DNA from: Candidatus Nealsonbacteria bacterium
GTDB taxonomy: Bacteria > Patescibacteriota > Minisyncoccia > Minisyncoccales > JAUWAW01
Length of the DNA: 64,000 nucleotides
Assembly (NCBI GenBank): GCA_030601865.1
Contig: JAUWAW010000002.1
Coordinates: 7,410-71,409 of the forward strand
Direction of reading: 5' to 3'
Shown here: in pieces, positions 1-64,000 of the stretch
How the letters are laid out: each line of letters begins with the position of its first letter
How positions within the stretch are numbered: position 1 is the first letter of the stretch
Program-made: the position numbers and the translations under genes
The notes under the pieces: model-generated
Database searches by the model: none
Told to the model about the DNA's origin: nothing
Seen by the model: the letters and a program-made list of their open reading frames with translations, nothing else

Positions 1-608
1 ACAGTCGTAGTAGTTAATTCCTGAGCCTGGCTAAGACCATATTTTTGGATAGCAAAAGCTAAAATCTCTTTGGCCCTTTTTTCATATTTCTCTATGGCCT
101 GACCTTCTAACTTTCTCATCTTTTCTAAAACTTCCTGCTCGTGCTCGTTTTCTAAACTGGTCAGCAGTTCCTTTTTGGCCTCATCCCTGGACATCCGACC
201 CACCCTCTCTAAATTTTCTATTGCCTCTTGCTGTAAATCCTTTAAACGTTCTTTCACATCTCTAAGTTCATGCACTTTCTGCAAAAACTCCTGTTCCTTT
301 GTCTCTAAAACCTGAAATCTCCTATCTATGTTATTTTCTCTTTTTAAGACAAGCTGTCTGGTTTTCAAAAGTTCCTGCCTTCTTTGGTCTTCTTCTTTAT
401 CGGCTCTTTCAAGTATTTGAGAGGCCTTTCTCTTGGCTTGCTCTAAAGTTTTCTCAACCTCTTGCCTGGTCTGATCTATCTTCTTTTGGATTTTTGCCTC
501 TATAGTGCCAATTTGCCTCTTGGCAATTGATTGGCGGGCATAGTAACCCAAAGCAGAGCCGATTCCCAAAGTAACTACACCCACCCCAAGTAGAATAAAT
601 AGATTCAT
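1..608 (-). CDS. rny: Ribonuclease Y, N-terminal part (gene continues past window start)
   Basis: Missing from the ORF track because it is open at the window edge. My translation from ATG (608-606) reads MNLFILLGVGVVTLGIGSALGYYARQSIAKRQIGTIEAKIQKK...RAKEILAFAIQKYGLSQAQELTTTT. That is a TM helix, a long charged coiled coil, then KH-region onset, which is the RNase Y layout. There is no stop down to position 1. Track ORFs 299..505 and 454..657 are shadow frames. Confidence 0.75.
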   Translation of the reverse strand, partial: MNLFILLGVGVVTLGIGSALGYYARQSIAKRQIGTIEAKIQKKIDQTRQEVEKTLEQAKRKASQILERADKEEDQRRQELLKTRQLVLKRENNIDRRFQVLETKEQEFLQKVHELRDVKERLKDLQQEAIENLERVGRMSRDEAKKELLTSLENEHEQEVLEKMRKLEGQAIEKYEKRAKEILAFAIQKYGLSQAQELTTTT

Positions 609-753
609 ATTTTAAGATGAATTGGTTATTAGCAATATGCATTTTCCCAAAATTCATAATTAACTTTCTATTTCTATTTTAGCAAACAATTTTTTGTTTG
701 TCAAAAAAAATCGCGCTTGACATTAATCTTCAAAGTTCTAAAATAGAATTAGT

Positions 754-1137
754 ATGGCAGAAGAAAATATTAAAGAAATTTTAGAAAAGCACAAAGAAGA
801 AACTAAGCGGCATTTTGATGTGGTAGCTGAGGATTTGAAAGGCGAGATAAAAATTGTTGCCGAACAGGTGGTGGCTAACGCCGAAAAATTAGAAGAACAT
901 ACTCGAATACTGGCAAGTCACACCCGAATACTAGAAAACCACAGTCAAATACTGGCAAGTCACACCAGAATACTAGAAAGTCACACCCAAAGATTCAACA
1001 AAATTGATGAAACTCTTGAAACCATCAAGACGGATATTGAATTTATTAAACACGAACTCAAGCAAAAAGTTGGCCGCGACGAATTCGCTGTTTTAGAAAA
1101 ACGAGTAAGCATGCTGGAAGCAAAAGTAAGCAGATAA
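754..1137 (+). CDS. Small coiled-coil protein with five tandem 7-aa (21-nt) repeats HTRILAS/HTRILEN/HSQILAS/HTRILES/HTQRFNK
   Basis: Intact 127-aa ORF followed by a strong terminator. The heptad periodicity is visible in both DNA and protein. I recognise no family. Confidence 0.5.
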   Translation: MAEENIKEILEKHKEETKRHFDVVAEDLKGEIKIVAEQVVANAEKLEEHTRILASHTRILENHSQILASHTRILESHTQRFNKIDETLETIKTDIEFIKHELKQKVGRDEFAVLEKRVSMLEAKVSR

Positions 1138-1159
1138 AATAACCTAAAACAAAAACAAA

Positions 1160-1187
1160 CTACGAGAACCGTTCTCGTAGTTTTTTG
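1160..1187 (+). terminator. Rho-independent terminator
   Basis: CTACGAGAAC/GTTCTCGTAG stem followed by TTTTTTGTTT. A related CGAGAACNGTTCTCG palindrome recurs at 59238-59260. Confidence 0.7.
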
Positions 1188-1259
1188 TTTCTCCTGTCAA
1201 ATAAAAAAGCCCGCAACTATGTTGCCGACCATAATTGCTCTGTTATTACTGTGTTCGCA

Positions 1260-2186
1260 TCAAAAGTTAGAAATTACCTCGGGGATGCTCTCAATTAAAT
1301 CGGTGGCGGTCATGCCTTCTCCTTTTTTCTTTGAAGCCAGCTCGCCTGCTCGGCCATTGATGTAGGCCGCTCCACAAGCTGCCGTAAACGGATCTATTCC
1401 TCTGGCCAATATTGCTCCGGCAATACCAGCCAGCGAATCTCCGGTACCCCCAACAGTCATGGAGGGTACCCCCGTCTTGTTTACGGCTATTGTCTGATTA
1501 TCAGAAGCCGAGATTAAATCTGTTTTTCCTTTGAGTAAAATGGTGGTTTGTAATCTGGCGGCCTGCTCTTTAACCAAATCTATCTGTTCTTTTTCTAGCA
1601 AACCCATTACCTTTTTGCCAGTCAGAATAAAGAACTCATAGCCATGAGGTGTAACCAGAAACTTTTTGCCAGCTAATAACTTAGGATTGCCAGCTAAAGC
1701 ATGGATGCCATCAGCGTCAATGACCGCTGGTATATCAATTTGAGAAAGATATTCCAACACCACTTCCTTGGTTTCTTCTGACCTACCTATTCCTCCGCCA
1801 ATAACCACGGCTGTCTTTCCGTGAGAAACTTCTTCAGCTGCTTTGGTCATAGAAAGCAAAATGGATAAATGCTCTTTGCTAAGCCGTTCTCCATGCAGAG
1901 GATAGCTGGCCAGATCAGGAGAAAAAGAGGCAATAATGTCAGCCGCTCTTCTGGGAGCGATAATCCTGACCATGTCTACTCCGGCCCGAAAAGCCGCCAT
2001 AGCAGCAAGAGCTGGTGAGCCGCTGTAGAAATCAGACCCGCCGATGACCAACAAAAGCCCATAGTCATACTTTTTTGCCTCAGCCGGTCTTAGCTTATAA
2101 ATTTGTTTTAAGATAGTTTTAGTAACTTGTTTCATATGTCTTAGTATTATAATATCACATTTCTTTAATATATCATAATTACTCAT
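1260..2186 (-). CDS. nnrD: ADP-dependent NAD(P)H-hydrate dehydratase (YjeF C-terminal/carbohydrate kinase family)
   Basis: Family-typical motifs: LLVIGGSDFYSGSPALAAMAAFRAGVDMV and GGTGDSLAGIAGAILARG. Confidence 0.85.
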   Translation of the reverse strand: MSNYDILKKCDIIILRHMKQVTKTILKQIYKLRPAEAKKYDYGLLLVIGGSDFYSGSPALAAMAAFRAGVDMVRIIAPRRAADIIASFSPDLASYPLHGERLSKEHLSILLSMTKAAEEVSHGKTAVVIGGGIGRSEETKEVVLEYLSQIDIPAVIDADGIHALAGNPKLLAGKKFLVTPHGYEFFILTGKKVMGLLEKEQIDLVKEQAARLQTTILLKGKTDLISASDNQTIAVNKTGVPSMTVGGTGDSLAGIAGAILARGIDPFTAACGAAYINGRAGELASKKKGEGMTATDLIESIPEVISNF

Positions 2187-3489
2187 TTAGTTCGCCTAAA
2201 ACTACTTCAAGGGTTTTTTCCTCTCCTTCGCGCAGGATTTTTAAGGCGACTGTGTCTCCGGGATTGTATTTTTGGATAATTTTTGCCAAAGAATTCTCCA
2301 GGGTAATTTTCTGGCCACCAAATTCTAAAATAATATCATCTCTTTTGAGACCGACTTTCTCAGCCGGTGTCTCAGGAACCACTGCTCTCTCATACTCGCG
2401 GCAATACTTATCTCGACCAATCCAAGCTCCGTAATTTACCAAAAGATTATATTCTTTTTGATATTTTTCATTAATTACACAATAATAAACTCCTAAGTAA
2501 GGAACAACGATTTTACCAAGAGTCTTTATCTGTTCAATATCCTTCTTGGCATAATTTATGGGGATGGCAAAACCAATATTTTGGGCATTTTCTGCCTTGG
2601 CCACATTGATGCCAATGACCTCTCCCTTCAAATTCAAAAGAGGTCCTCCAGAATTACCCAGGTTAATAGCTGCATCGGTCTGGATAACATCTTCCAATGT
2701 TTCGGTCAGGCCTCCACCAGAGGCAGTAATTGTTCGCCCCAAACCAGAGATAACGCCCACGGAAACAGTATTACGGAACTCGCCCAGGGCATTGCCAATG
2801 GCAATAACTGTTTGGCCAATTTTTAACTTATCTGAATTGCCCACTCTTACCACGGGAAATGGTTTTGAGACAAGCTTACCTTGTTCATCAATAAGCTGTT
2901 CTTTTTCAATTTCAATGACAGCAAAATCTTGAAAAGGATCTTTATCCAAAACCTTGGCCGGGAATTTCTGACCCTCATTGGTCAAAACAGTATATTCTAC
3001 CTCTTCATTTAAAACAACATGCTTGTTGGTCAAAATCAGTCCATCCTCAGAAACAATAAAGCCGGTTCCTCCACCAACTTGCTTTTTCTCAACGCCTTTT
3101 TGGCGATACTGGGGAATTTTGAATCCAAATGGTTCAATATAGTATTCTTCAACAATGGGCAGGTCTTTGGTAATAATAATGCTGACCACCGCTGGAGAAA
3201 CGCCCTCTACTGCTTTAATAATGGCCTCTTCTTGGGAGGCCTGCCCCGCCGCCCCACCCAGCACTTTTGCAGAAAGTGCTGGGTGAAGGGGGGTCTGAAT
3301 TTGTTGAAGCTCCTGATTAAGCTCTAAATAAAAATAGGTGCCCGCAATCCCTCCAGCCAAAAAGCCGAAAACAGAAGAAGCAAAGAAAACCAAAACCGTA
3401 ATAATAAAAAATCGCCTCACCCCTTGCAATTTCTTCTTCGGGATTCTTATCTTCGGCAACTCAATCTTTGGTAACTCATAAAGCGACAT
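2179..3489 (-). CDS. HtrA/DegP-type trypsin-like serine protease with PDZ domain, membrane anchored
   Basis: GTGFIVSEDGLILTNKHVV (His), QDFAVIEI (Asp), GNSGGPLLN (Ser), a C-terminal PDZ-like region and an N-terminal TM helix. Confidence 0.85.
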   Translation of the reverse strand: MSLYELPKIELPKIRIPKKKLQGVRRFFIITVLVFFASSVFGFLAGGIAGTYFYLELNQELQQIQTPLHPALSAKVLGGAAGQASQEEAIIKAVEGVSPAVVSIIITKDLPIVEEYYIEPFGFKIPQYRQKGVEKKQVGGGTGFIVSEDGLILTNKHVVLNEEVEYTVLTNEGQKFPAKVLDKDPFQDFAVIEIEKEQLIDEQGKLVSKPFPVVRVGNSDKLKIGQTVIAIGNALGEFRNTVSVGVISGLGRTITASGGGLTETLEDVIQTDAAINLGNSGGPLLNLKGEVIGINVAKAENAQNIGFAIPINYAKKDIEQIKTLGKIVVPYLGVYYCVINEKYQKEYNLLVNYGAWIGRDKYCREYERAVVPETPAEKVGLKRDDIILEFGGQKITLENSLAKIIQKYNPGDTVALKILREGEEKTLEVVLGELNE

Positions 3490-3540
3490 ATTATTTAATC
3501 ATATCAAATTTTTTGGTATAATAGAAGTGATAAAAGAATT

Positions 3541-4710
3541 ATGCGCATTGGGTTTTTTACAGACACATATCTGCCGGTGATTCATGGAGTAGTGATTTCC
3601 ATAGAAAGTTTTAAAAAGGAGCTGGAGGCAGCGGGCCACCAAGTTTATATCTACGCTCCTGAAAGTCGGGGTTATAAGGATAAAAATCCCAATGTTTTTC
3701 GATTCAAATCGGTTAAAGTAATTAAAAAGCCGGAGATGCACTATGCTTTTGACTTCCTGCCAATTGGCCACAGCTTCAAAGAGGTAACACATTTTAAATT
3801 GGACATTGTTCACGCCCATACTCCTTTTGCTTTAGGTCTTCTGGCCAAATACATTTCAGAGCGGCAGTTGATTCCTTTAATCTACACTCACCATACCCAT
3901 TATCCAGAATATGCCAAGGCCTATTTGAAGGAAAAAATCTTTCTGCCTTACTTGGCCAAAATCTACAGTACCTGGTTCTCTAATGTTTCCGATGCGATTA
4001 TCGCTCCTTCTTTGAAAATAAAAAAGCTGCTTCGTAAATATGGAGTGAAAAAGAAAATTCCTATTTATATTCTGCCAACCGGCATTAATCTAAAGCTTTT
4101 TAAGAAGGCAAGGGAAAAGGCCCAAATCTTAAAAAAGAAGCTCAAAATTTCTCCTAAAACAAAAATCCTTCTTTCTGTCAGCAGAATAGGTGAAGAGAAA
4201 AACATAGAGTTCTTAATGAGAACAATGAGGGAGATTTTAAAAAAGAAAGATGATTTTTTGTTTTTACTGGTAGGGGATGGACCCTTTTTAGGAGAATTAA
4301 AGAAAATAGCAAAAGACCTAAAAATTATCAACAATATTATATTCACCGGCAGAATTCCTCATAAAGATATTCCCCTTTACTATCAAGCGGCTGATCTCTT
4401 TGTCTTTGCTTCTTTAACTGAAACTCAAGGCATTGTTATTTTGGAGGCATTGTCTTCCGGGCTACCAATAGTTGCTTTGAAAGACGATGCATTATCAGGT
4501 ATTGTTTTAGACAACAAGAATGGATTTTTAGTAGAGCGAGAATCTCCGAAATTATTTTCCCAAAAAATTATCGAACCTTTGGAAGATTCTGCGATTTATA
4601 AAAAGTTTTCTAAGGAAGCAGTAAAGACGGTTCGCCAATTTTCAGAAACAAATGTAGCAAAGAAATTAATTGAAATCTATAAAAGCCAAATAGAAAAACT
4701 CTACCAATAG
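3541..4710 (+). CDS. Glycosyltransferase family 4 (GT-B)
   Basis: MRIGFFTDTYLPVIHGV at the N-terminus; the C-terminal half carries the EX7E-like segment LTETQGIVILEALSSGLPIVA. Confidence 0.8.
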   Translation: MRIGFFTDTYLPVIHGVVISIESFKKELEAAGHQVYIYAPESRGYKDKNPNVFRFKSVKVIKKPEMHYAFDFLPIGHSFKEVTHFKLDIVHAHTPFALGLLAKYISERQLIPLIYTHHTHYPEYAKAYLKEKIFLPYLAKIYSTWFSNVSDAIIAPSLKIKKLLRKYGVKKKIPIYILPTGINLKLFKKAREKAQILKKKLKISPKTKILLSVSRIGEEKNIEFLMRTMREILKKKDDFLFLLVGDGPFLGELKKIAKDLKIINNIIFTGRIPHKDIPLYYQAADLFVFASLTETQGIVILEALSSGLPIVALKDDALSGIVLDNKNGFLVERESPKLFSQKIIEPLEDSAIYKKFSKEAVKTVRQFSETNVAKKLIEIYKSQIEKLYQ

Positions 4711-4714
4711 TTGT

Positions 4715-4745
4715 TTAAAGTGTTTAAGGTTGACGCTTAAACACT
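4715..4745. terminator. Bidirectional hairpin between convergent genes
   Basis: AAAGTGTTTAAG-gttgac-GCTTAAACACTTT followed by TTGTTTT. It overlaps the last codons of the minus-strand GH3 gene. Confidence 0.5.
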
Positions 4746-5866
4746 TTTTGTTTTAGTTCAAGGATTTTTGACACGGATTGATTAATTCTTTGTTCGGAAA
4801 TTTCTCCATCTTGTACTGCTTTTTGAAGCGCGAGTATGGCTGAAGGGACCGGACTCCGCCAGCCAGAAAAAATGAGCATATCCACTCCAGCTTTAACAGG
4901 CAGACTAACTATTTCTTTCAAAGAAAATCTATCACGCAGAGAATTCTGGGAAAGGTCATCAGACATAATTAAAATTTGCTCGCCCAATTTTTCTTGAAGG
5001 AATTGAATACCCTTTTCAGAAAAAGTAAAAGGCAGGGCTGAGTCAAGTTCTTGATAAATAACATTCGCAGTCATCACAAAAGCAGGGCTGACTCCTATGC
5101 CAAAAGGCTTGCTGGGATAATTTTTCACTGCCTCTTGAAATTGAGAAATTTCAGGCAGTTTGGGCAAAACAGCTAATTCTTCTTCAGGGTTAAAGGCAAT
5201 GCCTGTATAGCCCGGGAAATGCTTAATGGCTGTCAAAATTCCCGCTGCTTCTTGCCCTTTCATCACCAAATAGGCTAATTGGCCAATTTGCGAGGGCTCT
5301 TTGCGAAAAGCCCTTGCAAAAAGAAAATCTCCGGGCTGAGCCAAATCTAAAAGTGGGGCTAAATTAAGATTAATACCCAATTCTTTAAGTTCTCTGCCTC
5401 TTTCCAAGCCAATTTGATATGCTTGTTCAATGGTTTCAATCTCTGACTGAGGGGTTTTTTCTTGAGCAAAATCCACACGGGAAATGAGCCCGCCTTCTTG
5501 GTCAACGGCAATAAAAAGGGGCAGACCAGTGTTTTTTAAAGAAACTTCCTGAAGGCTCTCAATTAAATTTTTAAGCTGCTCTGGACTCTTAATGTTTCTT
5601 TGTAACAGGAGTACTCCTCCCGGAGAAAAAGTTTTAATTAAATTCTCAACTTCGGGTGTCAAAATCTCTCCCTCAAACCCAACAATAAACAATTGCCCAA
5701 TTTTTTGTTCCAAGGTCAGGTTATCTAAAATATTTTCTTCAATACCCTGAGAAACCCTTGCCGGCCCAAAATCAAAAAAAGGAAGAACAACCTTCTGCAA
5801 AACAAAAACCAAACCCAGAATCAAAACCAAAACAAAGAAACTTTTCTTCAAAATCCCCAAGACCAT
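4724..5866 (-). CDS. Glycoside hydrolase family 3, beta-N-acetylhexosaminidase (NagZ-like), membrane anchored
   Basis: GH3 N-domain motifs: IGQLFIVGF, FIAVDQEGG, KHFPGYTG. N-terminal TM helix. Confidence 0.8.
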   Translation of the reverse strand: MVLGILKKSFFVLVLILGLVFVLQKVVLPFFDFGPARVSQGIEENILDNLTLEQKIGQLFIVGFEGEILTPEVENLIKTFSPGGVLLLQRNIKSPEQLKNLIESLQEVSLKNTGLPLFIAVDQEGGLISRVDFAQEKTPQSEIETIEQAYQIGLERGRELKELGINLNLAPLLDLAQPGDFLFARAFRKEPSQIGQLAYLVMKGQEAAGILTAIKHFPGYTGIAFNPEEELAVLPKLPEISQFQEAVKNYPSKPFGIGVSPAFVMTANVIYQELDSALPFTFSEKGIQFLQEKLGEQILIMSDDLSQNSLRDRFSLKEIVSLPVKAGVDMLIFSGWRSPVPSAILALQKAVQDGEISEQRINQSVSKILELKQKVFKRQP

Positions 5867-5879
5867 TATTCTATTTTAC

Positions 5880-5913
5880 TACGAAATACGAATTTATACG
5901 AATAGTATGAATT
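5880..5913. repeat. Cluster of four (T)ACGAAT heptamer units (heptamer-repeat family)
   Basis: ACGAAAT ACGAATT TA TACGAAT AG TATGAATT, sitting just 5' of the GH3 gene start. It is the same heptamer found inside several CDS. Track ORF 5871..6095 is a translation artefact of this region. Confidence 0.6.
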
Positions 5914-5959
5914 TCCAGTAATGACTTCAAATTATGACGATCGTCACGATTTGAAGGAC

Positions 5960-7432
5960 TTAGTACTCCAAGAATTTCCATCTTTGGCGGCGGACGAGCC
6001 AATAAGTGAAACAGCCCAAAATTAAGTAAGAAGGTATGAGCCAGAGCCAGGAGATTTCTAAACTTACAGAAGCCCAAGGAATTTGAGAGAACCAATCAAC
6101 TATTTTGACAAGATAACTCAGCAAAAACCAAGCTGGCCAAGAAAGAACCCAGCCCAGGGTTTGCCAGAGCAGACCGCTTAAGCTAAAAACAAAGCCAGAA
6201 ACCATAACATAGGGCAAAATAGGCACAAGTAAAATATTGGTTATGGGCGCCACCAAAGAAAAATAGCCAAAGTTATAAATTAAAAGAGGAAGTGTGAAAA
6301 TTTGAGCTGCCAGAGTCATAACTAAAAGACTTTTCAATTTTCGGAGTTTAAACCTCCAAATATGGATTTTGGCTAGCCAACTTTGAAAAATGGGCATCAG
6401 GTAAATTATGCCGAGAGTAGCTAAAAAAGAAAGTTGGAAACCCACATCAGCTTTCAAAAGCAAAGGGTTTTGAACCAGCATAAAAGTGGCGGCTATGGTT
6501 ATGGCTCTTCCTCCTGTTCTCAGCCGGCCAATTTTTTGAGCCAAAAGCAAAAGCCCGCCCATAATACCGGCTCTAATAGCTGAAGCCGGCGCACCCACCA
6601 TAATAATAAAAAGAACAAGTAGAATGATGGCAAAATAAAAGGCCTGCCCTCTCCAGAGCCCAATTCTTGCACCCAGCCACATTAAAATCTGGCTGAGAAT
6701 AATAATGTGCATGCCAGAAACACAGGTAATATGCCTTACCCCAGCCACATTTAACTTATTCTTCCACTCCTCAGAAATTCTTCGCTTGTCTCCCAAAACT
6801 ATTGCTCCCAGAATTGAACTTTGAGGCGGGGATAATGAACTATAAATACTTTCTCTGAGTTTATTCTTAAAAGATAAGATTTTACTGTAAATAAAATTGC
6901 CTTGATTTTGAGCCAAAATTTCAATCTCTGGCCAATACATTAAAACGTAAATACCATCCTTGGCAAGATAATCTTTGTAGTTAAAATCTTCAAATTCTTG
7001 AGGAAGTTTTAATTTTCCAGTAATTTTTAATTTATCTCCATACTCGTATTCAGGATATTTTCCGGTGGTAACCAAGACCCTGCCCATTTCTTCAACCTTA
7101 ACGGCTAGTTTGATGCTCTTTAACCTGATGTCTGGTTCTTTTACTACCACGCCTAATAAAGTAATTTCTTTTTCTTGGTCGCTCCAGTGTCTTAACTCGC
7201 TCCTCTCAATCTTCAATTGGGCAGATTGGTGCCGCCAAATCCCAGCAACTAAGAAAATCAAACAGAACCCAATGACTGCCACTTTCTTATGCCTCCAAAA
7301 AACAGAAATAAGAAGGATGCCCAAAATTAAAACTCCCAACGTCAAACGTTGGGAGAAAAAAATTATTGAATTGAGAAAAACACCGGCGATAAAAGACAAA
7401 CAAAAATACAGAAAAATCTTAGATTTACTCAT
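5960..7432 (-). CDS. comEC: ComEC/Rec2 DNA internalisation channel (no C-terminal metallo-beta-lactamase domain)
   Basis: Polytopic membrane protein with the competence-domain motif LNVAGVRHITCVSGMHIIIL and an N-terminal OB-like segment. Confidence 0.8.
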   Translation of the reverse strand: MSKSKIFLYFCLSFIAGVFLNSIIFFSQRLTLGVLILGILLISVFWRHKKVAVIGFCLIFLVAGIWRHQSAQLKIERSELRHWSDQEKEITLLGVVVKEPDIRLKSIKLAVKVEEMGRVLVTTGKYPEYEYGDKLKITGKLKLPQEFEDFNYKDYLAKDGIYVLMYWPEIEILAQNQGNFIYSKILSFKNKLRESIYSSLSPPQSSILGAIVLGDKRRISEEWKNKLNVAGVRHITCVSGMHIIILSQILMWLGARIGLWRGQAFYFAIILLVLFIIMVGAPASAIRAGIMGGLLLLAQKIGRLRTGGRAITIAATFMLVQNPLLLKADVGFQLSFLATLGIIYLMPIFQSWLAKIHIWRFKLRKLKSLLVMTLAAQIFTLPLLIYNFGYFSLVAPITNILLVPILPYVMVSGFVFSLSGLLWQTLGWVLSWPAWFLLSYLVKIVDWFSQIPWASVSLEISWLWLIPSYLILGCFTYWLVRRQRWKFLEY

Positions 7433-7886
7433 GCAAAAACAAACCCTTCAAGCCGGTTGTTTCCTCTGTCTCTCTTCTTACTTTCAAATCGGTTTTCAAT
7501 AAAACAATCTCGCCGGTCACGCTCACCGTGCCTTTTATAAAATGCCCGCCAACAGCTCTTTTTTGTTTATTGCCTAAAACTGCGTGTAAATGAAATTCGT
7601 ATTGACCATCTTGCCCGCCCGCCTCGCTATGCGAAGCATTGCGGGCAGGTAAAGAAACATTGCCTGTTAACAATAGAAGTTCGTGGGGTTCGGTAAATTT
7701 TTCTGGCAGATAATTGCCTTTTTCTTTGAAAAAGCCCAACTCAAACTCGCCCAACTGGCCCAAGCCCGACAAAATAACAGCAGTTTCAATGTTATATTTT
7801 CGGCAAACTTTTTCCAAACTTTCAAAAATCTCCTCTCCGGGAAAAAGCCGCGCAAATATTAAATTATCCTTTTCTTTGCTTTGCAT
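7425..7886 (-). CDS. PPC (DUF296) domain DNA-binding protein
   Basis: ARLFPGEEIFESLEKVCRKYNIETAVILSGLGQL ... HLHAVLG is the PPC/DUF296 pattern. It carries an in-frame GC-rich hairpin insert (see 7611-7648). Confidence 0.7.
   Translation of the reverse strand: MQSKEKDNLIFARLFPGEEIFESLEKVCRKYNIETAVILSGLGQLGEFELGFFKEKGNYLPEKFTEPHELLLLTGNVSLPARNASHSEAGGQDGQYEFHLHAVLGNKQKRAVGGHFIKGTVSVTGEIVLLKTDLKVRRETEETTGLKGLFLHE
7611..7648. repeat. GC-rich hairpin element, copy E1, in frame in the DUF296 gene
   Basis: TGCCCGC...GCGGGCA outer stem with an ATGCGAAGCAT inner mini-hairpin. Translated as PARNASHSEAGG. Homologous to 48982-49019. Confidence 0.7.
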
Positions 7887-8388
7887 ATTTAAGTACTTCT
7901 CTTAAAATCTTTTTAAACCAATAAGCGTAGTTTTCAGGGTGTTGTTTTATGTCTTTTTTTAAATCTCGTGGGTTTATCCATTGCCAATCTTCAGCTTCCC
8001 TTTTGTTTATTTTTGGGCTGCCATCAAATTTCCCCACAAATACATGGTCAAACTCATATTCAATTAAATTGCCGAAATCTGTCCGATAAACAAAACTAAA
8101 AATTTCTTTTAGGGCGCAGTCAATGCCCATTTCTTCTTTTAATCTTCGCTTGACTTCTTGGATAAGATTTTTGTTCGGCCTTGGATGAGAACAACAAGTA
8201 TTGCTCCAAAGCCCGGCTGAATGATATTTTGTGCTGGCTCTTTTTTGAAGCAAAAGTTCTCCTTGAGAGTTAAAAATAAAAATTGAAAAAGAACGGTGAA
8301 GTTTGCCCTGTTGGTGAACTTTCATTTTCTCGCCAGTTCCAATTTTGTTATCTTCTTCATCAACAAGAATTATTTCTCTTTTGGTCAT
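7864..8388 (-). CDS. idi: Isopentenyl-diphosphate delta-isomerase type 1 (Nudix fold)
   Basis: HQQGKLHRSFSIFIFNSQGELLLQKRASTKYHSAGLWSNTCCSHPR matches the IDI-1 signature, including the catalytic Cys region. Confidence 0.8.
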   Translation of the reverse strand: MTKREIILVDEEDNKIGTGEKMKVHQQGKLHRSFSIFIFNSQGELLLQKRASTKYHSAGLWSNTCCSHPRPNKNLIQEVKRRLKEEMGIDCALKEIFSFVYRTDFGNLIEYEFDHVFVGKFDGSPKINKREAEDWQWINPRDLKKDIKQHPENYAYWFKKILREVLKYAKQRKG

Positions 8389-8897
8389 TGGAATGTTTCT
8401 ACGGTTTCAATATCTTGTTCAGTAATGATTTCACCTTCTCCAAAAACAAATCTTGCTTTCAGCTTTTCTCCGGCTAAAATTTTGGGCAGCCAGAACTTAT
8501 CATCCGGCCACATCTCTTCAAAAGGAATGTCCTCTATTTTGAACCATTTGGGCGCCATTTCCTCTGATTCTATTGGCTCTCCTTCCCAGTTCCTGGCAAG
8601 AAAAACATGCACATCCTGGTTCCAGTCCTTGTCTTGGGGTATATAAGGGAAACGGAAATTGAGAATAGCCACTTTTTCCAAATCCTTAATCCTGATGCCA
8701 ATCTCTTCTTCGGTTTCGCGAACGGCTGCCTCCACAATATTTTTGTCCCCCTTTTCAGAGTCCAGCTTGCCGCCAACCCCGTTCCACTTTCCTTTTCCAA
8801 ACCCTCTTTTTTTCATAGCCAAAAGCAGCTCTTTATCGTCTTGGCTCTCCCTAACAAATAAACAAAGCGTGGCTTGTTTCATCTTTTGTAGTTTCAT
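8385..8897 (-). CDS. Nudix hydrolase (MutT-like)
   Basis: Nudix box GKWNGVGGKLDSEKGDKNIVEAAVRETEEEIG. Confidence 0.8.
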   Translation of the reverse strand: MKLQKMKQATLCLFVRESQDDKELLLAMKKRGFGKGKWNGVGGKLDSEKGDKNIVEAAVRETEEEIGIRIKDLEKVAILNFRFPYIPQDKDWNQDVHVFLARNWEGEPIESEEMAPKWFKIEDIPFEEMWPDDKFWLPKILAGEKLKARFVFGEGEIITEQDIETVETFQ

Positions 8898-9244
8898 TTC
8901 CGGATTAAATCCTGGAGAATGTCTTCTGGGATAGGAGGTGGTTCTCGCACTGGGCTTTTGCCCGGATAACGCCAGGCAGTAATTATTTTTATTTTCTTGC
9001 CGGCTCTCTTACCCCGAGCATCGTCGAGGGGTTGATACATCAACCAAATTTCTGTGGGATGTTTCTTTGAACCGGTGGGTTGCATAACAGCAATTGTTTC
9101 TGGGGCAATTCCAGCTTCTTTACGGTCGGGCCTAAAAAGCACTCGCCTCAACCGACTCTCACTTAACATATAAAACCTCATCTTTTCTTTAACGTGTTTG
9201 GTCCAGGAAATCCTCTCGTCATCTTTTGGAGATTTGAAAAACAT
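8894..9244 (-). CDS. Hypothetical protein
   Basis: Intact 116-aa ORF with a 4-nt overlap with the downstream gene (operon-like). I recognise no motif. Confidence 0.5.
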   Translation of the reverse strand: MFFKSPKDDERISWTKHVKEKMRFYMLSESRLRRVLFRPDRKEAGIAPETIAVMQPTGSKKHPTEIWLMYQPLDDARGKRAGKKIKIITAWRYPGKSPVREPPPIPEDILQDLIRK

Positions 9245-9261
9245 CTTGTCTCTATTATTCT

Positions 9262-9292
9262 ACCAAAAATTCGCCTTTTAGGCGAATTTTTG
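9262..9292. terminator. Hairpin/terminator after the DUF6580 gene
   Basis: CCAAAAATTCGCC-ttta-GGCGAATTTTTGG. The stem sequence resembles inner hairpin 1 of the three-way-junction repeat. Confidence 0.5.
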
Positions 9293-9314
9293 GGAGTTTT
9301 TTGGGGATGGTTTT

Positions 9315-9926
9315 TTACGCATTTTTCACTACAGCTATTTGGGGAACTCTAAATTTTTTTCTCAACCATACTTCTACTATCTCATAAGCTCCGAAAAAAA
9401 CAGTTGTATAAAATAGGTTCCCAATTAAAGTATTTTTGAAAAAAGGAAGAGCCATTAAATAGCATTGCCAGAGACCAGAAAAAGTTTTGGCATACCAGGG
9501 AGTAAAAACCCAAACAGCAAAATTGGTCAGGGCAAAAAATAAAAGAGCTGCCAAAAAAGCGCTGCCACCAATAGTGTACCATTTTTTATGCTTTTTCAGC
9601 CAGAACCCCAAAACCGCGAAAAGCAAAAAACTGCCGTAGACAAAAAACATTAAACTTAATTGGTAAGAACCAATAAACATATCAGAAATTACCATAGCTG
9701 CCATTGGTAAAATCAAGGCAGTTTTTCTGGAAAGATAAACTCCGGCAAACAAAGCAATGGCGGCAATAGGAGCAAAATTCGGCGGATGAGGCAAAAGCCG
9801 CAAACTGACCCCTACGACAATAAACAGCAAAACAATAACAAACTTTACCCCGTTAAATCCGCCAAAGGCGGTGCGGCAAAGCCGCAATTTAACAGGGTTT
9901 ATGATTTTTTCTTTTTGTGAAAACAT
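9315..9926 (-). CDS. DUF6580-like polytopic membrane protein (putative vitamin/B12-related transporter component)
   Basis: LRLLPHPPNFAPIAAIALFAGVYL motif and about 6 TM helices. It lies downstream of the cobalamin riboswitch and the DUF4430 gene. The N-terminal 25 aa are encoded by a repeat copy (9848-9897). Confidence 0.6.
   Translation of the reverse strand: MFSQKEKIINPVKLRLCRTAFGGFNGVKFVIVLLFIVVGVSLRLLPHPPNFAPIAAIALFAGVYLSRKTALILPMAAMVISDMFIGSYQLSLMFFVYGSFLLFAVLGFWLKKHKKWYTIGGSAFLAALLFFALTNFAVWVFTPWYAKTFSGLWQCYLMALPFFKNTLIGNLFYTTVFFGAYEIVEVWLRKKFRVPQIAVVKNA
9848..9897. repeat. Three-way-junction repeat, copy A1 (inside a CDS)
   Basis: CCCCGTTAAAT | CCGCCaaaGGCGG | TGCGGCaaaGCCGCA | ATTTAACAGGG. 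Read through as NPVKLRLCRTAFGGFNGV. Confidence 0.7.
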
Positions 9927-9931
9927 TTTTA

Positions 9932-10035
9932 ATCACCAAGATACAAGATACAATAACCAAACAAATTTCAATAATCAATCACCAAAAGATTTGGTTATTG
10001 GTGTTTGGTTATTGTTTGTTTCTTGTTTCTTGGTT
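9932..10035. repeat. Long imperfect hairpin, copy B1
   Basis: The 5' arm ATCACCAAGATACAAGATACAATAACCAAACA... is mirrored by ...TGTTTGGTTATTGTTTGTTTCTTGTTTCTTGGT. Homologous to 63347-63471. Confidence 0.7.
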
Positions 10036-10038
10036 ACT

Positions 10039-10497
10039 TTAAAAAGCTGATTCCTCAAATCTAAATTCTACTTTGTCGCCTGCTTTCAAAAGCTGTTTAT
10101 CAGCCGCCACAGAAGGCATCTCTCCATTAATATAATATAACCAGTATTTCCCGTCCTGTCCATTTTCTTTGTCTCCAATGGCTTCAATGAACACTCCTAT
10201 ATCTTCGTATGTTTTTGTTTTCAAATCAAGCTCCAATTTTCCAGCTCCCTTTTTCAACAAGTCAAAAGCGCTTGAACCTTTTTTAATCCTAATCTCAAGG
10301 GTCTGAACATTGCCAGAGCCATTATCAATAATTAAAGAATTTTCCTGAAAAAGTTTCTCATAAAGTACCTGACCCATTGAAGCAGCGCTCAAATTCTCTA
10401 TATCTGAACGGATTCTTCCTGCAAAAACACCTACTCCAATAAGAAGGATAACTCCCATTCCTATTAAAATTTTCAAATTTTTGTCTATCATGTTCAT
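10039..10497 (-). CDS. DUF4430 domain protein (transcobalamin/intrinsic-factor-like fold), membrane anchored
   Basis: DGKYWLYYINGEMPSVAADKQLLKAGDKVEFRF is the DUF4430 C-terminal pattern. It is the first gene after a cobalamin riboswitch. Confidence 0.7.
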   Translation of the reverse strand: MNMIDKNLKILIGMGVILLIGVGVFAGRIRSDIENLSAASMGQVLYEKLFQENSLIIDNGSGNVQTLEIRIKKGSSAFDLLKKGAGKLELDLKTKTYEDIGVFIEAIGDKENGQDGKYWLYYINGEMPSVAADKQLLKAGDKVEFRFEESAF

Positions 10498-10503
10498 AAA
10501 TTG

Positions 10504-10699
10504 AAAAAATCCCGCTTCAAGCGAGATAGGATGACCCTACTCTTTACTCGAAGAGAATTAGGTTAAAATTTTTATGGCGGCATTCTGGCTTTTTACCCAG
10601 TTAAATAATTTCGCCTCTGGCGAAATTGCTGCGGAGCAGCATTTAACCGGGTGAACAGTTGCGGTACAGCTCAGGAATTACACCTGATTTCTCACCATT
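10504..10699 (-). promoter_or_regulatory. Cobalamin (B12) riboswitch with terminator expression platform
   Basis: The minus-strand RNA reads GAGAAAUCAGGUGUAAUUCCUGAGCUGUACCGCAACUGU (core GGUG..AAUUCC..GCNG..CCGCNACUGU). B12 box AAGCCAGAAUGCCGCC (plus coords 10576-10590). Terminal CUCGCUUGAAGCGGG + UUUUUU (10504-10525). Confidence 0.65.
10596..10651. repeat. Three-way-junction repeat, copy A2 (embedded in the riboswitch variable region)
   Basis: CCCAGTTAAAT | AATTTCGCCtctGGCGAAATT | GCTGCggaGCAGC | ATTTAACCGGG. Differs from copy A3 at only 3 positions. Confidence 0.75.
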
Positions 10700-10705
10700 T
10701 ATTTA

Positions 10706-10733
10706 ATTTTACATTTCAAAACTCCTTTGTCAA
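10706..10733 (-). promoter_or_regulatory. Sigma-70-type promoter of the riboswitch operon
   Basis: Minus strand TTGACA (10733-10728), 16-nt spacer, TAAAAT (10711-10706). About 7 nt upstream of the riboswitch 5' end. Confidence 0.55.
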
Positions 10734-10741
10734 TAGTAAGC

Positions 10742-11434
10742 TTATCTTACCTGACAGACATCAAAAAATGGGGCAATGGCTTTTTGGATTTCTAAAAGAT
10801 ATTTGTTGGGATAAGGTTTTTTCTTTTCAAATTTGGGGTCAATGGTTTTCTCTGGTCTAAAATTCTGTAAATAGTATTTTTGGGCTGGTCCAATCCATTG
10901 AGCGATTTTTAAAATGTCTTCTTTTTTAAGTAAAGGGTTTATGGTCGTGCGGAATTCAAAATCTATTTTTGATTCTTTTAAAATCTTGATGCTCTGCTCT
11001 ATATTCCTTAAACTTACTTTTTTGCCCGTCACTTTTTCATATTTTTCCTTGGACGCTTTAATATCTATGGCTACATAATCTATTAATTTCTTTTCAATTA
11101 AACCCTTTAGTATTTTTGGCTTAGAACCATTGGTATCAAGTTTGACTGAATATCCCAATTTTTTAATTTTCTTAACAAAACTTGGCAATTTTTTATCAAT
11201 GGTTGGCTCGCCACCGCACAAAACAATGCCCTCTAAAAGGTCTTTTCTTTCTTTTAAAAAACTGAAAAAATCTTTTTCCAAAATCCTTGGTTGCTTTTTT
11301 ATTTCAGCGGGCAAAACAAGTTCTCTTGAATAACACCAAGGACAGCGATAATTGCAACCAAGACAAAAAACCGTGCAAGCCAGCTTGCCAGGATAATCAA
11401 TAAGGGTTAATTTTTGAAGACCACCAATTTGCAT
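10742..11434 (-). CDS. nrdG: Anaerobic ribonucleoside-triphosphate reductase activating protein (radical SAM)
   Basis: CNYRCPWC cluster motif. 1-nt overlap with nrdD. Confidence 0.85.
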   Translation of the reverse strand: MQIGGLQKLTLIDYPGKLACTVFCLGCNYRCPWCYSRELVLPAEIKKQPRILEKDFFSFLKERKDLLEGIVLCGGEPTIDKKLPSFVKKIKKLGYSVKLDTNGSKPKILKGLIEKKLIDYVAIDIKASKEKYEKVTGKKVSLRNIEQSIKILKESKIDFEFRTTINPLLKKEDILKIAQWIGPAQKYYLQNFRPEKTIDPKFEKKKPYPNKYLLEIQKAIAPFFDVCQVR

Positions 11435-13545
11435 TAGAGTCTTGCGGGCACCTTAAATGTTTTCCGTTGATGAAATTCTTTCTGCTTTCCAACATTAAAC
11501 TGGGACACAGGGCGATAATACCCGACCACCCTTGAATAAACTTCGCACGGCTGTTTTATTGTACATTTTGGACACTCAAAATGTTCGCCGCTCAGATAGC
11601 CATGCGTTGGACAGATTGAAAAAGTGGGAGTCAAAGTAATATAAGGCAAGCGGAACTTCTCAAAGATTTTTTTAATTAATTTTTTCACTGTTTTAGCGTC
11701 TGAAACTCGCTCGCCCAAAAAGAGGTGTAAAACACTGCCACCTGTGTATTTACACGTAATTTCATCTTGAAGTTTTAAGGCCTCAAAAGGATCACCGGTA
11801 TAGTTGACCGGTAATTGGCTACTGTTAGTATAATATGGTACTTTCTTTGTCCCAGCCGTAATAATATCGGGATATTTTTCTTTGTCTTTCAGAGCTAAAC
11901 GATAAGCAGTACTCTCGGCCGGCGTTTGTTCTAAATTGTAGATATCGTCTGTTTCTTTTTGATACTTTACTAATTTTTTTCTCATAAAGTCCATAACTTC
12001 CAAAGTAAATTTTCTACCTCTCTTTGAACCAATGTTCTCGCCAATAAAATTTAAAAGGGCTTCATTCATACCAACCAAACCAATAGTTGAAAAGTGATTG
12101 GCATAATATTTTCCTCTCATTTTTTTTACCCCGGACAAATAAAATTTGGAATAAGGATATAAACTTTTTTCAATGAAGTTTTCTATTGTTTTTCTTTTAA
12201 TTTCTAAACTTGCCTGAGCTAAATCCATTATTTTTTCCAATCTCTCAAAAAAGTCTCTTTTGGTTTTAGACAGATAACCAATTCTGGGAAGGTTAATAGT
12301 AACTACGCCAGTACTTCCTGTAAGCGCTCCCGAACCAAACAATCCACCCCCGCCTCGGTTGTAAAGCTCCCGTAGGTCAAGACGAAGCCGGCAACACATT
12401 GAGCGCGTATCCGAAGGTTTCATTTCCGAATTAATATAATTAGCAAAATAATTTGTTCCGTATTTTGCAGAAGCTCTAAAGATTCCGTCAAAGGCCGGCT
12501 CGTCCCAGGGAAAATCTTTGGTGATATTTACAGTTGGAATGGGGAAATGGAAAGGTCTTCCGGATTTGTCGCCCTCAAGCATTGTTTCGTAAAGCGCCTT
12601 GTTAAATGTCTTCATTTCCTCTTCAAATTCCTGATAGGTTTCTTTCTGAGGTTTACCTCCAATAATTACTGGCTGTTTGGCAAAAGAAGGAGAAGGTCTA
12701 AGGTCTAAGGTGATATTGGAAAAAGGACACTGAAATCCAACCCTGGTGGGTGTGGCCATATTAAACAAAAATTCTTGAAGAGCCTGTTTGACTTGCTGAT
12801 AGGTTAGATTATCATACCGAATGAAAGGAGCTAACAGTGTATCAAAATTTGAAAAAGCAACAGCTCCTGCTACCTCGCCTTGGATTGTATACAGGAAATT
12901 AACTATCTGACCCAAAGCAACCTGGAAATGCTTAGCTGGCTTTGACTCCATCTTGCCCAAAACTCCACCAAAGCCTTTAAGTAAAAGATCGTAAAGGTCC
13001 CAGCCAGCACAATAACAACCTAAAGTATCTAAATTATGAATATGCAAATCGCCGCTCTTGACTGCCTCCCTGATTGGTTTGGGATAGATTTTGTTGAGCC
13101 AATATTTTTTAACGATATAAGAAACGCCATAATGGTTAAGGCCTTGCAAGGAAAAGGCCATGTTGGCATTTTCTTGGACTTCCCAATCCAATTTCCCTAA
13201 GTATTGGTCAACTCTATCCACTGCTTCTTCGCTTACTTTTACTGCTTCTCTTATTCTTCTTCTTTGCTCGCGGTATAAAATATAAGACCTAGCTGTTTCA
13301 ACCAGGTCTTCTAAAATGAGAACTTCTTCAACAATGTCTTGAATTTGTTCCACATTGGGAACCTCATCTTTTTTAAAACGTCGATTTAAAAACTCCACCA
13401 CTCTGTCAGAAAGTTTTTTTGCCTTTTTGCCGTCGCCCTGGCCAGCAGATGTGATGGCTTTAAAGATGGCGTCGGTAATTCTTTTCTGGTCAAAAACAAT
13501 AGTGGATCCATCCCTCTTTTGAACCTTGGCAATTTTGTTTTGCAT
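11434..13545 (-). CDS. nrdD: Anaerobic ribonucleoside-triphosphate reductase (class III) with N-terminal ATP-cone
   Basis: ATP-cone KRDGSTIVFDQKRITDAI. C-terminal Zn/glycyl-radical region CPTHGYLSGEHFECPKC...YSRVVGYYRPV. Confidence 0.9.
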   Translation of the reverse strand: MQNKIAKVQKRDGSTIVFDQKRITDAIFKAITSAGQGDGKKAKKLSDRVVEFLNRRFKKDEVPNVEQIQDIVEEVLILEDLVETARSYILYREQRRRIREAVKVSEEAVDRVDQYLGKLDWEVQENANMAFSLQGLNHYGVSYIVKKYWLNKIYPKPIREAVKSGDLHIHNLDTLGCYCAGWDLYDLLLKGFGGVLGKMESKPAKHFQVALGQIVNFLYTIQGEVAGAVAFSNFDTLLAPFIRYDNLTYQQVKQALQEFLFNMATPTRVGFQCPFSNITLDLRPSPSFAKQPVIIGGKPQKETYQEFEEEMKTFNKALYETMLEGDKSGRPFHFPIPTVNITKDFPWDEPAFDGIFRASAKYGTNYFANYINSEMKPSDTRSMCCRLRLDLRELYNRGGGGLFGSGALTGSTGVVTINLPRIGYLSKTKRDFFERLEKIMDLAQASLEIKRKTIENFIEKSLYPYSKFYLSGVKKMRGKYYANHFSTIGLVGMNEALLNFIGENIGSKRGRKFTLEVMDFMRKKLVKYQKETDDIYNLEQTPAESTAYRLALKDKEKYPDIITAGTKKVPYYTNSSQLPVNYTGDPFEALKLQDEITCKYTGGSVLHLFLGERVSDAKTVKKLIKKIFEKFRLPYITLTPTFSICPTHGYLSGEHFECPKCTIKQPCEVYSRVVGYYRPVSQFNVGKQKEFHQRKTFKVPARL

Positions 13546-13567
13546 AAATTATTTCATTGTATGCCAA

Positions 13568-13591
13568 TACAAAAAGGCCGTCAACCGGCCT
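13568..13591 (-). terminator. Terminator after ftsZ
   Basis: AGGCCGgttgaCGGCCT followed by a U-run on the minus strand. Confidence 0.6.
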
Positions 13592-13596
13592 AAATC

Positions 13597-13605
13597 TGTG
13601 GATAA
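13597..13605. promoter_or_regulatory. Perfect DnaA box upstream of nrdD
   Basis: TGTGGATAA (reverse complement of TTATCCACA), 52 nt upstream of the nrdD ATG. Confidence 0.45.
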
Positions 13606-13628
13606 GTGACAGTCAAGAAGGTCCCAAC

Positions 13629-14558
13629 TCAAAACCCCGTGGCCACCAAGGTTACTTTGATAACGCCTTTCTTTAATTTTTTGTCTTGCACTGCGCCGAA
13701 GATGACCTTAGCTTGAGGATGAAGTCTTTGGGTAATAACCTTAGTTATTTCTTCTATTTCAGACAAACTCATATCCTCTCCCCCGGAAACATTAAACAAA
13801 ACAGCTCTGCCTCCTTGGATGGAAGAATCAAGCAGGGGAGAGTTGATGGCCTGATTAGCCGCTTCCTGAGCCCTTCTTTCTCCTTTGGCCTCGCCAATGC
13901 CCAAAAGCGCTGGTCCAGAGTTTTTCATAATGGTGCGGATGTCAGCAAAATCAACATTGACAATGCCGGGCAGCACAATTAAATCAGAAATCCCTTGCAC
14001 CGCCTGCCTCAGGGTCTCGTCGCACATCCAGAAAGCAATAATGACTGAGGTGTCTCTATTAATCATTTCCAGCAACCGGTCATTGGGAATGCAAAGCAAG
14101 GTATCAACCTTCTCTTTTAGGTCGTGGATACCCTTTTCAGCTATCTTTTTTCTAAAATCTCCTTCAAAGGAAAAAGGCTTGGTGACTACGGCAATAACCA
14201 GAGCTCCCAATTTTTTGGCAATCTGCGCCACCACTGGGCCGGCTCCTGAGCCGGTTCCCCCGCCTGCGCCGTAGGTAACAAAAACTGTATCCGAGCCCTT
14301 TAAAACCTCCCGGAGCTCTTCTCTTTGTTCTTCGGCTGCCTTTCTGCCAGTTTCCGGATTCATGCCTGTGCCCAAACCTTTGGTCAGTTCTCTTCCAATT
14401 TGAACTTTTTGATGGGCTTTGGCTTTTTTAAGGTCTTGGATGTCTGTGTTGACCGCAATTAAATCCACGCCCTGGATTTTACAGGCCATCATTCGGCTGA
14501 CACCGTTACCTCCAGAGCCGCCTATGCCCACTACTTTGATTGAGGTTGTCGCTTGCAT
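13629..14558 (-). CDS. ftsZ: Cell division GTPase FtsZ (short form, no long C-terminal linker/tail)
   Basis: Tubulin signature GGGTGSGAGPVVA and N-terminal IKVVGIGGSGGNGVSRM. Confidence 0.9.
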   Translation of the reverse strand: MQATTSIKVVGIGGSGGNGVSRMMACKIQGVDLIAVNTDIQDLKKAKAHQKVQIGRELTKGLGTGMNPETGRKAAEEQREELREVLKGSDTVFVTYGAGGGTGSGAGPVVAQIAKKLGALVIAVVTKPFSFEGDFRKKIAEKGIHDLKEKVDTLLCIPNDRLLEMINRDTSVIIAFWMCDETLRQAVQGISDLIVLPGIVNVDFADIRTIMKNSGPALLGIGEAKGERRAQEAANQAINSPLLDSSIQGGRAVLFNVSGGEDMSLSEIEEITKVITQRLHPQAKVIFGAVQDKKLKKGVIKVTLVATGF

Positions 14559-14606
14559 TATAATACAGACCCTCCTTCTACATCTTACCTCTTAATTCTT
14601 ATATTT

Positions 14607-15569
14607 TCAACCCCCACCAGCGCGCTGTAAGAGGTCATTGTCTATTGATATTTTTGAGGGCAGAAAATAAGGAAAGTGAAAACCTAAGGAGTAAACAAAA
14701 GGAAGAGTCAATTTTGCTTTTAGAAATCTTGTTTTGAATAGTGCTTGGGTTTCTTGGCGATACTTTTGAAAATCAGGAAAATTCTTTAATAAAATTTCAG
14801 CCGCTGTTAATCCCCAAATTACTCCGCCCCCACTCCATGGTTTGGTTAGGCCGGCCGCGTCGCCGCAAAGAGTGATGTTTTGCTGCCTGGGCAGGTGCAG
14901 ACCTTGAGGAATGAGAGCGCTTTTTATATAAGATTTCTCAAGGGCAGCCCTTGAGAAATTCCTGCTCAAAAATTCATCAAAATCCTTTTTAATGGTCTTT
15001 AGGGGTCCGATTGCTCCGTATTCTGTCCTCTCGCCTCTGGGGATCTTCCAGAAAAAGCCAGCTTTGATAGGCCAGGTCTCCACATAATTGGAATTGTCTC
15101 TTTTATCTTGGAAAACCTGAAGGCCGAGTCGGAATAATGGTTGCCGTAAACCAAGTTGCTCTCTCACTTGTGATAAAGCTCCGTCACAGCCGATGACCCT
15201 ATCAAACCCCTGGGGTATCTTTTTAATTGTTTGTCCAAACAAAATTTCAGCGCCTGCTTTCCGAGCAAGACCAAACAAAATTTTAACCAAGTTTAGACGG
15301 TCAATGGCAAAATGTGTCGGCTTAATACTTAAAGTAATAGTTTTTCTGGGAAAATGCAGAAAGCAGGTATCAATTTTATTTTCAATTAAAGAGTCATTAA
15401 GGGGGATAAACTCTCCCAACCGTTCTGAAATCAAAGAGGAGCAGGGTTTCTGTCCTATCTCTGCGATTGTTTTTTTCTTCTCAAAAACAACCACTTTGTG
15501 ACCTGCCTGACTCAATTTCCAAGCCAGATAAAGCCCGCAGGTCCCGGCGCCGATAATAGCTATATCCAT
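14607..15569 (-). CDS. FAD-dependent oxidoreductase (geranylgeranyl-reductase-like)
   Basis: Dinucleotide-binding N-terminus MDIAIIGAGTCGLYLAWKLSQAGHKVVVFEKK and a C-terminal GDAAG motif. Confidence 0.7.
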   Translation of the reverse strand: MDIAIIGAGTCGLYLAWKLSQAGHKVVVFEKKKTIAEIGQKPCSSLISERLGEFIPLNDSLIENKIDTCFLHFPRKTITLSIKPTHFAIDRLNLVKILFGLARKAGAEILFGQTIKKIPQGFDRVIGCDGALSQVREQLGLRQPLFRLGLQVFQDKRDNSNYVETWPIKAGFFWKIPRGERTEYGAIGPLKTIKKDFDEFLSRNFSRAALEKSYIKSALIPQGLHLPRQQNITLCGDAAGLTKPWSGGGVIWGLTAAEILLKNFPDFQKYRQETQALFKTRFLKAKLTLPFVYSLGFHFPYFLPSKISIDNDLLQRAGGG

Positions 15570-15621
15570 AGAAAAACTATATCAAACATTTGCTAAAAAA
15601 GAAAGACATGCTAAAATCAGT

Positions 15622-16065
15622 TTGGCACATTGTGCGGCACATTCTCAAAAGGAGTTACAGATTATGTCTATGCTGCTCACCTCTGGTCTATCTGAAAGGA
15701 TGATTGAAGATTTAGAATCTTTCCTAGGGCAACCGGCCTTTGATGGAAATATCCAAGAAGGTGGATACTTTTTCTGGGCACCAGAAATAAATTTTGGCGC
15801 TCTGGAAAGAATCCTTGAAGCCACCCAAGAAGGCTCTGACGAAGTTCTTGAAAAAAAACTGGAACGACGTAAACAAAAAATGAAAACTCTGTCTCTCAAG
15901 CTCCAGCAGGCAAAAAAAGAACTATCTGAAATAGTTCAGCAGCTTCAGCAAAAGGAGGCAAAATATAATAGGTTACGGGAGGAAACTAACCGGCTAAAAC
16001 AGCAAAGGGCTAGAATCCTCAACAAGGCAATATCTTGCTTGCAAGAAACCGCCAAAAGGCTCTGA
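15622..16065 (+). CDS. Hypothetical protein with C-terminal coiled coil (start uncertain, possibly the ATG at 15664)
   Basis: The ORF is the only evidence. The antisense track ORF 15645..15899 was rejected. Confidence 0.4.
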   Translation: MAHCAAHSQKELQIMSMLLTSGLSERMIEDLESFLGQPAFDGNIQEGGYFFWAPEINFGALERILEATQEGSDEVLEKKLERRKQKMKTLSLKLQQAKKELSEIVQQLQQKEAKYNRLREETNRLKQQRARILNKAISCLQETAKRL

Positions 16066-16153
16066 GCAACCTACTCAGAACCAAATGTTTTTGTGTGGAA
16101 CTTATTGAATAAAGTTAGAACTTACTTTGAGCAAAATCCCGGCATTGATATTT

Positions 16154-16284
16154 AGCGGCGCTTCGCGCCGCTATCACCGCCGCCTTCGGCGGCAACACCA
16201 GGGACGTTGACGTTGACAGCGCCACGCGCCTACTGACGCCTTGACCGCGGCGTCGTTCCCAGCGGCGGCTTCGCCGCCGCTGGG
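16154..16284. repeat. Cluster of four GC-rich hairpins (REP/BIME-like array or structured RNA)
   Basis: AGCGGCGcttcgCGCCGCT (16154-72), GCCGCCttcGGCGGC (16179-93), GACGCCttgaccgcGGCGTC (16235-54), CCCAGCGGCGGCttcGCCGCCGCTGGG (16258-84). The GC-rich block stands out against AT-rich flanks. Confidence 0.55.
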
Positions 16285-16343
16285 CTGCAAAACAGGAAAA
16301 TTTTCTCTACATTTCTAAAAATTTTAGGCGGCGGGCTTTTAGT

Positions 16344-16375
16344 AAAAATAGAGCATCATTTGACGCTCTATTTTT
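16344..16375. terminator. Bidirectional terminator hairpin next to tRNA-Ala
   Basis: AAAAATAGAGC-atcatttgac-GCTCTATTTTT. Confidence 0.6.
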
Positions 16376-16380
16376 ATCTG

Positions 16381-16453
16381 TGGACCCAGAGGGATTCGAA
16401 CCCTCGACCTCGAACGTGCCACGTTCGCGCGCTACCAACTGCGCCATGGGCCC
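16381..16453 (-). tRNA. tRNA-Ala (anticodon GGC)
   Basis: Manual cloverleaf: acceptor GGGCCCA/TGGGTCC with G3:U70, D arm GCGC-AGTTGGTA-GCGC, anticodon arm CGAAC-GTGGCAC-GTTCG, T arm GAGGG-TTCGAAT-CCCTC. No encoded CCA. Confidence 0.85.
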
Positions 16454-16467
16454 CTCACCCAGAAAGC

Positions 16468-16728
16468 TTAAGCTGATGCTAAACTGTTTTTGATTCTTTT
16501 TTTCAACTGAGTATATGCCTGAGCAAATCTTTTTAGATTATCCTCTCTATATCTAGTATCAGCTTTAGCTCTGTATGCCTCGTAATAAATAAGGTCAAAA
16601 GGAGCTTTGTTTTTAGTTGACTTACTTTTTCCAGTATTATGTTCTTCAAGCCTTCTTATTAAATCATTTGTATAGCCAATATAAACACTGTTATCTCTTT
16701 TACTTCGTATCAAGTAGATATAATACAT
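16468..16728 (-). CDS. GIY-YIG nuclease domain protein (stand-alone, 86 aa)
   Basis: MYYIYLIRSKRDNSVYIGYTNDLIRRLEEHN is the GIY-YIG motif set. The ORF is exactly bracketed by inverted CCCAGAAAGCTT / AAGCTTTCTGGG. Confidence 0.8.
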   Translation of the reverse strand: MYYIYLIRSKRDNSVYIGYTNDLIRRLEEHNTGKSKSTKNKAPFDLIYYEAYRAKADTRYREDNLKRFAQAYTQLKKRIKNSLASA

Positions 16729-16760
16729 AAAGCTTTCTGGGTAAGGGGCTATGGGGCCCC

Positions 16761-17102
16761 TTACTTTTTAACAAACACTCTATACCAATCTTTGTCAGTA
16801 AAAATATCGTGGAAGATAATACCGAATATGCCGCCGATACAAAACTTGGGGAAAACATGAAGCAATCCTAATGCCCAGATTAAAATGAAAAACAAGGTTG
16901 CCATAATCCAGTGATGTAAATGGAGCTTCCGTTTTCCCAAATTCAAAAACACATATTTCATTCTGCTGTTCTCGGGAACTTTTTTGTGATAATAATGCGT
17001 TCCCAAAAATCCAGCTCCTAAACCTAAAACAAACAAAAAGGAGATGAAAGCAGAAACCAAAAGGGTTATTCCTGGTAAAATAATCTTCTTTGCTTTTGGC
17101 AT
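16761..17102 (-). CDS. Hypothetical membrane protein (3 TM)
   Basis: ORF with hydrophobic segments. No motif recognised. Confidence 0.5.
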   Translation of the reverse strand: MPKAKKIILPGITLLVSAFISFLFVLGLGAGFLGTHYYHKKVPENSRMKYVFLNLGKRKLHLHHWIMATLFFILIWALGLLHVFPKFCIGGIFGIIFHDIFTDKDWYRVFVKK

Positions 17103-17120
17103 AATTTTTAATTTTTTCTG

Positions 17121-17192
17121 TGCCCCTGATAGGAGTCGGACCTATATCTGTTCTTTAGGAGAGAACTGTTCTATCCGTTGAACTACAGGGGC
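17121..17192 (-). tRNA. tRNA-Arg (anticodon CCU), unusual T-loop
   Basis: Acceptor GCCCCTG/CAGGGGC, D arm GTTC-AACGGATA-GAAC, anticodon arm GTTCT-CTCCTAA-AGAAC, T arm ATAGG-TCCGACT-CCTAT (C at position 55). Confidence 0.75.
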
Positions 17193-17196
17193 AATG

Positions 17197-17259
17197 ATAT
17201 AAGAACCTTTCGTCGCTTCGCTCCTCAAGAACCTTGATTCGCTAAGGTATAAATATATA
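17197..17259. repeat. 60-nt repeat, copy G1 (reverse orientation), directly 5' of tRNA-Arg(CCU)
   Basis: The reverse complement reads TATATATTTATACCTTAGCGAATCAAGGTTCT-TGAGGAGCGAAGCGACGAA-AGGTTCTTATAT. It matches 31619-31676 except for the core. Confidence 0.7.
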
Positions 17260-17403
17260 GTCTTAAATTAAGATACCATATTTCTGACTTGTTGACAACA
17301 GATTCTTTTGCTATAATTACAAGCGAGGAAGAAATACAAAAATTTATTCTTGTATTTCGACCGAGCGAGTAATTATTTACTGAACAGGAACACAATAAAA
17401 CAT

Positions 17404-18429
17404 ATGTTAAACAAATCTTCAATTCCACAGGTAATTAAAAAAGTCCTGCCGGCCGTGGTCAGCATTACCATCTCAAAATATTTGACTGTTTTTGAAAGCC
17501 CTTTCGGTCCTTCTCCTTTTGGTTTTGAACAATTTTTTGCCATCCCCAGGGGCAAGAAAAAGATAAAGGTCGGTGGGGGCTCGGGCTTTATTGTTGACCC
17601 TACTGGTATCATTTTAACTAATCGCCATGTAGTAACTGACCCTCAAGCAGAATACCTTGTTGTTTTAGATAATGGGAAAAAGTATCAGGCCCAGGTTCTG
17701 GCCCGAGATCCCATCAATGACGTAGCTGTTTTAAAGATTGAAGAAAAAAATCTGCCGGTAGTGGAATTGGGAGATTCTTCACAGCTTGAACTGGGCCAAA
17801 TAGCCATTGCTATTGGCAATGCCCTGGGCATTTTTCGCAATACAGTTTCTGCGGGAGTAGTTTCTGGCCTAAGTCGAGAAATCAAAGCAGGCAGTACATT
17901 AACCGGAGAGGTTACCCGGCTTAAAGGCCTAATTCAGACCGATGCGGCCATCAATCCCGGCAACTCCGGCGGTCCATTAATTGACCAAGAAGGCAAAGCC
18001 ATTGGCATTAATGCGGCTATGGTCTTTATGGCAGAAAACATTGGTTTTGCCTTGCCCATTAATATGGCTAAAAAAGATTTAGAAGAGGTTAAAGAATACG
18101 GTAGAATCCGCCAGCCGTTTTTGGGAGTAAGATATGTACTTTTGAATAAAAAACTGCAAGAACAATATGAGCTTCCGAGCAAAGAGGGTGCTTTGGTCAT
18201 TTCTGAGTCAGTGCCTCAAGGCCAGGCCGTGGTTCCCGGCAGCCCAGCCGATAAGGCCGGGCTCAAAGAAGGCGACATTATTTTGGCTATTAACAAAGAA
18301 AAAATTTCTGTCAAAAATCCTTTAATAGACATTCTAAACAAGCTCAAGGCCGGCGATGAGATTGAACTAAAAGTCCTAAGGGTCGGTCAAGAGTCCCTCT
18401 TTAAAACAATTTTAGAAGAAAAAAAATAA
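17404..18429 (+). CDS. Second HtrA/DegP-type serine protease with PDZ domain
   Basis: GSGFIVDPTGIILTNRHVV, NDVAVLKI, GNSGGPLID, C-terminal PDZ. I prefer the ATG at 17404 (MLNKSS...) over the track start at 17350. Confidence 0.85.
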   Translation: MLNKSSIPQVIKKVLPAVVSITISKYLTVFESPFGPSPFGFEQFFAIPRGKKKIKVGGGSGFIVDPTGIILTNRHVVTDPQAEYLVVLDNGKKYQAQVLARDPINDVAVLKIEEKNLPVVELGDSSQLELGQIAIAIGNALGIFRNTVSAGVVSGLSREIKAGSTLTGEVTRLKGLIQTDAAINPGNSGGPLIDQEGKAIGINAAMVFMAENIGFALPINMAKKDLEEVKEYGRIRQPFLGVRYVLLNKKLQEQYELPSKEGALVISESVPQGQAVVPGSPADKAGLKEGDIILAINKEKISVKNPLIDILNKLKAGDEIELKVLRVGQESLFKTILEEKK

Positions 18430-18460
18430 TACCTCAAAGTTTCCCAATCTAAATAACTGG

Positions 18461-18487
18461 TCGGGCTGATAGCCCGATTACTTATTT
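18461..18487 (+). terminator. Terminator after htrA paralogue
   Basis: TCGGGCTgatAGCCCGA followed by a T-rich tract. Confidence 0.55.
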
Positions 18488-18531
18488 AATTAGACAAAAG
18501 CTGAATCATAAGATATATTAGAAATAGAAAT

Positions 18532-20841
18532 ATGGTATACAATCCTCAAAAAATTGAGCGGAAATGGCAGAGGGTTTGGGAAGAAGCCGGGATTTTTAAA
18601 ACCTCTGACAAGATTAAGGGCAAGAAGAATTTTTATCATCTGGTAATGTTTCCCTATCCTTCAGGGGATTTACACATTGGCCATTGGTATAATTTCGCTC
18701 CGGCTGATGTTTATGCCCGCTTCAAAAGAATGCAGGGTTTTAATGTAATGAGCCCGATTGGCTTTGATGCCTTTGGTTTACCTGCTGAAAACGCAGCTAT
18801 TAAACACGGTATCCATCCCAAAACCTGGACTTATAAAAATATTGAGAGGATGAGAAAACAATTAAAATCAATGGGTACGATTTATGATTGGCAAAGAGAA
18901 ATTATTACCTGTGACCCAGATTATTATAAATGGACCCAGTGGTTGTTTCTCCAATTTTACAAAGCCGGCTTGGCCTACCGCGCAAAAGTGCCAGCCAATT
19001 GGTGCCCCTCCTGTAAAACAATTTTAGCCAACGAACAAGTCATTGAGGGCAAATGTGAAAGGTGCGACTCAGATGTTTTGCAAAAAGAAATTGAACAATG
19101 GCTTTTTAAGATTACTGATTATGCTGAAAAGTTGCTCAAAGACCTGGATAAATTGGACTGGCCCGAGAGAACAAAAACGATGCAAAAGAATTGGATCGGG
19201 AAGTCCGAGGGCTATGAAATTAAATTTTCATCAATCCCTGTCTTCACTACGCGGCTTGACACCATATTTGGATGTACCTACTTGGTTTTGGCACCAGAAA
19301 ATCCAATCATTGAAAAATTAAAAAACAAAATTACCAATTACCAAGAAGTTAAAAGATACATTGAGAAGTCAAAGAAAAAAACAGAAAGAGAGCGCCTCAG
19401 CGAAGCAAAAGAGAAAACCGGGGTTGAAATCAAAGGAGTAAAAGCAATAAATCCAGCTAACGGAGAAAAGATTCCCATCTGGATGGCTGACTATGTTCTG
19501 ATAGGCTATGGCACTGGCGCTATTATGGCAGTACCTGACCGCGATGAACGCGACATGGAATTTGCCAAAAAATACAATCTGCCAATTAAAAAAACAAGGT
19601 TAGTTGATAGTAAAAAAATTGCTAAGAAAGTTAAAGGCAAAAAGATAACTAATTACAAGCTTCGCGATTGGGTAATTTCTCGCCAGAGATACTGGGGAGT
19701 GCCTATTCCAATGGTAAAATGCCAGAAATGCGGCTGGGTACCTGTTCGGGAGAAAGATTTACCAGTATTGCTGCCGACCCTAAAAGATTTCCGGCCAACT
19801 GGTAAGGGCAAATCCCCCTTGGCCAAATCAAAAAAATTCGTTCAAACAAAGTGTCCAAAATGTAAAGAATTAGCAGAAAGGGAAACCGACACTATGGATA
19901 CTTTTGTCTGCTCCTCCTGGTATTATTTAAGATACACTGACCCTAAGAATAAAAAGAAATTTGCTGACCCCAAAAAATTAAAGGCCTGGTTGCCGGTTGA
20001 TATGTATATAGGGGGCGCCGAGCATACAGTGATGCATCTTTTATACGCCCGATTTTTTACCAAGGCCTTGCAAAAACTTGGCATTTTAGATTTTTCAGAG
20101 CCGTTTTTACGGTTGCGCCACCAAGGAATTATCTTGGGTCCCGACGGTCAAAAAATGTCAAAATCCAGAGGAAATGTTATAGACCCGGATATTCAAGTTA
20201 AAAAATATGGTGCTGATGCGGTCAGAATGTATCTCTGTTTTATGGGACCCTATGACCAAGGGGGTCCTTGGCAGCCAAGAGGGATTGTGGGCATAGCAAG
20301 GTTCTTAGACAAAATTTTCAATTTTCAATTTTCAATTTTCAATGACCAAAATTCTAAACTTAAAAAGCTATTACATAGAACAATTAAGAAAGTCACGGAG
20401 GATATTGAAAACTTTCGGTTTAATACGGCGATTTCAGCTTTAATGATTTTGGTCAATGAGATGCAGAAACAAAAAGGTCTAGAACCCGAGGTTAGACCTA
20501 CATTATTAAAATTACTGGCGCCCTTTGCCCCGCACTTTGCCGAAGAACTCTGGTCCTCCTTCGCTAAAGCTTCGGAGGATAAACATTTTGATATTAAAAA
20601 TTCAGTTCACAATCAGAAATGGCCCAAGTATAATCCAAAACTAATTAAAGAAGAAATGATAACTTTGATTATCCAGGTCAATGGCAAGGTACGAGCCAAA
20701 ACAGAAACAGAAGCAGGTATTTCAAAAGAAAAAGCTAAAGAACTTGCTTTATCTTGTGAAAAAGTGCGAAAATGGACAGAGGGCAAGAAAATAAAGAAAA
20801 TAATCTTTGTGCCAGATAAATTAATCAATATTGTAATATGA
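18532..20841 (+). CDS. leuS: Leucyl-tRNA synthetase
   Basis: HIGH motif (PSGDLHIGHWYN), KMSKS (QKMSKSRGN), CP1 and Zn-finger CxxC pairs. Carries in-frame repeat inserts at 20314-20341 and about 20553-20580. Confidence 0.92.
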   Translation: MVYNPQKIERKWQRVWEEAGIFKTSDKIKGKKNFYHLVMFPYPSGDLHIGHWYNFAPADVYARFKRMQGFNVMSPIGFDAFGLPAENAAIKHGIHPKTWTYKNIERMRKQLKSMGTIYDWQREIITCDPDYYKWTQWLFLQFYKAGLAYRAKVPANWCPSCKTILANEQVIEGKCERCDSDVLQKEIEQWLFKITDYAEKLLKDLDKLDWPERTKTMQKNWIGKSEGYEIKFSSIPVFTTRLDTIFGCTYLVLAPENPIIEKLKNKITNYQEVKRYIEKSKKKTERERLSEAKEKTGVEIKGVKAINPANGEKIPIWMADYVLIGYGTGAIMAVPDRDERDMEFAKKYNLPIKKTRLVDSKKIAKKVKGKKITNYKLRDWVISRQRYWGVPIPMVKCQKCGWVPVREKDLPVLLPTLKDFRPTGKGKSPLAKSKKFVQTKCPKCKELAERETDTMDTFVCSSWYYLRYTDPKNKKKFADPKKLKAWLPVDMYIGGAEHTVMHLLYARFFTKALQKLGILDFSEPFLRLRHQGIILGPDGQKMSKSRGNVIDPDIQVKKYGADAVRMYLCFMGPYDQGGPWQPRGIVGIARFLDKIFNFQFSIFNDQNSKLKKLLHRTIKKVTEDIENFRFNTAISALMILVNEMQKQKGLEPEVRPTLLKLLAPFAPHFAEELWSSFAKASEDKHFDIKNSVHNQKWPKYNPKLIKEEMITLIIQVNGKVRAKTETEAGISKEKAKELALSCEKVRKWTEGKKIKKIIFVPDKLINIVI
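20314..20341. repeat. Tandem heptamer ATTTTCA x4, in frame in leuS
   Basis: Read as FNFQFSIFN. Same 7-nt periodicity as the ATTCGTR arrays elsewhere. Confidence 0.7.
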
Positions 20842-22526
20842 AGAAAATTCTATTAGGTAATGAGGCGATTGTCAGGGGTGCTCTGGAAGCAGGGGTCAAT
20901 TTTGTTTCTACTTATCCTGGCACACCGGCTTCAGAGATTGGCAATACTTTTTACAAAATCGCCAAAGAAGCTGGGGTTTACCCCCACACCAAACGGGGGC
21001 AAGGCGCCAAAATTGACGAAGTCAGCCCCCGTTCTGGTGTGGGGGTCTATTTTGAATTTTCAACCAATGAAAAAGTGGCTTTGGAAGCTGGGATAGGAGC
21101 CAGTTTTTCCGGTCTTAAAACCTTAGTGGCCATGAAGCATTTTGGCCTTAATGTGGCCTCTGATAGTTTAATGCCTTTTTGTTATACGGGCAGCAAGGGA
21201 CCAACTGTAATTGTCGTAGCTGATGATCCTAACTGCTGGAGTTCAGCTCAATCAGAGCAAAACTCAAGGGCTTATTCTTATTTAGCCCACATTCCTACTT
21301 TAGAACCCTCTGACCCTCAGGAGTGCAAGGATTTCATTAAATTGGCCTTTGAAATTTCTGAAAAATTTAACCTGCCTATCTTAATCAGATTAACTACCCG
21401 CGTCAGCCACCAACGCGCCCCCGTTAAACTCGGCAAACTATCGGGAAGCCATCCCGATAAAGCAAGGTTTGTCAAAGAGCCACAAAGGTTTGTCACTATG
21501 CCGCCCCGAGTTCTGGAAATGAAAAAAGAACTTTTTAAAAAAATAGAAAAAATAAAAGAATTTTCCGAAAAAACCTTTATCAATAAAATAAGTTTGTTGA
21601 CATCGGATGTCAACAAACAAAAGACCGGCATCATCACTTCAGGAGTTTCTTATTTGTATGTAATGGAGGCATTGGAAGAATTAAAAATAGATTTGCCGGT
21701 TTTGAAACTGGGATTCTTTTATCCTCTGTCAGAAAAGAAAATTAAAGATTTTATTAAAAATCTTAAAAAGGTTCTGACAGTTGAAGAATTAGAACCATAT
21801 CTTGAAAAGGAAATAACAGCTTTAGCTAAATCTGTAAATCCTGGACTACAAATCTATGGCAAAGCTCTTTTGCCTGAGGTCGGAGAGTTGAAACCTGACC
21901 ATGTAGTTGCAGCTTTAGCTACTGTGCTTAAAACTCACGATCGTAGAGTTTTAGCACAGCGGGCTGATTTGCCCAAGTTTCCAAAACGTTTGCCAAATCT
22001 ATGTCCTGGTTGCCCTTACTGGCTTGTTTTTGGTGCAGCAAAGAAAGCAGTCGATTTTAAGAAAGTAATCTTTGGCGGTGACATTGGCTGCTATATGTTA
22101 GCTGGCTTGCCACCTCACAATATCCAGGATTATCTTTCTTGCATGGGTTCTTCTATTGGTATAGCTCATGGAATCAAGAAAGCTACCGCCGGGCAACAAA
22201 AACTTATTGCTTTTATTGGCGATTCCACTTTTTTCCATGCGGGCATCCCTGCTTTAATCAACACCGTCTTTAACAAGTCAAACCCCTTAATTATTGTGAT
22301 GGATAACCAAACCATGGCTATGACCGGCCACCAACCTCACCCCGGCGCGCCAGCCAAGCCAGATGGAATAAAAATTGAGAATATTGTCAAAGCCTGCGGC
22401 GTTAAAAATCTAAAAGTGATTGACCCCATCAAACAAAAAGAATTAATAAAAACAATTAAAGAATTTTTAAACAAAAAACAGGTCTCGGTAATTATTGCCC
22501 GAAGACCCTGTATATTTGTAAAATGA
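20838..22526 (+). CDS. iorA: Indolepyruvate:ferredoxin oxidoreductase alpha subunit (TPP-binding)
   Basis: N-terminal GNEAIVRGALEAGVNFVSTYPGTPASEI; CPGCPYW; TPP motif GDSTFFHAG. 4-nt overlap with iorB. Two in-frame palindromic inserts. Confidence 0.8.
   Translation: MKKILLGNEAIVRGALEAGVNFVSTYPGTPASEIGNTFYKIAKEAGVYPHTKRGQGAKIDEVSPRSGVGVYFEFSTNEKVALEAGIGASFSGLKTLVAMKHFGLNVASDSLMPFCYTGSKGPTVIVVADDPNCWSSAQSEQNSRAYSYLAHIPTLEPSDPQECKDFIKLAFEISEKFNLPILIRLTTRVSHQRAPVKLGKLSGSHPDKARFVKEPQRFVTMPPRVLEMKKELFKKIEKIKEFSEKTFINKISLLTSDVNKQKTGIITSGVSYLYVMEALEELKIDLPVLKLGFFYPLSEKKIKDFIKNLKKVLTVEELEPYLEKEITALAKSVNPGLQIYGKALLPEVGELKPDHVVAALATVLKTHDRRVLAQRADLPKFPKRLPNLCPGCPYWLVFGAAKKAVDFKKVIFGGDIGCYMLAGLPPHNIQDYLSCMGSSIGIAHGIKKATAGQQKLIAFIGDSTFFHAGIPALINTVFNKSNPLIIVMDNQTMAMTGHQPHPGAPAKPDGIKIENIVKACGVKNLKVIDPIKQKELIKTIKEFLNKKQVSVIIARRPCIFVK
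20981..21045. repeat. CCCCCACACC stem-loop element, copy D1, in frame in iorA
   Basis: 20-bp stem CCCCCACACCAAACGGGGGC / GCCCCCGTTCTGGTGTGGGGG (one bulge) with a 24-nt loop. Translated as PHTKRGQGAKIDEVSPRSGVG. Confidence 0.8.
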
Positions 22527-23224
22527 TGAATAAAACATTCAATATGGTAATTGTGGGCACCGGGGGGCAAGGAGTGATTACGGTTTTGCGGATTTTGGCT
22601 GAAGTAGCCCTTATTGAGGGCTATGATGTCAAAACTTCAGAACTCCACGGCCTCAGCCAAAGAGGGGGCTCGGTTGAGGTTCATATTAAATTTGGCAACA
22701 AAATACACTCTCCCCTGGTAGCTCAAGGCAAAGCCGACTTAATCTTGGGCTTAGAAATGCAGGAATGCTTGAAATCTTGCTATTTTGTTCACCCCCACAC
22801 CAAACGAGAACAAGATGCCAAGGGCACCAAAATTGACAAGGTCAGTTCTCGTTATGGTGTGGGGGCAAACTCAAAAACAAGTTTTTTAATCAATGATTAT
22901 CTTATCCCCATACTTTCCTGCCCGCCAGAGCCTTCGGCTCAAGCCGATGGCAGGCGGGTTCAAAAACCCTGGCCAAAAAACAAAATTCTAAAGACCTTGA
23001 AAAATTGGACAAAAGATATTACTCTAACTCCAGCAGCAAAAATCTGTGAAAAAGAATTGGGCACAAAGGTAGTTGTTGGAGTCTATCTATTAAGCTTGGC
23101 TGCTTTCAAAAAACTGGTACCAATTAAACCTGCCTCAATTCTTAAAGCAATGAAAAAAGTCTTGCCCTCAAAATATCTTGAATTAAACAAAAAAACCTTT
23201 AATTTAGCGAGAAAAAATGATTAA
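22523..23224 (+). CDS. iorB: Indolepyruvate oxidoreductase beta subunit
   Basis: VGTGGQGVITVLRILAEVALIEGYDVKTSELHGLSQRGGSV is the IorB/gamma-domain pattern. Two in-frame repeat inserts. Confidence 0.75.
   Translation: MMNKTFNMVIVGTGGQGVITVLRILAEVALIEGYDVKTSELHGLSQRGGSVEVHIKFGNKIHSPLVAQGKADLILGLEMQECLKSCYFVHPHTKREQDAKGTKIDKVSSRYGVGANSKTSFLINDYLIPILSCPPEPSAQADGRRVQKPWPKNKILKTLKNWTKDITLTPAAKICEKELGTKVVVGVYLLSLAAFKKLVPIKPASILKAMKKVLPSKYLELNKKTFNLARKND
22792..22865. repeat. CCCCCACACC stem-loop element, copy D2, in frame in iorB
   Basis: Stem CCCCCACACCAAACGAGAAC / GTTCTCGTTATGGTGTGGGGG with a 33-nt loop. Translated as PHTKREQDAKGTKIDKVSSRYGVG. Confidence 0.8.
22917..22958. repeat. GC-rich hairpin element, copy E3, in frame in iorB
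   Basis: CCTGCCCGCC ... GGCAGGCGGG with inner GAGCCttcGGCTC. Translated as CPPEPSAQADGRRV. Confidence 0.55.
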
Positions 23225-23939
23225 AAAAGTAGTCATTGCCGCGGCTGGTCAAGGAACCCGCATGCTCCACCTGACCAAAAATAAATCCAAGCACTTGATT
23301 AATGTGCAAAAAAAACCGTTCTTGGCTTACCTTTTAGATAATCTCTTGAAGGCCGGCTACAAAGAATTAATTTTGATTGTGGGCTACAAAGAAAATTTAA
23401 TGCGTGAATTTCTTAAAAAATACCAATATAGAGCTATTGTGGTTAATCAATTTGAAATTTTAGGCGGTAAAGAAAAAGAATACGGCACTGCTTGTCCTCT
23501 GAAGTGTGTTAAAGACATTATGGACAAAGAACAGTTCTTGGCAGTTTATGGCGATAACCTCTATTCAGTGACAGACCTGCGGGCCATGAATATTGAGGAC
23601 AATTATAATTATGTGGCTGGCTTTTATCATTCTCACCCAGAAAAGTACGGCGTGTTGGTTGCCAATAACGGTTTCTTGGAGAAAACTGTAGAAAAGCCGA
23701 AAAAATATATTGGCAATTTAATCAACACTGGCTTGTACAAATTCACTCCTGAGATATTTGATGAACTTCCTAAAGTTCGGCGCTCTCCCAGAGGAGAATA
23801 TGAACTAACAGATGCCATTACGTTTCTAGCCGAAAAGAGAAAAGTCAAGGTAAAAAAAATCCAGGATTATTGGCTGGATTTTGGCAACCCAGCGGATATT
23901 ATAAAACTTTCGCGCTTTTTAACATGTCAAAGGGTTTAG
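23217..23939 (+). CDS. Sugar-1-phosphate nucleotidyltransferase
   Basis: N-terminal AAGQGTRM (GxGTR) motif with the NTP-transferase fold pattern. Adjacent to the phosphohexomutase gene. Confidence 0.75.
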   Translation: MIKKVVIAAAGQGTRMLHLTKNKSKHLINVQKKPFLAYLLDNLLKAGYKELILIVGYKENLMREFLKKYQYRAIVVNQFEILGGKEKEYGTACPLKCVKDIMDKEQFLAVYGDNLYSVTDLRAMNIEDNYNYVAGFYHSHPEKYGVLVANNGFLEKTVEKPKKYIGNLINTGLYKFTPEIFDELPKVRRSPRGEYELTDAITFLAEKRKVKVKKIQDYWLDFGNPADIIKLSRFLTCQRV

Positions 23940-25345
23940 TTGAATCTTTCTCCGGGGTGCGCGGTATCTGGGGAAAAGGGCTTAATGAAGAATTGGCCAG
24001 AAACTATGCCTGCGCTTACAGCCATCTTTTGGCTAAACAGTTGGGCAGAAAACTGCGCCTAATCATTGGCTACGACCCTCGCGCCTCAAGTAAAGAAATC
24101 GCCCAAATATTTCGGGCTGGTTTTTCTTTTAAGGCAGAAAAAATTATTGATGTAGGCATACTAGCTAAAGCAGCTGTGGAATTGGGAGTAAGAACCTATA
24201 AATTAGATGGCGGGGTTATGATAACAGCCAGTCATAGTCCCAAAGAATTCAATGGCTGGGAACTTTTAGATAAAACAGGAGCGATTATTTCTCCAAGTTT
24301 TTTAGAGAAAGTTATCCGGTTGAGAAAGAAAATTAAAGTTTCTAAACCCACCACCGCTTTTGAAACAAAAATGGTAGAGGACAAACAGCAAGACCTGAAA
24401 AACCTTTATATCAATTTTGCCAAGCAAATTATTGGCAAAAAGGGATTAGACGCAATCCAAAAAAGACACTTTAACATTGTAGTTGACCCAAATGGAGGCG
24501 CGGCCGTATCTTTAATAAAGCAATTTTGCCAAAGATTAGGAGTTAAGAGCCGTTATCTGAATATGGAACCGGGTAAATTTGCCCGAAAAATTGAGCCGGA
24601 TTTTGAGTCGCTCAATTATTTAAAAGAAATAATTAAAAAAGAAAAGGCGGATTTTGCCATCGGCTTTGACTGCGATGCTGACCGAGCAGAGATTGTTTTG
24701 AAGGATGGTTCAATGGTTAATGGACAATATATTTTAGCAATCTCGGTTGAGGAAATCTTGTCCGGCCTAAAAAACCCTCAAGGCAAAATTGTTATTACCA
24801 ATGATTGCACCTCCAACTTGGTCAGAAGGGTAGCTGAAAAATATGACGCCAAAGTAAAAGAAGTTGAAATTAGCGAGATAAATGTGGTTAATAAAATGTA
24901 TCAAGAAAATAGCCCTATTGGCGGGGAGGGTTCAGCTTCAGGGGCCATTTTTCCACCTTCCCGCTGCCGCGATGGGTTTCTAAGTTTAGCAATTATTCTG
25001 CGGTATTTAGCAAGGAAGCAAAAAACATTGGCTGAGGCGCTTGATGAATTTCCTGACTTTTACAGTTTTCGCGACAAACTTAAATGTCCTCCGGAAAAAC
25101 AAATTCAGGTTCGGCAGAGTATCAAAAACTACCTTTTAGACCACGGTTTCAAAATCCAAGAAAGAGGAGGAAAAACAGGCACGGTCAAGGCATTAATTGA
25201 CAAAGATTCTTTTATCTTCTTCCGCGCTTCCAAAACAGAACCCGGGGTCTTCCGAATTATCTCTGACGCCCCAGACAAACAAAAAGCAAAAAAACTGCTG
25301 AAACAAGGCATTGAAATCTTCAATAACCAATTATCTAATATTTAA
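23924..25345 (+). CDS. Alpha-D-phosphohexomutase (phosphoglucosamine/phosphomannomutase family)
   Basis: Active-site loop TASHSPKEFNG, metal loop FDCDADR, SFSGVRG at the N-terminus. The ATG at 23924 is preferred over the track start at 23870. Confidence 0.8.
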   Translation: MSKGLVESFSGVRGIWGKGLNEELARNYACAYSHLLAKQLGRKLRLIIGYDPRASSKEIAQIFRAGFSFKAEKIIDVGILAKAAVELGVRTYKLDGGVMITASHSPKEFNGWELLDKTGAIISPSFLEKVIRLRKKIKVSKPTTAFETKMVEDKQQDLKNLYINFAKQIIGKKGLDAIQKRHFNIVVDPNGGAAVSLIKQFCQRLGVKSRYLNMEPGKFARKIEPDFESLNYLKEIIKKEKADFAIGFDCDADRAEIVLKDGSMVNGQYILAISVEEILSGLKNPQGKIVITNDCTSNLVRRVAEKYDAKVKEVEISEINVVNKMYQENSPIGGEGSASGAIFPPSRCRDGFLSLAIILRYLARKQKTLAEALDEFPDFYSFRDKLKCPPEKQIQVRQSIKNYLLDHGFKIQERGGKTGTVKALIDKDSFIFFRASKTEPGVFRIISDAPDKQKAKKLLKQGIEIFNNQLSNI

Positions 25346-25358
25346 ATAACTCACGATC

Positions 25359-25967
25359 GTGAGCTATAACATCAATAATAATTTTGACAAAACCTTAGCA
25401 AAAGCAGTAAACGTTATTAAACAAGGTAAGGTTTTGCTTTGCCCCTCGGACACGGTTTATGGCTTGATTTGCGACGCCCACAACGAAAAAGCAGTGTGTG
25501 CTCTTTTTGAAATCAAAAAAAGGCCTTTTGAAAAAGCCATTGCTCTTTTTATCAAAGACATTAAAATGGCTAAAAAACATGCCTATATTGATAAAAAACA
25601 AGAAGCGATATTAAAGAAAGTTTGGCCCGGAAAAATAACAGTTATTCTAAAAAGACAAAAAAGTTGCCGACTTCCCAGAATTCTTTTCGCTAATACAAAA
25701 GTAATTGGCCTACGGGTGCCGAATCACAAATTTCTTAATGACTTACTTAAAAAATTAGATGCTCCTTTGGCCGAAACATCAGCTAACATCTCAGGCAAAC
25801 CCGCTTCAACAAAAATAAGAGAAGTTTTAAAGCAATTTGGAAAAGAAAAACGCCAGCCCGATTTAGTTCTGGATGCTGGCGACTTAGAACCTTCTCTTCC
25901 TTCAACCGTCATTGATTTAACCACAAAAAAGATAAAAGTTTTAAGAAAAGGTGCTATTGTTTTTTAA
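25359..25967 (+). CDS. tsaC: L-threonylcarbamoyladenylate synthase (YrdC/TsaC/Sua5 domain)
   Basis: PSDTVYGLICDA, GLRVPNH, ETSANISGKP motifs. The GTG start lies inside a CTCACGATCGTGAG palindrome. Confidence 0.8.
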   Translation: MSYNINNNFDKTLAKAVNVIKQGKVLLCPSDTVYGLICDAHNEKAVCALFEIKKRPFEKAIALFIKDIKMAKKHAYIDKKQEAILKKVWPGKITVILKRQKSCRLPRILFANTKVIGLRVPNHKFLNDLLKKLDAPLAETSANISGKPASTKIREVLKQFGKEKRQPDLVLDAGDLEPSLPSTVIDLTTKKIKVLRKGAIVF

Positions 25968-26106
25968 TAAATTTTTTGTAAAGTTCCTCAACTAATTTCT
26001 CTTGTTCCTTGATGTCCAAAACTTCCCGGCGAATCCGGGCTTTTTCTTTGCGAATAAATTTTCTCTGGCTTCTGGAAAGCCGTTTTTTCTTCAGCTGTTT
26101 GGACAT
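25954..26106 (-). CDS. Small basic protein (50 aa), not in ORF track
   Basis: My translation: MSKQLKKKRLSRSQRKFIRKEKARIRREVLDIKEQEKLVEELYKKFIKKQ. The track ORF 25988..26200 in another frame is a read-through of repeat A3 and was rejected. Confidence 0.3.
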   Translation of the reverse strand: MSKQLKKKRLSRSQRKFIRKEKARIRREVLDIKEQEKLVEELYKKFIKKQ

Positions 26107-26120
26107 AAAAAAACCAGTTT

Positions 26121-26177
26121 ACCCAGTTAAATAATTTCGCCTTTGGCGAAATTGCTGTGAAGCAGCATTTAACCGGG
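26121..26177. repeat. Three-way-junction repeat, copy A3
   Basis: ACCCAGTTAAAT | AATTTCGCCtttGGCGAAATT | GCTGTgaaGCAGC | ATTTAACCGGGT. Confidence 0.75.
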
Positions 26178-26236
26178 TTTAACCTGTTTAACATAATCAT
26201 TTTGTATTCTAAACTTATTCTACTTTTTTGTCAAAA

Positions 26237-27685
26237 TTACTCTCCTTTAATTACGGCCAAAGGCACCAGTTTTGCCACTTTTTTTGATAAACCAGCATTG
26301 TGCACCACCTCCACAACCTTGTCAACGTCTTTGTAAGCCAAAGGTGCCTCTTCGGAAATACCTCTGAAACTGCGGCATTTAATTATGATTCCTTTTTGCT
26401 TTAATTGATTTACTACCTCCTGTCCAGAAATCGTTCTGGTTGCTTGCCGCCGAGACATTGCTCTGCCCGCTCCATGTGCTGTTGAATAAAATGCCTCTTT
26501 TCCCTGCTCTGTGCCAACCATCACATAAGATGCTGTTCCCATAGTGCCGGGTAGAATCGTAGGTTGGCCGACCTCTTTATATCTTTCCGGAATCTCTAGG
26601 TGTTGGGGCGGGAAAGCCCGCGTTGCTCCTTTGCGATGCACCGCCACCTCAATTTCTTTTCCATCAATAACATACTTTTCTTTTTTGATAATGTTGTGGG
26701 CAACATCGTAAAGAGCTTTCAAAGAAGAAGCTTTTTCTCCTCCCAAAACATCTTTCCATGCCTTACGGATAAAATACGCTATCATTTGCCGATTAGCCCA
26801 AGCATAGTTAGCCGCCGCAGCCATAGCGGCAAAATATCTTTTGCCTTCTGGAGAGCTAAAAGGACAGCAAGCGAATTCTCTGTCTGGAACTTTTATTCCA
26901 TATCTTTGCATAGCAGGAATCATTGTTCTTAAATAATCAGTACAGACCTGATGACCTAAACCACGACTTCCGGTGTGAATCATAATTACAATTTGGTCTT
27001 TAAATAGCCCAAAAACTTTCGCTACTTTTTCATCAAAAATTTCTTCAGCTTTTTGGATCTCCAAGAAATGATTTCCCGAGCCGAGCGTGCCAACCTGGTC
27101 TCTCCCCCTCATTTTTGCTCGTTCAGAAACAGTAGAAACATCTGCCCAATCCAATCTTCCTCCTGCCTCGCAATTCTCAACATCTTCTAGTACACCGTAT
27201 CCCTTTTCTACCAAATGCTTTGCTCCTCCTTCTAAAATCCTGTCTATCTCCTCAATTGACAATTTTACCTTTCTACCTCTTCCCAGTCCCGAAGGCACTT
27301 CTCGTTGAATTGCAGATGCTAAATTTTCCAAATGGGGCTTAATATCCTTTTCAGAATAATCCGATTTCAACAACTTCATTCCGCAATTTATGTCAAAACC
27401 GCACGCTCCAGGCGAGATAATTCCTTCTGGAATTTTAATTGCTCCGACAAACCCAATGGGCACCGAATAACCCTCGTGACAGTCAGGCATCACAATGCCA
27501 TATTTTACTATACCAGGTAAAGTAGTCCCATTTATTAACTGATGTATTGATTCATCTCGAAAAATATTCTCTAGCATCTTCTCCGAAGCATAAATCCTCG
27601 CTGGCACGCGCATATCAGACCGAAAACTTTTGGGAATTTCCCAAAGATAATCGTTAATTTTCTTGAAATCTTTTTTGGAAAGCAT
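26237..27685 (-). CDS. rtcB: RNA-splicing ligase RtcB
   Basis: MPDCHEGYS, GFDINCG, GSGNHF, HTGSRGLGHQV, HNI... motifs of RtcB. Confidence 0.92.
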   Translation of the reverse strand: MLSKKDFKKINDYLWEIPKSFRSDMRVPARIYASEKMLENIFRDESIHQLINGTTLPGIVKYGIVMPDCHEGYSVPIGFVGAIKIPEGIISPGACGFDINCGMKLLKSDYSEKDIKPHLENLASAIQREVPSGLGRGRKVKLSIEEIDRILEGGAKHLVEKGYGVLEDVENCEAGGRLDWADVSTVSERAKMRGRDQVGTLGSGNHFLEIQKAEEIFDEKVAKVFGLFKDQIVIMIHTGSRGLGHQVCTDYLRTMIPAMQRYGIKVPDREFACCPFSSPEGKRYFAAMAAAANYAWANRQMIAYFIRKAWKDVLGGEKASSLKALYDVAHNIIKKEKYVIDGKEIEVAVHRKGATRAFPPQHLEIPERYKEVGQPTILPGTMGTASYVMVGTEQGKEAFYSTAHGAGRAMSRRQATRTISGQEVVNQLKQKGIIIKCRSFRGISEEAPLAYKDVDKVVEVVHNAGLSKKVAKLVPLAVIKGE

Positions 27686-27732
27686 AGTTTTAAAAATTTG
27701 GAGAGAGCAAATCTGGTTTGCTCTCTCCTTCT

Positions 27733-27834
27733 TTATAGAAAGTTGGCTATAACCAACCAGCTAACTCCGAGTGTCCATAGAAGCACAATAACCGCAATTA
27801 TTATAATCACTCCTAAATTATTTATCTTCTTCAC
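27733..27834 (-). CDS. Possible 33-aa single-TM peptide (not in track)
   Basis: GGGAGG Shine-Dalgarno about 10 nt upstream of GTG. Sequence VKKINNLGVIIIIAVIVLLWTLGVSWLVIANFL. Confidence 0.25.
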   Translation of the reverse strand: MKKINNLGVIIIIAVIVLLWTLGVSWLVIANFL

Positions 27835-27955
27835 TAAGATCAACCTCCCATCTAAAATGGTAAAATTCTATTTCTATTATAGCCCAGCCTTAAATATCAA
27901 ACAACACCACTGCCTGCCAAATGCCGTTCTCTTTTTCGCTATATGTTCTAAAATT

Positions 27956-29221
27956 TCAAACTTTTTCATATAGTTTTTGAAACTCCTCACGGGCGACTTG
28001 GCGGTCATCCCAGGGAATCTTTTCATTATTTGCTATACAAATCCAGGGTTCGCAGCCCTTGCCGGTAATTATAATTGTATCGCTCGGCTGAGCCATTTCC
28101 AAGGACTTTCGGATGGCTTCCCGTCTGTCTAAAATTGTTCTTGCCTTGATGCCTGCGCCGTTGGCAACTTGATTGATAATTTCCATTGGGTCTTCGTCAT
28201 ACGGGTCTTCATTGGTAATAATTATCTCTTTGCAGTATTTTGCTGCTATCTCTCCTAAAATTTTTCTTTTCCACTTGTCTCTACCCCCACCGCAAGCCCC
28301 CAGCACACAAATCAGATGTTTAACTTGCGATGTTAAACATTCGTAAACTTGTTTAAGGGCATTGGGCGTAAAAGCATAATCAACAATTACTCTGAAGGGA
28401 CTGGAAATAACTTTTTCCATTCTGCCTGGCACACCTTTTACTTTTGCCAGCGCTTGCTTACACTGCTCAAGAGAAACACCCTGCGATAAACCAATACAAA
28501 TAGCGGCTAAAGCGTTATTAATATTGAATTTGCCAAGTAAACGAATTACGAATTTAGAATTATGAATTAAGAATGAAATGCTTTTGTCTTCCACGTTTAT
28601 TTCTTTTGCTTGTACTATCTTTAAATTCGTGATTCGTGATTCGTGATTCGTGATTCCATAACCATAGATTATCTCGGCTGGGAATTGTAAAAAATAATCA
28701 GCGTTTTTGTCGTCTATGTTTATAATATGCGTTCCCTTGCATATTTTAAAAAATTTTCCTTTAGTTTCTCTGTAATTTCCAAAGCTTCCGTGACGTTCAA
28801 TATGTTCTGGAGATAAATTAGTAAAAACAGCCGCAGCAAAATCAATAAATCTGTGGCGGTGCTGTAAAATACCCTCTGAGGTTACTTCTAAAACTACGTA
28901 TTTACAGCCAGCCCGAACTGCCTGCCTCAAGAATTTTTGCAGCTGAAATCTGCCCGGCATTGTCATTTTCAATTTGTTTTCTTCTTCTCTATTGCCAATC
29001 TTGAACTTTATTGAAGAAGCCGAAGCCACTCTATACCCCGCCTCCTCTAAAATTTTTGTCGCCAAATTCACGGTGGTTGTCTTGCCATTAGTGCCGGTAA
29101 CTCCGATAACCGTTAATTTCCGCGAAGGAAATCTATAAACAATTGCGCCCAAAAAAGCCAGTAAAAAATGATACCAATTGATTAAAAAACCAGGGATAAT
29201 TTTTTTGATTATTGCTTTCAT
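27956..29221 (-). CDS. Mur ligase family protein (MurE-like UDP-MurNAc-tripeptide synthetase)
   Basis: P-loop VIGVTGTNGKTTT, central and C-terminal Mur ligase domains (DYAFTPNAL). In-frame heptamer-array hairpin at 28541-28656. Confidence 0.8.
   Translation of the reverse strand: MKAIIKKIIPGFLINWYHFLLAFLGAIVYRFPSRKLTVIGVTGTNGKTTTVNLATKILEEAGYRVASASSIKFKIGNREEENKLKMTMPGRFQLQKFLRQAVRAGCKYVVLEVTSEGILQHRHRFIDFAAAVFTNLSPEHIERHGSFGNYRETKGKFFKICKGTHIINIDDKNADYFLQFPAEIIYGYGITNHESRITNLKIVQAKEINVEDKSISFLIHNSKFVIRLLGKFNINNALAAICIGLSQGVSLEQCKQALAKVKGVPGRMEKVISSPFRVIVDYAFTPNALKQVYECLTSQVKHLICVLGACGGGRDKWKRKILGEIAAKYCKEIIITNEDPYDEDPMEIINQVANGAGIKARTILDRREAIRKSLEMAQPSDTIIITGKGCEPWICIANNEKIPWDDRQVAREEFQKLYEKV
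28541..28656. repeat. Inverted pair of heptamer arrays, in frame in the Mur ligase gene
   Basis: 5x NNGAATT (ACGAATT ACGAATT TAGAATT ATGAATT AAGAATG), a 49-nt spacer, then 4.5x ATTCGTG. Translated as GITNHESRITN...IHNSKFVIRLL. Confidence 0.75.
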
Positions 29222-29796
29222 TTGCCTAAAATTTGCAAGGCCCTTTTTATCCTTTCTTGAGGGTTTTTTATTTCTTTGGGAAGTTGAGATAAAGCTCTTT
29301 TGGCCTGGTCTTTTGAAAAGCCGAGGTTAAACAAAGCTAAGAAGGCCTCATCTTGTTCAAAAGAATCTTTTTCTTTTTTGGGCGAGGGCTCTTTCGTTTT
29401 AAGCTTGCCGGCTAATTCCAAAATAATCTTCTGGGCTTTTTTCTTGCCAATGCCGGGCACCCCTTCAAAGATTGCTTCATTGCCTTTTTCTATTTCTTTT
29501 TTGATTTTTTCCGGTGAATCAAGCGAGGAAATTTCAAGCGCTGCCTTAGGACCAACGCCGGAAACGTTCCTGACTAACTTAAAAAGTTCAAGTTCTTCAA
29601 AGCTTAAAAAGCCAAATAATTTCAAACTTCGCTCGCCCACGTCCAAATAACAAAAAACCTTGACTGCCTCATTTTCTTTTGGCAGCTTCTCCAAGGTCCG
29701 GCCTGAAACAAAAACCTCATAGCCAACTCCCGCTACTTCCAAAATAATAAACCCTTCCTTTTTCAAAATAATTTTTCCCTCAAGACATGAAATCAT
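29218..29796 (-). CDS. ruvA: Holliday junction branch migration complex subunit RuvA
   Basis: MISCLEGKI...GVGYEV OB-fold start and HhH motifs VSGVGPKAALEI / VPGIGKKKAQKI. Confidence 0.85.
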   Translation of the reverse strand: MISCLEGKIILKKEGFIILEVAGVGYEVFVSGRTLEKLPKENEAVKVFCYLDVGERSLKLFGFLSFEELELFKLVRNVSGVGPKAALEISSLDSPEKIKKEIEKGNEAIFEGVPGIGKKKAQKIILELAGKLKTKEPSPKKEKDSFEQDEAFLALFNLGFSKDQAKRALSQLPKEIKNPQERIKRALQILGK

Positions 29797-29880
29797 TAGT
29801 TTATTCTACCATTGATTTAAGAAATAAAAAATGGCCATATGTCATATTAAAACACAGGGCCTAAGCTGAATTGTGATATT

Positions 29881-30144
29881 TTATTCAGCATTTTGTGATT
29901 TGTTTTCCTTACGTCCTTTTAAGATATACCATGGAAAGCAAATCAGTATCGCCACAAGCAACCCACCGTTCTCAAAAATGGTATTCCGAACGGAAAACCA
30001 CGAAGATAGACACAAGCAAAACAGGATAGCCCAGGGGAAAATAAAACGCCTCTTCTTTGCTGATTTCCATAGGATGTCCACTGTGAAAATGATAAGGAAA
30101 ATAGAGACAAGCACTTTAAGAATCAAGTCCAATGCTAGTATCAT
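29881..30144 (-). CDS. Small membrane protein (87 aa)
   Basis: AGGAGGTGA SD 5 nt upstream of the ATG; 3 hydrophobic helices. The opposite-strand track ORF 29873..30163 was rejected. Confidence 0.5.
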   Translation of the reverse strand: MILALDLILKVLVSIFLIIFTVDILWKSAKKRRFIFPWAILFCLCLSSWFSVRNTIFENGGLLVAILICFPWYILKGRKENKSQNAE

Positions 30145-30176
30145 TATTTTTCACCTCCTGTAGAAAATTCTTGCCT

Positions 30177-30368
30177 TCAACGGAGAAGGCGACCTATCGT
30201 AAAGCCTATTCCGCCCCCGCCAACGGCTGCGAGGGTAATTATCCCCAACATTTTTATAAGAACTTCCGTGGGAGGAAGAGTAAGGGCTGGATAGATAAAA
30301 AGTTTAACTCCCCACCAACTAAGTACCCCCAGCGCTGGATTAGGTAAAACCAAAAACCTTTTCATCAT
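30177..30368 (-). CDS. Small membrane protein (63 aa)
   Basis: GAGGTGGAAG SD-like sequence upstream of ATGATG; 2 TM helices. Forms a two-gene unit with 29881..30144. Confidence 0.45.
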   Translation of the reverse strand: MMKRFLVLPNPALGVLSWWGVKLFIYPALTLPPTEVLIKMLGIITLAAVGGGGIGFTIGRLLR

Positions 30369-30468
30369 CTTCCACCTCTTCCTTATTGTATTGTTAAAAT
30401 GGAAGGACTACCTTCCACTATGTTTATTTTACCACCACAACATTAAGATGTAAATGAACACAGAACTC

Positions 30469-30507
30469 AATACGCCATAATTCTGCCATGGCTTTCTTAC
30501 GGCGTAT
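30469..30507. repeat. AATACGCC palindrome, copy C1
   Basis: AATACGCCATAATTCTGCCATGGCTTTCTTACGGCGTAT. It supplies the spurious upstream ATG (30488) of the next ORF. Confidence 0.75.
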
Positions 30508-30523
30508 ATGTTATAATGAGATA

Positions 30524-31108
30524 ATGACTAAATATAAATATTATTTTAGGAAACCGAGGTCGGAAATTGTTAAAGATGTTCTTTCGTGGTTAATGGTGGC
30601 TGGAATGATTTATATAGCTGCCGGTTCTCCGTATTTTGTTGCAAATGTTTCAAAAAGCTTTAAGAAGGCGCGAAAATATAAAAAGAAAAGGGTCTATGAT
30701 ACTTTTTATAAATTACAAAAACAAGGGTGCATTAAGATTACGAAGAAGAATAAGCAAATTTACATTAGCTTAACGGAAAAAGGTAGAAAGAAAGCGGGGT
30801 GGCTTCAGATAGATAGTTTGAAAATAAAAAGACCTAAAAAATGGGACGGCAAATGGAGAATAGTTATTTTTGACATTGCTCAACTTAAAAAAATGTATCG
30901 TGAGGCATTTCGAGGGAAATTAAAAGAGTTAGGATTTCGCCCCTTGCAAAAGAGTGTCTGGATTCATCCCTTTGACTGCCAAGATGAAATAGAACTCTTG
31001 AAAGATTTTTTCGGATTATCAGAAAAAGAAATGCGATTTATTGTTGCCCAAGACATTGGCCAAGACGATAAAATTAAAAAGAACTTTAACCTTTCACAAC
31101 CAAATTGA
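30524..31108 (+). CDS. PaaX-C-terminal-like domain protein with N-terminal TM/wHTH-like region
   Basis: KKWDGKWRIVIFDIAQLKKMYREAFRGKLKELGFRPLQKSVWIHPFDCQDEI is the W-G-W-(I/V)-FDI...GF..LQ.SVW..P pattern. The ORF is flanked by C1 and C2. Confidence 0.55.
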   Translation: MTKYKYYFRKPRSEIVKDVLSWLMVAGMIYIAAGSPYFVANVSKSFKKARKYKKKRVYDTFYKLQKQGCIKITKKNKQIYISLTEKGRKKAGWLQIDSLKIKRPKKWDGKWRIVIFDIAQLKKMYREAFRGKLKELGFRPLQKSVWIHPFDCQDEIELLKDFFGLSEKEMRFIVAQDIGQDDKIKKNFNLSQPN

Positions 31109-31127
31109 AAAGCAAACTAGGACACAC

Positions 31128-31167
31128 AATACGCCATAAGAAAGCCATGGCTTTTTTATGGCGTATT
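31128..31167. repeat. AATACGCC palindrome, copy C2 (inverted relative to C1)
   Basis: AATACGCCATAAGAAAGCCATGGCTTTTTTATGGCGTATT. Confidence 0.75.
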
Positions 31168-31176
31168 GGTAAAGCA

Positions 31177-31248
31177 ATGCAAGTTGTTCCTAACCTCGAC
31201 TTTAAACACGCGGCTGAAATCCGCGACTTGATTAAAAAATTAAAATAA
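31177..31248 (+). pseudogene. Orphan UVR-motif mini-ORF (probable 3' remnant of uvrB or another UVR-domain gene)
   Basis: MQVVPNLDFKHAAEIRDLIKKLK resembles the UvrB C-terminal NLEFEEAAQIRDQL motif. There is no upstream body; it starts right after repeat C2. Confidence 0.3.
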
Positions 31249-31265
31249 TTTAATATAAAATCACT

Positions 31266-31532
31266 ATGCCAATAACTAAGTCAGCTAAAAAAGCGTTGAG
31301 GCAGAATATAAAGAGGAGGAAGCGAAATATTCAGAGGAAAAGGAAAATAAAAGACCTTATCAAAGAGGTGAGGAATTTAGTTGCTCAAAAAAAGATTGAA
31401 CAAGCCAAAAAACTCCTGCCCAAAATTTACAAGGCCTTAGATAAAACAGCCAAAGTCGGCGTCATAAAAAAGAATACCGCCAGCCGAAAAAAATCAAGAA
31501 TAACAAAACTGACCGCGAAGCGGTCACCCTGA
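31266..31532 (+). CDS. rpsT: 30S ribosomal protein S20
   Basis: MPITKSAKKALRQNIKRRKRN... is a typical S20 basic helical protein. Confidence 0.85.
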   Translation: MPITKSAKKALRQNIKRRKRNIQRKRKIKDLIKEVRNLVAQKKIEQAKKLLPKIYKALDKTAKVGVIKKNTASRKKSRITKLTAKRSP

Positions 31533-31595
31533 GGAGGCCGAAGGCCGACGAAGGGTCTCGTGACTTAACAACGGGATTCTTCGGCTTCGCCTCAG
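31529..31595. repeat. GC-rich imperfect hairpin overlapping the rpsT stop (terminator/repeat)
   Basis: CTGAGG-AGGCCGAAGGCCGACGAAGG...CTTCGGCTTCG-CCTCAG. Shares TGAGGAG(G)CCGAAG(G)CCGACGAA(A/G)GG with the core of repeat G1. Confidence 0.55.
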
Positions 31596-31618
31596 AATGA
31601 CAGTTTCTTAATTCAAGA

Positions 31619-31676
31619 TTATATATTTATACATTAGCGAATCAAGGTTCTGCGAGCAAAGTGAGCAGGTTCTTAT
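31619..31676. repeat. 60-nt repeat, copy G2
   Basis: TATATATTTATACATTAGCGAATCAAGGTTCT-GCGAGCAAAGTGAGC-AGGTTCTTATAT. Confidence 0.7.
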
Positions 31677-32617
31677 ATTTCGGTAATCAACAAATCTAAC
31701 GCCGTTTCTGGATCTATTCTTCCTGTTTTTATATCAACATCTATTTGAAAAATCTTGTGAAAGATTTTTTTTAATTCCTCAAGGCGAAATCTCTGTGCCT
31801 GCTGAAGACACTTTTGAACTACAAAGGGGTGAAGCTTGGCTTCTTTCAAAATACTATAATAGGGTTTTTGTTTTTCCATTAAATCTTTGACTATCAATAA
31901 ATTGCGAAATTGGTAATTAATCATACTGAGAAGATATAAGGGGTTGTCCCCCTTTTCTAAATGCTTATGAAGAAGCCGAAGGGCTGTTTTTTTATCCTTT
32001 GAAGCTATAGCATCTATGGTTTTAAAAATATCTGTTTCTATCTTTGCTTTAACCAGAAGGTCAATGTCTTCTGGCTGAATTTCTTTTCTTTGTCTGTTAT
32101 GGGTGTAAGCAACTAATTTCTTAATCTCCTGACTCATTTGCCAGAGGTTATTACCCACAAAATCAACGAGTTTGTCTAAGGCCTGGGGAGTGACTGTTGT
32201 CTGCACCTTGGCGAGCTCTCTTTTGATCCAATTCTTTAATGGCGTTTTAGTCAAAGGTTTAAATTCCTGAACTTTAGCTTGAGTTTTTAAAAATTTAAAC
32301 AAAGAATCATTTTGAGAAACTGCTCCCCCTTCATAAAATAAGATAATGTCGTCTGTTTCTGTAAATCTTTTTGAAGGCTTTAAAAATCTCCCTTTAAATT
32401 CTGGATTGGTAAAGACATTGGTCAAGATGAATAATTTTTTTTCTTTAAACATTGAAGTAGTTACTACTCCATCTTTAAAGTCCTGGAAGTTATTTTCTTT
32501 CAAATCAAAATATTTTAAATTCAACCCACTCTGGTGGATTTTTTTGTAATGCACTACTATCTCTCGCAGTTTCTTTCGCGACCTATAAGTATCTGAGCCG
32601 TAGAGGAATAGAATCAT
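31673..32617 (-). CDS. holA: DNA polymerase III delta subunit
   Basis: MILFLYGSDTYRSRKKL N-terminus, with length and helical C-terminal domain typical of HolA. Family call rests on overall pattern only. Confidence 0.7.
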   Translation of the reverse strand: MILFLYGSDTYRSRKKLREIVVHYKKIHQSGLNLKYFDLKENNFQDFKDGVVTTSMFKEKKLFILTNVFTNPEFKGRFLKPSKRFTETDDIILFYEGGAVSQNDSLFKFLKTQAKVQEFKPLTKTPLKNWIKRELAKVQTTVTPQALDKLVDFVGNNLWQMSQEIKKLVAYTHNRQRKEIQPEDIDLLVKAKIETDIFKTIDAIASKDKKTALRLLHKHLEKGDNPLYLLSMINYQFRNLLIVKDLMEKQKPYYSILKEAKLHPFVVQKCLQQAQRFRLEELKKIFHKIFQIDVDIKTGRIDPETALDLLITEI

Positions 32618-33762
32618 TTTACAAAGTAGAAAATTTGGCCAATAGCTCCCAGTAAGAATATACCTATTAAAAAGTATAAGAAGATGGAAGGAATTTTCAA
32701 GCTGTATTCTGGCTGGCGATTGCCTAATTTTTTTGCTTTTTTTAACATCAATAAAATTAAACTGCCCTCAACTGCTCCAATAATCACTCCAGCTAGACCA
32801 ATAACGCCAACAAAACTTCTGATGCCAAATAGAAATAGTAAGATGGGAATGCCAAGCACCAAGACAGTGGCTATACCTTTTCTCATCTTCAGGTCATAGA
32901 TAAAGGTGTTTTTAAGATTAATGCCCCAGAGCAGGAAAGAAGTGCTAACCGCTAAAATGCCAAACAGAGCTCCTAAACCAGCTATGTTTTTGCCCAAAAC
33001 CTGGGAGAGTCCTTTGATAGCTTCCTGGGTTGTGAATCCCCCCGAAACTCCAACCACCACCAGGGCAAAAAGAAAATATAAAGCAGCCGGAATAAGTGTT
33101 CCCAAGATTATGACTTTTAAGAAACTTTTGTTGCTTCTTCTGCTAACGGGGTACAGGATTTCTTTAATCTCTGGTATAGCCCCCAGGCCAATTAAAGCAA
33201 AGAAGATGACACCATAAGGGAGAAAAATATGGGAAAGGTTTAAGTCGGCCAAATTATTCAAATTCATTTTAGGTACTCCCCAAAAAAAGATAATGGCTAT
33301 AACCATTATTAAGAAAATGGTCATTAAAAATTCCATCCAGGCAACGGTTTTGATACCTCGCCAAACCGCAAAAGATAAAATAGCCCAGAAAAAAAGTCCA
33401 GCCATAAGTTGGTTGGAAAATAAATAGGGAAAAAGAATGTTTAAAAAATGAGAGCCCACAATAATATAGGCCAGAAGAGCTGATAACAAGCCAAAACTTA
33501 CTGAAAAGAAACTAAGTCCTTTTGCCCATTTACCAAGGTATTTTGCTGCATAGCCGGGCAGACGATGTTTCTCTTGGGTCCGGCAGACAATCTCTCCATA
33601 AACTAAATGAAGAAGCAAGATGACTCCTCCAAAAAATATAAGATAGGCAGCCCCAATCCAAAATCCTGCTCGAGAAACCACATAGGGAATACCAAAAATG
33701 CCTACCCCTACTATGGCCCCAACAAGAGAGGCCAGGGCAAAGTAAAACTTTTTATTGAACAT
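32614..33762 (-). CDS. Amino acid permease (aromatic amino acid/Trp-Tyr permease-like), about 11 TM
   Basis: Polytopic protein with GVGIFGIPYVVSRAGF at the N-terminus. I prefer the ATG at 33762 (MFNKKF...) because the track start at 33822 overlaps mgtC by 71 nt. Confidence 0.65.
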   Translation of the reverse strand: MFNKKFYFALASLVGAIVGVGIFGIPYVVSRAGFWIGAAYLIFFGGVILLLHLVYGEIVCRTQEKHRLPGYAAKYLGKWAKGLSFFSVSFGLLSALLAYIIVGSHFLNILFPYLFSNQLMAGLFFWAILSFAVWRGIKTVAWMEFLMTIFLIMVIAIIFFWGVPKMNLNNLADLNLSHIFLPYGVIFFALIGLGAIPEIKEILYPVSRRSNKSFLKVIILGTLIPAALYFLFALVVVGVSGGFTTQEAIKGLSQVLGKNIAGLGALFGILAVSTSFLLWGINLKNTFIYDLKMRKGIATVLVLGIPILLFLFGIRSFVGVIGLAGVIIGAVEGSLILLMLKKAKKLGNRQPEYSLKIPSIFLYFLIGIFLLGAIGQIFYFVK

Positions 33763-34207
33763 TTTTCGGTTTCCCCTTAAAAATCTTTCTCTCCAACATT
33801 CCCAGGCCCGATAAAATAACAATGGCTAAGAGGGTAGTGAAGATAGCTAAAAAATACAATCTGGAACCGACAGCTATGCCAATGGCAGAGGCCACCCACA
33901 AAGCAGCAGCCGTGGTTAGGCCCTCAATCCTAGCCTGCCTGAAGATAATAATTCCTGCTCCAATAAAGCCAATACCTATGGCTATTGCTTGAATGACCCG
34001 AGAAGGATCAAAGCTAACACCTGGTTTGTCAGCCAGGATATTAAAAAATTCAAAAGAAATTAGAGTAAAAAGACAAGCGCCTAAAGCCACTAAACTGTAG
34101 GTTTGCAGGCCCGCTTCTTTCCTTTTATATTCTCGCTCAATACCAATCAACGCGCCCAGAACCAGAGCTAAAACCAACTGAAAAGCAATTTGCATTTGAG
34201 GTGCCAT
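33752..34207 (-). CDS. mgtC: MgtC/SapB family membrane protein
   Basis: LVLALVLGALIGIEREYKRKEAGLQTYSLVALGACLF is the MgtC signature. Confidence 0.8.
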   Translation of the reverse strand: MAPQMQIAFQLVLALVLGALIGIEREYKRKEAGLQTYSLVALGACLFTLISFEFFNILADKPGVSFDPSRVIQAIAIGIGFIGAGIIIFRQARIEGLTTAAALWVASAIGIAVGSRLYFLAIFTTLLAIVILSGLGMLERKIFKGKPKNVQ

Positions 34208-34247
34208 GTTTTTGTTTTTAAGTCTTTTGTTTTTAAGTCTTTAGACT

Positions 34248-34520
34248 TTACAATCTATACACTTTATAACCTTCTCTTACTTTCTCTTTTACTTTCAATC
34301 CCACTGAATCCCCCTTTTTGGCTTTTTCTTTCTTTTCATGCTCAATCTCTATTGATTCCACTTTTTGGGTAAAATCAGTTTCCACACCTCCGACGATACG
34401 GATAGTGTCTCCTACTTTTAGAGTTCCGGTAAGCTCAATCACTGCCACCTCAATGTTGGAAAAATAATGACTAACCTTGCCTATTAGTTTCCCCTCAGGA
34501 ACAGGTTCTTGATTGGGCAT
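34248..34520 (-). CDS. Small beta-barrel protein resembling translation-factor domain 2
   Basis: GKVSHYFSNIEVAVIELTGTLKVGDTIRIVG...GDSVGLKV pattern. Confidence 0.5.
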   Translation of the reverse strand: MPNQEPVPEGKLIGKVSHYFSNIEVAVIELTGTLKVGDTIRIVGGVETDFTQKVESIEIEHEKKEKAKKGDSVGLKVKEKVREGYKVYRL

Positions 34521-34534
34521 ATTTTTTAATTAAG

Positions 34535-35095
34535 TTATTTTTGCCGACCTTGTATTTTTTTTCGTTGGGTTAATAGTTTAACAAGGGCCTGAATAAGTTT
34601 TTTGGGTTCAGATTCAAAAATAATTTTTTCTCCTCTTCTGTGAGGTTTTCTAAGAAAGTTTTTTATAATGTCAGCCGTGCCCCCAGAGCCCTTTAATATC
34701 CCGATGGGCTTGCGGTCTTCAAAGGCAATGGTAAATTCATTTAAGGTGCCCATGCGGCCACAAATAATAACGACCGCATCAGCCGCACGCGTCATCAACA
34801 GATTTCTGCCAGAGTAATCAAAACCAGTATAGACCATAACATCAAAACAATCTAAGGGAAGCCGGTAGACCTTTCTGTGCTCTAATTCTGAAGCAGCCGG
34901 AGAAAAACCAATGCTGACACCGCCGGCCTCTTTAACAGCACGCGCTGCAAAATAAGGTGCACCGGTTGTGGCACCGGTAATTAAAACACAGTTCTGCTTG
35001 ACAATTTCTCTGCCTACCTCTCTGGCTAAATCCTTGATATTGACTGCGCAATGGTCTACTTGAGAAGCACCAGCCACAGCAATTTTATATTTCAT
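34535..35095 (-). CDS. TIGR00725/LOG-like (SLOG superfamily) Rossmann protein, paralogue 1
   Basis: ITGATTGAPYFAARAV and the GRMGTLNEF (PGGxGTxxE-like) motif. Confidence 0.7.
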   Translation of the reverse strand: MKYKIAVAGASQVDHCAVNIKDLAREVGREIVKQNCVLITGATTGAPYFAARAVKEAGGVSIGFSPAASELEHRKVYRLPLDCFDVMVYTGFDYSGRNLLMTRAADAVVIICGRMGTLNEFTIAFEDRKPIGILKGSGGTADIIKNFLRKPHRRGEKIIFESEPKKLIQALVKLLTQRKKIQGRQK

Positions 35096-35154
35096 AATTA
35101 CTGAATTTACTGAATAGGAACATTATCACATTTTAGCATCTTCTAATTTCTTTT

Positions 35155-35306
35155 TCAAACAAATAAACCCTTCGTTTTCAGAAGGATTTATTTATGAGGA
35201 GAGGAAGAATCTCAACGCTCTTGATCCCTCGAGCTAATCAGGCAATGACTAGGCAGCCGCTAAGACCTCCTTCATTAAGATTCGCTTGCCTTTACACCTC
35301 TCCTCA
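35155..35306 (-). ncRNA. Structured RNA of unknown class with its own promoter and terminator (sRNA or riboswitch-like leader)
   Basis: 10-bp closing helix UGAGGAGAGG (35306-35297) / CCUCUCCUCA (35204-35195), extended by GAAUCU/AGAUUC and enclosing about 90 nt. Immediately followed by the terminator AAAUAAAUCCUUC-ugaaaac-GAAGGGUUUAUUU + GUUUG. Confidence 0.45.
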
Positions 35307-35312
35307 ATTTTT

Positions 35313-35340
35313 ATATTAATGCTTCCAAATTGTCTGTCAA
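35313..35340 (-). promoter_or_regulatory. Sigma-70-type promoter of the structured RNA
   Basis: TTGACA (35340-35335), 16-nt spacer, TAATAT (35318-35313). The helix starts 7 nt downstream. Confidence 0.55.
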
Positions 35341-35357
35341 CCCTGGATTTTAACGGT

Positions 35358-35377
35358 TTATCCACAACTTATTCACA
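35358..35377. promoter_or_regulatory. Two tandem DnaA boxes
   Basis: TTATCCACA (35358-66), AC, TTATTCACA (35369-77). Both fit TTATNCACA and lie just upstream of the promoter. Confidence 0.45.
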
Positions 35378-35392
35378 TTTTACTTAAACTGA

Positions 35393-35464
35393 TGCCCCTA
35401 GCAGGAATCGAACCTGCACCTTGACCTCCGGAGGGTCACGTTCTATCCATTAAACTACAGGGGC
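35393..35464 (-). tRNA. tRNA-Arg (anticodon CCG)
   Basis: Acceptor GCCCCTG/TAGGGGC, D arm GTTT-AATGGATA-GAAC, anticodon arm TGACC-CTCCGGA-GGTCA, T arm GCAGG-TTCGATT-CCTGC. Confidence 0.85.
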
Positions 35465-36201
35465 TTTTCTGCTACAATATAGAAATTGGAGTTTGGGCTT
35501 TTCTCGCGGGAAACAATGATTTGGTCGCTCTTTTTTATGTTAAGCTCTACTTTCCCAATTAGTCCTTCCAGTTCTTTTTTAGTAAAACAATGAAAGTAAC
35601 ATTTGGGCAGACCTGCAAAAGGAATTATAATATCATTGGAACCACACTTCCTTTTAGGATGACTCCGCAAATTCCAAACTGTCAAAATCAACAATCCCTT
35701 GGGTCGCAGCACTCGCTTTGCTTGTCTTAGAAACTTCAACCGTAAGGCCTCTGACGGAATATGGTGCAGCACAGCAATGCTGTAAATCTTGTCAAAAAAA
35801 TTCTTGGGAAAAGGCAAATTCAAAGCGTCAGCTACCTGAAATTTTGCCTTTGGGTACTTGTTTTTAGCAATCTCAATTAATTTTTCAGAATTATCCACGC
35901 CAATATAGTCAATATCCTTGTCTTTCAAAATCTCAAAAAATCTGCCATTGCCACAGCCCAAATCCAATACTTTGTCTCCGGGGACTAAATAATCGTCAAA
36001 CAAAAACCTGAATTCGTCCCAAACTTTCTGTCTTCTGCTTGAAAATTGTTGGGCAAATTTATTATAATATTGGTAATGTTTTTTTATGTCAATTTTAGAA
36101 AAAATAATTTTAGAACTATTAAAATCTCGTGTCAAAACCCGGGCTGATTTGGATTCGTTCAAAAGAAAAGTGGCCAAAGAGTATAAAACTCCCTGCCCCA
36201 C
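35455..36201 (-). CDS. Class I SAM-dependent methyltransferase (start uncertain)
   Basis: Motif I VLDLGCGNGRF and post-I DYIGVDNS. The track start overlaps elp3 by 116 nt. A TTGACA-17-TAAAAT promoter at about 36096-36124 suggests a shorter, non-ATG-initiated product. The last 3 codons overlap the tRNA. Confidence 0.65.
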   Translation of the reverse strand: MGQGVLYSLATFLLNESKSARVLTRDFNSSKIIFSKIDIKKHYQYYNKFAQQFSSRRQKVWDEFRFLFDDYLVPGDKVLDLGCGNGRFFEILKDKDIDYIGVDNSEKLIEIAKNKYPKAKFQVADALNLPFPKNFFDKIYSIAVLHHIPSEALRLKFLRQAKRVLRPKGLLILTVWNLRSHPKRKCGSNDIIIPFAGLPKCYFHCFTKKELEGLIGKVELNIKKSDQIIVSREKSPNSNFYIVAEKPL

Positions 36202-37741
36202 TAATGTAGAATTACTTAAAACTTACCACAAATTGGTTAAAAAGAAAAGGTTGAAGAAAGACGGGGTAATAGAAAAGTTGCTTTGCACCAGGCCTATTCG
36301 TTCGCTTTCTGGCATTGTTAATGTCTCTGTTTTAACTAAGCCCTATCCCTGCCCGGGTCAATGTATTTTCTGCCCCAGCCAAAAAGGCATTCCCAAAAGT
36401 TATTTAAGGGGCGAACCTGCGGTTCAAAGGGCGATTTTAAATAAGTTTAATCCCTATTCGCAGGTCCAAACACGGCTAAAAAGTTTGCAAAAAACAGGCC
36501 ACCCAATAGACAAAATTGAATTAAGAATAATCGGTGGAACCTGGTCTTATTATCCCAAACAATATCAAACCCGGTTTGTTAAAGAATGCTTCCAAGCTTG
36601 CAACGAATTTTCTCCCCTAAAACAAATACGCCATAAGAAAGCCATGGCAGAATTACGGCGTATTAAGGAAAAGGAATTGGAAAAAGAATTGAAGAAAGAG
36701 CAAAAAGCAAACGAGAAAGCCAAGTGTCGGGTGGTTGGAATAACAATTGAAACTAGGCCAGATTATATAGATATTAAAGAAATAAAGCGGATGAGAGAAC
36801 TGGGCATAACCAGGGTGGAATTGGGGGTGCAAAGCATTTACAATGATGTTTTGAAATTAAACAAAAGGGGCCATGGCATAGAAGCGACAATTAAAGCAAC
36901 CAAACTTCTGAAAGAGTCCGGCTTTAAGGTTTCTTATCAAATGATGCCCAATTTGCCCGGCAGTACCTCCAAAAAAGACGTAAAAATGTTTGAAGAGATT
37001 TTTGAAAACCCTGATTTCCAACCCGACCTCTTGAAAATTTATCCCTTGGCCTTGCTCAAAGAAGCTCCTTTGTATAAATGGTATCAAAGAGGAAAGTTTA
37101 AACCGTATTCTGATAAAAAATTAATTAAGCTTTTAATAGAAATCAAAAAGAAAATCCCTTATTGGTGCAGAATCCAAAGGGTAATCCGGGATATTCCCTC
37201 AGCAGATATTGTTGAAGGAGGAGTTAAAATCTCAAATTTAAGAGAAGTTGTTCAAAAAGAAATGAAGAAGCAAGGATTGAAATGCAAATGCATCAGATGC
37301 CGGGAGGTGAAAAAAGATTACAACTCCCAAGAAAAATCTGTGCTTTTTCGCCAGGACTATAATGCCTCTGGCGGCAAGGAGGTATTTCTGACTTTTGAAG
37401 ATAAAAAAAGACAAAAACTCTATGCTCTGCTCCGCCTGCGCATCCCCTATCCAAAAGTGGCAAAGGACAGTCCTCTGCCAATTCTGAAGGATGCGGCGAT
37501 AATTAGGGAGGTTCATACTTATGGTCAACTCCTACCCATTCAACACAGAGATAGGACGAAAATAGGACAGTCGCCTCAACATAAGGGGTTAGGCAAAAAA
37601 CTGATTAAGCAGGGAGAAGAAATCGCCAAACAAGAGTTTGGCACAAAAAAAATAGCCGTCATCTCCGGCGTGGGAGTCAGGGCATATTACAGAAAACTCG
37701 GCTATCACCTGAAGGATACTTATATGATTAAAAAACTGTAA
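36086..37741 (+). CDS. elp3: Elp3-type radical SAM/GNAT tRNA U34 modification enzyme
   Basis: Radical-SAM cluster region PCPGQCIFCPS, VVGITIETRPD, RVELGVQS, and C-terminal GNAT QHKGLGKKLIKQGEEIA. Confidence 0.85.
   Translation: MSILEKIILELLKSRVKTRADLDSFKRKVAKEYKTPCPTNVELLKTYHKLVKKKRLKKDGVIEKLLCTRPIRSLSGIVNVSVLTKPYPCPGQCIFCPSQKGIPKSYLRGEPAVQRAILNKFNPYSQVQTRLKSLQKTGHPIDKIELRIIGGTWSYYPKQYQTRFVKECFQACNEFSPLKQIRHKKAMAELRRIKEKELEKELKKEQKANEKAKCRVVGITIETRPDYIDIKEIKRMRELGITRVELGVQSIYNDVLKLNKRGHGIEATIKATKLLKESGFKVSYQMMPNLPGSTSKKDVKMFEEIFENPDFQPDLLKIYPLALLKEAPLYKWYQRGKFKPYSDKKLIKLLIEIKKKIPYWCRIQRVIRDIPSADIVEGGVKISNLREVVQKEMKKQGLKCKCIRCREVKKDYNSQEKSVLFRQDYNASGGKEVFLTFEDKKRQKLYALLRLRIPYPKVAKDSPLPILKDAAIIREVHTYGQLLPIQHRDRTKIGQSPQHKGLGKKLIKQGEEIAKQEFGTKKIAVISGVGVRAYYRKLGYHLKDTYMIKKL
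36625..36664. repeat. AATACGCC palindrome, copy C3, in frame in elp3
   Basis: AATACGCCATAAGAAAGCCATGGCAGAATTACGGCGTATT, translated as IRHKKAMAELRRI. Confidence 0.75.
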
Positions 37742-37805
37742 AAAAAAAGAATTGCCTGCTTCATTCACAAAGCAGGCAGATTTTTGTTTGAGAATTGGGA
37801 AAGAC

Positions 37806-38540
37806 CTATAGATGTTCCTTCAGCCAAGCCAGAGAATGCTTAATCAATTCGTCCTTGGCTTGATGGCTTTCGAAATTATGCTCTGCGTCTTTGACATAAA
37901 AACTACGCTCCCAAGCACCAAGCTTTTCACATACATCTCTAACAAATTCTGATGGAACATCTTTGTCAACAGAACCATGGATAACCAAAGTAGCAGTATG
38001 CACTAAGGCAACCTTCTTCAACCAATCATAGTTTAGGGCCTCCTTAAAATACTGCCAGCCAACTCTGCCTTTTGGGGTGTCCAAATAGCCCTGTTTGCTA
38101 CACAAAGCTATTTCATCTTCGCTGTACCACTGTCTTATCAATTCTCTCTGCTGAATGGCCGGTGAAATCAAGATTAGAGGCCCTGTTTTGCGCAATCTAA
38201 GATGGAGCAAAATCGCAATTAATGCCCCAATGCTATGGCCTATTAAAACAACCTTCTCGCTACTCATTCTTTGAGATGTTATAAGGCTATCAAAGGCCTC
38301 TTCTGCGTCAGAGAGGAATTGGATAATATTCGCCTCCTGAGATGCCTTTACTGACTCACCATGACCGGTAAAATCAAACCTCAAAGTAGAGTCAACAACG
38401 CCAGCATTCATTAATGCTTTTGAGAGCTCCACTAAAGGCCTGTGCGATTTTGACTTGCCCCAGCCATGCATTATTAAGGCAGTCGATCTTCTATCCATTT
38501 TCTCCTCCTTTTTGTTTTTACTTTCTTTTGTTAAGCTCAT
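37806..38540 (-). CDS. Alpha/beta hydrolase
   Basis: Nucleophile elbow GHSIGA, with an HGW..S N-terminal oxyanion region and a C-terminal His. Confidence 0.7.
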   Translation of the reverse strand: MSLTKESKNKKEEKMDRRSTALIMHGWGKSKSHRPLVELSKALMNAGVVDSTLRFDFTGHGESVKASQEANIIQFLSDAEEAFDSLITSQRMSSEKVVLIGHSIGALIAILLHLRLRKTGPLILISPAIQQRELIRQWYSEDEIALCSKQGYLDTPKGRVGWQYFKEALNYDWLKKVALVHTATLVIHGSVDKDVPSEFVRDVCEKLGAWERSFYVKDAEHNFESHQAKDELIKHSLAWLKEHL

Positions 38541-39093
38541 TGATTACTTTTTCAACCAAAGCTTTCGGGTCAGGGTCTAAAACCAAAACAGCGCCAGTAT
38601 CTTTTTGGATGGTCTCAGCAATCCCAAGCAATTTTTCTGAAATCCCGCCCGTACCTTCCAAAATGCCGATAACCTTGCCTCTTTGATAAGCAGAAGCAAA
38701 CTCGTTCAGGGTGCCAGCAGAGCCAGCACAAAAAATTACTGCATCGCAGTTCATAATAGCAAGAACAATGCGGCCTTCCCTGCCCATTCCCGTAAAAATG
38801 AGATTAGTTCCTTCGGGAGGCAGAGGATAACTAATAGGTGGCTCTGTGTGTCCTTTCAAGTCAGAAGCAGGCGAAAATCCAAGAACTATACCTTCTTCCT
38901 CTCTGGCCCCAACAGCTGCCTCATGAGGTGTACCCATGCAAGCGCCCGTTATCAGAATACAGCCGCTCTTTGCCACTTCTCGACCAAGCTCTCTTGCTTT
39001 TTGTAAAAGAACAGGGGGCAACTCCTTGCCCCTTCCAGCGCTACCCATAAATCCAATTCTGCAATACATTTTGCTCCTCCTTCCTTTTGGCAT
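38518..39093 (-). CDS. TIGR00725/LOG-like (SLOG superfamily) Rossmann protein, paralogue 2
   Basis: ITGACMGTPHEAAVGA and GSAGTLNEF. 23-nt overlap with the hydrolase gene. Confidence 0.7.
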   Translation of the reverse strand: MPKGRRSKMYCRIGFMGSAGRGKELPPVLLQKARELGREVAKSGCILITGACMGTPHEAAVGAREEEGIVLGFSPASDLKGHTEPPISYPLPPEGTNLIFTGMGREGRIVLAIMNCDAVIFCAGSAGTLNEFASAYQRGKVIGILEGTGGISEKLLGIAETIQKDTGAVLVLDPDPKALVEKVINELNKRK

Positions 39094-39398
39094 TGCTTTG
39101 ACGAAGATACCTTACCAGAATTTTAACCTTTTGTCAAACTCTGTTTCAATCTGCTCCGATCGGAGTAATTTGAAACGCTTTACCAAAAAATAAAAATGTT
39201 TAAAACTCACGATCGTGAGTTATTTAAACAAAGAAAAATATAATAGCCGTCCCGCAAGGAACGGCGGATAAGTTCACTGAGAGAAAATGCCTCCAGTAAA
39301 ACCGATTTTCCCTCTGTTTGCTGCTTCATTACAATTGCCCCCTTTCTGTTCTATGAGGTTTCTCTTTCTTCACAAATTGGTAAAGTTCTAATCTCCTG

Positions 39399-39471
39399 CG
39401 GCCCCAATCGGATTTGAACCGGTGTTACGTGGATGAGAACCACGCGTCCTAAGCCACTAGACGATGGGGCC
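39399..39471 (-). tRNA. tRNA-Glu (anticodon CUC)
   Basis: Acceptor GGCCCCA/TGGGGCC, D arm GTCT-AGTGGCTTA-GGAC, anticodon arm CGTGG-TTCTCAT-CCACG, T arm ACCGG-TTCAAAT-CCGAT (one C-A mismatch). Confidence 0.8.
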
Positions 39472-39537
39472 ACGTCAAAGAACAGAAAACAGAAAACAGG
39501 ATAAGAATGTTCATTGTTTACTGTTCATTGTTTTACC

Positions 39538-41649
39538 CTATTCCTTGCGTAAATTCAAGGCCCAGTCAAGGATGGCCTGCTCCCAGGCCTTGTATTGAGA
39601 ATCGAGTTTAGGGTTTGAAGGTACGGGGCCTTGGGGGTCATCTTTTCTAATAAAATGTAGTATTGAATGACCCGCATATTTGCCGTTCAAAACTGGTTTA
39701 TCAGTTAAAATGGGTTCTGGTTTTTCAAAATTTTCTTTGGGATATCTCAATAAAACTTTTCTCATAAATCTGTTCCAGATGGGACCGGCTAAGAGGAAGG
39801 CGGCTTTTCCTCCCATGGGCGTGGCATCATTGTTGCCAACCCAAACCCCGGTCACAATAGAAGGACTGTAACCAATAGTCCAGGCATCCTTACAATTCTC
39901 GGGAGTACCTGTTTTTACTGCTATCTGATAACCATCAATGAAAAGAGCAGAATAATAGCCAAACATGGGGGCCCGAGCTTCGTTATCTGAGAGGAGATCA
40001 TTAATTAAACGGCAATGCTGAACATTCAAAACCCTTCTCGGGGTCTTTTTATTTTCTTCAATAATATTCCCTTGAGAATCTTCAATCTTAACAATGGCTG
40101 TGGGGGAAATTGATAATCCCTCAAAGGCAAAAACCCCATAGGCGGAAACCATATCTATTAATTTCACTGACCCTCCTCCCAAAACCAGGGAAAGCCCATA
40201 GGAAGAAGGGGCTTGCTCCAAAGTAGTAATTCCCAAAGTCCTGGCTAAATTAATTGTCTCAGCAATACCGGCTAAATAAAGAACTTTTACCGAAGGCACA
40301 TTTATGGACTGGGCTAAGGCCTGACGTATGGTTAGAGGCCCCCTAAATTTTCCGTCGTAATTTTCCGGAGTGTAAGGTTCGGCACCCTCGACACCAAAGT
40401 TAGTTTTAACGTCCCATAAGATAGTGTCTGGAGTGTAACCTTTCTGAAAAGCCCGCGTGTAGGCAAAGGGTTTGAAAGCAGAGCCGGGCTGGCGCGGCTG
40501 AAGAGCCACATTGATTTTAGGATCAAATAAACAATTCAGGCCGGGTGTGCAGCCTGAGGGCTCAGATTCTTCGCTAAACCAGTTTTTTGAACCAACCATG
40601 GCTAAAATCTCTCCTTTTTTGGGGTCAATGGCCACCAAAGCAGCATTAAAAGCATTATCGTCTTCGTTCGCTTCAGCACCTTCCCTGATCACTTCTTCGG
40701 CTAATTCCTGAAGTTCCCAATCTAAAGAGGTAAAAACCCTGAATCCTTTTTCTTTTAAGAAATCTTCCCCGTACTTGTTAATAAGGAGCCCTCTAACATA
40801 CATAACAAAATGAGGGGCTTTAATGGGTTGCAAGATTTTGGCAAATTTTAATTCTTCGGCTTTTGCCTCCTCGGCTTGTTCTTTGCTAATGTAATGCTCA
40901 CCAGCCATACGGTCTAAAACATAATCTTTTCTGGCAAAAAGTTCAGCTTGGTGCTGGCCATAAGGAGAAAGATAAGAGGGCTTTTGAATTAAAGAGGCCA
41001 AAAGGGCTGCCTCGGCTAAAGAGATATCTTGAACTGGCTTGCTGAAAAATGTCTGAGCCGCTGCCTCCGCTCCATAGGCATTGGAACCAAAGGGCACCTG
41101 ATTGAGATACCATTCCAGAATTTCCTTTTTGGAATAACGTCGGGATAATTCTAAACTTAAAATAATTTCTCGTATTTTTCTTTTAATTGTTTTTTCTCTG
41201 GTTAGAAAAGAAGACCTAATCAACTGCTGAGGAATGGTAGAGGCGCCCTGGGCCGGGCTCCATAACTTTAAATCAGCCATCAGGGCTCGAAACATTGCTC
41301 TAATATCCAAACCAAAATGGTTGTAAAAATTGGCATCTTCAACAGCGATAATCGCCTGCTTCAAACGTTCAGGTATAATTTCCAAGGGCACGACCGTCCG
41401 CTTTTCTTCCCCATACATTTCGTATAAAAGAACTTGGCCTGACCGGTCATAAATTTTAGTTGACTGGGCAAACTGTCTCTCAGCAAATTTCTCTGGCCGG
41501 GGCAGGTCCCGGGCATAATAAACAAACAAAAAGGAAACTCCGGCCAAAAGCAAAAAAACCATCAGTCCCAAAAACTTGAAAGCTGAAAAAACTTTTGTTT
41601 TTGCCTTGGGTTTTTGATATATTTTACGGTAGTATTTTCTTTGAGCCAT
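39538..41649 (-). CDS. Class A penicillin-binding protein (PBP1A-type transglycosylase/transpeptidase)
   Basis: GT51 motifs EDANFYNHFG and RKIREIILSLELSRRYSKKEILEWYLN. Transpeptidase SxxK (GSAFKPF) and KTGT. N-terminal TM helix. Confidence 0.88.
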   Translation of the reverse strand: MAQRKYYRKIYQKPKAKTKVFSAFKFLGLMVFLLLAGVSFLFVYYARDLPRPEKFAERQFAQSTKIYDRSGQVLLYEMYGEEKRTVVPLEIIPERLKQAIIAVEDANFYNHFGLDIRAMFRALMADLKLWSPAQGASTIPQQLIRSSFLTREKTIKRKIREIILSLELSRRYSKKEILEWYLNQVPFGSNAYGAEAAAQTFFSKPVQDISLAEAALLASLIQKPSYLSPYGQHQAELFARKDYVLDRMAGEHYISKEQAEEAKAEELKFAKILQPIKAPHFVMYVRGLLINKYGEDFLKEKGFRVFTSLDWELQELAEEVIREGAEANEDDNAFNAALVAIDPKKGEILAMVGSKNWFSEESEPSGCTPGLNCLFDPKINVALQPRQPGSAFKPFAYTRAFQKGYTPDTILWDVKTNFGVEGAEPYTPENYDGKFRGPLTIRQALAQSINVPSVKVLYLAGIAETINLARTLGITTLEQAPSSYGLSLVLGGGSVKLIDMVSAYGVFAFEGLSISPTAIVKIEDSQGNIIEENKKTPRRVLNVQHCRLINDLLSDNEARAPMFGYYSALFIDGYQIAVKTGTPENCKDAWTIGYSPSIVTGVWVGNNDATPMGGKAAFLLAGPIWNRFMRKVLLRYPKENFEKPEPILTDKPVLNGKYAGHSILHFIRKDDPQGPVPSNPKLDSQYKAWEQAILDWALNLRKE

Positions 41650-41707
41650 ATTTCTACCTTACAACTTTTCTTTGATTTTTTCAACAAAAAATGCTAAACT
41701 GAAAGCA

Positions 41708-42883
41708 ATGTCAACAAAGACCCCAAAAATTGAACAGGTGCTGACCAGAGGTGTGGAAAAGATTTTGCCAAGCAAAGAGGGGTTAGCCAACTTGATGAAA
41801 AAGAAGAAAATTCGTCTTTATCTGGGCATTGACCCAACCTCGCCGGAGCTCCATCTTGGTCATAGCATCCCTCTAAGAAAACTTAAGCAGTTTCAGGATT
41901 TGGGCCATGAAGTAATTCTTTTATTTGGCACCTTTACTGCCCAAATTGGCGACCCTTCTGGCAAAGATGAAACAAGAAAACCTCTTAGCTCAGCCCAAAT
42001 CAAAAAGAATATGGCTGATTACAAAAAACAGGCCGCAAAGATTCTTGATTTTTCCAAAGTAAAAATTAAACACAATGCTGACTGGCTTGCCAAATTCAGC
42101 CATAAAAAAGTTCTGGAAGTTGCCTCTCATATTACCGTCAGCCGTTTACTGGAAAGGGATATGTTCCAAAGACGGCTTAAACAAGGCAAAGAGGTCTGGC
42201 CTCATGAACTCCTATACCCCTTGATGCAGGGCTATGATTCAGTGGCAATGGATGTTGATTTAGAAGTGGGCGCCACTGACCAACTGTTTAATATGATAAT
42301 TGGCAGAAAGCTTCAGAAGATTTACAACAAAAAAGAGAAATTTGTCCTAACTACACCCATGTTGGTCGGACTTGACGGCCGAAAGATGAGCAAGACCTAT
42401 GGCAATACTGTTAATTTGACTGACCCAGCCAACGAGATGTATGGCAAGATTATGTCGCTTCGTGATGAACTAATAATGCAGTATTTTAAGTTATGTACTG
42501 ATATATCCCTGGCTAAAATCAAAAAACTGGAACACCCGCGAGACCTGAAAGCAAGACTGGCTAGCGAAATAGTTGCTATGTATCACAGCAAAACTGCTGC
42601 GGCAAAAGCAGAAAAAGAATTTAATAGAGTTTTTAAGGAGAGAAAATTACCGCAAGTCCTGCCCAAAATTTCAATCAAAAAAAAGGAGATGAATATTCTT
42701 GAATTGTTGACTAAAACCAAATTGGCCTCTTCTAAATCTGAGGCCAAGCGATTGGTTTTGCAAAAAGGGGTTAAGATTGATGGCCAGAAGCAAAAAGATT
42801 GGCAAAAAGCTGTAAAAATCAAAAAGGGTATGGTAATTCAGAAAGGAAAAAGAAAGTTTGTAAAGATTAGTTGCTCATTCTAA
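41708..42883 (+). CDS. tyrS: Tyrosyl-tRNA synthetase
   Basis: HIGH-type ELHLGHSIPL, KMSKT, C-terminal S4 domain. The ATG at 41708 is preferred. Confidence 0.9.
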   Translation: MSTKTPKIEQVLTRGVEKILPSKEGLANLMKKKKIRLYLGIDPTSPELHLGHSIPLRKLKQFQDLGHEVILLFGTFTAQIGDPSGKDETRKPLSSAQIKKNMADYKKQAAKILDFSKVKIKHNADWLAKFSHKKVLEVASHITVSRLLERDMFQRRLKQGKEVWPHELLYPLMQGYDSVAMDVDLEVGATDQLFNMIIGRKLQKIYNKKEKFVLTTPMLVGLDGRKMSKTYGNTVNLTDPANEMYGKIMSLRDELIMQYFKLCTDISLAKIKKLEHPRDLKARLASEIVAMYHSKTAAAKAEKEFNRVFKERKLPQVLPKISIKKKEMNILELLTKTKLASSKSEAKRLVLQKGVKIDGQKQKDWQKAVKIKKGMVIQKGKRKFVKISCSF

Positions 42884-42906
42884 AACCCCGGCTTCGCCGG
42901 GGTTTT
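42882..42906 (+). terminator. Rho-independent terminator of tyrS
   Basis: AAAACCCCGGCttcGCCGGGGTTTT (GCTTCGC/GCGAAGC apex). Confidence 0.75.
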
Positions 42907-42914
42907 AGGATAAA

Positions 42915-43058
42915 TTACACTTCAGATTCTCCTTCGCCTTCACCCTTTTTCTCTTCGCCTTCTCCGCCTTCGCTCTCTTCTCCTTCAGGTTTTTCTTCTT
43001 TTGCTTCTCCTTCTTCTTCTTGACAAACAAAAGGTGTTAAAACTTTTTCGTAAATCAT
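42915..43058 (-). CDS. Possible 47-aa highly acidic peptide (not in track)
   Basis: MIYEKVLTPFVCQEEEGEAKEEKPEGEESEGGEGEEKKGEGEGESEV. Low complexity with no clear SD. Confidence 0.2.
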   Translation of the reverse strand: MIYEKVLTPFVCQEEEGEAKEEKPEGEESEGGEGEEKKGEGEGESEV

Positions 43059-43146
43059 AATTATAGAGTAAAACTATTTAATTAAAAGGATCGCTTGTTC
43101 TCGACCTTTAAGTCCTAAAACTATTATAAGGACTCAAAGAAGCGTG

Positions 43147-43638
43147 TCAAGCCCTCATCTTAAGTCCACAGCAAATAGCCACCCCTAAAGCGTCAGCTGC
43201 GTCGTCTGGTTTTGGAATCTCTTCCAATTGCAAGAGCGTCTTAATCATTCTCTGTATCTGTTTTTTCTCTGCCCTTCCATAACCGGCTATGGTCATTTTA
43301 ACCTGAAGGGGAGTAAACTCATAAACCGGGAGTTTTTTCTTTGCTGCGGTTAGTAAAATCACTCCTTTGGCTTGGCTAACCGGCATGGCTGTTTTCAAGT
43401 TTTTGAAAAAATAGACATTTTCAACAGCCAAAACTTCTGGTTGATATTTCTTAATTATCTTGTTCAATTCATTATTTATTTTTTTTAGACGTTCTGGCAT
43501 TCCCCAAGAAGGATCCGTTTTAATTACTCCATAGCCTAAGCACTTTAAATTACTTTTGCTTCCCTCTTTTTTCTTTTTTACCCTTACGATTCCAAAACCA
43601 GTGCTGGCTGTTCCAGGATCAATACCTGTAATAATCAT
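43147..43638 (-). CDS. ruvC: Crossover junction endodeoxyribonuclease RuvC
   Basis: MIITGIDPGTASTGFGIV start, with catalytic D/E pattern and a C-terminal DAADALGVAI. Confidence 0.88.
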   Translation of the reverse strand: MIITGIDPGTASTGFGIVRVKKKKEGSKSNLKCLGYGVIKTDPSWGMPERLKKINNELNKIIKKYQPEVLAVENVYFFKNLKTAMPVSQAKGVILLTAAKKKLPVYEFTPLQVKMTIAGYGRAEKKQIQRMIKTLLQLEEIPKPDDAADALGVAICCGLKMRA

Positions 43639-44369
43639 ACTTTTAAATTAGAGTATATTTCCTGCACTGCTTCGTTCTCGTCCAAGGCCTCAAACAATTT
43701 CTGGGCTACCTCTTTTTCTTTTTGTCCTTTCTCAATCTCTTCTTTGGCTACCCAGTCCAAAGAAGCTGAATCAATCTTAATACCCTTTTCTTCTAAAGCC
43801 CGCTTGACGCTCTCTAAATCCTCTGGTTTTGTATAAACATCTAAAAGGTCTTGGTGCCAATAGAGGTTTTCTGCTCCTACCTCAATTGCTTTTAGTTCCA
43901 ATTCCTCTTTTTCTTTATTCGTATATTCGTAAGTATTCGTAATTCGTAGAGTTACACAACCTTTTCTTTCAAAAAGCCATTTGACCGACCCTCCACCAGC
44001 CAGTTTGCCATTATGCTGCTGCAAAACCTGCTTAATTTCAGCTAATGTCCTATTTTTGTTGTCAGTAATGCCTTCAATAATAATAGCTATATTTCCTGGC
44101 CCATAGGCCTCAAAAAGAATCTCCTCAAGCTTTGCGCCCGGCAGCTTGCCAGTTCCCCTCTGTATAGCTCTTTGGACATTGCTTTTTGGTAGATTGTACT
44201 TTTTGGCCTCTTCCAAGGCCTGTCTTAATTTCGGATTCATCTCGGGGTCGCCTCCATCCTTTGCTGCAACCGAAATCATCCGAGCCAGTTTGGAGAAAAC
44301 CTTGCCCCGTTTTTGGTCCTCCACGGTTTTACGGTGCATCACTGTCTTGAAATGACTATGGCCGCTCAT
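43635..44369 (-). CDS. yebC: YebC/PmpR family DNA-binding regulator
   Basis: MSGHSHFKTVMHRK...GGDPEMNPKLR signature. In-frame heptamer insert at 43917-43948. Confidence 0.88.
   Translation of the reverse strand: MSGHSHFKTVMHRKTVEDQKRGKVFSKLARMISVAAKDGGDPEMNPKLRQALEEAKKYNLPKSNVQRAIQRGTGKLPGAKLEEILFEAYGPGNIAIIIEGITDNKNRTLAEIKQVLQQHNGKLAGGGSVKWLFERKGCVTLRITNTYEYTNKEKEELELKAIEVGAENLYWHQDLLDVYTKPEDLESVKRALEEKGIKIDSASLDWVAKEEIEKGQKEKEVAQKLFEALDENEAVQEIYSNLKV
43917..43948. repeat. ATTCGTA heptamer cluster (4 units), in frame in yebC
   Basis: ATTCGTA T ATTCGTA AGT ATTCGTA ATTCGTA, translated as LRITNTYEYTNKE. Confidence 0.7.
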
Positions 44370-44427
44370 ACAGATTTATTCTATCTTAATTATTGATTTT
44401 ATTCAAGCAATTTGCTACACTTAAATT

Positions 44428-44955
44428 GTGCGAAGGCAAAAAAACATTATTGAAAGGATATTGGTCAATCAACGAATAAGGGCTCGCAGAGTCCGAGTTA
44501 TTGATGAGACCGGCAAACAGTTAGGGGTTATGGATTTAGTAAAGGCTCTACGGACAGCCAGAGAGCACAATTTAGACCTTATTCAGGTTACCAAAAAGGT
44601 TGAACCACCTGTCTGTAAAATCTTGAATTATGGAAAGTTTCTCTACTGGGAAAAGAAGAAAAAGAAAGCGGCTAAGGCACATCAGGTCGGTGAGATTAAG
44701 GGTATAAGATTAAGATTTAGCATTTCGCTACACGATTTAGAAATAAGGGCCCGCCAGGCAGAAAAATTTTTAAGAAAAGGAAATAAAGTAAGAGTAGAAA
44801 TGAAGTTGCGAGGACGAGAAAAAGCACTGGGGAATTTTGCCAAAGAGAAAATAAATAAATTCCTGGAGGTTTTAGAGGGCCTCATTCCTTATAAAATTGA
44901 AAGGGGACTCAGGAGACAACCAAGAGGTCTAACAATGATAATAACTAAAGAATGA
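44428..44955 (+). CDS. infC: Translation initiation factor IF-3
   Basis: INQRIRARRVRVIDETGKQLGV and C-domain IKGIRLRFSISLHDLEIR. The infC-rpmI-rplT order is conserved. The track start at 44428 is a non-ATG (GTG) codon, as is typical for infC. Confidence 0.88.
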   Translation: MRRQKNIIERILVNQRIRARRVRVIDETGKQLGVMDLVKALRTAREHNLDLIQVTKKVEPPVCKILNYGKFLYWEKKKKKAAKAHQVGEIKGIRLRFSISLHDLEIRARQAEKFLRKGNKVRVEMKLRGREKALGNFAKEKINKFLEVLEGLIPYKIERGLRRQPRGLTMIITKE

Positions 44956-44956
44956 T

Positions 44957-45142
44957 ATGAAAACTCGCAAATCAATTGTCAAACGTTTCAAAATTACCAA
45001 AACCGGCAAGGTTCTTCGTCGAGCCACTGGTCAGGACCATTATCGCGCCAAAAAATCCGGTAACAAAATAAGGGCAACTCGGAAATGGGTCCATGTTTCA
45101 AAACCCTTGGCTAAAAAGATTAAAAAACTTTTACATGGTTAG
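44957..45142 (+). CDS. rpmI: 50S ribosomal protein L35
   Basis: MKTRKSIVKRFKITKTGKVLRR pattern. Confidence 0.88.
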   Translation: MKTRKSIVKRFKITKTGKVLRRATGQDHYRAKKSGNKIRATRKWVHVSKPLAKKIKKLLHG

Positions 45143-45482
45143 AGTTAAAAGAGGTAAAATCGCGCATAAACGTCGCAAGGCGGTATTAAAACACACCAAA
45201 GGTTTCCGTTGGGGTAGAAAAAGCAAATACAAAGCAGCTAAAGAGGCGCTTTTGCATGCTTGGAAATACGCTTATCGCGACCGCAGAACCAAAAAAAGGG
45301 ACTTCCGCCGCCTTTGGCAAACCCAAATCAATGCTGCCTGCCGCCAGCATGGTTTATCTTATAGTAAATTCATCCATGGCCTCAAACAAAAAAAGATTGA
45401 GCTTGACCGAAAAATCTTAGCCCAACTTGCTCGAGAGAAACCGAAAATTTTTGCAAAAATTATAGAAACAGTAAAGAAATAA
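45135..45482 (+). CDS. rplT: 50S ribosomal protein L20
   Basis: MVRVKRGKIAHKRRKAVLKHTKGFRW. The ATG at 45135 is preferred over the track start at 45093. Confidence 0.9.
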   Translation: MVRVKRGKIAHKRRKAVLKHTKGFRWGRKSKYKAAKEALLHAWKYAYRDRRTKKRDFRRLWQTQINAACRQHGLSYSKFIHGLKQKKIELDRKILAQLAREKPKIFAKIIETVKK

Positions 45483-45492
45483 TTTTATCACA

Positions 45493-45516
45493 CTTTTCCT
45501 ACGATCGTAGAAAAAG
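45493..45516 (+). terminator. CGATCG-centred palindrome acting as rplT terminator
   Basis: CTTTTCCTACGATCGTAGAAAAAG. Confidence 0.5.
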
Positions 45517-45546
45517 TAGTATAAAATACGGGGAATTTTGCTATTT

Positions 45547-47109
45547 TTACCAATCTGTATATATTAATTTGCCTACATCCTGAAGAGGAAAATTAGGCTC
45601 TAAGCGAATTCCCAATACATCTTGGTAAACTTTTGAAATAGTATGCATCCACTCATCGGCATGATAACCAACATAAAGTAAATGGAAAGTATCAAGATTT
45701 TCCTTTGCCGCTCTGAAGTAAATATCTCTTCTTATTCCTTTCATAAACGTTTCAAATCCTTTCTTTAAATCTTTGTATTTTCGATTCCGCAAAGGAGTTA
45801 CCTCATAAGTGGGAAGGCCGTTTTTCATCAAACCGTTTTGCCAATGATAGGCCATGGGATTATTATACCACCTTGGAAAAGAGCAGTTTCCAAAGCCACT
45901 TTCCGCTACCATAATGCCGGTAAGGAATAATGGGTGGATATGATATTCTTTTGTTACTTCAACAATAAGTTCAGCTATCTGTTTCGGATTTATAATCTCT
46001 TGTTCATCAATGCGGGTCTGAAAATAGATGCAATTTGGATAATAATCAGTTATGAATTGACTTAGGCGATTGATAAATTCTTCTTTGTAAAGATCTACCT
46101 GAATAGGATTTTCATAATGTGATGTTTTATATTGGTAAAATTCGTGAGTTACCTGAGTTACCATTGAATCTCTAACTTGCCCCCGCACAGGCCTAACGCA
46201 TCGGAAACCAATGTCATAGTTGTAGTTACTTGGTGCTGTATAACTTCTTTTAGCCACTCTAAGATAAAAAGGGCTGATGCTGCCCCAGGAGCCACCGCGC
46301 AAAACTTTTGTCCGCCCGGTTTTAGGGCCCAATGGGTTGTCTGTAACATCCTTAGTATAATAGTTTGGGTCATACCAATCATTACAAAAATGCCATATAT
46401 TACCACTCATTCCATAAAGTCCATAATTATTTGGCTTCTGGTCTTTTACCTTTGCCAAGCGCCACCATTCACCTTTCATTATCCCTTTTTCATTATCAAG
46501 ATTTGCAAATGAGGGATTGAATTCATCTCCCCAAGGGAATGATTTATCCACTAGTCCCCCGCGAGCCGCGTACTCAAATTCAGCTTCGCTGGGTAATCTA
46601 TAGCCATTAGCCAAACTATCTAATTCCCATAAAGGATAACCCCAAGCATCTAATTGGTCAGTCAGTTTATAAGCTGGTGAAAGCCCTTCAACCTTACTTC
46701 TCCAATTACAATAATCGACTGCCTGATACCAATTGAGACCGGTAACGGGATGTTCTGGTTGATTGTAAGTTTCATAATCCCAGTATTTAGGCTGAAGGCC
46801 GCCGGCGTCAATGTATTTCTGGAAATCGGCATAGGTGAGAGGCGTTTCATCCATATAAAATGTTCTCACCGTTACGGTATGCACCGGAAGCTCATCAGTA
46901 AAACCATTTGCGTCGCCCATCAAAAAAGTACCACCGATTATTAAAATCATCTTCTTAATACCGTTTATAGTTTTGGGCAATTTATAATTTTCTTCTGCTT
47001 CATCTACTTCTTTCTGCTGACCCAGTTCCTCGCGCTCCGCACTAATAGCAAAATACAAAAGCCCTGCGAAAACTATAAAAAAAATGAATATTTTTAAAAA
47101 CCTGACCAT
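45547..47109 (-). CDS. Secreted/anchored FGE-sulfatase (SUMF1, C-type-lectin-fold) domain fused to a C-terminal glucosaminidase-like domain
   Basis: FGE-type motifs GGTFLMGD, YRLPSEAEFEYAARGG, RGGSWGS, GFRCVRP. The C-terminal part has IHPLFLTGIMVAESGFG, reminiscent of the ESGWG glucosaminidase/FlgJ motif. N-terminal signal anchor. Confidence 0.65.
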   Translation of the reverse strand: MVRFLKIFIFFIVFAGLLYFAISAEREELGQQKEVDEAEENYKLPKTINGIKKMILIIGGTFLMGDANGFTDELPVHTVTVRTFYMDETPLTYADFQKYIDAGGLQPKYWDYETYNQPEHPVTGLNWYQAVDYCNWRSKVEGLSPAYKLTDQLDAWGYPLWELDSLANGYRLPSEAEFEYAARGGLVDKSFPWGDEFNPSFANLDNEKGIMKGEWWRLAKVKDQKPNNYGLYGMSGNIWHFCNDWYDPNYYTKDVTDNPLGPKTGRTKVLRGGSWGSISPFYLRVAKRSYTAPSNYNYDIGFRCVRPVRGQVRDSMVTQVTHEFYQYKTSHYENPIQVDLYKEEFINRLSQFITDYYPNCIYFQTRIDEQEIINPKQIAELIVEVTKEYHIHPLFLTGIMVAESGFGNCSFPRWYNNPMAYHWQNGLMKNGLPTYEVTPLRNRKYKDLKKGFETFMKGIRRDIYFRAAKENLDTFHLLYVGYHADEWMHTISKVYQDVLGIRLEPNFPLQDVGKLIYTDW

Positions 47110-47120
47110 ATTAATTCAAA

Positions 47121-48665
47121 TTATTTTAGCGCTTCGTAAAACTTTGCCCAATCAAAATTCCAGGGGTCAGTTTTGCGGTCGGGCGCTATTTGATTGTGGC
47201 CCAAAATATAATTTATTTTATATTTTGTCTTTAAAAACTTAACTAAACTGCCAAGCGAATTATACTGCTCCTTGGTAGGAGTATCAGATTTTGAGTTAAC
47301 TAATTCAATACCAATAGAAAAATTATTGACATTGGTTCTACCGTCAGGCATTTTGCTAACACCGGCGTGATAGGCAATATCTTTATCGAGCGCCAAACGA
47401 TAAATGGTCCCATCACGCGCAATAAGATAGTGTGGTAAGACACCATAGAGTTTATATTCTTGAATAATGCCATCAATATTATAGGGATTTTCACCAAGGG
47501 CGTCGTAAGAGGAGTGAATAATGATGGTGTCAATTAAACGGGGAGACAATGGTGTATGGTGCCCCCAAGCAAGAATTCTATTGACAACATTAAGAGGGGT
47601 TTCTGAATCTTTTATTTCCAGGGTTTCGGTTGGTTTCTCTTCAGTTTTTTCTGGCTGGAAGTATTTGTTAATTTTAATATCTTGGGGGATTACTTGTTCT
47701 ATTTTGCCATTTTTGATGATTACTTTCAGTAAAATGCTTTTCAGGGTTTCTTCAGAAAAGTCCTGGTCAAAAACAAAGTCGCCCAAACTGTAGGCAATCC
47801 AGCCCTCTTTGTATTTTTCTATTTTTTGGACGACATGAGGATGGTGTCCTACTACTAAATCAGCGCCGGCCTCAATGCTGGCTTGAGCAAAAGAAATTTG
47901 AAAAGGCGTGGGTTTTAACGAATACTCCGTCCCAGCATGTAAAGAAACAACCAAAATATCTACTGCTTGCTTGAAGTTTTCAATATCTGCTTGAATGGCT
48001 TCTAAGCTCTTTTCATCAATCCAGGCAAGACCAGGACTTTCTCGCTGTGCCATCCATGTTTTTGGGCCTAAATTAGTGTAAGCCAAAAATCCAACCCTCA
48101 CGCCTTCCGTCTCTTTTATCTTTACTGAGAAGGCCTCTTCTCTGTTAAATCCAGCGCCAATATAATCTATGCCATTTCCTTTTAAAATCATCATTGTCTC
48201 TTTTAAGGCTGTGCTTTGGTAATCAAGCATGTGATTGTTGGCTAAAGACAAAATATCAAAACCAGCAAAAGTAAGTCCTTCTATGGCCTCTGGTCTGAAT
48301 CTGAAAGAACAAATACTGCCCACCTTTATACCCTTATCTGAAATTGGTCCTTCTAAATTACCGAATAAAATATCTGCTTTTTTAAGTTCTTCAGCTATTT
48401 TCAAAAAGGGAAATCTAAAATCCCCTTCCCCGTATTTTTCTATCATATATTCCACTCCTCGGTTTAACATAATATCTCCTACCAGAAAAAGGGTAATCTC
48501 TGGGGCCTCTGGAATGTCTTTGAAGGCAAACTCAAGAGAAAAATCAATAGCAGCTTGTTGGTTCTCTATTAAAAACTCTTTAGCTGGCAAAATAAAACTT
48601 AAAACAAAAAACCCCCCAGCTAAAACCAAAATGACAGTTAGAGTGGCTAATGTAAACCTTTGCAT
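47121..48665 (-). CDS. CapA/PGA-type metallophosphatase domain fused to N-acetylmuramoyl-L-alanine amidase (Amidase_2/PGRP) domain, membrane anchored
   Basis: CapA motifs FLVGDIMLNRGV, ANNHMLDY, GHHPHVVQ. Amidase_2 motifs IIIHSS, HYLIARDGTIY, AYHAG, SIGIEL, GHNQIAPDRKTDP. Confidence 0.75.
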   Translation of the reverse strand: MQRFTLATLTVILVLAGGFFVLSFILPAKEFLIENQQAAIDFSLEFAFKDIPEAPEITLFLVGDIMLNRGVEYMIEKYGEGDFRFPFLKIAEELKKADILFGNLEGPISDKGIKVGSICSFRFRPEAIEGLTFAGFDILSLANNHMLDYQSTALKETMMILKGNGIDYIGAGFNREEAFSVKIKETEGVRVGFLAYTNLGPKTWMAQRESPGLAWIDEKSLEAIQADIENFKQAVDILVVSLHAGTEYSLKPTPFQISFAQASIEAGADLVVGHHPHVVQKIEKYKEGWIAYSLGDFVFDQDFSEETLKSILLKVIIKNGKIEQVIPQDIKINKYFQPEKTEEKPTETLEIKDSETPLNVVNRILAWGHHTPLSPRLIDTIIIHSSYDALGENPYNIDGIIQEYKLYGVLPHYLIARDGTIYRLALDKDIAYHAGVSKMPDGRTNVNNFSIGIELVNSKSDTPTKEQYNSLGSLVKFLKTKYKINYILGHNQIAPDRKTDPWNFDWAKFYEALK

Positions 48666-49105
48666 AAAAATTTATTTGCTTTTTTAAGGATTTCTTTGGT
48701 GTTTTTGAAAGTTAATTGCTCTAGTGCCTGCTCATAAGCCAGCCATTTGTAACCAATATGTTCATAGGAAATTTTGACCTCTTTTGTTTTTGTTTCAGCT
48801 AGAAGATAGGTGACGATTTTAAAGATGTTTTTGTTCTCCTGTTTGTAAAAATACTTAATCCATTCTTTAAAACCCTCAATAAATTTAATATCTTCTATGC
48901 CTGTTTCTTCTTTGGCTTCCCTTAAGGCAGTTTGCTCCAAACTCTCGCCTTGCTCAATATGTCCCTTAGGAAATCCCCAATGCCCGCCCACATCGCTACG
49001 CGAAGCGTTGCGGGCGGGTCCCAACCCATAATGTAAAAGAAGGTAATGGAGCTCATTACCTTCTCTTCTAAATATAACAACGCCGGCTGATTTTTCTAAA
49101 GGCAT
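48647..49105 (-). CDS. Nudix hydrolase (Ap4A-hydrolase-like)
   Basis: WGFPKGHIEQGESLEQTALREAKEETGI Nudix box, interrupted upstream by the in-frame GC-rich hairpin E2. Confidence 0.75.
   Translation of the reverse strand: MPLEKSAGVVIFRREGNELHYLLLHYGLGPARNASRSDVGGHWGFPKGHIEQGESLEQTALREAKEETGIEDIKFIEGFKEWIKYFYKQENKNIFKIVTYLLAETKTKEVKISYEHIGYKWLAYEQALEQLTFKNTKEILKKANKFLCKGLH
48982..49019. repeat. GC-rich hairpin element, copy E2, in frame in the Nudix gene
   Basis: CCCGCCC...GGGCGGG outer stem with inner ACGCGAAGCGT. Translated as PARNASRSDVGG. Confidence 0.7.
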
Positions 49106-49107
49106 GT

Positions 49108-51666
49108 TTATTCCTCTACAACGATGTAGGGCTTGTTAGAAGAGTTTATTCCTGCTTCGTCGTACCAAATTGGTCTTTTCATGCTGTCCATTACTTCTGC
49201 TCGCCATTTTTCGTCTGTGAGGCGGTCTTTCATGGGCCAGGCAAACTCAAAATAACTAAACATTGGTCCTATGGCAATTCCTATTCTGCCCTCTTTGCTC
49301 TTGTGCGCCACCAGTAGCCAATCAACTTTGCCAGTGCCAACTTCTAAAACCTTCTTGGTGTTTGTTTCGGTATGCACATCAGCAATCATACTTGTTTTGA
49401 AGGCTTCATCCTTGCCCTCAAGTGAGGTCTCTTCTATAAGTCCCGGCTTCATCAAGGGTTTCTTCTCTTTTATGGTCAAAGCAGAAGCCAATTTCTGCAA
49501 GATATTGTTAAACTGTTCATCAATATCTTTGATGTAGTTATAGTCGTTTTCGGTTAGCGCTTCGCCTTGAAGTTCTTTTTCTGAAATCTTCTCTAAACGT
49601 GCCATCATCTCTGAACTTTGCTGCAGCGCTAAGGCAACCTCATCTGTCATCACGCCCTGTTCTTTCAGGCCTGCTTCCAGATATTCAACAGCATATTTTG
49701 CCCTGGCAAATAATTCAGGATTGGCTTCAACATAACCATAGTATTTGGCCTCTATTGGCGGCATGGCTGTTTCTTTAGCCACGGCCCAAGTATAACTCTG
49801 TTTAACATACAAAATAGTATCATGCCGCAGTTCTGCCCAACTTGATAGCCCAGTGATTAGGTCTTTTAATTTCCACAATCCGCTTCTCATCCAATTAGGC
49901 AAACCATTCGGCTTTTCTTTCAGAATTGGCTGGAGCATCCAAAGCCAGGTATTGTATAGATTTTTTGTCCATTCGGTCTCATCATATGACTTTACCAATT
50001 GTTTAAGTTCTTCCTGCTTTTTATCGCAATCGCAATAACTATTGTCATAATATTCGTCCAAAACCTGCTCTGCTTTTTTAGAGCCCAAGGTATTCATCAC
50101 GTCCAGACCAGTGGGCATAAACCGGCAGACAGAATAAAGCTTCTCTGGCTGTGTCTCGTAAAGGTTAAGCGCGACCTCGCAAACCGCATTCCAGTACTCT
50201 TCTTTACCCCACCCCCTGCCTAAACCATCTTTTTCCATATCCTGACAGGTCAAGGGCTTGCTCAGCCCCATTGCTTTCATCACTTCATTATAATAAGGCG
50301 AATCTGGATTGGGTCCAACATTCTTATAAACCAAATCGCCTAAAATTTGAGAGTCAATGGCATATCTTTGCCCTATCAGCCGCATACCCTGGGTTAAATC
50401 TTTTAGATTACCAGCCAAGTCAATTTCAAAACCGCCTAAAATCTTTGGTCCTCGCAACTTGACTATTGCCTCTCTGAATTCATCAATGTTAATATCAGCA
50501 ATGTTTTCAGCGCTAAGAGGAGTTGTTATCAACTCGTTTAAGGCCTGACTGTAATCATAAAAAGTTAAATCATCAGAGGCACCAGCAAAAAACCCAGTGA
50601 TAGAATATATCTTTTTCCACAGGTTTTCCACAGCAGCGCTTTTAACTGCTAACGTAAGTAGCAAGGCCTGTTTTGTCCAGTCATCTCCTCTGGCTTTGAA
50701 AGTAAGCCGGCCCAGCCACATCATTGCCTTAAAGTATCTTTTTAGCTCCTCAGAGCTTGTGTAGTGGCCTCTGGGCACATACTGTGAGTAATCCTCACAA
50801 TAACACTTTCTGGTGCAAACCTCTTTGTAAAACTCTAAACTGTCCCAGATTTTACCCTCATAGGGAATGTTTGCTCCTTTAACCTCCTGGCTGCATTTTT
50901 CTCCATCAGGATATTGACCACTAGTAAAAGCAAGTCCCTGGGGAAGAACTTTGTCCAAGCATTCTTCGGGGCAACCCGAGCTGAATATAGGCGATTTATA
51001 AAATCCTTTATGGTCTTCTATTCGCTGAATTTCCTGCTCCACCTCTTTTTTCACTGAAGAAGGCACTTTATAAGAGGGGTTTAACAATTTCATAGCCACT
51101 GCCAAATAAGCAATGTTTCTTTGAGCCAATTCTTTTTCAGCACCTGTTTGTTCTTCTGCCTCCTTGATTACTGCTTCTAAAAACTCTTTAAGTATTGGAG
51201 AAAGTTTTTTTATCTCTAAATTCTTCAAAATCTCATTAAATTCTATGTGGAAAAGGTGTAAAATACTGTCAGCGGTTATAAAAATAGGGATATCTTCATC
51301 GCTTAATTCGCCATAAGCATTTTCAAATCGGTCATAATCCTGACCGGCCATGATAAGAACACCATTTGTGAGTAAAATCTCTTTTTGTTCCTCTGTAAGC
51401 TGCTTACCAAATCTTTCCACAATATCTCTTTGATAATTTTCAGGCAGTTCTGACAAAGGTAAAGAATATTCAGGATTATTATAAATTGTTTCCTCAAAGG
51501 TATAAGCAGGGAAACTTGAAGCCAAAGCCAGAGGAGGAAATAAAATATCAGACAAGGGCGGTCTTTCCTCTTGAGGCCCCTTGCTCAGATAAGCTAAAAA
51601 TCCGAGTGCGCCAATAATCACCAGGATAACTAAGATAAAAATTTTAGAAAATGCTTTTTGGGGCAT
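49108..51666 (-). CDS. DUF3160-like large secreted/anchored protein
   Basis: N-terminal signal anchor. VPRGHYTSSEELKRYFKAMMWLGR matches my recollection of the DUF3160 core motif. First gene of the four-gene minus-strand unit. Confidence 0.6.
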   Translation of the reverse strand: MPQKAFSKIFILVILVIIGALGFLAYLSKGPQEERPPLSDILFPPLALASSFPAYTFEETIYNNPEYSLPLSELPENYQRDIVERFGKQLTEEQKEILLTNGVLIMAGQDYDRFENAYGELSDEDIPIFITADSILHLFHIEFNEILKNLEIKKLSPILKEFLEAVIKEAEEQTGAEKELAQRNIAYLAVAMKLLNPSYKVPSSVKKEVEQEIQRIEDHKGFYKSPIFSSGCPEECLDKVLPQGLAFTSGQYPDGEKCSQEVKGANIPYEGKIWDSLEFYKEVCTRKCYCEDYSQYVPRGHYTSSEELKRYFKAMMWLGRLTFKARGDDWTKQALLLTLAVKSAAVENLWKKIYSITGFFAGASDDLTFYDYSQALNELITTPLSAENIADINIDEFREAIVKLRGPKILGGFEIDLAGNLKDLTQGMRLIGQRYAIDSQILGDLVYKNVGPNPDSPYYNEVMKAMGLSKPLTCQDMEKDGLGRGWGKEEYWNAVCEVALNLYETQPEKLYSVCRFMPTGLDVMNTLGSKKAEQVLDEYYDNSYCDCDKKQEELKQLVKSYDETEWTKNLYNTWLWMLQPILKEKPNGLPNWMRSGLWKLKDLITGLSSWAELRHDTILYVKQSYTWAVAKETAMPPIEAKYYGYVEANPELFARAKYAVEYLEAGLKEQGVMTDEVALALQQSSEMMARLEKISEKELQGEALTENDYNYIKDIDEQFNNILQKLASALTIKEKKPLMKPGLIEETSLEGKDEAFKTSMIADVHTETNTKKVLEVGTGKVDWLLVAHKSKEGRIGIAIGPMFSYFEFAWPMKDRLTDEKWRAEVMDSMKRPIWYDEAGINSSNKPYIVVEE

Positions 51667-51693
51667 AGTTTTGTTGTTATTAATTATTAATCG

Positions 51694-51876
51694 TTATTTT
51701 TGGCTAATTCTTTCAAAGATTTTAAGGGTTGAGTGCTGTGCCGCCCATTTTTTGATGTAATTAGTGTCAACTTCAGAAATCTTTAAAATTGTTTTAACGT
51801 CTTCTAGGTGCTTTGAGGAGCTACCTTTTTTATACCACAGAACTTTAGCTAAAATCAAATCTTCAGGGCGGCTTTT
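51694..51876 (-). pseudogene. C-terminal fragment of a nucleotidyltransferase/MNT-like gene (no start codon)
   Basis: Open frame KSRPEDLILAKVLWYKKGSSSKHLEDVKTILKISEVDTNYIKKWAAQHSTLKIFERISQK, bounded upstream by TAA. The PEDLIL.KL......KHLEDV..IL pattern fits such proteins. Confidence 0.35.
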
Positions 51877-51909
51877 TTAGAATTTAACGTCATATTCTCA
51901 GGTTCATTT

Positions 51910-51945
51910 TGTGTCAAAATCCTGCGATCGCAGGATTTTGACACA
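51910..51945. repeat. Perfect 36-nt palindrome centred on GCGATCGC, copy H7
   Basis: TGTGTCAAAATCCTGCGATCGCAGGATTTTGACACA. Identical to 59186-59221, including the flanks TTT...GTTTT. Confidence 0.85.
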
Positions 51946-51960
51946 GTTTTTTATTGTTTA

Positions 51961-53685
51961 TTATTTGAGGTATTTCAATAGCTTCTCTAATGGCTGGGTA
52001 TTGATAATATCTTTCTTCTCTGCCCAGCCGCGGCGGGCTTGGGCTACACCTAAATTCATAAAACGCATCTGGTCTTTTTGGTGAGAATCGGTATTGATAA
52101 TCATTTTGACCCCTGCTTCTTTTGTCCTACGGACATTTTGGTCGCTTAAATCCAGCCTTACTGGGAAAGCATTTATTTCTAAGATGGTTTTAGTTTGTTT
52201 AGCCACCCTTAAAATCTGGTCAAAATCAATTTGATATTCATCGCGCCTCTTTAATATCCTGCCAGTCGGGTGAGCAATAATCTTGATAAAAGGGTTTTTC
52301 ATTGCCTTGATGAGCCGTTCTGTCATTTTTTGCTTGTCCATCTTAAAACTGGAATGGATGCCCGCAATAGCATAATCTAATTTTTTCAAGGCCTTGTCCT
52401 TAATATCGATTGAGCCATCCTTAAGAATATTTGTCTCTGCCCCCTGTAAAATCTTGATTCTTGATTCTTGATTCTTGATTCTTCTGTTTAATTTATCAAT
52501 CTCTTTTCTCTGCTGGCCCAGCTGGCTTTCGTTTAAGCCCCTCTCAATTCTTAAAAATTTTGTATGGGAGGAAATGCCAATATATTGATAGCCTAAGCCC
52601 ATAGCCGTCCGGGCCATTTCTAAAATAGTATTTTCTCCGGCATCCCAGTCGCAGTGGCAGTGAAGATCGCCCTTAATGTCTTTCATTTCCACTAATTTGG
52701 GCAAATTGTTTTTGAGGCAGGCCTCAATCTCTCCTTTATCCTCTCTGAGCTCTGGCGGCGGACAAACCATTTTTAGATATTTATAAATTTCTTCCTCGGT
52801 TTTGCCAGCTACCATCTTGGCGCCCCTGAATAAGCCGTACTCATTAAGCTTTAACCCTTTATCCATAGCAATTTTTCTCAAATGGATATTATGCTCTTTG
52901 GAACCGGTAAAATACTGAAGCGCTGCTCCGTAGCTCTTTTTTTGAACCACCCTTAAATCCACGTCAAACCCTTGTTCCATTCTGACTGATGATTTGGTGT
53001 TTCCTTTACCCCAAATTTTAATTACTCCAGGTAAAGAAACAAAAAAATCCATTACCTTGCCTGGATTTTTGGTGGTCACTAAAATATCAACATCACCAAT
53101 GGTCTCTTTCATGCGTCGCAAAGACCCAGCCATGCTAATCTGGTCAATCTCTTTAAGTTTTTTTAATCTTTCTAAAATTTCTTCTGTTTCAAGTAAAATT
53201 TCCGCCAAGAGAAACCTACCTTTGCTTTTTTTAAGAAAAGCAATACCTTCTAAAATATTCTTCTCTGTTGTCTCGTCAAACCCGAAAAGAGGAGCAATTT
53301 TATGGGCTTTGGCTGCTTTTTCTAAGTCCTTTAAATTCTTAATGCCCAACTTCTGATACAAAACCTTGGCTTTCTTTGGTCCCAGTCCTTCAACAGCAGT
53401 AATTTCAGCCAAGTCAATAGGGGTTTTCTTTTTTAACCTTTCATAATATTTAATTTTCCCTGTCTTTAAGTATTCCTTAATCTTTAGGGCAATATTTTCT
53501 CCTATACCCGGAAGCTCTTCCAGTGCCTTAACCCCTCCTTTTTTATAAATTTCTTCAATATCTTCTTCTAATGTTTCCAAAGTCAGGGCTGCTCTTTGAT
53601 AGGCATAGGGTTTAAAAGCCACCTCTTCCATTTCTAAATAAGCGGCTATTTCATAGAATATCTCGGCAAGTTGCTGATTTTGCAT
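51961..53685 (-). CDS. polX: Family X DNA polymerase with C-terminal PHP domain
   Basis: HhH motifs LPGIGENIALKI / VEGLGPKKAKVL; catalytic GSLRRMKETIGDVDILV; PHP HCHCDWDAG...SHT. In-frame heptamer insert. Confidence 0.88.
   Translation of the reverse strand: MQNQQLAEIFYEIAAYLEMEEVAFKPYAYQRAALTLETLEEDIEEIYKKGGVKALEELPGIGENIALKIKEYLKTGKIKYYERLKKKTPIDLAEITAVEGLGPKKAKVLYQKLGIKNLKDLEKAAKAHKIAPLFGFDETTEKNILEGIAFLKKSKGRFLLAEILLETEEILERLKKLKEIDQISMAGSLRRMKETIGDVDILVTTKNPGKVMDFFVSLPGVIKIWGKGNTKSSVRMEQGFDVDLRVVQKKSYGAALQYFTGSKEHNIHLRKIAMDKGLKLNEYGLFRGAKMVAGKTEEEIYKYLKMVCPPPELREDKGEIEACLKNNLPKLVEMKDIKGDLHCHCDWDAGENTILEMARTAMGLGYQYIGISSHTKFLRIERGLNESQLGQQRKEIDKLNRRIKNQESRIKILQGAETNILKDGSIDIKDKALKKLDYAIAGIHSSFKMDKQKMTERLIKAMKNPFIKIIAHPTGRILKRRDEYQIDFDQILRVAKQTKTILEINAFPVRLDLSDQNVRRTKEAGVKMIINTDSHQKDQMRFMNLGVAQARRGWAEKKDIINTQPLEKLLKYLK
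52451..52484. repeat. Tandem heptamer ATTCTTG (about 4.5 units), in frame in polX
   Basis: ATCTTG ATTCTTG ATTCTTG ATTCTTG ATTCTTC, translated as RRIKNQESRIKIL. Confidence 0.7.
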
Positions 53686-53687
53686 AG

Positions 53688-54332
53688 TTAATGGATGAAG
53701 GGAATTCTGAAGGAAGGAAATCGGGGAAAAAGTTTATCTTTGGGCGCGATTTCTTTGTGAATTAACAAAAGAAGGCCGGCAGCTATTATGGTAAAGCTGC
53801 CCACCAAAATAAAAATTAATTTAAATCCAAAAGCAGCTGCTAAAATCCCGCCCAGAGCTCCAGCGATTCCCGCGCCAAAACCTAAAGCAGTGCTGTCCAG
53901 GCCCCACTCAAGGGCCTCCCGGCCTTTATCAATATGGCGAGTAAAAATAGCATTCCAAGAGACAATAGCCATGGCCATACCAATAGCGTGGATAACCTGG
54001 AAACCATAAATATGCCAGGGTTGAGAAGCAAAGATAAAACCAAAAGGGGCAAGCCCGGCTAAAAAAGTTCCCGAAACCACAAACCAAAAATCATCTTTTT
54101 CTCCATGATTTTTGTCCAGATACTTGCCAATAGGGATTTGCAAAGAGGACTTAACAACCCAATAGGTTAAAGAAGCAAAGCCAGCTATCTTGACCCCTTC
54201 AGCTGGGTTGCCCACAGCAATATTCTCCAAAACAAATATGGCAAAGACCGGCCCCAGCAACCCCCAGCCGCTGTTTAAGAAAAGGTCGCTGGAGATTAAG
54301 ATTTTTACAACTTTATTAATTGATTTAGGCAT
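53688..54332 (-). CDS. Half-size (6-TM) MFS-like membrane protein
   Basis: Six hydrophobic helices and a loop motif IGKYLDKNHGEK resembling the MFS loop 2-3. May be a truncated or half transporter. Confidence 0.5.
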   Translation of the reverse strand: MPKSINKVVKILISSDLFLNSGWGLLGPVFAIFVLENIAVGNPAEGVKIAGFASLTYWVVKSSLQIPIGKYLDKNHGEKDDFWFVVSGTFLAGLAPFGFIFASQPWHIYGFQVIHAIGMAMAIVSWNAIFTRHIDKGREALEWGLDSTALGFGAGIAGALGGILAAAFGFKLIFILVGSFTIIAAGLLLLIHKEIAPKDKLFPRFPSFRIPFIH

Positions 54333-54334
54333 TT

Positions 54335-55471
54335 TTAACTGGCTTTTATGGGCATAATTATGTAAATATAACTAGGATCACCTACTGGTTTAAGGGCGGC
54401 TGGTCCCTCCTCCCCATTTAACTCAAAACTCACCTCTGGGCTTTGGATATTAATTAGACCATCTATTAAAAACCTCCAATTAAAAGATACTTCGGTCATT
54501 TTTCCTTTTGTTTTTCCCTGAACTAAAGATTGGTTTTCCCCAATTTCTGAGCTTTGACTAAAGATTTCCATCTCTTCTTGCGAAGGGTCAATTTTTACTT
54601 TAACCTCATTAATTCTTCCACTAAAAAGACTGGCTGTTTTTAAATGGTTTAAGAATTTTTCTCTAGGTAGAACAATCTGGGTTTCATATTTCTTGGGAAT
54701 AATTTCTTGATAATTCGGGTAATCCCCTTCAATTAAACGGGAAATGAGTTGTAATTGAGGTTGAGAACTCTCTTTAGTCCTAAATTCAAACATAATTTGG
54801 TTGGGGGTTAAATAAATTTTAAGTTTTCCTTTTTTTTCAGAACCAATATTAATCAACTCCTGCACTATTTTCTGGGGAAGAATTAAAGACTGCCCTTGAA
54901 AATTAGATTTTTCAGAACCCGCTTCAAGTAAAAGTGTTTTTTCTGCCAACCTAAAACTATCAGTAGAGGCAAGCTGAACTTGGTTTTTCTGGAAAGCTAA
55001 ATAAATCCCGGAAATTTCTGGCCGAGTTTGATTTAAACTTGCATACTTGTGTACCTGAGCCAATCCCTGACAGAAAGGAGCGCTATTTAATTCAAGAAAT
55101 TCTTTTTCTTCTATTTTAGGGATAATCGGAAACTCATCTGGGTTAAACCCTTTAATTTTGGTTTTAAAACTTTCACCCTTAATATGTAAAATATTATTTA
55201 TTGACTCAAAGGAAATTTTACTTTCTGGTAAAGAACCAATAAAACTCGCTAAAACCTTGGCTGGAATAACTATTTTACCCTCTTTGTCTATTTTAGCTAA
55301 GACCCAGTAGCGAATTCCTATTTCTAGATCAGTAGCAGATAAATTAAGAAAATTACCCTTGGCTGATAATAAGATATTATTAAGAATAGGCAAAGAAAGA
55401 GATTTGGAAACTACTCTTTCTGTAAACCCTAAACCTTTATTTAAATTTTCTTTTAATACTAATAATTTCAT
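54335..55471 (-). CDS. dnaN: DNA polymerase III beta sliding clamp
   Basis: MKLLVLKENLNKGL...SLPILNNILL start, three-domain length, position downstream of dnaA. Confidence 0.9.
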   Translation of the reverse strand: MKLLVLKENLNKGLGFTERVVSKSLSLPILNNILLSAKGNFLNLSATDLEIGIRYWVLAKIDKEGKIVIPAKVLASFIGSLPESKISFESINNILHIKGESFKTKIKGFNPDEFPIIPKIEEKEFLELNSAPFCQGLAQVHKYASLNQTRPEISGIYLAFQKNQVQLASTDSFRLAEKTLLLEAGSEKSNFQGQSLILPQKIVQELINIGSEKKGKLKIYLTPNQIMFEFRTKESSQPQLQLISRLIEGDYPNYQEIIPKKYETQIVLPREKFLNHLKTASLFSGRINEVKVKIDPSQEEMEIFSQSSEIGENQSLVQGKTKGKMTEVSFNWRFLIDGLINIQSPEVSFELNGEEGPAALKPVGDPSYIYIIMPIKAS

Positions 55472-55611
55472 AGTATTTATTATTGTTATTATTATTGGTG
55501 TTAATTATTAATGATTTACCTTTATTTTAAGGGGTAGGAAACAGTTAATTAGCTCTGTTAATAAATTCTGATTTTTCTTTGGATTATAAAAATATTTAAT
55601 TTATCCACAAT
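55472..55611. other. Candidate oriC segment (dnaA-dnaN intergenic, AT-rich, one perfect DnaA box)
   Basis: TTATCCACA at 55601-55609. The remainder is very AT-rich (ATTATTGTTATTATTATTGG...). The dnaA-rpmH spacer has only weak boxes. Confidence 0.4.
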
Positions 55612-56979
55612 TTATAGGGGGTCTAATGAACTATAAATCCTCTGTTTTATATAATTAATTTCTTCAACCAAACTTTCAGATTGTTTTAGTTCTTTTACTA
55701 TCTTCTCATAGGCATAGATGGCAGTAGTATGGTCTTTGCCGCCCAATCTTCTGCCAATAGAAGGATAAGAACTCTTTAAGTTTTCTCTTAATAAATACAT
55801 GGCAATTTGACGAGGCCTGACCACTTCTTTTTTTCTTGAAGAACTTAAAAGGTCGCTTTGTTTTATGTCATAAAATTCAGACACCACCTGAATCACCTTT
55901 TTATAATTTGCTACCTTAGTCGAACCGGTAATTAAATTTTTAAAAAGAGTTTGGACAATCTGAATGTCAGGGGATTGGCTGTTTAGTTTTTGATAAGCAG
56001 CCAATCTATTTAAAGCGCCTTCCAATTGCCGAATATTGTTTTGTACCACAGAAGCAATATATTCTAAGACTTTTTCTGAAAAATCTAATCTTCTCTCTTG
56101 AGTTTTTGTTTTAAGAATGGCCATCCTTGTTTCAAAATCAGGAGAGCCGATGTCAGCAATCATTCCTCCTTCGAAGCGAGATTTCAACCTTTCTTCAAGG
56201 GCCGGGATAGCTTTGGGAGGTCGATCTGAGGAAAGAGCTATTTGCTTGTTTTTTTCATAAAGGGCATTAAAGATATGGAAAAATTCTTCCTGACTTTTAT
56301 CTTTGCCAGCCAAAAACTGAACATCGTCAATAATTAAAACATCGGCTTCCCTGTATTTTATCTTAAAATCTTCAATACTATGATTTTTAATAGCGGCCAC
56401 CAAACCTGAAATAAATTTTTCAGAAGGAATATATTTTATTTTCTTTGAGGGAAAATTCTTCACTACCTCATTGCCAATAGCTTGTAAAAGATGGGTTTTG
56501 CCCAATCCAACACCCCCATAAACAAATAAGGGATTATAGACCACTCCTGGATTTTTAGAGATGGCCCAACCGGCCGCTTGAGCTAATTCATTAAAGGGTC
56601 CCACCACAAAATTCTCAAAGGTATAACGGGGATTGAGATTGGTCTCTGTGTTTATTTGGAGTTCCTGAAACTCAAGCTGGTTATTAATAGAAACGGCTGG
56701 TAAAGAAGTAGGGGCTTCTGCAATTTCAAGACTAGGTTGAGATGTTGTATATTGGATTTCTTTGATTTGGTTGTCTAAACTATGCAGGATTTTTAAAATA
56801 ATTCTATCATATTTATTTTGTAACCACTCCTGAGAGAAATGGCTGGGCACAGAAACAATCACCTTCTTTTTGTTTCTGGAAATAATGTGCGTATCCTTAA
56901 ACCAGGTAGCGAAACTAGCTCGAGAGATATTAAATTGGATTTGGGCAAGAACTGCTTCCCAAAGTTCTTTCTTGTTCAT
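55612..56979 (-). CDS. dnaA: Chromosomal replication initiator DnaA
   Basis: Walker A GGVGLGKTHLL, box VII, and the C-terminal DNA-binding IGRRLGGKDHTTAIYAYEKI. Confidence 0.95.
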   Translation of the reverse strand: MNKKELWEAVLAQIQFNISRASFATWFKDTHIISRNKKKVIVSVPSHFSQEWLQNKYDRIILKILHSLDNQIKEIQYTTSQPSLEIAEAPTSLPAVSINNQLEFQELQINTETNLNPRYTFENFVVGPFNELAQAAGWAISKNPGVVYNPLFVYGGVGLGKTHLLQAIGNEVVKNFPSKKIKYIPSEKFISGLVAAIKNHSIEDFKIKYREADVLIIDDVQFLAGKDKSQEEFFHIFNALYEKNKQIALSSDRPPKAIPALEERLKSRFEGGMIADIGSPDFETRMAILKTKTQERRLDFSEKVLEYIASVVQNNIRQLEGALNRLAAYQKLNSQSPDIQIVQTLFKNLITGSTKVANYKKVIQVVSEFYDIKQSDLLSSSRKKEVVRPRQIAMYLLRENLKSSYPSIGRRLGGKDHTTAIYAYEKIVKELKQSESLVEEINYIKQRIYSSLDPL

Positions 56980-57000
56980 AATAAGTTTATTTTATCATAT

Positions 57001-57033
57001 ATTCGTATGGCGTATTCGTAACGCTATTTACAT
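57001..57033. repeat. 33-nt conserved block upstream of dnaA (copy F6)
   Basis: ATTCGTATGGCGTATTCGTAACGCTATTTACAT. 30/33 identical to 60787-60819. Confidence 0.7.
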
Positions 57034-57137
57034 AATAACAGAAAATCAAGAATAGCCCAAATCCCTCATTTTTGTTAATAACCTGGGGACAAGATGTGGA
57101 ATTTGACTGTATTGCGATTCGGTGTTATATTTAATCT

Positions 57138-57272
57138 ATGTCCATTACTTACCAACCCAAAAGAAAAAAAAGAAAACGCACCCATGGTTTTAGAAAAAGA
57201 AGTAAAACAAAACCAGGCAGAAAGATTTTAACAAGAAGACGTGAGAAAGGCCGCCACAAGCTTACAGTTTAA
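57138..57272 (+). CDS. rpmH: 50S ribosomal protein L34 (not in ORF track, 44 aa)
   Basis: My translation: [44 protein letters not shown]. Canonical L34, upstream of rnpA. Confidence 0.92.
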
Positions 57273-57295
57273 GGTAGAAGTTTAAACATCACATT

Positions 57296-57646
57296 ATGCT
57301 GCCCAAGGAAAATAGATTAAAAAAGAAAAAAGATTTTGAAAATGTTTTTAAAAAAGGAAAAGGATTTAAAGAAAAATTTTTGTTTTTGAAGATAAGAAAA
57401 AATGAATTAAATGTTAACCGATTTGGTTTTGCGGTCAGCTTAAAAGTTTCAAAGAAAGCAGTAGTTCGTAATAAACTTAAAAGGCAACTACGAGAAATAG
57501 TAAAGGCAAAATTGCCTCAAGTAAAACCTGGAATAGATGGGATAATAGTTGTTCTTCCGGGCCTGGAAGATAAAAATTTCCAGCAAATAGAAGAAATAGC
57601 TAATAAATTGTTCAAAAAAGCAAAAATAATTAACAATACGACATAA
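57296..57646 (+). CDS. rnpA: Ribonuclease P protein component
   Basis: LPKENRLKKKKDFENVFKKGK and the RNR-like motif KKAVVRNKLKRQLRE. Confidence 0.88.
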   Translation: MLPKENRLKKKKDFENVFKKGKGFKEKFLFLKIRKNELNVNRFGFAVSLKVSKKAVVRNKLKRQLREIVKAKLPQVKPGIDGIIVVLPGLEDKNFQQIEEIANKLFKKAKIINNTT

Positions 57647-57684
57647 ACTATAATACTATATAGTATTGTAGTTTATGTGAATAA

Positions 57685-57894
57685 ATGATTAAAACAATTA
57701 TTTTAAAAAGCCTAAAATTATATCAAATTATTATTTCTCCTATTTTTGGAAAGCATTGCCGTTTTTATCCCAGTTGTTCAGAGTATTCTTACCAGGCAAT
57801 TAAGAAATACGGAGCATTAAGAGGATTTTGGAAAGGATTGAGAAGAATAAAGAGATGCCATCCTTTTAATAAGGGGGGAATAGATTTCCCTTGA
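57685..57894 (+). CDS. yidD: Membrane protein insertion efficiency factor YidD
   Basis: YQIIISPIFGKHCRFYPSCSEYSYQAIKKYG signature. Confidence 0.88.
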   Translation: MIKTIILKSLKLYQIIISPIFGKHCRFYPSCSEYSYQAIKKYGALRGFWKGLRRIKRCHPFNKGGIDFP

Positions 57895-57898
57895 GAAT

Positions 57899-58618
57899 AT
57901 GAATGTTTTCATTGCCATTTTCAATACGGTTCTTTACCAGCCATTATTTAATGTCCTGGTATTGTTCTATGAATACATTCCCGGGCATGATTTTGGAGTC
58001 GCGGTGATTGCTTTGACTTTTTTGATACGGATTCTAACCTATCCCTTGGGCATCAAAGCCATTAAATCCCAAAAAGCTATCTCTGAAATTCAGCCAAAAC
58101 TAAATGAAATTAAGGAAAAATACAAAGATGATAAAGCAGCGCAAGCTAAAGCCACCATGGAGGTTTACCAAAAAGAAAAAATCAACCCTTTTTCTGGTTG
58201 CCTGCCTTTATTGATTCAATTCCCGGTCTTGCTGGCTCTTTTTCGGGTATTTTGGAGGGGATTTTCTGCAGAACAGATGGTTTATCTTTATAGTTTTGTC
58301 CCCCATCCCGGCCAGATTGACCCTAGTTTTTTGGGCGTGATAGACCTTAGTCACCCCTTTGCTGTTTTAGCGGTTTTAGCCGGAGTTTGTCAGTTTATTC
58401 AAACAAAAGTGATGACACCTAAACAAAAGGTCCAAAAGAAAAAGGGAGGTGATTTCTCTTCTATGTTCCAAAAACAAATGCTTTATTTCTTCCCAGTTTT
58501 TACTGTTTTAATTGTCTGGCGACTTCCTTCAGCTATTGCTCTTTATTGGATAACTACTTCTTTGTTTTCCATCGGCCAGCAACTTTTGGTTCTGCGAACC
58601 AAAAGTCAAGAACCTTAG
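57899..58618 (+). CDS. yidC: Membrane protein insertase YidC (short, Gram-positive-like form)
   Basis: LTYPLGIKAIKSQKAISEIQPKLNEIKEKYKDD, INPFSGCLPLLIQFPVLLALF. Confidence 0.88.
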   Translation: MNVFIAIFNTVLYQPLFNVLVLFYEYIPGHDFGVAVIALTFLIRILTYPLGIKAIKSQKAISEIQPKLNEIKEKYKDDKAAQAKATMEVYQKEKINPFSGCLPLLIQFPVLLALFRVFWRGFSAEQMVYLYSFVPHPGQIDPSFLGVIDLSHPFAVLAVLAGVCQFIQTKVMTPKQKVQKKKGGDFSSMFQKQMLYFFPVFTVLIVWRLPSAIALYWITTSLFSIGQQLLVLRTKSQEP

Positions 58619-58645
58619 AACCTAAGAACCTAAAAATATAAAAAT

Positions 58646-59107
58646 ATGCTTAACAGAGATAGTTTAAAACAAATTAAGAAAATAGTGGAGGAGTTTTTTG
58701 ACAAGATGGACATTCCAGTGGAAATTCAGGTGTTGTCTCTAGAAGAAAAGACCCTTCCCATAAATCTGAAAGTAGAAGAACCTCGCTTTTTAATTGGAGA
58801 AAAAGGCTGCACCCTAACCGACATCCAGCGGCTTTTAGCAGTTATCTTAAAGAGAAAAATTGCCGGACCCTTTTATCTTAATCTTGATATCAATGATTAC
58901 AAAAAGAAAAAAGCCGAATATTTAAGAGAAACCGCCCGTTCAATGGCTGACGAGGTAGCTTTAACCAAAAAAGAAAGGCAGCTGCCGCCAATGTTGGCTG
59001 CGGAAAGAAGAATTATCCATTTAGAATTGGCTGACAGAGCAGATGTGGCCACCGAAAGCATGGGCCAAGACCCCATAAGAAGAGTCGTCATCCGGCCGTA
59101 TCCCTAA
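58646..59107 (+). CDS. jag: Jag/KhpB-type RNA-binding protein (KH + R3H)
   Basis: Position after yidC; the C-terminal R3H region PMLAAERRIIHLEL. Confidence 0.8.
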   Translation: MLNRDSLKQIKKIVEEFFDKMDIPVEIQVLSLEEKTLPINLKVEEPRFLIGEKGCTLTDIQRLLAVILKRKIAGPFYLNLDINDYKKKKAEYLRETARSMADEVALTKKERQLPPMLAAERRIIHLELADRADVATESMGQDPIRRVVIRPYP

Positions 59108-59143
59108 AAACCTAAAAACCTAAAAATATAAAAAACAAAACTG

Positions 59144-59170
59144 CCGAGGTCATTCCTCGGTTAGTTTTTA
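59144..59170 (+). terminator. Terminator of the rpmH-jag operon
   Basis: CCGAGGtcattCCTCGG followed by TTAGTTTTTA. Confidence 0.65.
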
Positions 59171-59185
59171 TATCTCTGTCAATTT

Positions 59186-59221
59186 TGTGTCAAAATCCTG
59201 CGATCGCAGGATTTTGACACA
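59186..59221. repeat. Perfect 36-nt palindrome centred on GCGATCGC, copy H8
   Basis: Identical to 51910-51945. Confidence 0.85.
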
Positions 59222-59237
59222 GTTTTGAAAGTAGAAA

Positions 59238-59260
59238 CCAGCGAGAACGGTTCTCGCTGG
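59238..59260. terminator. Bidirectional terminator hairpin
   Basis: CCAGCGAGAACggTTCTCGCTGG flanked by A/T runs. Confidence 0.6.
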
Positions 59261-59272
59261 TTTTAATTTTAT

Positions 59273-60784
59273 CTATGGGGTGGGCGGTGAGGCCTGACTA
59301 GCCGGGCAGGCAGTGTCTTTATCTGGTATACCACCTACACCTGTCCAGTGTGCCTCACATCCTTTGCCTTGTTCACATAAAAAAGTTTGGCGTTCGTCTA
59401 CGTCAGAACACTCAGCAGCACTAATTATCTTAAAGCTGTCCAAATCATCTTCCCAAGTTCCTTTTGCCTCACCCCATTTAGCTCCTAATTCACACTTTTC
59501 TAAATCATCGTAAAAGTTTTTAAAGCATATTTCAGCCCATTGTGTTCCAGGCCATCCTTGGGCTAATGTGCTGCATTGGGGCGTGGCATAAATTTTTATA
59601 GCGTAGCCCGAATCTATTTTTATTGAACGGATTTTATCCCAGACACGTTCATAACATTGTTCAACTACTTCCAAACCTTGGGTGCGGTCGCCGCTCCAGT
59701 CTTTATTAAAAAACAGGACGACTTTATATTCTGGCGAAGGCGCTAGATTTAATATTACTTTGGCGGGTATTACCCATTTATCTCCAGATTTCTGTCTATA
59801 TTTTTCAGGTATATAATCTTTATCAAAAGGAATTTCCCAACTTTCATCTATTGTAAATGTTCCTCCTTTCATATCTAACGTTTTTTTGCCTATTTCCTTT
59901 TCAACCCTGTGTCCCAGTATATTTACCCCCACTGTGAGCTTCATCTCTTCTTTGGCGCCTGGGTCTACTGTTATTCTAAATGGTCCTTCGTCTTTTGTGT
60001 ATACGGTGGTGAGTTGTTTAATTTCCTTTGGTCCGTAATGCCACACCCCTAAAGTAGCTTCAATAGTTGTTTTGCCTGGTATTCCTGCTATTGGTTCTAT
60101 TTTTGTTATTGTAAGCTTTATAGGAAGGTCTTCTCCAATGGCAAGATGGAAAGTTTTATCTAGGGAAACAAAGTTTCTTGAACTAAAATCCTTTGACCAT
60201 AATTCATCAACTCCTTCAATAATATAGGCCTTTTTATTGTCTGTATCAACTTTTAGTACAACCGCACGGTATAGGGTTTCGTATTTTATGCCTGTATTTA
60301 TATCCCATGCAAAAGTGGAAGGGCTGATTTCCGGCTCTATTACTCTAACGCTTATTGTTCCTACCCGGGCAAGGGGGAGTTTTGTCATTTTTTCCAAGTC
60401 AGGTTCTTTTAGGGCGACTAATTCTGGGTTAATGGTGTTGAGGATTAAGTAAGAACCGAGGAGCAGAGCCAGGCCTAAGAGCGCGGAGAAGATTTGGTTT
60501 TTGGCATCACCCATTTTGCTGGGGTCGCCCATTGAGGTTAGATAGCGAAACCCACCCACTACAATCATAATGAAAGCAGCTACTCCGGCAATGACCAGAA
60601 ATACATTAAAAAGCTCTCCAACGAGCGTTACTAAAGAGGTCTCGCCTGCTGCCATTTTCTCTCTTGTTTCTTTAAGAAACCAATCGGGATAGTCAAGCTG
60701 AAAAGCATAAACCGACGAGGACAAAAGAAGTCCGAGTAAGATAATAAAGGTTGTTTTAATTAGTTGTTTTGAGAATTGAGTCAT
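59273..60784 (-). CDS. Pilin-module fusion protein 1: signal peptide + VirB2/TrbC-like two-TM 'T4SS pilin' module + about 380-aa beta-rich ectodomain with a Cys-rich tail
   Basis: SSSVYAFQLDYPDW...LVGELFNVFLVIAGVAAFIMIVVGGFRYLTSMGDPSKMGDAKNQIFSALLGLALLLGSYLILNTINPELV. The module is about 75% identical to that of the next gene. Confidence 0.6.
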   Translation of the reverse strand: MTQFSKQLIKTTFIILLGLLLSSSVYAFQLDYPDWFLKETREKMAAGETSLVTLVGELFNVFLVIAGVAAFIMIVVGGFRYLTSMGDPSKMGDAKNQIFSALLGLALLLGSYLILNTINPELVALKEPDLEKMTKLPLARVGTISVRVIEPEISPSTFAWDINTGIKYETLYRAVVLKVDTDNKKAYIIEGVDELWSKDFSSRNFVSLDKTFHLAIGEDLPIKLTITKIEPIAGIPGKTTIEATLGVWHYGPKEIKQLTTVYTKDEGPFRITVDPGAKEEMKLTVGVNILGHRVEKEIGKKTLDMKGGTFTIDESWEIPFDKDYIPEKYRQKSGDKWVIPAKVILNLAPSPEYKVVLFFNKDWSGDRTQGLEVVEQCYERVWDKIRSIKIDSGYAIKIYATPQCSTLAQGWPGTQWAEICFKNFYDDLEKCELGAKWGEAKGTWEDDLDSFKIISAAECSDVDERQTFLCEQGKGCEAHWTGVGGIPDKDTACPASQASPPTP

Positions 60785-60786
60785 TT

Positions 60787-60819
60787 ATTCGTGTGGCGTA
60801 TTCGTAACGTTATTCACAT
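60787..60819. repeat. 33-nt conserved block abutting the start of pilin-fusion gene 1 (copy F7)
   Basis: ATTCGTGTGGCGTATTCGTAACGTTATTCACAT. Contains TTATTCACA (60810-60818), which fits the DnaA-box consensus TTATNCACA. Confidence 0.7.
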
Positions 60820-60840
60820 TGAAAATTGATTGTTCTAAAA

Positions 60841-60960
60841 GTTAACCCTGTCAAATAAAAATTCTCCGAATTTTTACGGCTCGCCCTGTTAAATAATTTG
60901 CTTTGCAAATTAAAATCGGAGATTTTATTTAACGGGGCAAGCCGTATTTGACGGGGTTAA
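60841..60960. repeat. Nested three-way-junction repeats (copy A4 inside another copy)
   Basis: Outer copy: GTTAACCCTGTCAAATA | AAAATTCtccGAATTTT | TACGGCT[..]AGCCGTA | TATTTGACGGGGTTAA. Inner copy (60883-60938): GCCCTGTTAAAT | AATTTGCtttGCAAATT | AAAATCggaGATTTT | ATTTAACGGGGC. Confidence 0.75.
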
Positions 60961-63344
60961 TCTGGGCAAGCTCCTCCTTCTACTGTTGGCCCTATTATAG
61001 GATGTACTATAATAGCAATATGGTCTTTCTCCGCCCAAGTAGTCCCGCCGCACCTGTGAATGGTATCCGTTAAGGCACTAATTTTATGTTGGTCTTTAAG
61101 CTCTACAGCATAAGAGAAAGCTACTTCTCTCCAGGGCTTAATAAGGGTACATATCTTTCCATAATGCCAGGAGCCACACTCCCGGACACACTTATCAGGG
61201 TCATTTGACTCACCGCAATTAACTTCCGGATTTTGACAGGGTGGCAATTTACATTTGTCATAGTCACACCCGTCAGTGCCTCCTCTATCTGGAAGGTTCG
61301 GGTCAGAGATTGAACTAATGGGACCAGGATTTATAGGTGCACCTTTAACTGGGTCTGTGTAAATGCACTCAATAACGTCTTTTAGAGCTTGAGTAGCATC
61401 ACTCCATTGTTTTGAAGTTTTAATAAATCCTGCGAATACCCCTGCCTTGTCGCAATCCGGAATTTTATCTGTATCGCAGACCATAGGCCAGGGAGGACCG
61501 CTTGGTTTTTCGGTACAAACCCCTTGGCAACAATAACCAATCGCGCAAGCACCGGTTAGAATAGAACAGTTATTATAAGCGCTACAAGGATTATCTTTAC
61601 AAATTCCAGTGCATGTTGTAGGCACCACTGGTCCTCCTGTTACCTCTCCACAGACAAAGAAATCAATTGGCCCACATTCTTTTATTTTTTGTATTAAATC
61701 CGGTGTTGTTGGGCAGCAGGGAAAGATATCGTAGCCGGGACAATGATCCGGGTTTCCAGTCCATAGATATCCAGTTTCTGTATTATCATATTCTAACATA
61801 GCTTGTATATCCTCGCAAAGATAAAGACCTTGGCCCGTAGAAGCTCTTTTTGTTTCATCTACTATACCGGCTAAAGTAGTATAGTGTTGTCTTAATCCGT
61901 CAGGACACAAAACATCAGAACATATTTCTTCTGGCTTTGGCCCAGCAATTTGCTTTGCCTTTTGTTTTTTCTCGGCAAAGCCATTAGGGAAAGGAGCAGA
62001 GGAATTTTCAGGTTGTTCACAGGGTGCCCCACATTCCCAGGGAGGAATTAGGCCATCGCCTTTGGTGTGGCAGCCCTGAAGATCAGGCAAGCACCAGAAC
62101 TTTGTTATTCTTTCATTTAGTTCTGCTTTAAGAGGAGGAAGAGGAGGAGAGCAAGAGCAATTGACATTTTTACATTGACAGCCATCAGCTGCTGCAGCTA
62201 ATTTATCAATGGCATCATATGCTTGTTTAAGTGGCTCTATGGGAAAGGTAATTTTTTCATATTTTGTCTCTTCTCCCTCTGCCCAGATGCAATAGAAATC
62301 ACGTCCCTCTTCGCAGTCAATTGGCCCGAGCCAATCTTGGACACTCTTGGCATATGAGCAGGGGAAAAGTATTTTTCCTTCATCAGCTATACACTCGTTT
62401 ATATCTTCTTTTGCCTGGTCTAAGGCTAATTTTAATTTATCTGCTGTTAATAAACCCTCGTTAACAACTGTTTCAACTTTGTCTATTGCTTTATTGATCC
62501 CGTTTTCTGCATTTGGTTCTGGGCAGGTTTCTTCTCCGGTATCGCAGAAAGGCGGAGTGCAGTTCCCTGGAGGGTCTGGAAAGGATCGTGATATTGGAAT
62601 TATTATTGGTTCGGTGCCTCCTGGACAACCCAGATCAGTACAAGGTTGGAAACAGTAAAGCCCTATAAATGGGAGAGTTGCCCACGGTTTACAGCAACCG
62701 TCATAAAGACATGGGCCCCATGCTGGTATATTTATTACCATCTCGCCCTCCACTGCAAATTGATATTGACAATTATGTCCTTTGCAGTATTGCCGTGCAT
62801 CGCGCTGTTTGGCGAATTTGGCAAAACTTGTCATTGTTCCTACGACATTTTTTGTTTTAAGAAATTTTATGGTGTCGTCAATTGCCTGGTCTAAATCAAT
62901 TGAGGTAATAACTTTTGGTATTGGCGGAGTAGGAGGTTCTGGCGGTTCTGGTTCTGGAGCTTTGACCACTTCTTCTATGGTTGGTTCTGTTAATTCTACT
63001 AATTCAGGACCAATGGTATTGAGAATTAAAAAAGAAGCCAGCAAAAGCACCAAGCCAATTAAAGCATTGAAGACCTGGCTTTTAGCATCACCCATTTTGC
63101 TGGGGTTGCCCATTGAGGTTAAATAACGAAATCCGCCCACGACAATCATAATGAAAGCAGCTGCTCCGGCGATGACCAGAAACATATTAAAAAGAGCGCC
63201 AACCAAATCTTTCAAAGACATATCTGTTTCAAGGGGCAACCAATCAGGATAGTCAAGTTGGAGAGCGTAGACAGAAGAAGTAAAAGAAAGCCCGAGTAGA
63301 ACGAGAAATGTTATTTGGATTGAATATCTTGAGAGATTAGACAC
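60957..63344 (-). CDS. Pilin-module fusion protein 2: signal peptide + VirB2/TrbC-like pilin module + Pro-rich linker + about 650-aa very Cys-rich ectodomain
   Basis: TSSVYALQLDYPDW...LVGALFNMFLVIAGAAAFIMIVVGGFRYLTSMGNPSKMGDAKSQVFNALIGLVLLLASFLILNTIGPELV, then PEPEPPEPPTPPIP, then dozens of Cys. I prefer the GTG at 63344 (VSNLSRYSIQITFLVLLG, parallel to MTQFSKQLIKTTFIILLG). The track TTG start at 63383 lies in repeat B2. Confidence 0.6.
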   Translation of the reverse strand: MSNLSRYSIQITFLVLLGLSFTSSVYALQLDYPDWLPLETDMSLKDLVGALFNMFLVIAGAAAFIMIVVGGFRYLTSMGNPSKMGDAKSQVFNALIGLVLLLASFLILNTIGPELVELTEPTIEEVVKAPEPEPPEPPTPPIPKVITSIDLDQAIDDTIKFLKTKNVVGTMTSFAKFAKQRDARQYCKGHNCQYQFAVEGEMVINIPAWGPCLYDGCCKPWATLPFIGLYCFQPCTDLGCPGGTEPIIIPISRSFPDPPGNCTPPFCDTGEETCPEPNAENGINKAIDKVETVVNEGLLTADKLKLALDQAKEDINECIADEGKILFPCSYAKSVQDWLGPIDCEEGRDFYCIWAEGEETKYEKITFPIEPLKQAYDAIDKLAAAADGCQCKNVNCSCSPPLPPLKAELNERITKFWCLPDLQGCHTKGDGLIPPWECGAPCEQPENSSAPFPNGFAEKKQKAKQIAGPKPEEICSDVLCPDGLRQHYTTLAGIVDETKRASTGQGLYLCEDIQAMLEYDNTETGYLWTGNPDHCPGYDIFPCCPTTPDLIQKIKECGPIDFFVCGEVTGGPVVPTTCTGICKDNPCSAYNNCSILTGACAIGYCCQGVCTEKPSGPPWPMVCDTDKIPDCDKAGVFAGFIKTSKQWSDATQALKDVIECIYTDPVKGAPINPGPISSISDPNLPDRGGTDGCDYDKCKLPPCQNPEVNCGESNDPDKCVRECGSWHYGKICTLIKPWREVAFSYAVELKDQHKISALTDTIHRCGGTTWAEKDHIAIIVHPIIGPTVEGGACPD

Positions 63345-63346
63345 AG

Positions 63347-63471
63347 AATAATCACCAAGATACAAGAAACAATAACCAAACAAATCTCAATAACCAATAA
63401 CCAAACAGTTTGGTGATTGGTTATTGAAGATTGGTTATTGTTTGTATCTTGTTTCTTGGTGATTGGTTATT
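63347..63471. repeat. Long imperfect hairpin, copy B2
   Basis: AATAATCACCAAGATACAAGAAACAATAACCAAACAAATCTCAATAACCAATAACCAAAC-ag-GTTTGGTGATTGGTTATTGAAGATTGGTTATTGTTTGTATCTTGTTTCTTGGTGATTGGTTATT. Confidence 0.75.
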
Positions 63472-63489
63472 CTTTTGCGGAGCAAAAGG

Positions 63490-64000
63490 TTATTCTCCAC
63501 GCTCGCGGAGCATCAAAAACACACTAATGGTCCAGAAAGGGATAAGGCCGATGATAAGCCCGACGACCCACATAAAAAGCCCGGTTTCGGCTAAAAAAGT
63601 TAAGCCGGCTTTGGTTAGGACCTTACGAAAGGGCTTGGCAAGTTTGGCCAGGCCTTTCTGCGCTTGCGACAGGGCTTTATCTATGGTTTTGCTGGATTTG
63701 CCTAATTTTTTAAGGTTAGCCCTTTGCTTTTCAAACTTTTTGATTAAGGCCTCTTGACGTTGCTTTTTGCTTTTGACCATTTGTCCAATGCGCCAAAACA
63801 TCCAGCCGCCAATAAAAGCAAGGACTGCGCCATCAATAGCCCAGGAAACAGCGCTAGTGATTGTCCAGATATCAAGGAGCCCCAAAAGAATGATAATAAA
63901 GTCAACCAAATCAACAAATATAGCAAAAAAGAGCATTAGTATCCAGTCAGGATCTAATGGGGAAACCATCATGGCTGGCTCGGTCTCTTCGGTTTCAGGA
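63490..64000 (-). CDS. Membrane protein with central basic coiled-coil segment (may extend beyond window end)
   Basis: Track ORF of 160 aa (4 TM + KSKKQRQEALIKKFEKQRANLKKLGK). The frame stays open from 63972 to 64000 (PETEETEPAMM...), so the true start may lie outside the window. Confidence 0.45.
   Translation of the reverse strand, partial: PETEETEPAMMVSPLDPDWILMLFFAIFVDLVDFIIILLGLLDIWTITSAVSWAIDGAVLAFIGGWMFWRIGQMVKSKKQRQEALIKKFEKQRANLKKLGKSSKTIDKALSQAQKGLAKLAKPFRKVLTKAGLTFLAETGLFMWVVGLIIGLIPFWTISVFLMLRERGE

Follow-up and report, generated by a model that had tools for sequence, protein, structure and literature searches.

Very small hairpin elements, probably MITE-like transposons, inserted in frame in iorA, iorB and other genes of CPR bacteria

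Hairpin elements in iorA and iorB

The window, a stretch of 64,000 nucleotides from a Candidatus Nealsonbacteria genome, contains the adjoining genes iorA and iorB. The features of this locus are listed in Table 1. The encoded IorA is 67-75% identical to IorA proteins of CPR bacteria, and no close solved structure was found for it. Each gene contains one copy of the same hairpin, as the preliminary description had claimed, and the two copies are named D1 (iorA) and D2 (iorB). The outermost 15 nt of the arms are the same in D1 and D2, and the loops display 84% identity over 43 nt. The inner stems, GGGGGC/GCCCCC in D1 and GAGAAC/GTTCTC in D2, differ at three pairs, with both sides changed in each. 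D1 and D2 are also translated through in one common frame.

Table 1. Features of the iorAB locus, in window coordinates
Feature	Position	Strand	Remarks
iorA-type gene, indolepyruvate/2-oxoacid:ferredoxin oxidoreductase alpha subunit	20838..22526	+	ORF 562 aa; Pfam POR_N and TPP_enzyme_C; hosts D1
D1 5' target-site duplication TTTA	20977..20980	+	TTTA in relatives' empty sites; family-wide 4-bp duplication significant
D1 hairpin element	20981..21045	+	65 nt, inside iorA
D1 outer stem	20981-21000 / 21025-21045		1-nt bulge, C at 21034
D1 mini-hairpin 1 remnant GGCGCC	21003-21008		
D1 mini-hairpin 2 TGAC-GAA-GTCA	21014-21024		
D1 translation			(Y)PHTKRGQGAKIDEVSPRSGVG(V)
D1 3' target-site duplication TCTA	21046..21049	+	differs from TTTA at one synonymous position
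iorB-type gene, POR gamma-like subunit	22523..23224	+	ORF 233 aa; hosts D2 and a second, unrelated hairpin
D2 hairpin element	22792..22865	+	74 nt, inside iorB
D2 outer stem	22792-22811 / 22845-22865		1-nt bulge, A at 22854
D2 mini-hairpin 1 GATGCC-AAG-GGCACC	22814-22828		
D2 mini-hairpin 2 TGAC-AAG-GTCA	22834-22844		
D2 translation			(H)PHTKREQDAKGTKIDKVSSRYGVG(A)
Second GC-rich hairpin in iorB, CCTGCCCGCC...GGCAGGCGGG	22917..22958	+	42 nt = 14 codons, SCPPEPSAQADGRR; family other than D1/D2

Both elements are strongly structured. The minimum free energy of D1 is -45.7 kcal/mol (z = -5.9) on the plus strand and -49.6 kcal/mol (z = -7.8) on the minus strand; the values for D2 are -41.9 (z = -7.1) and -52.0 kcal/mol (z = -9.4). 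None of 200 shuffles reached these energies. The window was also searched with the 15-nt arm, allowing up to three mismatches, and five matches were obtained against 0.8 expected. Four of them are the arms of D1 and D2 and the remaining one, at 62059, is a chance match, hence this search found no third copy in the window. Another hairpin in iorA (21592-21618) was considered as a further insertion and rejected because homologues possess a linker of equal length.

As the window derives from a metagenome-assembled genome and chimeric reads can make hairpins, an assembly or sequencing artefact, or chance palindromes, might be suspected. However, the identical protein and both elements are found in the independent Logan assembly of run SRR14872663 (L121), so that D1 and D2 are not the artefact of one assembly. 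Diverged copies of the element occur across many studies, in over 100 assemblies, the copies lie in frame with compensated substitutions, and the fold energies were never matched by shuffles. An artefact therefore retains practically no probability.

Empty sites and target-site duplication

Alignment with orthologues agrees with the earlier suggestion that the additional residues are lineage-specific. The D1 residues are missing in 119 IorA homologues and the 26 residues of D2 are missing in four IorB relatives; IorB relatives range in length from 193 to 200 aa. The empty iorA site in relatives reads GGA GTT TAC TTT GAG and contains TTTA. Removing 65 + 4 nt from the window's iorA yields IAKEAGVYFEFS, which matches the orthologous sequence. 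In an AlphaFold model of IorA (mean pLDDT 74.9), the insert lies between a helix (residues 32-44) and a strand (71-74) with pLDDT below 50 at residues 50-67, and is thus predicted to form a low-confidence loop.

The preliminary description noted that the lengths of the elements plus one flanking base (66 and 75 nt) are multiples of three. The insertions do preserve the frame, but the relevant sum includes a 4-bp target duplication in place of the single base. This amounts to 69 nt or 23 codons for D1 and 78 nt or 26 codons for D2, which equals the surplus residues relative to orthologues.

A total of 125 copies of the family, collected as described below, were compared for their flanks. Identical 4-nt direct flanks were found in 48 of them, against 9.3 +/- 2.7 in 10,000 permutations (maximum 19); 68 of the 125 copies have non-identical flanks. 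No such signal was present in these copies at 2, 3, 5 or 6 nt. About 80% of the copies have T at positions -4/+1 and A at -1/+4, and the target is a T-W-W-A tetranucleotide, mainly TTTA or TAAA. Insertion at T-W-W-A duplicates those 4 bp. For D2, which is flanked by TTCA and CAAA, a duplication was sought and none is recognisable.

Distribution of the family

Contigs of 185,579 species genomes, one genome per species, were scanned for two 11-nt arms only, spaced 30-60 nt apart. At least 118 loci were found beyond the window, where about one is expected by chance by our estimate (596 Gb x 31 spacings / 4^22). About 76 of the loci are labelled as CPR bacteria and 13 as Omnitrophota, with doubtful taxon labels for some non-CPR loci ('binchicken' TPA records). 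Nine MAGs contain at least 3-4 copies each. The family is thus dispersed in multiple copies through many CPR genomes and through Omnitrophota, and orthologous empty sites exist.

The copies range from 52 to 81 nt in length, consist nearly entirely of hairpin and are devoid of a transposase ORF. The ends of the 125 copies are inverted repeats, CCCCCACACCA(A)...(T)TGGTGTGGGGG, the conservation of which is not measurable from this set because the copies were defined by exact arms. Over the family, the median length of the outer helix is 16 bp; in the window's subfamily it comprises 20 bp and one bulged base, and encloses two mini-hairpins. In tandem copies, TTTA is common to both. The loop of D2 and that of a copy in a record labelled Saccharibacteria (L067) share only about 64% identity, as counted on the alignment, and a recent horizontal transfer is not claimed.

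Covariation of the helices

Stem complementarity is kept in relatives through compensatory changes, as had been anticipated. All seven inner pairs display double changes, and compensated cells number 56 against 14.9 +/- 3.2 in shuffles. In the window's subfamily, all three helices covary, the stem in its inner part along with both mini-hairpins. The bulged base has a fixed position after an 11-bp outer helix. Among the mismatches, G.T (6) is no commoner than A.C (12), so the constraint on pairing is symmetric, as expected for DNA.

The covariation in all three helices, the fixed bulge, the symmetric constraint and the equally good folding of both strands would all suit an element mobilised as a folded single strand, as in REP/REPIN-RAYT, IS200/IS605-derived (PATE) or integron-attC-like systems, in which a Y1/HUH or tyrosine recombinase would act on the hairpin itself. 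Such an origin is nonetheless improbable. REP/RAYT and IS200/IS605 systems have neither target duplication nor terminal inverted repeats, whereas a direct 4-bp target duplication exists here. The core motifs R'/R'' of attC are RYYYAAC and GTTRRRY, to which the arm sequence does not fit by eye. Moreover, the CCCC/GGGG ends are unlike the GTAG or CGTC heads of the REP superfamilies (PMC3733652).

Copies inside genes and the frame filter

Thirty-four of the 125 copies (27%) lie deep in ORFs of at least 150 aa, taken as stop-to-stop frames instead of curated gene calls, and about 73% are intergenic. Besides iorA and iorB, some 30 housekeeping genes of other genomes contain in-frame copies of the family. 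Pfam domains that span the insert include GatB, PriA, TsaD, MurB, DprA, QueA, Fpg, trigger factor, RecJ, RF, enolase, LeuRS, L25 and TatD. In-gene copies have a length of 2 mod 3 in 32 of 34 cases and none has a stop in the host frame, although the 32/34 figure is partly circular because the requirement of read-through selects frame-preserving copies. An in-silico excision test was used instead. A spanning ORF was restored by excision for 30 of the 71 copies with a length of 2 mod 3, and for only 4 of the 54 others. Positions picked at random in the same loci fall within ORFs in 71% of cases. Copies in genes thus occur almost only where element plus 4 bp makes whole codons and the host frame is stop-free.

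Pre-adaptation of the element to translation was considered and rejected. Of the intergenic copies, 55-58% have an open PHT frame against about 42% of interior-shuffled controls, a modest excess, which indicates that the in-gene copies are mainly a filtered subset. In PriA orthologues that are 77% identical, the insert is located at the same codon with 20 of 28 insert residues identical, which points to vertical retention, and it changes as fast as the remainder of PriA. Judging from the frame and stop filter, the in-gene inserts are likely translated as part of the host protein.

Programmed ribosome bypass is exemplified by T4 gene 60 and by the yeast mitochondrial 'byps', and in Magnusiomyces mitochondria the ribosome bypasses GC-rich palindromes in AT-rich genomes. 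Bypass of this kind, intron-like RNA removal or protein excision might likewise leave the present inserts untranslated. A coding-region hairpin of -42 to -46 kcal/mol is a potential obstacle to the ribosome, and the likeness to the Magnusiomyces palindromes is suggestive by analogy. Removal predicts unconstrained lengths and stops, contrary to the lengths and stop-free frames observed and to the few copies of other lengths that interrupt a restorable ORF. The rate of the PriA insert does not favour removal either, and no intron family was matched in the Rfam search. We consider this explanation extremely improbable.

Search for known families, a parent element and an enzyme

At gathering thresholds, Rfam 15 detected only tRNAs in the window. 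The best match in a permissive Rfam search over iorAB was PK-repBA, with 24.3 bits against a gathering score of 45. The absence of a matching Rfam family also speaks against a role of the hairpins as structured signals in RNA or DNA that benefit the host (terminators, attenuators, mRNA stabilisers or RNase sites), kept for that function and spread by transposition only incidentally. Such a role would conform to the strong structure and covariation, to the intergenic location of most copies, and to a terminator scan, which flags an 8-pair stem in the 3' arm of D1 (21025-21046) followed by TCTATTTT. However, the genes that contain copies are unrelated, both orientations and each of the three frames are represented, and the orthologous genes work without the element. 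G.U pairs are not in excess, while a constraint specific to the RNA strand would tolerate them. A host signal is therefore very improbable.

An autonomous parent would be bounded by CCCCCACACCAAA...TTTGGTGTGGGGG with 4-bp duplications. No arm pair at the distance of an insertion sequence was found in the 118 loci, up to 8 kb each, and neither an autonomous parent nor a transposase was found near the copies. Three candidates were rejected. At one locus (L108), two copies lie in mutually inverted orientation at a distance of 2.8 kb, and the ORFs between them do not look transposase-like. Lone arms turned out to belong to further small copies in which the partner arm is mutated, or to copies in tandem. 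The class-B copies in Omnitrophota lie within repeat units that measure just 90-160 nt. By blastn, no match was obtained in annotated phage or plasmid records, and no matches were found among IMG/VR viral contigs.

In the literature, we found no paper that ties Patescibacteria/CPR to MITEs or palindromic elements, and the terminal motif was found in unrelated contexts only. As we found no earlier description for CPR bacteria, the family appears to be undescribed, across many candidate phyla.

Other hairpin families

The second hairpin in iorB folds at -30 kcal/mol and its 14 residues are missing in the four IorB relatives. In addition to the D1/D2 family, a minimum of two hairpin families have colonised genes, either in the window or in the IorA of further CPR bacteria. 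The CCCCCACACCA and CCCNGTTAAAT hairpins could, together with other families, follow one ground plan, with ends of the CCC...GGG type, a 4-bp duplication like TTTA and two mini-hairpins inside an outer stem. They might then represent a cross-phylum superfamily of structured mini-transposons. Mobilisation would need the folded three-helix form itself, and the enzyme, so far unrecognised, would combine hairpin recognition with staggered target cleavage. Such a superfamily would also supply, on a large scale and to this day, the lineage-specific loops and insertions that mark CPR proteins. We regard this wider proposal as rather unlikely.

Proposed mode of spread and implications

D1 and D2 most probably represent a structured, non-autonomous DNA transposon of very small size, MITE-like in nature, which colonises genes in frame as Rickettsia palindromic elements (RPEs) do. 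Insertion would be a staggered-cut, cut-and-paste type reaction performed in trans by a putative DDE-type transposase. Most insertions into genes would be lethal or frame-breaking and would be purged. Survivors would reside in permissive surface loops and be transcribed and translated with the host protein, which gives 23 additional residues in IorA and 26 in IorB, and would later evolve as ordinary protein sequence. The covariation of the interior helices is unexpected for a MITE; in a classical MITE, only the ends have to bind the transposase. The compensation in three helices may reflect a need of the element's own propagation, or self-correction of the palindrome by intrastrand templating, and is probably not maintained as a service to the host. 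The original view of homologous hairpin repeats that lie in frame in housekeeping genes and behave like RPEs is thus supported by lineage specificity, further loci, kept complementarity and the predicted loop in IorA.

CPR bacteria (Patescibacteria) account for a large share of bacterial diversity and have tiny genomes, and their proteins and rRNAs contain unexplained lineage-specific insertions. Families of 50-80-nt hairpin transposons, inserted in T-rich tetranucleotides and surviving in essential genes if the frame is kept, offer one concrete and testable source of such insertions. They also call for caution in annotation, as the inserts split Pfam matches and inflate apparent protein novelty; in the window's IorB, Pfam POR covers only residues 14-83. 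Moreover, they provide a natural experiment on which protein loops bear 20-28 extra residues.

Comparison with known systems

The GC-rich palindromic clusters and double-hairpin elements of fungal mitochondria probably spread by gene conversion or through mechanisms linked to endonucleases. They resemble the D1/D2 family as short GC-rich hairpins in AT-rich genomes, some in frame in genes and with two small hairpins, but belong to another domain of life and have no sequence relationship, and those of Magnusiomyces are bypassed, not translated. IS200/IS605-derived elements insert 3' of a fixed tetra- or pentanucleotide, whereas in the present family the ends are inverted and symmetric and a direct duplication of 4 bp flanks the element on either side. 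REP/REPIN elements have GTAG or CGTC at one end (PMC3733652), are extragenic and make no target duplication, unlike a family with CCCC/GGGG ends, 27% of copies in genes and a 4-bp duplication.

The CCC...GGG termini together with a 4-bp T..A duplication resemble piggyBac/IS1380, for which TTAA is the canonical duplication and TAAA and TCAA are among the reported variants (PMC10813416). This is only a lead, as the likeness is one of signature and TTTA and TAAA dominate in the D1/D2 family, not TTAA.

Bacterial MITEs with in-frame or ORF-overlapping copies include ERIC, BOX, Correia, Coxiella QMITE1/2 and the Anabaena MITEs (PMC10969869, PMC5896051). The D1/D2 family shares with bacterial MITEs the small, non-coding, multi-copy nature, terminal inverted repeats, target-site duplications and stable stem-loops, as well as in-frame fusions to host ORFs, which occur in MITEs now and then (PMC10969869, PMC5896051). 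It is far smaller than the typical 100-400 bp, duplicates the 4-bp T-W-W-A instead of the common TA, possesses a conserved three-helix interior with compensatory changes and has about a quarter of the sampled copies in genes.

RPEs are palindromic repeats of about 100-150 bp (Ogata et al. 2000, 2002, as cited in PMC10969869), against 52-81 nt in the D1/D2 family. According to the same source, they share with our elements the in-frame presence in many unrelated housekeeping genes, where they are read as extra peptide and tolerated because they lie in permissive protein parts, and a host-dependent bacterium with a reduced genome as host (PMC10969869). Compared by description, the D1/D2 family extends over many candidate phyla (Patescibacteria, Omnitrophota) and RPEs over one genus, Rickettsia, where they make up sequence families 1-10. 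The family also has sharp terminal inverted repeats and a 4-bp target duplication, and to our knowledge neither has been described for RPEs. On account of these two features, the elements are classified here as MITE-like transposons that behave like RPEs, and not as RPEs.

Two homologous hairpins in iorA and iorB

The hairpins D1 in iorA and D2 in iorB are homologous, and inspection bore out their sequence features as given in the preliminary description. The two copies have the same arm sequence over the outer 15 nt; further in, three stem pairs differ with both sides altered in each, and the loops share 84% identity. On either strand, each copy has a folding energy between -42 and -52 kcal/mol (z from -5.9 to -9.4), a stability that not one of 200 shuffled controls matched. 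No third copy of this type is present in the window. An independent assembly, from Logan (SRR14872663), contains the same protein and both elements; the D1/D2 finding is genuine.

Hairpin and palindrome features in the window
Feature	Position	Context	Remarks
D1	20981-21045	562-aa ORF 20838-22526 (+), POR_N and TPP_enzyme_C domains	65 nt
D2	22792-22865	overlapping 233-aa ORF 22523-23224 (+), POR domain	74 nt
Terminator-like structure (terminator scan)	21025-21055	D1 3' arm	8-pair stem (21025-21046), then TCTATTTT
Second iorB hairpin, GC-rich, unrelated	22917-22958	iorB	CCTGCCCGCC...GGCAGGCGGG, 42 nt, -30 kcal/mol; encodes SCPPEPSAQADGRR
PARNAS segment	7598-7659	PCC-domain protein, ORF 7425-7886 (-)	common with NUDIX hydrolase
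PARNAS segment	48963-49040	NUDIX hydrolase, ORF 48647-49105 (-)	common with PCC-domain protein
CCCNGTTAAAT...ATTTAACNGGG family	9848-9897, 10596-10651, 26122-26177, 60884-60937	0/4 in long ORF	two mini-hairpins inside; 2/4 with perfect TTTA/TTTA duplications
GC-rich hairpin island	3215-3298	N-terminal region of HtrA-like protease gene, ORF 2179-3489 (-), Trypsin_2 and PDZ, upstream of protease domain	very stable, -47.5 kcal/mol
Hairpin cluster	16145-16306	intergenic, adjoins tRNA-Ala	-78 kcal/mol
Hairpin cluster	31504-31578	intergenic	-32 kcal/mol
Palindrome TGTGTCAAAATCCTGCGATCGCAGGATTTTGACACA	51906-51950, 59182-59226		identical, perfect, 36 nt
Related CGATCG-centred palindromes	39138-39182; 25341-25369 / 39200-39228

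The nearest homologues of the window's IorA (67-75% identity) are encoded by Patescibacteria/CPR MAGs, with source names including Nealsonbacteria and Pacebacteria. Among 120 aligned homologues, only the window protein has the 23 extra IorA residues, YPHTKRGQGAKIDEVSPRSGVGV, which fall between AGV and YFEF. IorB is 193-200 aa long in the syntenic relative L119 (gene order LeuRS-IorA-IorB-NTP-transferase) and three other relatives, all four of which lack the 26-residue block encoded by the element and likewise a second block of 14 residues. The inserts in both proteins are thus lineage-specific. At the IorA junction the relatives read GGA GTT TAC TTT GAG; once shortened by the element (65 nt) and a further 4 nt, the window iorA reads GCT GGG GTT TAT TTT GAA, that is IAKEAGVYFEFS, the orthologous sequence without interruption.

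In an AlphaFold model of IorA (mean pLDDT 74.9, from a 58-sequence alignment) the D1-encoded insert follows helix 32-44 and precedes strand 71-74, with pLDDT <50 at residues 50-67; the sole solved relative, 1yd7, is distant. Rare inserts of at least 8 aa were found in 26 of the 120 homologues, and the D1 junction is a recurrent landing site, with different hairpin elements there in other CPR IorA. Homologue P0020 carries CCCTGTTAAAT...ATTTAACAGGG flanked by TTTA/TGTA, and P0062 carries GAATTTCCCCCG...CGGGGGAAATTC. The 45-nt insert of P0066 (locus L123, 1651-1740; also in P0119), flanked by the 9-bp direct repeat TATTTTGAG, is another kind of element or a duplication event at this hot spot.

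A dispersed family with a conserved fold

The family was searched for as two 11-nt arms 30-60 nt apart in 185,579 species, each represented by a single genome, which gave at least 118 loci, with chance matches estimated at about one. By host labels taken from record titles, about 76 loci among the matches listed belong to CPR lineages (Saccharibacteria, Parcubacteria/Paceibacterota, Moran-, Doudna-, Woese-, Uhr-, Lipton-, Taylor-, Harrison-, Kerfeld-, Portnoy-, Colwell-, Sung-, Wildermuth-, Falkow- and Vogelbacteria) and 13 to Omnitrophota; the few with other labels include some from the 'binchicken' TPA series, whose labels are regarded as unreliable. Nine MAGs have at least 3-4 copies apiece among the matches listed. 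The family is widespread over CPR phyla and Omnitrophota.

Class A, to which D1 and D2 belong, has the interior AAACGAG...CTCGTT(A/C)TGG and a 20-bp stem; AT-rich forms constitute a third interior type. Class B copies, 52-55 nt long, lie inside 90-160-nt repeat units in Omnitrophota and Planctomycetes. In nine class-B loci from MAGs with these labels (L017, L028, L041, L045, L065, L072, L079, L091 and L112) the flanks are conserved and mutually inverted (GAAYTTA...TAAGTTC), and a larger MITE is built around the CCCCCACACCA hairpin.

In 36 class-A copies chosen by arm positions 1-15 alone, the 20-bp stem with its 1-nt bulge is 97.5% paired and all seven inner pairs vary on both sides (56 compensated cells versus 14.9 +/- 3.2 in shuffles), with a covariation score of 0.274 versus 0.03-0.07 in slid registers. 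Stem complementarity is thus kept among relatives. Both mini-hairpins also covary in a nine-member subfamily including D1 and D2, a small set of related sequences (10 double-change pairs versus 3.5 +/- 1.4). In D1, a frame-preserving 9-nt deletion has removed half of mini-hairpin 1. G.T mismatches (6) are not in excess of A.C (12), and therefore give no pointer to a constraint acting on a single RNA strand. Since the element targets T-rich TTTA sites, many copies would finish in a T-run; copies could serve as terminators or attenuators, in D1's case about 70 codons into iorA.

Transposon signatures

The four bases flanking 125 copies on each side follow T-W-W-A, with T in 98 and 103 and A in 99 and 98. 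In 48 copies the tetranucleotides on the two sides are identical in direct orientation (TTTA 15, TAAA 11, TATA 4, TTCA 3, TCAA 3, TTGA 3, and others), versus a permutation expectation of 9.3 +/- 2.7 and a maximum of 19 in 10,000 runs; at 2, 3, 5 or 6 nt the 125 copies give no signal, and palindromic flanks are uncommon (13). Tandem copies have one TTTA common to both. D1 is flanked by TTTA/TCTA, the mismatch being a synonymous change. The duplication is not recognisable now around D2 (TTCA/CAAA), and its net gain is still exactly 74 + 4 nt. A MITE is defined by inverted ends, a target duplication, several dispersed copies and orthologous sites that are empty. With all of these, the element is best read as a MITE, unusually small and structured, that colonises genes in frame in the style of Rickettsia palindromic elements (RPEs).

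Copies within genes

Of the 125 copies, 34 are placed 20 or more codons inside ORFs of at least 150 aa, 26 read in the window's frame (xPHT...GVGx), five as PPHQ...WCGG and three as TPTP...LVWG. The hosts are core genes encoding GatB, PriA, TsaD, MurB, a Mur ligase, DprA, QueA, Fpg, trigger factor, RecJ, a release factor, enolase, LeuRS, ribosomal protein L25, TatD, cysteine desulfurases and others, and in most of them the Pfam domain match spans the insert. Because the read-through criterion pre-selects frame-preserving copies, every element plus 4 nt was excised in silico. This gave back a spanning ORF, with at least 40 aa either side of the excision point, in 30 of the 71 copies whose length is 2 mod 3 and in 4 of the 54 others; random positions in the same loci fall within ORFs 71% of the time. 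Genes thus hold fewer elements than random placement would give, and nearly all of those that persist in them preserve the frame, a pattern that argues for translation of these copies rather than splicing or bypass. Two Moranbacteria PriA orthologues (77% identical) have the element inserted at a shared codon, and their inserts agree at 20 of 28 residues, so an in-frame copy can outlast speciation, evolving like the rest of the protein. The preliminary reading of homologous hairpins inserted in frame with RPE-like behaviour is supported and extended.

Two copies of frame-breaking length (L064 1270-1333 and L102 3047-3121) are candidates for insertions that disrupt a gene, or for pseudogenes: excision in silico makes the ORFs that they interrupt continuous, at 658 aa and 215 aa.

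Other hairpins and palindromes in the window

The genome (39% GC) is peppered with GC-rich hairpin clusters, and the two intergenic ones have at least three consecutive hairpins with GAAG/TTCG-type loops. The 14 residues encoded by the second iorB hairpin are missing in four IorB relatives; two independent in-frame hairpin inserts in iorB probably explain why Pfam POR is confined to residues 14-83. The unrelated PCC-domain protein and NUDIX hydrolase have a common 15-residue segment, PARNAS(H/R)S(E/D)(A/V)GG, coded by GC-rich hairpins with arms C(C/T)TGCCCGCC...GCGGGC(A/G)GG, apparently a third family of in-frame hairpins, which may be related to the one at 22917-22958 in iorB. The protease-gene island may be another in-frame insertion.

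The CCCNGTTAAAT...ATTTAACNGGG family has the ground plan of the D1/D2 family: the ends are CCC...GGG, the 4-bp duplication is TTTA, and two mini-hairpins lie within an outer stem. Its copy at 9848 is nearly identical to the in-frame IorA insert of another CPR bacterium (P0020, locus L122 266-355). TGTGTCAAAATCCTGCGATCGCAGGATTTTGACACA and the CGATCG-centred palindromes form another dispersed palindrome family.

Mechanism and comparison with known systems

The best-supported mechanism would be a trans-mobilised, cut-and-paste-type mini-transposon targeting T-W-W-A, after which purifying selection would leave the in-frame, loop-located copies. No transposase for the D1/D2 family was found in the retrieved loci, and phage, plasmid and viral collections gave no matches. 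In locus L108, two mutually inverted copies 2.8 kb apart (223-284 and 3056-3117) bracket ORFs of 536 aa and 344 aa, which do not resemble transposases; the pair may be composite or coincidental.

CCC...GGG ends with a 4-bp T..A duplication are the signature of piggyBac/IS1380 (PMC10813416), and by this analogy such an origin is suggested as a lead. The target duplication and ends rule out a REP/RAYT or IS200/IS605-type element, and nothing among known RNA families matches. In-frame MITE fusions are already known in several bacteria (PMC10969869, PMC5896051); a literature search, thin on subscription journals, found no description of such elements in CPR bacteria. The family behaves in the same way as RPEs (PMC10969869), but differs from them in size, ends, duplication and host range. 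It works in the manner of an RPE and is not an RPE.

Follow-up and report, generated by a model that had tools for sequence, protein, structure and literature searches.

Rickettsia palindromic elements (RPEs) are selfish palindromic repeats of ~150 bp, reported from Rickettsia, that lie in intergenic DNA and also, with unusual frequency, in frame in housekeeping genes (PMC10969869). The REP/REPIN-RAYT and IS200/IS605 systems are based on recognition of a folded single strand; insertion takes place adjacent to a tetranucleotide, without duplication, and with a strand bias linked to the replication fork (PMC5027513, PMC3201880, PMC5934647). The tags of REP sequences are GTAG or CGTC (PMC3733652).

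Here we describe a family of short repeats found in a 64,000-nucleotide stretch of DNA from a Candidatus Nealsonbacteria genome (the window, by which we mean the whole stretch analysed). The repeats had been noted in an initial annotation, made from the sequence of the window, as a family folding into a conserved three-way junction. They belong to a real and widespread family of miniature palindromic insertion elements, of which no prior description was found in Rfam or in the literature searched.

Copies of the element in the window

In the 64 kb there are five matches to each of the half-sites CCCNGTYAAAT and ATTTRACNGGG, and these are combined exclusively as five pairs. These pairs account for all five copies claimed in the initial annotation, one of which is nested in another (Table 1). 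The copy that had been placed from 26121 is real, and its measured core is 26122-26177. When every window position was scored, with filters off, by a covariance model derived from 13 copies, no copy beyond the five was detected. Weak extra matches to the model, at 59179-59228, 9254-9311 and 31128-31167, are plain hairpins and not copies of the element.

Table 1. Positions of the element copies, and of the gene that contains c1, in the window
Feature	Extent	Core	Strand	Evidence
c1	9844..9901	9848-9897 (50 nt)	-	sequence, fold, covariance-model match E=1.7e-10
c2	10592..10655	10596-10651 (56 nt)	-	sequence, fold, covariance-model 86 bits
c3	26118..26181	26122-26177	-	sequence, fold, covariance-model 80.6 bits
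c4, nested in c5	60880..60941	60884-60937 (54 nt)	+	sequence, fold, covariance-model 48 bits
c5, outer copy	60842..60960	60846-60956	.	sequence, fold (RNA -54 kcal/mol, z -10.2; DNA z -9.1)
c1 host gene, DUF6580 family membrane protein (PF20221)	9315..9926		-	

Copies c2 and c3 are both intergenic. The first lies between a DUF4430 gene (10039-10497, minus strand) and a radical SAM gene of the anaerobic ribonucleotide reductase activase type (10742-11434, minus strand), and the second between the convergent genes for a Sua5-type protein (25359-25967, plus strand) and RtcB (26237-27685, minus strand). Their cores differ at 3 of 56 positions, in agreement with the description of these two copies as near identical. 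When read on the minus strand, c2 has the flanks that are standard for the family, TTCA-core-TAAA; on the same strand c1 has TAAA at both ends, and c3 is likewise flanked by TAAA/TAAA.

The remaining two copies are nested. The outer copy, c5, has TTAA at both ends and the arms GTCAAAT/ATTTGAC, and its right-hand TTAA holds the stop codon of the gene at 60957-63383 (minus strand). Its first hairpin occupies 60857-60875, and its second hairpin, ACGG...CCGT, has had its loop replaced by c4. On the plus strand c4 is flanked by CTCG and CAAG, which retain the family pattern xTCy...y'AAx', including the C opposite A.

Structure and covariation

The core of the element runs from CCC to GGG and is 42-70 nt long. 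Its ends are perfect 11-nt inverted arms, CCCNGTTAAAT and ATTTAACNGGG, which enclose two short hairpins. For all five window copies, either strand is predicted to fold into a three-way junction made up of an outer helix and two abutting hairpins, with the junction bases all paired. The fold z-scores of these copies range from -4.2 to -10.2 as RNA, and from -5.5 to -9.1 as DNA. The outer helix of the window copies is 11 bp, with the consensus CCCNGTYAAAT/ATTTRACNGGG. The inner-hairpin sequences quoted in the earlier description were correct, and the hairpins of c1, c2/c3, c4 and c5 are mutually unrelated in sequence.

A non-Watson-Crick pair had also been reported at a fixed position in the outer helix. 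All five window copies are indeed mismatched at this N/N' site (C/A, A/C, A/C, T/G and T/G on the plus strand, from c1 to c5), but the mismatch is not family-wide: among 151 copies of other genomes the site is T-A in 80 and C-G in 28, and thus Watson-Crick in 108 of the 151. The asymmetry that does extend to the whole family is TTCA versus TAAA, three pairs outward of the N/N' site.

The wider family confirms that the architecture is constant while the inner stems change by compensation. When 141 copies were chosen by their outer arms alone, two tightly abutting hairpins were found in 86, compared with 0-3 in 20 dinucleotide shuffles. In a model-guided alignment of 150 matches, paired cells make up about 95-97%, and double compensatory changes are seen at 14 of 14 inner pairs. 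The covariation score is 0.37; shuffling the partners lowers it to 0.10, and sliding them to 0.04-0.06. These figures lean towards structure, since the alignment was fitted to the model and includes both strands of many copies. The outer arms covary as well, occurring as GTGAAAT/ATTTCAC, GTTAGAT/ATCTAAC, GTTAAAC/GTTTAAC and GTCAAAT/ATTTGAC. In the inner stems of 48 oriented copies there are 12 mismatches in 610 pairs (6 G.T, 2 A.C and 4 other), so that 98% of pairs are Watson-Crick.

The architecture is its own reverse complement, and on either strand the first loop is mostly TTY and the second mostly RAA. The order of the hairpins is independent of the TTCA...TAAA polarity (25:18). Both orders are found even among near-identical copies in one genome, as in L019 compared with L069, and in copies 1 and 4 of L078. 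Copies from WOR-3 and Bacteroidales have the same arms around interiors without structure.

Quasi-palindromes are subject to mutational 'perfecting' through template switching. A conserved structure need not imply a benefit to the host, and may reflect the needs of copying or the perfecting of quasi-palindromes in this way. Pairing could be kept by selection for copying within element lineages, by selection at the level of the host, or by template-switch correction, and the data fit each of the three alike. One locus, L128, contains a decayed copy in which both arms are mutated and the hairpins are still mostly paired, at the same KsgA codon as the copy in L013. This is either an old inherited insertion in which pairing has been maintained in place, or the result of a second strike at a hot spot. 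The pattern of decay may mean that pairing is kept in place independently of transposition, and we have counted it against the mobile-element reading.

Family size and host range

A collection containing one genome per species was scanned with the pattern ACCCNGTYAAAT-N20-50-ATTTRACNGGGT. At least 120 loci were obtained, compared with ~4 expected by chance. Among the matches listed, the majority are from Patescibacteria and represent many classes, including Parcubacteria lineages, Saccharibacteria, Moranbacteria, Doudnabacteria and Kaiserbacteria. The two-hairpin form is also present in Omnitrophota, Thermodesulfobacteriota (Desulfobacterota), Bacteroidota and others, one example being a 4.1-Mb Desulfatiglandales contig. 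A viral contig collection gave one match only, indicating that the element is not a phage feature. Copy number differs sharply between close relatives: there are 5 copies in the 64 kb of the window, and zero in five loci from related Nealsonbacteria-like genomes, which represent three distinct populations and amount to ~60 kb once redundant sequence is discounted.

Further copies outside the window were thus recovered by the pattern search, and none of the three outcomes that the initial annotation had named in advance as counting against its proposal (no further copies, no supported covariation, or a match to a known Rfam family or to a MITE with a known transposase) was observed. A Patescibacterial source had been guessed for the DNA, and this guess fits, as the nearest homologues of the c1 host gene are from Nealsonbacteria.

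The comparison with Rfam, which had been suggested as a check, gave no family match in the window or in five loci. At gathering thresholds the window yielded four tRNAs only, and no family over the element; at E<=1, the five loci gave only a chance-level match to a microRNA family, far below gathering, over the L092 copy. Literature searches with the arm sequences, and for MITEs or palindromic elements in CPR bacteria, found no description of the element, and the CPR/Patescibacteria literature searched contains no mention of miniature repeats of this kind. One paper, on an archaeal plasmid, did match both arm sequences, but only through the coincidental sequence of a primer.

Insertion footprint

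Four extra bases are conserved on each side of the core, giving TTYA-CCC...GGG-TRAA, and the flank comparison showed no conservation more than 4 nt outside the core. Among 141 copies, 67 have the flanks TTCA/TAAA, which read TTTA...TGAA on the opposite strand. These copies were collected by a scan that itself demanded A...T beside the core; the bias-free subset consists of 16 secondary copies, and these have mostly TTCA on one side, with TAAA, TGAA, CAAG or CAGG on the other. TTCA and TAAA are complementary except for the conserved C opposite A, and fully complementary versions are rare, with five copies each. As the target tetranucleotide, TAAA is far commoner than TGAA, TTAA, CAAG or CAGG.

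The ksgA gene provides a comparison of filled and empty sites. The site is filled in L013 and L128 and empty in L129 and L130; the nearest empty sites are in homologues of 65-77% protein identity, and the comparison includes no near-identical filled and empty pair. The empty sequence is AGR G/CA AAA AAA in L129 and L130, and the filled sequence in L013 is AGA G(TTCA-core)TA AAA AAG. The insert is 60 nt, or 20 codons, equal to the core plus 4 nt, and no host bases are duplicated. In KsgA homologues the distance from GPGxGxLT to VEKD is constant.

Abutting copies show the same unit. Their junction is always GGG-TTCA-CCC, with a 4-nt spacer (L012, L060 and L102, together with two degenerate cases on the other strand). 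Tandem duplication was ruled out as the origin of adjacent copies, as the TTCA at the L102 junction is unlike both of the outer flanks.

A search for target-site duplications had also been proposed. None was found in most copies or in the KsgA comparison, and 66 of 86 copies have no exact direct repeat. A group of 12 copies among the 141, to which c1, c3 and c5 belong, has 4-bp direct repeats, TNAA/TNAA, that resemble a target duplication. These copies may follow the same rule with another tag, or may represent a second insertion mode. Most simply, each insertion would consist of TTCA plus the core and would go in immediately 5' of a TAAA-like site, which remains intact and open to further hits; these boundaries may be shifted by one base. 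The flanks of c4 (CTCG/CAAG) gave a hint that the 4-nt tag pairs with the target as in IS608; this idea was rejected, as other copies flanked by CAAG or CAGG give no support.

Copies translated inside genes

Copy c1 lies within a coding sequence, as had been noted, and is translated as NPVKLRLCRTAFGGFNGV. It is an exact insertion of 18 codons (54 nt, the core plus 4) that is absent from 17 DUF6580 homologues of 68-75% identity. In the wider family, 21 of 141 copies (~15%) are deep inside open reading frames of 150 residues or more. Of these 21, 20 have a core whose length is 2 mod 3, whereas intergenic copies are split 43/28/25 among the three classes (p about 1e-6). Nearly all of the in-gene copies are read in the frame that yields (H/N/Y)PVK...FN(R/G)V, and the translated insert adds 16-22 residues.

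The genes that carry copies are real genes. They encode GatA, KsgA, triosephosphate isomerase (TPI), DNA polymerase I (PolA), FtsZ and UvrC, and also ComEC, RmlD, an aminotransferase of the cysteine desulfurase type, and glycosyltransferases. Homologues of solved structure lack the KsgA and TPI inserts. Within genes, a copy persists only with a core length of 2 mod 3 and an open frame. This observance of frame and stop-codon rules shows that the in-gene copies are translated and not spliced out.

Strand polarity

The strand reading TTCA...TAAA is the sense strand of the host gene or flanking genes in 39 of 46 informative cases (39:7, p=2e-6). The ratio is 11:1 for copies inside genes and 28:6 for those between tandem genes. 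Coding constraint does not explain this polarity, because both orientations have open frames. Target abundance was also rejected as the cause of the orientation bias, since TAAA (560) and TTTA (614) are about equally frequent on the sense strands of the window.

At about 57 kb the window has the gene order dnaN, dnaA, then rnpA, yidC, jag, an arrangement in which oriC is usually set. To the left of dnaA-rnpA, c2 is polar on the minus strand; to the right, c4 is polar on the plus strand, amid minus-strand genes. The opposite polarity of these two copies, on which the comparison rests, fits a choice of strand linked to replication, with the tagged strand as the lagging-strand template.

Search for a mobilising enzyme

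Pfam analysis of 50 open reading frames in the window identified housekeeping genes and one small GIY-YIG protein, and no transposase, integrase, recombinase, HUH/Y1 protein, RAYT or TnpA. When 810 open reading frames from 120 loci were clustered all against all, the only recurrent proteins were EF-G, ABC ATPases and ribosomal proteins. The reading frames lying between pairs of copies in the 120 loci were housekeeping genes, with no RAYT or transposase among them. The 0.9 Mb of loci, together with the window, contained no parent insertion sequence and no arm pair bounding a transposase gene. With neither an enzyme nor a full-length parent found, mobility is inferred from footprints and not observed.

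Discussion

The repeats are probably miniature, non-autonomous palindromic mobile DNA elements. As judged from the sequences compared, the element is dispersed, is present or absent at homologous sites, and has inserted into and beside other copies of itself. We suggest that the form in which it moves or is recognised is folded DNA, single-stranded or cruciform. This would account for the retention of pairing in all three helices despite drift of the sequence, and for the covariation of the arms. The choice of strand may be tied to replication rather than to transcription, the TTCA...TAAA strand being placed on the lagging-strand template. The enzyme would act in trans and be encoded away from the copies. 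Our best guess for such an enzyme is a hairpin-recognising, single-strand nuclease or transposase of the HUH type; an alternative candidate is a tyrosine recombinase with the XerD-like arms as its recognition sites. Taken as a whole, this would be a novel DNA transposition pathway, spanning phyla and especially active in CPR bacteria, in which an enzyme supplied in trans (HUH-like or Xer-like, and possibly a host housekeeping protein) reads the three-way-junction fold instead of a sequence, makes insertions at replication forks that are strand-specific, lie beside TAAA, carry a 4-nt tag and cause no target duplication, and can flip the interior in the manner of parvovirus ends. We put this complete scheme forward tentatively, as a possibility that has more chance of being wrong than right.

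Three other explanations have to be weighed against mobility of a folded element. The repeats might be host DNA sites kept for the sake of the chromosome, with arms that bind an Xer-type tyrosine recombinase, a nucleoid protein or the DNA-uptake machinery. The arm ATTTAACAGGG matches the XerD arm ATTTAACATAA of dif at 8 of 11 positions, and in the dif modules of Acinetobacter the XerD arms face the interior, the same polarity as the arms of the element (PMC12907356). Moreover, the arms are conserved across phyla around variable interiors, the two orders of the interior (flip and flop) are the outcome expected of inversion between inverted recombination sites, and ComEC is encoded in the window. 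However, a dif or pdif site is 28 bp (an 11-bp XerC arm, a 6-bp centre and an 11-bp XerD arm), and membership of this class was rejected as the element has the XerD-like arm only: no XerC-type arm or 6-bp central region lies beside the arms, the flanks are not conserved past 4 nt, and the spacer at tandem junctions is just 4 nt. A useful site would have no need to disrupt essential genes in frame, relatives range from many copies to none, and no recombinase gene lies within the window. The arms also covary with each other, which a protein reading duplex DNA does not require. We therefore consider a host site improbable. The same covariation bears on the idea that the repeats are cut-and-paste MITEs, whose terminal inverted repeats are read as duplex by a DDE transposase and whose hairpins are incidental. 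Perfect 11-nt terminal inverted repeats, small size and dispersed copies (5 in the window, and over 140 in the loci analysed) are all typical of what this idea predicts, as are the same arms around other interiors and the TNAA 4-bp direct repeats at 12 of 141 copies, among them c1, c3 and c5. Compensatory changes between the arms and in both hairpins are nevertheless not expected under duplex recognition, most copies lack a target duplication and the filled and empty sites reveal none, the polarity relative to genes is strong, and 0.9 Mb of loci contain no parent insertion sequence bearing these arms. Cut-and-paste MITEs thus seem quite unlikely to be the explanation.

The third possibility is that the repeats are maintained through selection for an RNA fold, either as small structured non-coding RNAs or as cis-acting elements that serve, for example, as terminators, mRNA stabilisers or processing sites. 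Such RNAs would be consistent with the strong predicted folds and clear covariation, with the intergenic location of most copies and with a polarity that tracks gene direction (39:7), and the ordinary terminator-like hairpins of the window, for example that at 9262-9292, resemble the inner hairpins. RNA helices typically tolerate G.U pairs, yet here G.U pairs are as scarce as A.C mismatches, and on the sense strand the polar position is a destabilising C.A and not U.G. The same fold is formed from both strands. Copies are found between divergent gene starts as well as downstream of genes, and the 15% that lie in genes obey the frame and stop rules, being read by the ribosome and not removed. 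In addition there is no Rfam match in the window and five loci, and ~60 kb from close relatives contains zero copies. Two narrower versions were considered and rejected. If the mismatched N of the window copies were an RNA wobble, the strand bearing G.U would be the minus strand for c1-c3 and the plus strand for c4 and c5, which does not follow transcription, and the site is Watson-Crick in most of the family. An intrinsic terminator is at odds with copies inside genes and between divergent starts, and with a helix that is followed by TAAA or TGAA and not by a T-run. A stable structured RNA, which the initial annotation had allowed for, is thus contradicted by the strand symmetry, the near-pure Watson-Crick stems, the translated copies in genes and the swings in copy number, and there is very little chance that selection on RNA accounts for the family. 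We return to the reading of the repeats as mobile DNA.

On that reading, one lineage with a tiny CPR genome would harbour a mobile repeat at a density of about 5 copies in 64 kb. The element contributes variation in protein length, and is a likely cause of breaks or chimeras in assemblies, the uvrC::ksgA joins of L131 and L132 being examples. Annotation and searches for structured RNAs are also confounded by it, since it has textbook covariation without being an RNA gene. Identification of the enzyme could uncover a new kind of structure-guided DNA insertion and provide a genetic tool for CPR bacteria.

Comparison with known systems

The combination of a three-way junction, covarying arms, insertion of the core plus 4 nt without duplication, a conserved single mismatch and a flip/flop interior fits no described family that we tested. 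Each of the known systems shares part of it.

In integron attC sites the core consensus is GTTRRRY/RYYYAAC, with the boxes in the order AAC...GTT (5'-RYYYAAC ... GTTRRRY-3'); the sites also have L boxes and extrahelical bases, and lie at the boundaries of cassettes beside an integrase. Like attC and the folded CTX phage attP, which tyrosine recombinases use as single strands, the element has structure conserved over sequence, is an imperfect palindrome of the kind read as folded DNA, and has a mismatch that marks the strand; its GTTAAAT/ATTTAAC also fits the attC core consensus. Membership of the attC family was nevertheless rejected, because the order on both strands of the element is GTTAAAT...ATTTAAC, inverted with respect to attC, which puts the loop of the element on the wrong side. 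Unlike attC, the element has no second (L-box) site, 6-8-bp central region, cassette arrays or nearby integrase, and its contexts are housekeeping genes.

The inverted terminal repeat of AAV consists of an outer stem and two small palindromes with 3-nt A/T loops, and occurs in flip and flop forms; it is the telomere of a linear single-stranded genome with hairpin-primed replication. The T-shaped fold, the 3-nt A/T loops and the occurrence of both hairpin orders are shared with this parvovirus repeat. The element differs in being an internal chromosomal repeat of ~60 nt in bacteria.

The likeness to REP/REPIN elements, which RAYT (HUH Y1) transposases mobilise, and to the 'peel and paste' transposition of IS200/IS605 lies in several features: the element is small, hairpin-forming and non-autonomous, it comprises the core plus 4 nt at a TAAA-like target without duplication, its polarity is 39:7, and pairing is conserved over sequence. 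Its tag is TTCA, however, and not GTAG or CGTC. A third helix encloses two mutually unrelated hairpins in the element, whereas a REP is one imperfect palindrome with the tag at its 5' foot and a REPIN is two inverted REPs. The ends of IS200/IS605 elements are not mutual inverted repeats and their subterminal hairpins are conserved, whereas here the ends are perfect inverted repeats and the hairpins are free. Guide tetranucleotides pair with the cleavage sites in IS200/IS605, and pairing of the tag with the target is not general in the element. With respect to IS608, insertion 5' of the target on the strand of the gene direction is a mirror image.

RPEs share the in-frame insertion into unrelated housekeeping genes, by which a peptide is added and the protein is not destroyed. 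They are set apart by their description, as the element has cores of 42-70 nt with a fixed 11-nt arm and its hosts are CPR classes and other phyla. It also has a two-hairpin three-way junction and a 4-nt tag, with no target duplication. The element therefore resembles RPEs in behaviour, and not in architecture or insertion footprint.

Arms enclosing other interiors

Copies from WOR-3 genomes (L026, L063, L080, L085 and L117) and from Bacteroidales (L012, L024, L102 and L115) carry arms and flanks unchanged from those of the family, and the 21-50 nt enclosed by these are unstructured. This suggests that the arms are the common module, combined with different interiors. Four copies were clustered within 500 bp of a Thermodesulfobacteriota contig (L078, 1306-1814); two of the four had compensated arm variants (GTTAAAC/GTTTAAC) and flanks of opposite polarity.

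Surroundings of the copies in the window

Copies c4 and c5 of the element, c4 being nested in c5, are situated between genes for two large pilin-domain proteins, and the upstream gene, which encodes the 808-aa protein, has its stop codon within the TTAA flank of c5. The A+T-rich palindrome between the DUF4430 gene and the DUF6580 gene, host of copy c1, has a DNA fold z of -5.5. These two genes are separated by just 3-10 nt in three related genomes, whereas in the window the palindrome occupies the gap; it looks like a second inserted palindromic element, unrelated to the c1-c5 family. The terminator-like hairpin at 9262, AAAAATTCGCC-TTTTA-GGCGAATTTTT, is very similar both to the first hairpin in c5 and to the long inner hairpin in c2 and c3. 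The GIY-YIG protein is the sole nuclease-like small ORF in the window, with nothing to tie it to the element.

Genes in an order of the replication-origin type were observed at 54335-57646. G+C falls to 0.34 in this region, and the minimum values of cumulative GC skew span approximately from there to the window end.

Features of the window
Feature	Position	Strand	Remarks
GIY-YIG nuclease-domain protein, 86 residues	16468-16728		stand-alone; between tRNA-Ala and tRNA-Arg
dnaN	54335-55471	-	origin-type arrangement
dnaA	55612-56979	-	origin-type arrangement
rnpA	57296-57646	+	divergent from dnaN/dnaA, as are yidC and jag
Large protein, 503 aa	59273-60784		N-terminal type IV secretion pilin domain
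Large protein, 808 aa	60957-63383		N-terminal type IV secretion pilin domain
Branched palindrome, 86 nt	9940-10025		A+T-rich; DUF4430-DUF6580 intergenic gap
Plain hairpins	9262-9292, 31128-31167, 59183-59222, 59233-59265		terminator-like

Copies within ksgA, uvrC and gatA of other genomes

A chimeric ORF in two separate ENA assemblies (37-1326 in both L131 and L132) fuses the N-terminus of UvrC to the C-terminus of KsgA, with the junction exactly at a copy of the element. The junction copy is identical to that in ksgA of locus L013, and the UvrC part bears one further copy. The join reflects either copy-to-copy recombination or a chimera created at the repeat during assembly. A KsgA orthologue (65% identity) contains a decayed copy at the same codon as in L013 (L128, 3190-3260); its arms are CCCGATTAAAT and ATTTAACCGAG, and its hairpins are shorter, with pairing still kept.

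The GatA gene of L005, already host to one copy, has a second insertion of 18 residues (7135-7175). Its coding sequence is a short palindrome, ATCAACCCT...AGGGTTGAT, perhaps a remnant, perhaps a related mini-element. This second insertion has no counterpart in the solved structure of Aquifex GatA.

Follow-up and report, generated by a model that had tools for sequence, protein, structure and literature searches.

The stretch of DNA analysed here, referred to as the window, comprises 64 kb of a Candidatus Nealsonbacteria contig. It contains three perfect period-7 arrays of 31-32 nt each, located in the leuS, Mur ligase and polX genes. The Mur ligase array has an imperfect partner in inverted orientation within the same gene, and yebC carries a decayed array. 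Among all repeats with periods of 5-7 and 9-12 nt, the leuS, Mur ligase and polX arrays were the only perfect ones with at least three copies in the window, and no perfect array was found in locally shuffled window sequence. All three are in frame and encode the peptides ITNHESRITN (Mur ligase), RRIKNQESRIK (polX) and FNFQFSIFN (leuS). With a unit length that is not divisible by three, successive copies within an array are translated in each of the three frames, resulting in a peptide with a 7-residue period. An earlier note on this DNA had described tandem 7-nt arrays that are read through in frame, and the perfect non-triplet arrays in the Mur ligase, polX and leuS genes confirm this description. 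The same note counted at least five essential genes; its list gives four, and the essentiality of polX and yebC is an assumption.

The Mur ligase gene (27956..29221, minus strand; Pfam Mur_ligase_M and Mur_ligase_C) encodes a MurE-like protein of 421 aa. Its orthologues, which derive from Nealsonbacteria and other Parcubacteria, are 61-69% identical. The gene hosts two arrays, designated arms A and B. Arm A (28625..28656, minus strand) is a perfect array of (ATTCGTG)x4.6, corresponding to (CACGAAT)x4.6 on the coding strand, with a TRF match of 100%. It encodes residues 189-199, which form a coil between strands 184-189 and 200-204 in the AlphaFold model, with a pLDDT of 72, the lowest value of the central region. 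This linker is hypervariable among the Mur ligase orthologues, and the array-bearing loop is 4-6 aa longer than the array-less one, not 7. The arm A site also bears arrays in the relatives L081, L082, L011, L071 and L076 and in many P-proteins.

Arm B (28543..28574, minus strand) is an imperfect inverted array of NNGAATT x4.6, corresponding to (NNAATTC)x4.6 on the coding strand (TRF match of 80%), and encodes residues 216-227 (FLIHNSKFVIRL). It matches the reverse complement of arm A at 16/21 positions, with a typical background of 10-14/21. L081 and L082 carry arm B too, and the inverted arm pair is present in three species. Because the consensus unit of arm B includes TAA, a perfect arm B array would be untranslatable. 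According to the AlphaFold model, arm B lies within a beta-hairpin (strands 215-219 and 222-226, pLDDT above 90) that has the same length in orthologues without arrays. The two arms are separated by a 50-nt spacer (28575..28624, minus strand) of native Mur ligase sequence (LKIVQAKEINVEDKSIS). This spacer is alignable to array-less orthologues, e.g., L007, so it does not represent the inner part of an insertion. The 7-aa indel LRQAQGK, which distinguishes near-identical Mur ligases in one case, is a different, GC-rich insert.

The inverted arrays had been proposed to form a 115-nt hairpin. While the inverted arm is real, the predicted hairpin is weak, with folding energies of -15.3 kcal/mol for DNA (z = -2.6) and -17.8 kcal/mol for RNA (z = -1.3). 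The RNA z-scores for the three species were -1.3, +0.5 and -3.2, and 1/18 pairs was compensatory. In view of the weak and unconserved z-scores and the single compensatory pair, we rejected a selected 115-nt hairpin. An Rfam search of the window returned only tRNAs and no family over the arrays.

The polX, leuS and yebC sites

The polX gene (51961-53685, minus strand) carries the perfect array (TCTTGAT)x4.6, or (ATCAAGA)x4.6 on the coding strand, at positions 52452..52483 (TRF and period scan). The array encodes PolX residues 401-412, and the segment aligns gap-free to 'rrfnethgppy' of the T. thermophilus PolX. Arrays with other units occupy the orthologous site in L085-L088, and 7-aa-periodic peptides were found there in most of 120 orthologues. 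In four relatives, the site has identical flanks and an equal total length, and the units at this site are AGAATCA, AGATTCA, AAATTCA, AAATGTC and AATTTCC. Between species, all units of the array change at once. The same pattern is visible at the protein level, where residues 7 apart co-vary among 54 distinct PolX variants. Positions 2 and 9 take 13 and 12 residue types, respectively, and are identical in 44% of the variants (mutual information of 1.92 bits). Offsets of 5, 6 and 8 gave 0-19% identity, with the exception of a single lysine-rich pair (offset 5, 39%).

Compared with the rest of PolX, the array segment evolves at about four times the rate. Below 5% protein divergence, 0/12 residues of the segment differed, and at 10-15% divergence approximately 7/12 did, compared to 1.6 differences expected from protein divergence alone. 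The elevated rate and the all-unit change between species identify the segment as a fast-evolving spot on the between-species time scale. The long form of polX exceeds the array-less form by 12 nt, not 21, and none of the 120 orthologues represents a variant differing by 21 nt at this site.

The perfect array in leuS (18532-20841, plus strand), (AATTTTC)x4.4, spans positions 20313..20343 (plus strand; TRF and period scan) and encodes LeuS residues 594-604 (IFNFQFSIFN). It lies within a hypervariable linker that extends from the RFL(D/E)K(I/V)W helix to LHKTIKKV. Other CPR LeuS proteins contain period-7 peptides in the same linker or elsewhere.

The yebC site (43916..43948, minus strand) is a decayed array of (T)ACGAAT copies, whose starts on the coding strand follow each other at intervals of 7, 10 and 8 nt. 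It had been read as a fourfold tandem of ATTCGTA, but the TATTCGTA/ATTCGTA starts are spaced by 8, 10 and 7 nt, and the repeat is thus not strictly tandem. The site encodes YebC residues 141-152 (LRITNTYEYTN), and at this point the protein is 6-8 aa longer than those of PDB entries 1lfp and 1kon. Most of 120 CPR orthologues carry LRITNxYEYTN or other 7-aa-periodic peptides in the same loop. The shortest YebC orthologues lack about 7 aa at the array loop, and yebC is the only gene that fits a gain of 7 aa.

The repeats of the window had also been assigned to one ATTCGTR type. This holds for the Mur ligase, yebC and polX units, which differ by 1-2 bases; the leuS unit differs by 3-4 bases and does not belong to this type. 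Across 16 genomes, the mean distance between units was 2.19 within a genome versus 2.63 between genomes, which is a marginal difference (permutation p = 0.058). The evidence for a genome-specific unit, which would imply a sequence-specific trans factor, is thus marginal. The hexamer ATTCGT occurs 30 times in the window versus 18 expected, and 16/30 occurrences lie inside the clusters. There is no excess outside the clusters, and a role of ATTCGT as a genome-wide over-represented word (uptake or Chi-like signal) was rejected.

TACGAAT repeats close to gene starts

Three intergenic sites had been listed as further copies of the heptamer. All three turned out to be spaced TACGAAT repeats close to gene starts and not tandem arrays. 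Positions 57000..57033 and 60786..60819 (both minus strand) share a common 34-nt motif that includes two (T/C)ACGAATA boxes spaced by 13 nt and matches the window twice versus zero matches expected. The first copy, with two TACGAATA boxes 13 nt apart, is located 21 nt upstream of the dnaA start, and the extended -10-like sequence TGATAAAAT lies between the motif and the dnaA ATG. Upstream of dnaA in L085, the closest relative, the -10-like part is kept and GGATAT repeats replace TACGAATA. The second copy immediately precedes the first ATG of a T4SS-pilin-like ORF and contains TTATTCACA, which matches the DnaA-box consensus. At the third site (5880..5913), irregularly spaced TACGAA(A/T) copies lie between the end of the ComEC gene and the start of the GH3 gene. 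The arrangement TACGAAT-N3-8-TACGAAT occurs three times in the window versus 0.01 expected.

Period-7 arrays in related CPR genomes

We analyzed 652 kb of DNA from about 88 related CPR genomes with TRF. Period 7 accounted for 35 rows and each of the other periods (3-9) for 1-10 rows (period 6, 10; period 8, 8; period 9, 2), in a set that is biased because the loci were gathered around a few genes and orthologous arrays are non-independent counts. In a 50-kb E. coli control, no period-7 TRF arrays were detected. Of the 34 non-overlapping CPR arrays, 27 are coding, which is at odds with the expectation that arrays of non-triplet units are mainly intergenic. The array density per Mb was 110 in non-coding and 46 in coding DNA (an approximately 2.4-fold difference), and the copy numbers were alike in both (3.6-5.7). 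Contrasting densities and similar copy numbers are what a general mutational process combined with selection should produce. The units of all perfect coding arrays are stop-free in all three coding-strand frames, and all arrays whose consensus unit has a stop are imperfect. Among the seven non-coding arrays, four have stops on both strands and two more on one strand. The stop-free units of the perfect coding arrays are consistent with the view that frame and stop constraints filter the arrays, in line with the frame requirement named in the earlier note.

Arrays recur at the same orthologous sites in PolX, Mur ligase, UvrB, YebC, LeuS and ArgRS, and each species has its own unit. Recurrent arrays with different units were found at two Mur ligase sites and in uvrB, polX, argS and yebC. 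The arrays are a trait of a Parcubacteria/Nealsonbacteria-like lineage and not of this one genome, and their presence at the same sites in orthologous sequences indicates that they are old. The earlier note had interpreted them as insertions, but the alignment of orthologues revealed that many bear arrays at the same sites, which are thus not private to the window genome. Two further observations in relatives speak against the earlier interpretation. The position of the segments is conserved, for yebC also the sequence (LRITNxYEYTN), and clusters of at least 90% identity show no change in unit number.

The proteins of the window occur on a single contig in the databases. In clusters from related species with at least 90% identity, the array region was invariant wherever it was readable (35 PolX, 7 YebC and 14 Mur ligase sequences), and strain-level copy-number variation was rejected for these clusters. 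The proposal of mutational hot spots is supported in so far as the polX segment evolves fast between species; within the clusters, the array regions are invariant.

Discussion

In most prokaryotic genomes, heptanucleotide repeats are reported to outnumber all other classes of long SSRs, and polymerase slippage has been proposed as their origin (Mrazek et al., 2007, as cited in PMC4679880 and PMC4692102). As far as these secondary sources describe them (Mrazek, Guo, & Shah, 2007), the long SSRs (Xanthomonas GGGAATC, Nostoc GGGGAYT/STRR, Beggiatoaceae TAACTGA) resemble the CPR arrays in several respects. Both consist of tandem 7-nt units with approximately 4-5 copies as the commonest number, favour period 7 over neighbouring periods, include occasional inverted pairs and have slippage as the proposed origin. 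Xanthomonas GGGAATC arrays most often have about 4 units, and inverted pairs are possible. The window arrays likewise are head-to-tail 7-nt units with at least three copies that exceed chance, as is characteristic of heptanucleotide long SSRs. In the accounts given by these sources, however, the long SSR families are overwhelmingly intergenic with one dominant unit per genome, whereas the CPR arrays lie mostly in frame in conserved housekeeping genes and the unit varies by array. Unlike the long SSR families, the CPR arrays also occupy orthologous protein sites in many species and change all units at constant length. Copy-number polymorphism, a property of long SSRs, was not encountered in the 35 PolX, 7 YebC and 14 Mur ligase sequences of the clusters with at least 90% identity.

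We consider it probable that the arrays are heptanucleotide microsatellites (long SSRs) in permissive segments of housekeeping proteins, which are filtered for frame and stop codons and repeatedly re-homogenised. During replication or repair, slipped-strand mispairing or conversion within an array would generate and homogenise the units. To survive in a gene, an array would need a unit without a stop codon in any coding-strand frame, a net length that preserves the reading frame, and a loop or linker site; in one case, it would overlay a beta-hairpin of unaltered length. Presumably, only net outcomes of 0 or 21 nt survive. Base changes would end up in all units because the arrays are repeatedly re-homogenised, which would spread a change through the entire array of one species while the total length is held. 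Within a species the arrays are stable, whereas between species they diverge rapidly. Since arm B overlays a beta-hairpin of conserved length, insertion could not have yielded it; its periodicity may have been gained by templated (quasi-palindrome) correction against arm A. The location of arm A in a coil modelled with low confidence by AlphaFold is in line with the microsatellite interpretation. On the other hand, the missing copy-number polymorphism in clusters of at least 90% identity and the missing 21-nt variants at the polX site argue against this interpretation. Growth of an array from about 5 units by another 3 is difficult to achieve by simple slippage, and homogenisation at constant length is left unexplained. 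The high frequency of coding arrays in spite of the strict filter also counts against microsatellites, as do the length gains of 12 nt in polX and 4-6 aa in the Mur ligase loop, the conserved length of the beta-hairpin under arm B and the bias of the census.

An insertion of 21 nt from a 1.5-unit seed, which would explain the peak at 4.5 copies, was considered and rejected. It is contradicted by the gains of 12 nt in polX and of 4-6 aa in the Mur ligase loop, as well as by the same copy range in non-coding DNA and by the 4-unit intergenic heptamers of Xanthomonas.

A more tentative explanation is a specific process in CPR/Parcubacteria by which coding DNA acquires perfect 7-nt arrays that are then rewritten again and again at constant length. 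It would involve either replication or repair with a 7-nt register or selection by a factor that reads the periodicity. A candidate for the 7-nt-register activity would be iterative templated synthesis when gaps or breaks are repaired.

It appears unlikely that the arrays are functional nucleic-acid elements, i.e., tandem heptad sites for a protein that places a single dimer or domain on every 7 bp or nt, the periodicity being kept by selection. Possible variants are ribbon-helix-helix proteins of the pSM19035 omega type, cold-shock domains, or a selected Mur hairpin in DNA or mRNA. Selection would explain the perfect periodicity at constant length across species, and the inverted arm pairs are kept in three species. 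The heptad parS/operator arrays of pSM19035 omega consist of contiguous 7-bp units in direct or inverted orientation like the CPR arrays, and the Mur unit AATCACG agrees with the omega heptad WATCACW at 6/7 positions (PMC9499535). Omega/ParA activation requires at least 4 contiguous heptads (PMC9499535), and the window arrays have 4.4-4.6 units. Furthermore, TACGAAT repeats lie near three gene starts as well. Omega sites are, however, located in plasmid promoter regions and possess one consensus and a cognate protein, none of which was found for the CPR arrays in the 64-kb window; a ribbon-helix-helix or omega-like domain was not found among 20 of its small ORFs. The arrays have no common consensus, the units varying within one genome and between species at one site, and their similarity within genomes is marginal (p = 0.058). 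The stability of the Mur hairpin is unconserved (RNA z-scores of -1.3, +0.5 and -3.2, one compensatory pair), Rfam returns only tRNAs, and the array positions follow permissive protein loops.

Rickettsia palindromic elements are in-frame selfish DNA in protein-coding genes with a dispersed palindromic consensus of about 100-150 nt. By analogy with these or with the small dispersed repeats of cyanobacteria, the arrays might go back to a very small element, mobile or templated, that inserts in frame and leaves footprints or copies, which we regard as improbable. Like the Rickettsia elements, the CPR arrays are repeat-derived DNA tolerated in frame at surface-exposed sites of housekeeping proteins. 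The peptide IKNQESR (unit AATCAAG) is common to the window PolX, the L081 Mur ligase and the P0321 YebC, NSKFKIQ occurs in UvrB, PolX and LeuS, and an intergenic palindromic double array in L067 has a GAATTAT unit resembling arm B. In contrast to the dispersed palindromic elements, the CPR arrays are segments of 30-40 nt that share no consensus and evolve in place; the combination of one consensus, terminal inverted repeats and block insertion typical of RPE/MITE-like elements was not found. Nothing is shared beyond AT-richness plus stop-avoidance, and there are 222 AT-rich stop-free cyclic heptamer classes in all. Moreover, the Mur arms are separated by native protein sequence, arrays at the same site differ by single bases in every unit, as predicted by in-situ evolution, and neither a transposase nor another candidate enzyme accompanies the arrays.

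Selection at the protein level for 7-residue periodic peptides, such as flexible linkers or beta-hairpin repeats, would turn the DNA periodicity into a by-product. The arrays indeed lie in loops and linkers and abound in N, K, Q, S and T, many species have kept the YebC peptide LRITNxYEYTN, and the strands of the arm B beta-hairpin sit 7 residues apart. Such selection would, however, act on a 21-nt period, and exact 7-nt identity over three codon phases is beyond its reach. In the five DNA sequences of the polX site, periodic peptides do not come from non-periodic DNA with synonymous differences; the opposite is seen. The residues vary freely between species while the two repeats remain identical, and the same kind of array is denser in non-coding DNA, which makes this explanation very improbable. 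Chance matches or assembly artefacts are effectively refuted: although all sequences are metagenome-assembled and three PolX fragments of one cluster stop about 20 codons before the array, shuffling yields zero arrays, the arrays are in frame within conserved genes, and they recur in independent ENA, JGI, NCBI and Logan assemblies made with different assemblers.

Two other repeat systems are instructive for the comparison. Phase-variable contingency loci, e.g., the 7-bp repeats in the hmw promoters of Haemophilus influenzae (PMC8262952), share with the CPR arrays a non-triplet unit, and a change by one unit would alter expression or frame. Contingency tracts are long, strain-variable and located in genes for surface or host interaction, whereas the CPR tracts comprise 4-6 units, are invariant within species and reside in housekeeping genes, where a frameshift is harmful. 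The amino-acid tandem repeats of Borgs (PMC9879509) are likewise perfect nucleotide repeats in ORFs that give rise to low-complexity or disordered protein segments, evolve fast and are specific for a genome or lineage. Their unit lengths are all divisible by three (PMC9879509), whereas the CPR unit of 7 nt is translated in three frames. Our search of the literature on heptanucleotide and tandem repeats in CPR/Patescibacteria returned nothing describing heptamer arrays that are read in frame within housekeeping genes.

Conserved genes should lose non-triplet microsatellites by selection, given that slippage in most cases disrupts the reading frame. It is therefore unusual that non-triplet repeats persist at sites in PolX, Mur ligase, UvrB, YebC, LeuS and ArgRS across a CPR clade, internally perfect and with a species-specific unit. 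If the arrays are genome-wide, they would show that a strong mutational process operates with a 7-nt register in not-yet-culturable organisms and provide a natural system for repeat homogenisation without length change. They would account for some of the variability seen in loops and linkers of CPR proteins and serve as fast-evolving in-gene markers to resolve species in metagenomes. Annotators would be warned not to mistake low-complexity inserts in CPR housekeeping genes, which are real, for assembly errors. If a rewriting process should prove true, dozens of housekeeping proteins would carry fast-evolving, species-specific loops with a 7-residue period, which would amount to concerted evolution of a new kind within essential genes and could be used directly as a marker of species identity.

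Perfect heptamer arrays in housekeeping genes

The 64-kb window has a G+C content of ~39%, and its housekeeping genes are most closely related to those of Candidatus Nealsonbacteria and other Parcubacteria (Patescibacteria/CPR) assembled from metagenomes. Tandem Repeats Finder (TRF) and an exact-run scan agreed on three perfect period-7 arrays, namely (AATTTTC)x4.4 in leuS (20313-20343), (ATTCGTG)x4.6 in the Mur ligase gene (28625-28656, arm A), and (TCTTGAT)x4.6 in polX (52452-52483). All three are translated in frame. The window contains no perfect array of at least three copies at periods 5, 6, or 9-12. Locally shuffled window sequence likewise yielded no perfect array. The Mur ligase gene carries a second, imperfect array (28543-28574, arm B; 80% match) inverted relative to the first, whose reverse complement it matches at 16 of 21 positions against a background of 10-14. 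In yebC, copies of TATTCGTA/ATTCGTA start 8, 10, and 7 nt apart and therefore do not form a strict tandem array. Except for yebC, the in-frame arrays and the inverted Mur arm described from the sequence alone are thus largely confirmed, and the reasoning that unit changes must restore the reading frame is right.

The window Mur ligase reaches at most 69% identity to any protein in a collection of 5.8 billion sequences. The identical sequence is found on a single contig of 73.6 kb, so there is no second strain of the species to compare. PolX has one nearer relative, encoded at locus L085 (81% identity).

Same sites, different units

Most of 120 CPR orthologues of PolX (71-81% identical) carry N-x-K-F-x-x-x-N-x-K-F-[RK]-ILQG at the position of the window array. 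Identity runs at offset 7 numbered 148, about half of which stem from two conserved helical motifs outside the array site; offsets 4, 5, 6, 8, and 9 gave 0-5 and offsets 10-12 gave 16-70, the latter from other conserved motifs. Among 54 distinct variants, position 2 is occupied by 13 residue types and position 9 by 12. The two positions are identical in 44% of the variants (mutual information 1.92 bits), and offsets 5, 6, and 8 show 0-19% identity, except for one lysine-rich offset-5 pair (39%). At the DNA level, five species have the same flanking sequences (GATAAATTAAAT ... ATTTTRCARGG) and do not differ in total length. Their units are AGAATCA x4.6 (window), AGATTCA (L085, three perfect and two degenerate copies), AAATTCA x5.7, AAATGTC x5.0 (perfect), and AATTTCC x5.7. 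An array-less form (L089) is 12 nt shorter and equals Thermus thermophilus PolX in length.

The 12-residue PolX array segment shows no differences among proteins less than 5% diverged and ~7 at 10-15% divergence, where the rest of the protein predicts 1.6. It is identical in 35 members from many samples (four clusters of at least 90% identity), as are the corresponding segments in 7 YebC and 14 Mur ligase members of such clusters. The proposed role of the arrays as mutational hot spots hence holds between species and fails within species as far as visible. Three N-terminal PolX fragments on separate contigs (P0511, P0512, and P0513, from the cluster of P0186) all stop ~20 codons before the array; this could be coincidental, or the assemblies may have broken on read-level heterogeneity at the array.

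The linker holding arm A contains arrays or 7-residue-periodic peptides in many Mur ligase orthologues, e.g., RIKNQESRIKN, RNQESGIRNQES, IKNHELRIKN, KIKNQKSKIKN, and KFKVQSSKFKV. The loop between VYQTL and ICVLGACGGGR comprises 6 aa in orthologues lacking an array there, the window included, and 10-12 array-built aa in six genomes (units CTAACTA, CAAGAGA, TCAAAAG, AAATTTC, AAACCCT, and AACTACA). UvrB has an array directly before FPAxFWV in six genomes, and arginyl-tRNA synthetase (ArgRS) has one at a common position in two. LRITNxYEYTN or another periodic peptide occupies the YebC loop in most of 120 orthologues, the shortest of which lack ~7 aa there. The linker around the LeuS array is hypervariable across all orthologues, and several of these proteins carry period-7 peptides; one LeuS (P0482) has six. 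The arrays, taken in the earlier note for insertions, are old orthologous features at matching protein sites.

Further differences were seen in these genes. Two Mur ligases (P0053 and P0545), identical at 413 of 420 residues, are distinguished by an in-frame indel of 7 aa (LRQAQGK) that follows KILEEA. UvrB of locus L016 contains this peptide as well (TLRQAQGKAGKK). It seems to represent another type of in-frame insert, 21 nt in length, and one that does vary between strains. Where relatives have uvrB beside S20, RuvA, and Mur ligase, the window (30488-31532) has a PaaX-like gene and then a UVR-motif ORF of 47 aa (31105-31248), suggesting loss or replacement of uvrB with a C-terminal remnant left behind. 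Many CPR LeuS proteins (representatives P0361-P0510) comprise 1000-1344 aa, compared to 769 aa in the window, and large insertions, which may be inteins or other inserted domains, break the match into 2-5 stretches.

The inverted arms of the Mur ligase gene

Two syntenic relatives (L081 and L082) carry both arms at the window positions, with a 51-nt spacer. Arm A consists of (AGAATCA)x4.7, perfect, in L081, GAATTAA/GAATCAT in L082, and AATCACG in the window. The 50-nt window spacer is native Mur ligase coding sequence that aligns with array-less orthologues, leaving an inserted palindromic element unsupported. Folding of the arm-spacer-arm segment gave -15.3 kcal/mol as DNA (z = -2.6) and -17.8 kcal/mol as RNA (z = -1.3); the homologous RNA segments of two relatives scored z = +0.5 and -3.2. 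Only 4-bp GAAU:AUUC blocks remain in the consensus fold, with 1 of 18 pairs compensatory. A selected hairpin is thus unsupported, and the 115-nt hairpin envisaged previously is not part of the array phenomenon.

In an AlphaFold model of the window protein (mean pLDDT 89.3), arm A (residues 189-199) is coil with the lowest confidence in the central domain, and arm B (216-227) is a confident beta-hairpin. This hairpin has the same length in orthologues without arrays, which excludes a simple insertion as the origin of arm B. The AATTC core of arm B is present in all three codon phases, so the array is genuine at the DNA level rather than a side effect of repetition in the protein. Arm B is imperfect in all three species because a perfect version would carry an in-frame TAA. 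An intergenic palindrome in L067 (1406-1465) joins two inverted arrays, GAATTAT/GAATTAG x4 and, after GC, ATAATTC/ATTATTC x4-5, with a unit similar to arm B.

Intergenic motifs and other repeats

Two supposed intergenic heptamer arrays, 57000-57033 and 60786-60819, both consist of a 34-nt motif, of which chance predicts 0 copies. The motif holds two (T/C)ACGAATA boxes 13 nt apart; the first copy lies just upstream of dnaA, the second just upstream of a T4SS-pilin-like ORF. A third, at 5880-5913, comprises TACGAA(A/T) copies at irregular spacing. These sites represent a separate phenomenon, and ATTCGT is not enriched outside these clusters. The 34-nt motif has the look of an operator or promoter element specific to the species. 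The dnaA copy is followed by TGATAAAAT (extended -10-like), and TTATTCACA within the other copy fits the DnaA-box consensus. In the closest relative (L085, 2080-2150), the -10-like part at dnaA is kept and GGATAT repeats replace the boxes. The minus-strand dnaA is divergent to an ORF of 45 aa (57094-57231) without a Pfam match and to rnpA, yidD, and yidC (55612-57650), and the cumulative GC skew has its minimum at ~54-62 kb; the probable position of the replication origin is near 56980-57300.

Period-8 repeats follow two successive gene ends, AAGAACCT x3.2 (58608-58647) and CCTAAAAA x4 (59103-59134). Both terminate in CCTAAAAATATAAAAA, possibly a promoter or terminator signal common to the two. 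The ORF at 754-1137 (+ strand), which encodes a small protein of unknown function, contains a 21-nt repeat x4 (904-988, 71% match) encoding HTRILAS/HTRILEN/HSQILAS/HTRILES, a 7-residue period without a 7-nt period in the DNA. A free-standing 86-aa GIY-YIG nuclease ORF (16468-16728) lies between tRNA-Ala and tRNA-Arg, and a LAGLIDADG ORF adjoins RtcB in L082; homing-endonuclease-like genes appear common in this neighbourhood.

Period-7 arrays are a lineage trait

In 652 kb comprising the window and 88 loci of related CPR genomes, TRF (at least 3.5 copies, at least 80% match) returned 35 rows at period 7, compared to 1-10 each at periods 3-6, 8, and 9; the loci were gathered around a small number of genes, and arrays at orthologous sites do not count as independent. 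A 50-kb Escherichia coli control contained no period-7 array. Non-overlapping arrays lie within long ORFs in 27 of 34 cases and outside in 7, i.e., at ~46 per Mb of coding and ~110 per Mb of non-coding DNA, coding sequence making up ~90% of the total. Copy numbers range from 3.6 to 5.7 in both classes. All perfect coding arrays have units free of stops in the three frames of the coding strand, and all coding arrays with a stop in the consensus unit are imperfect; four of the seven non-coding arrays have stops on both strands and two on one. Density, copy number, and stop pattern are as expected if arrays form by a general process and selection then acts on frame and stops. Heptamer arrays are thus a trait of this lineage.

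Origin and maintenance of the arrays

The best-supported reading is that the arrays are heptanucleotide microsatellites tolerated in frame by this lineage at permissive protein sites. Single-unit slippage breaks the frame, and no change by three units was ever seen at polX, favouring conversion-like outcomes of zero net length. Such homogenisation would proceed by paired gain and loss of one unit or by out-of-register repair of slipped duplexes, and the periodicity of arm B would preferably be explained by templated correction against arm A. The data also leave room for a lineage-specific process, or for selection for periodicity itself.

Binding of a protein to heptad arrays is suggested by the similarity of one unit to the omega heptad WATCACW, omega function requiring at least four contiguous heptads (PMC9499535). 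This reading is weakened because the arrays share no consensus and no ribbon-helix-helix protein was found among the small ORFs of the window. A mobile micro-element might account for units and peptides recurring in unrelated genes (IKNQESR, NSKFKIQ, and similar), but this recurrence is largely expected, as stop-free AT-rich heptamers fall into only 222 cyclic classes. Within-genome unit similarity is marginal (p = 0.058). The idea of a mobile element is weakened since units evolve in place by single bases and the Mur spacer is native. Pure protein-level selection for periodic peptides cannot yield exact 7-nt identity across codon phases.

According to PMC4679880 and PMC4692102, which summarise Mrazek et al. 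(2007), heptanucleotides form the most abundant class of long SSRs in the majority of prokaryotic genomes, DNA polymerase slippage is their proposed cause, and non-triplet units are mostly excluded from genes. The CPR arrays, in contrast, reside inside conserved housekeeping genes, and they differ from known heptanucleotide SSRs also in persisting at orthologous sites and in changing all units simultaneously at constant length.
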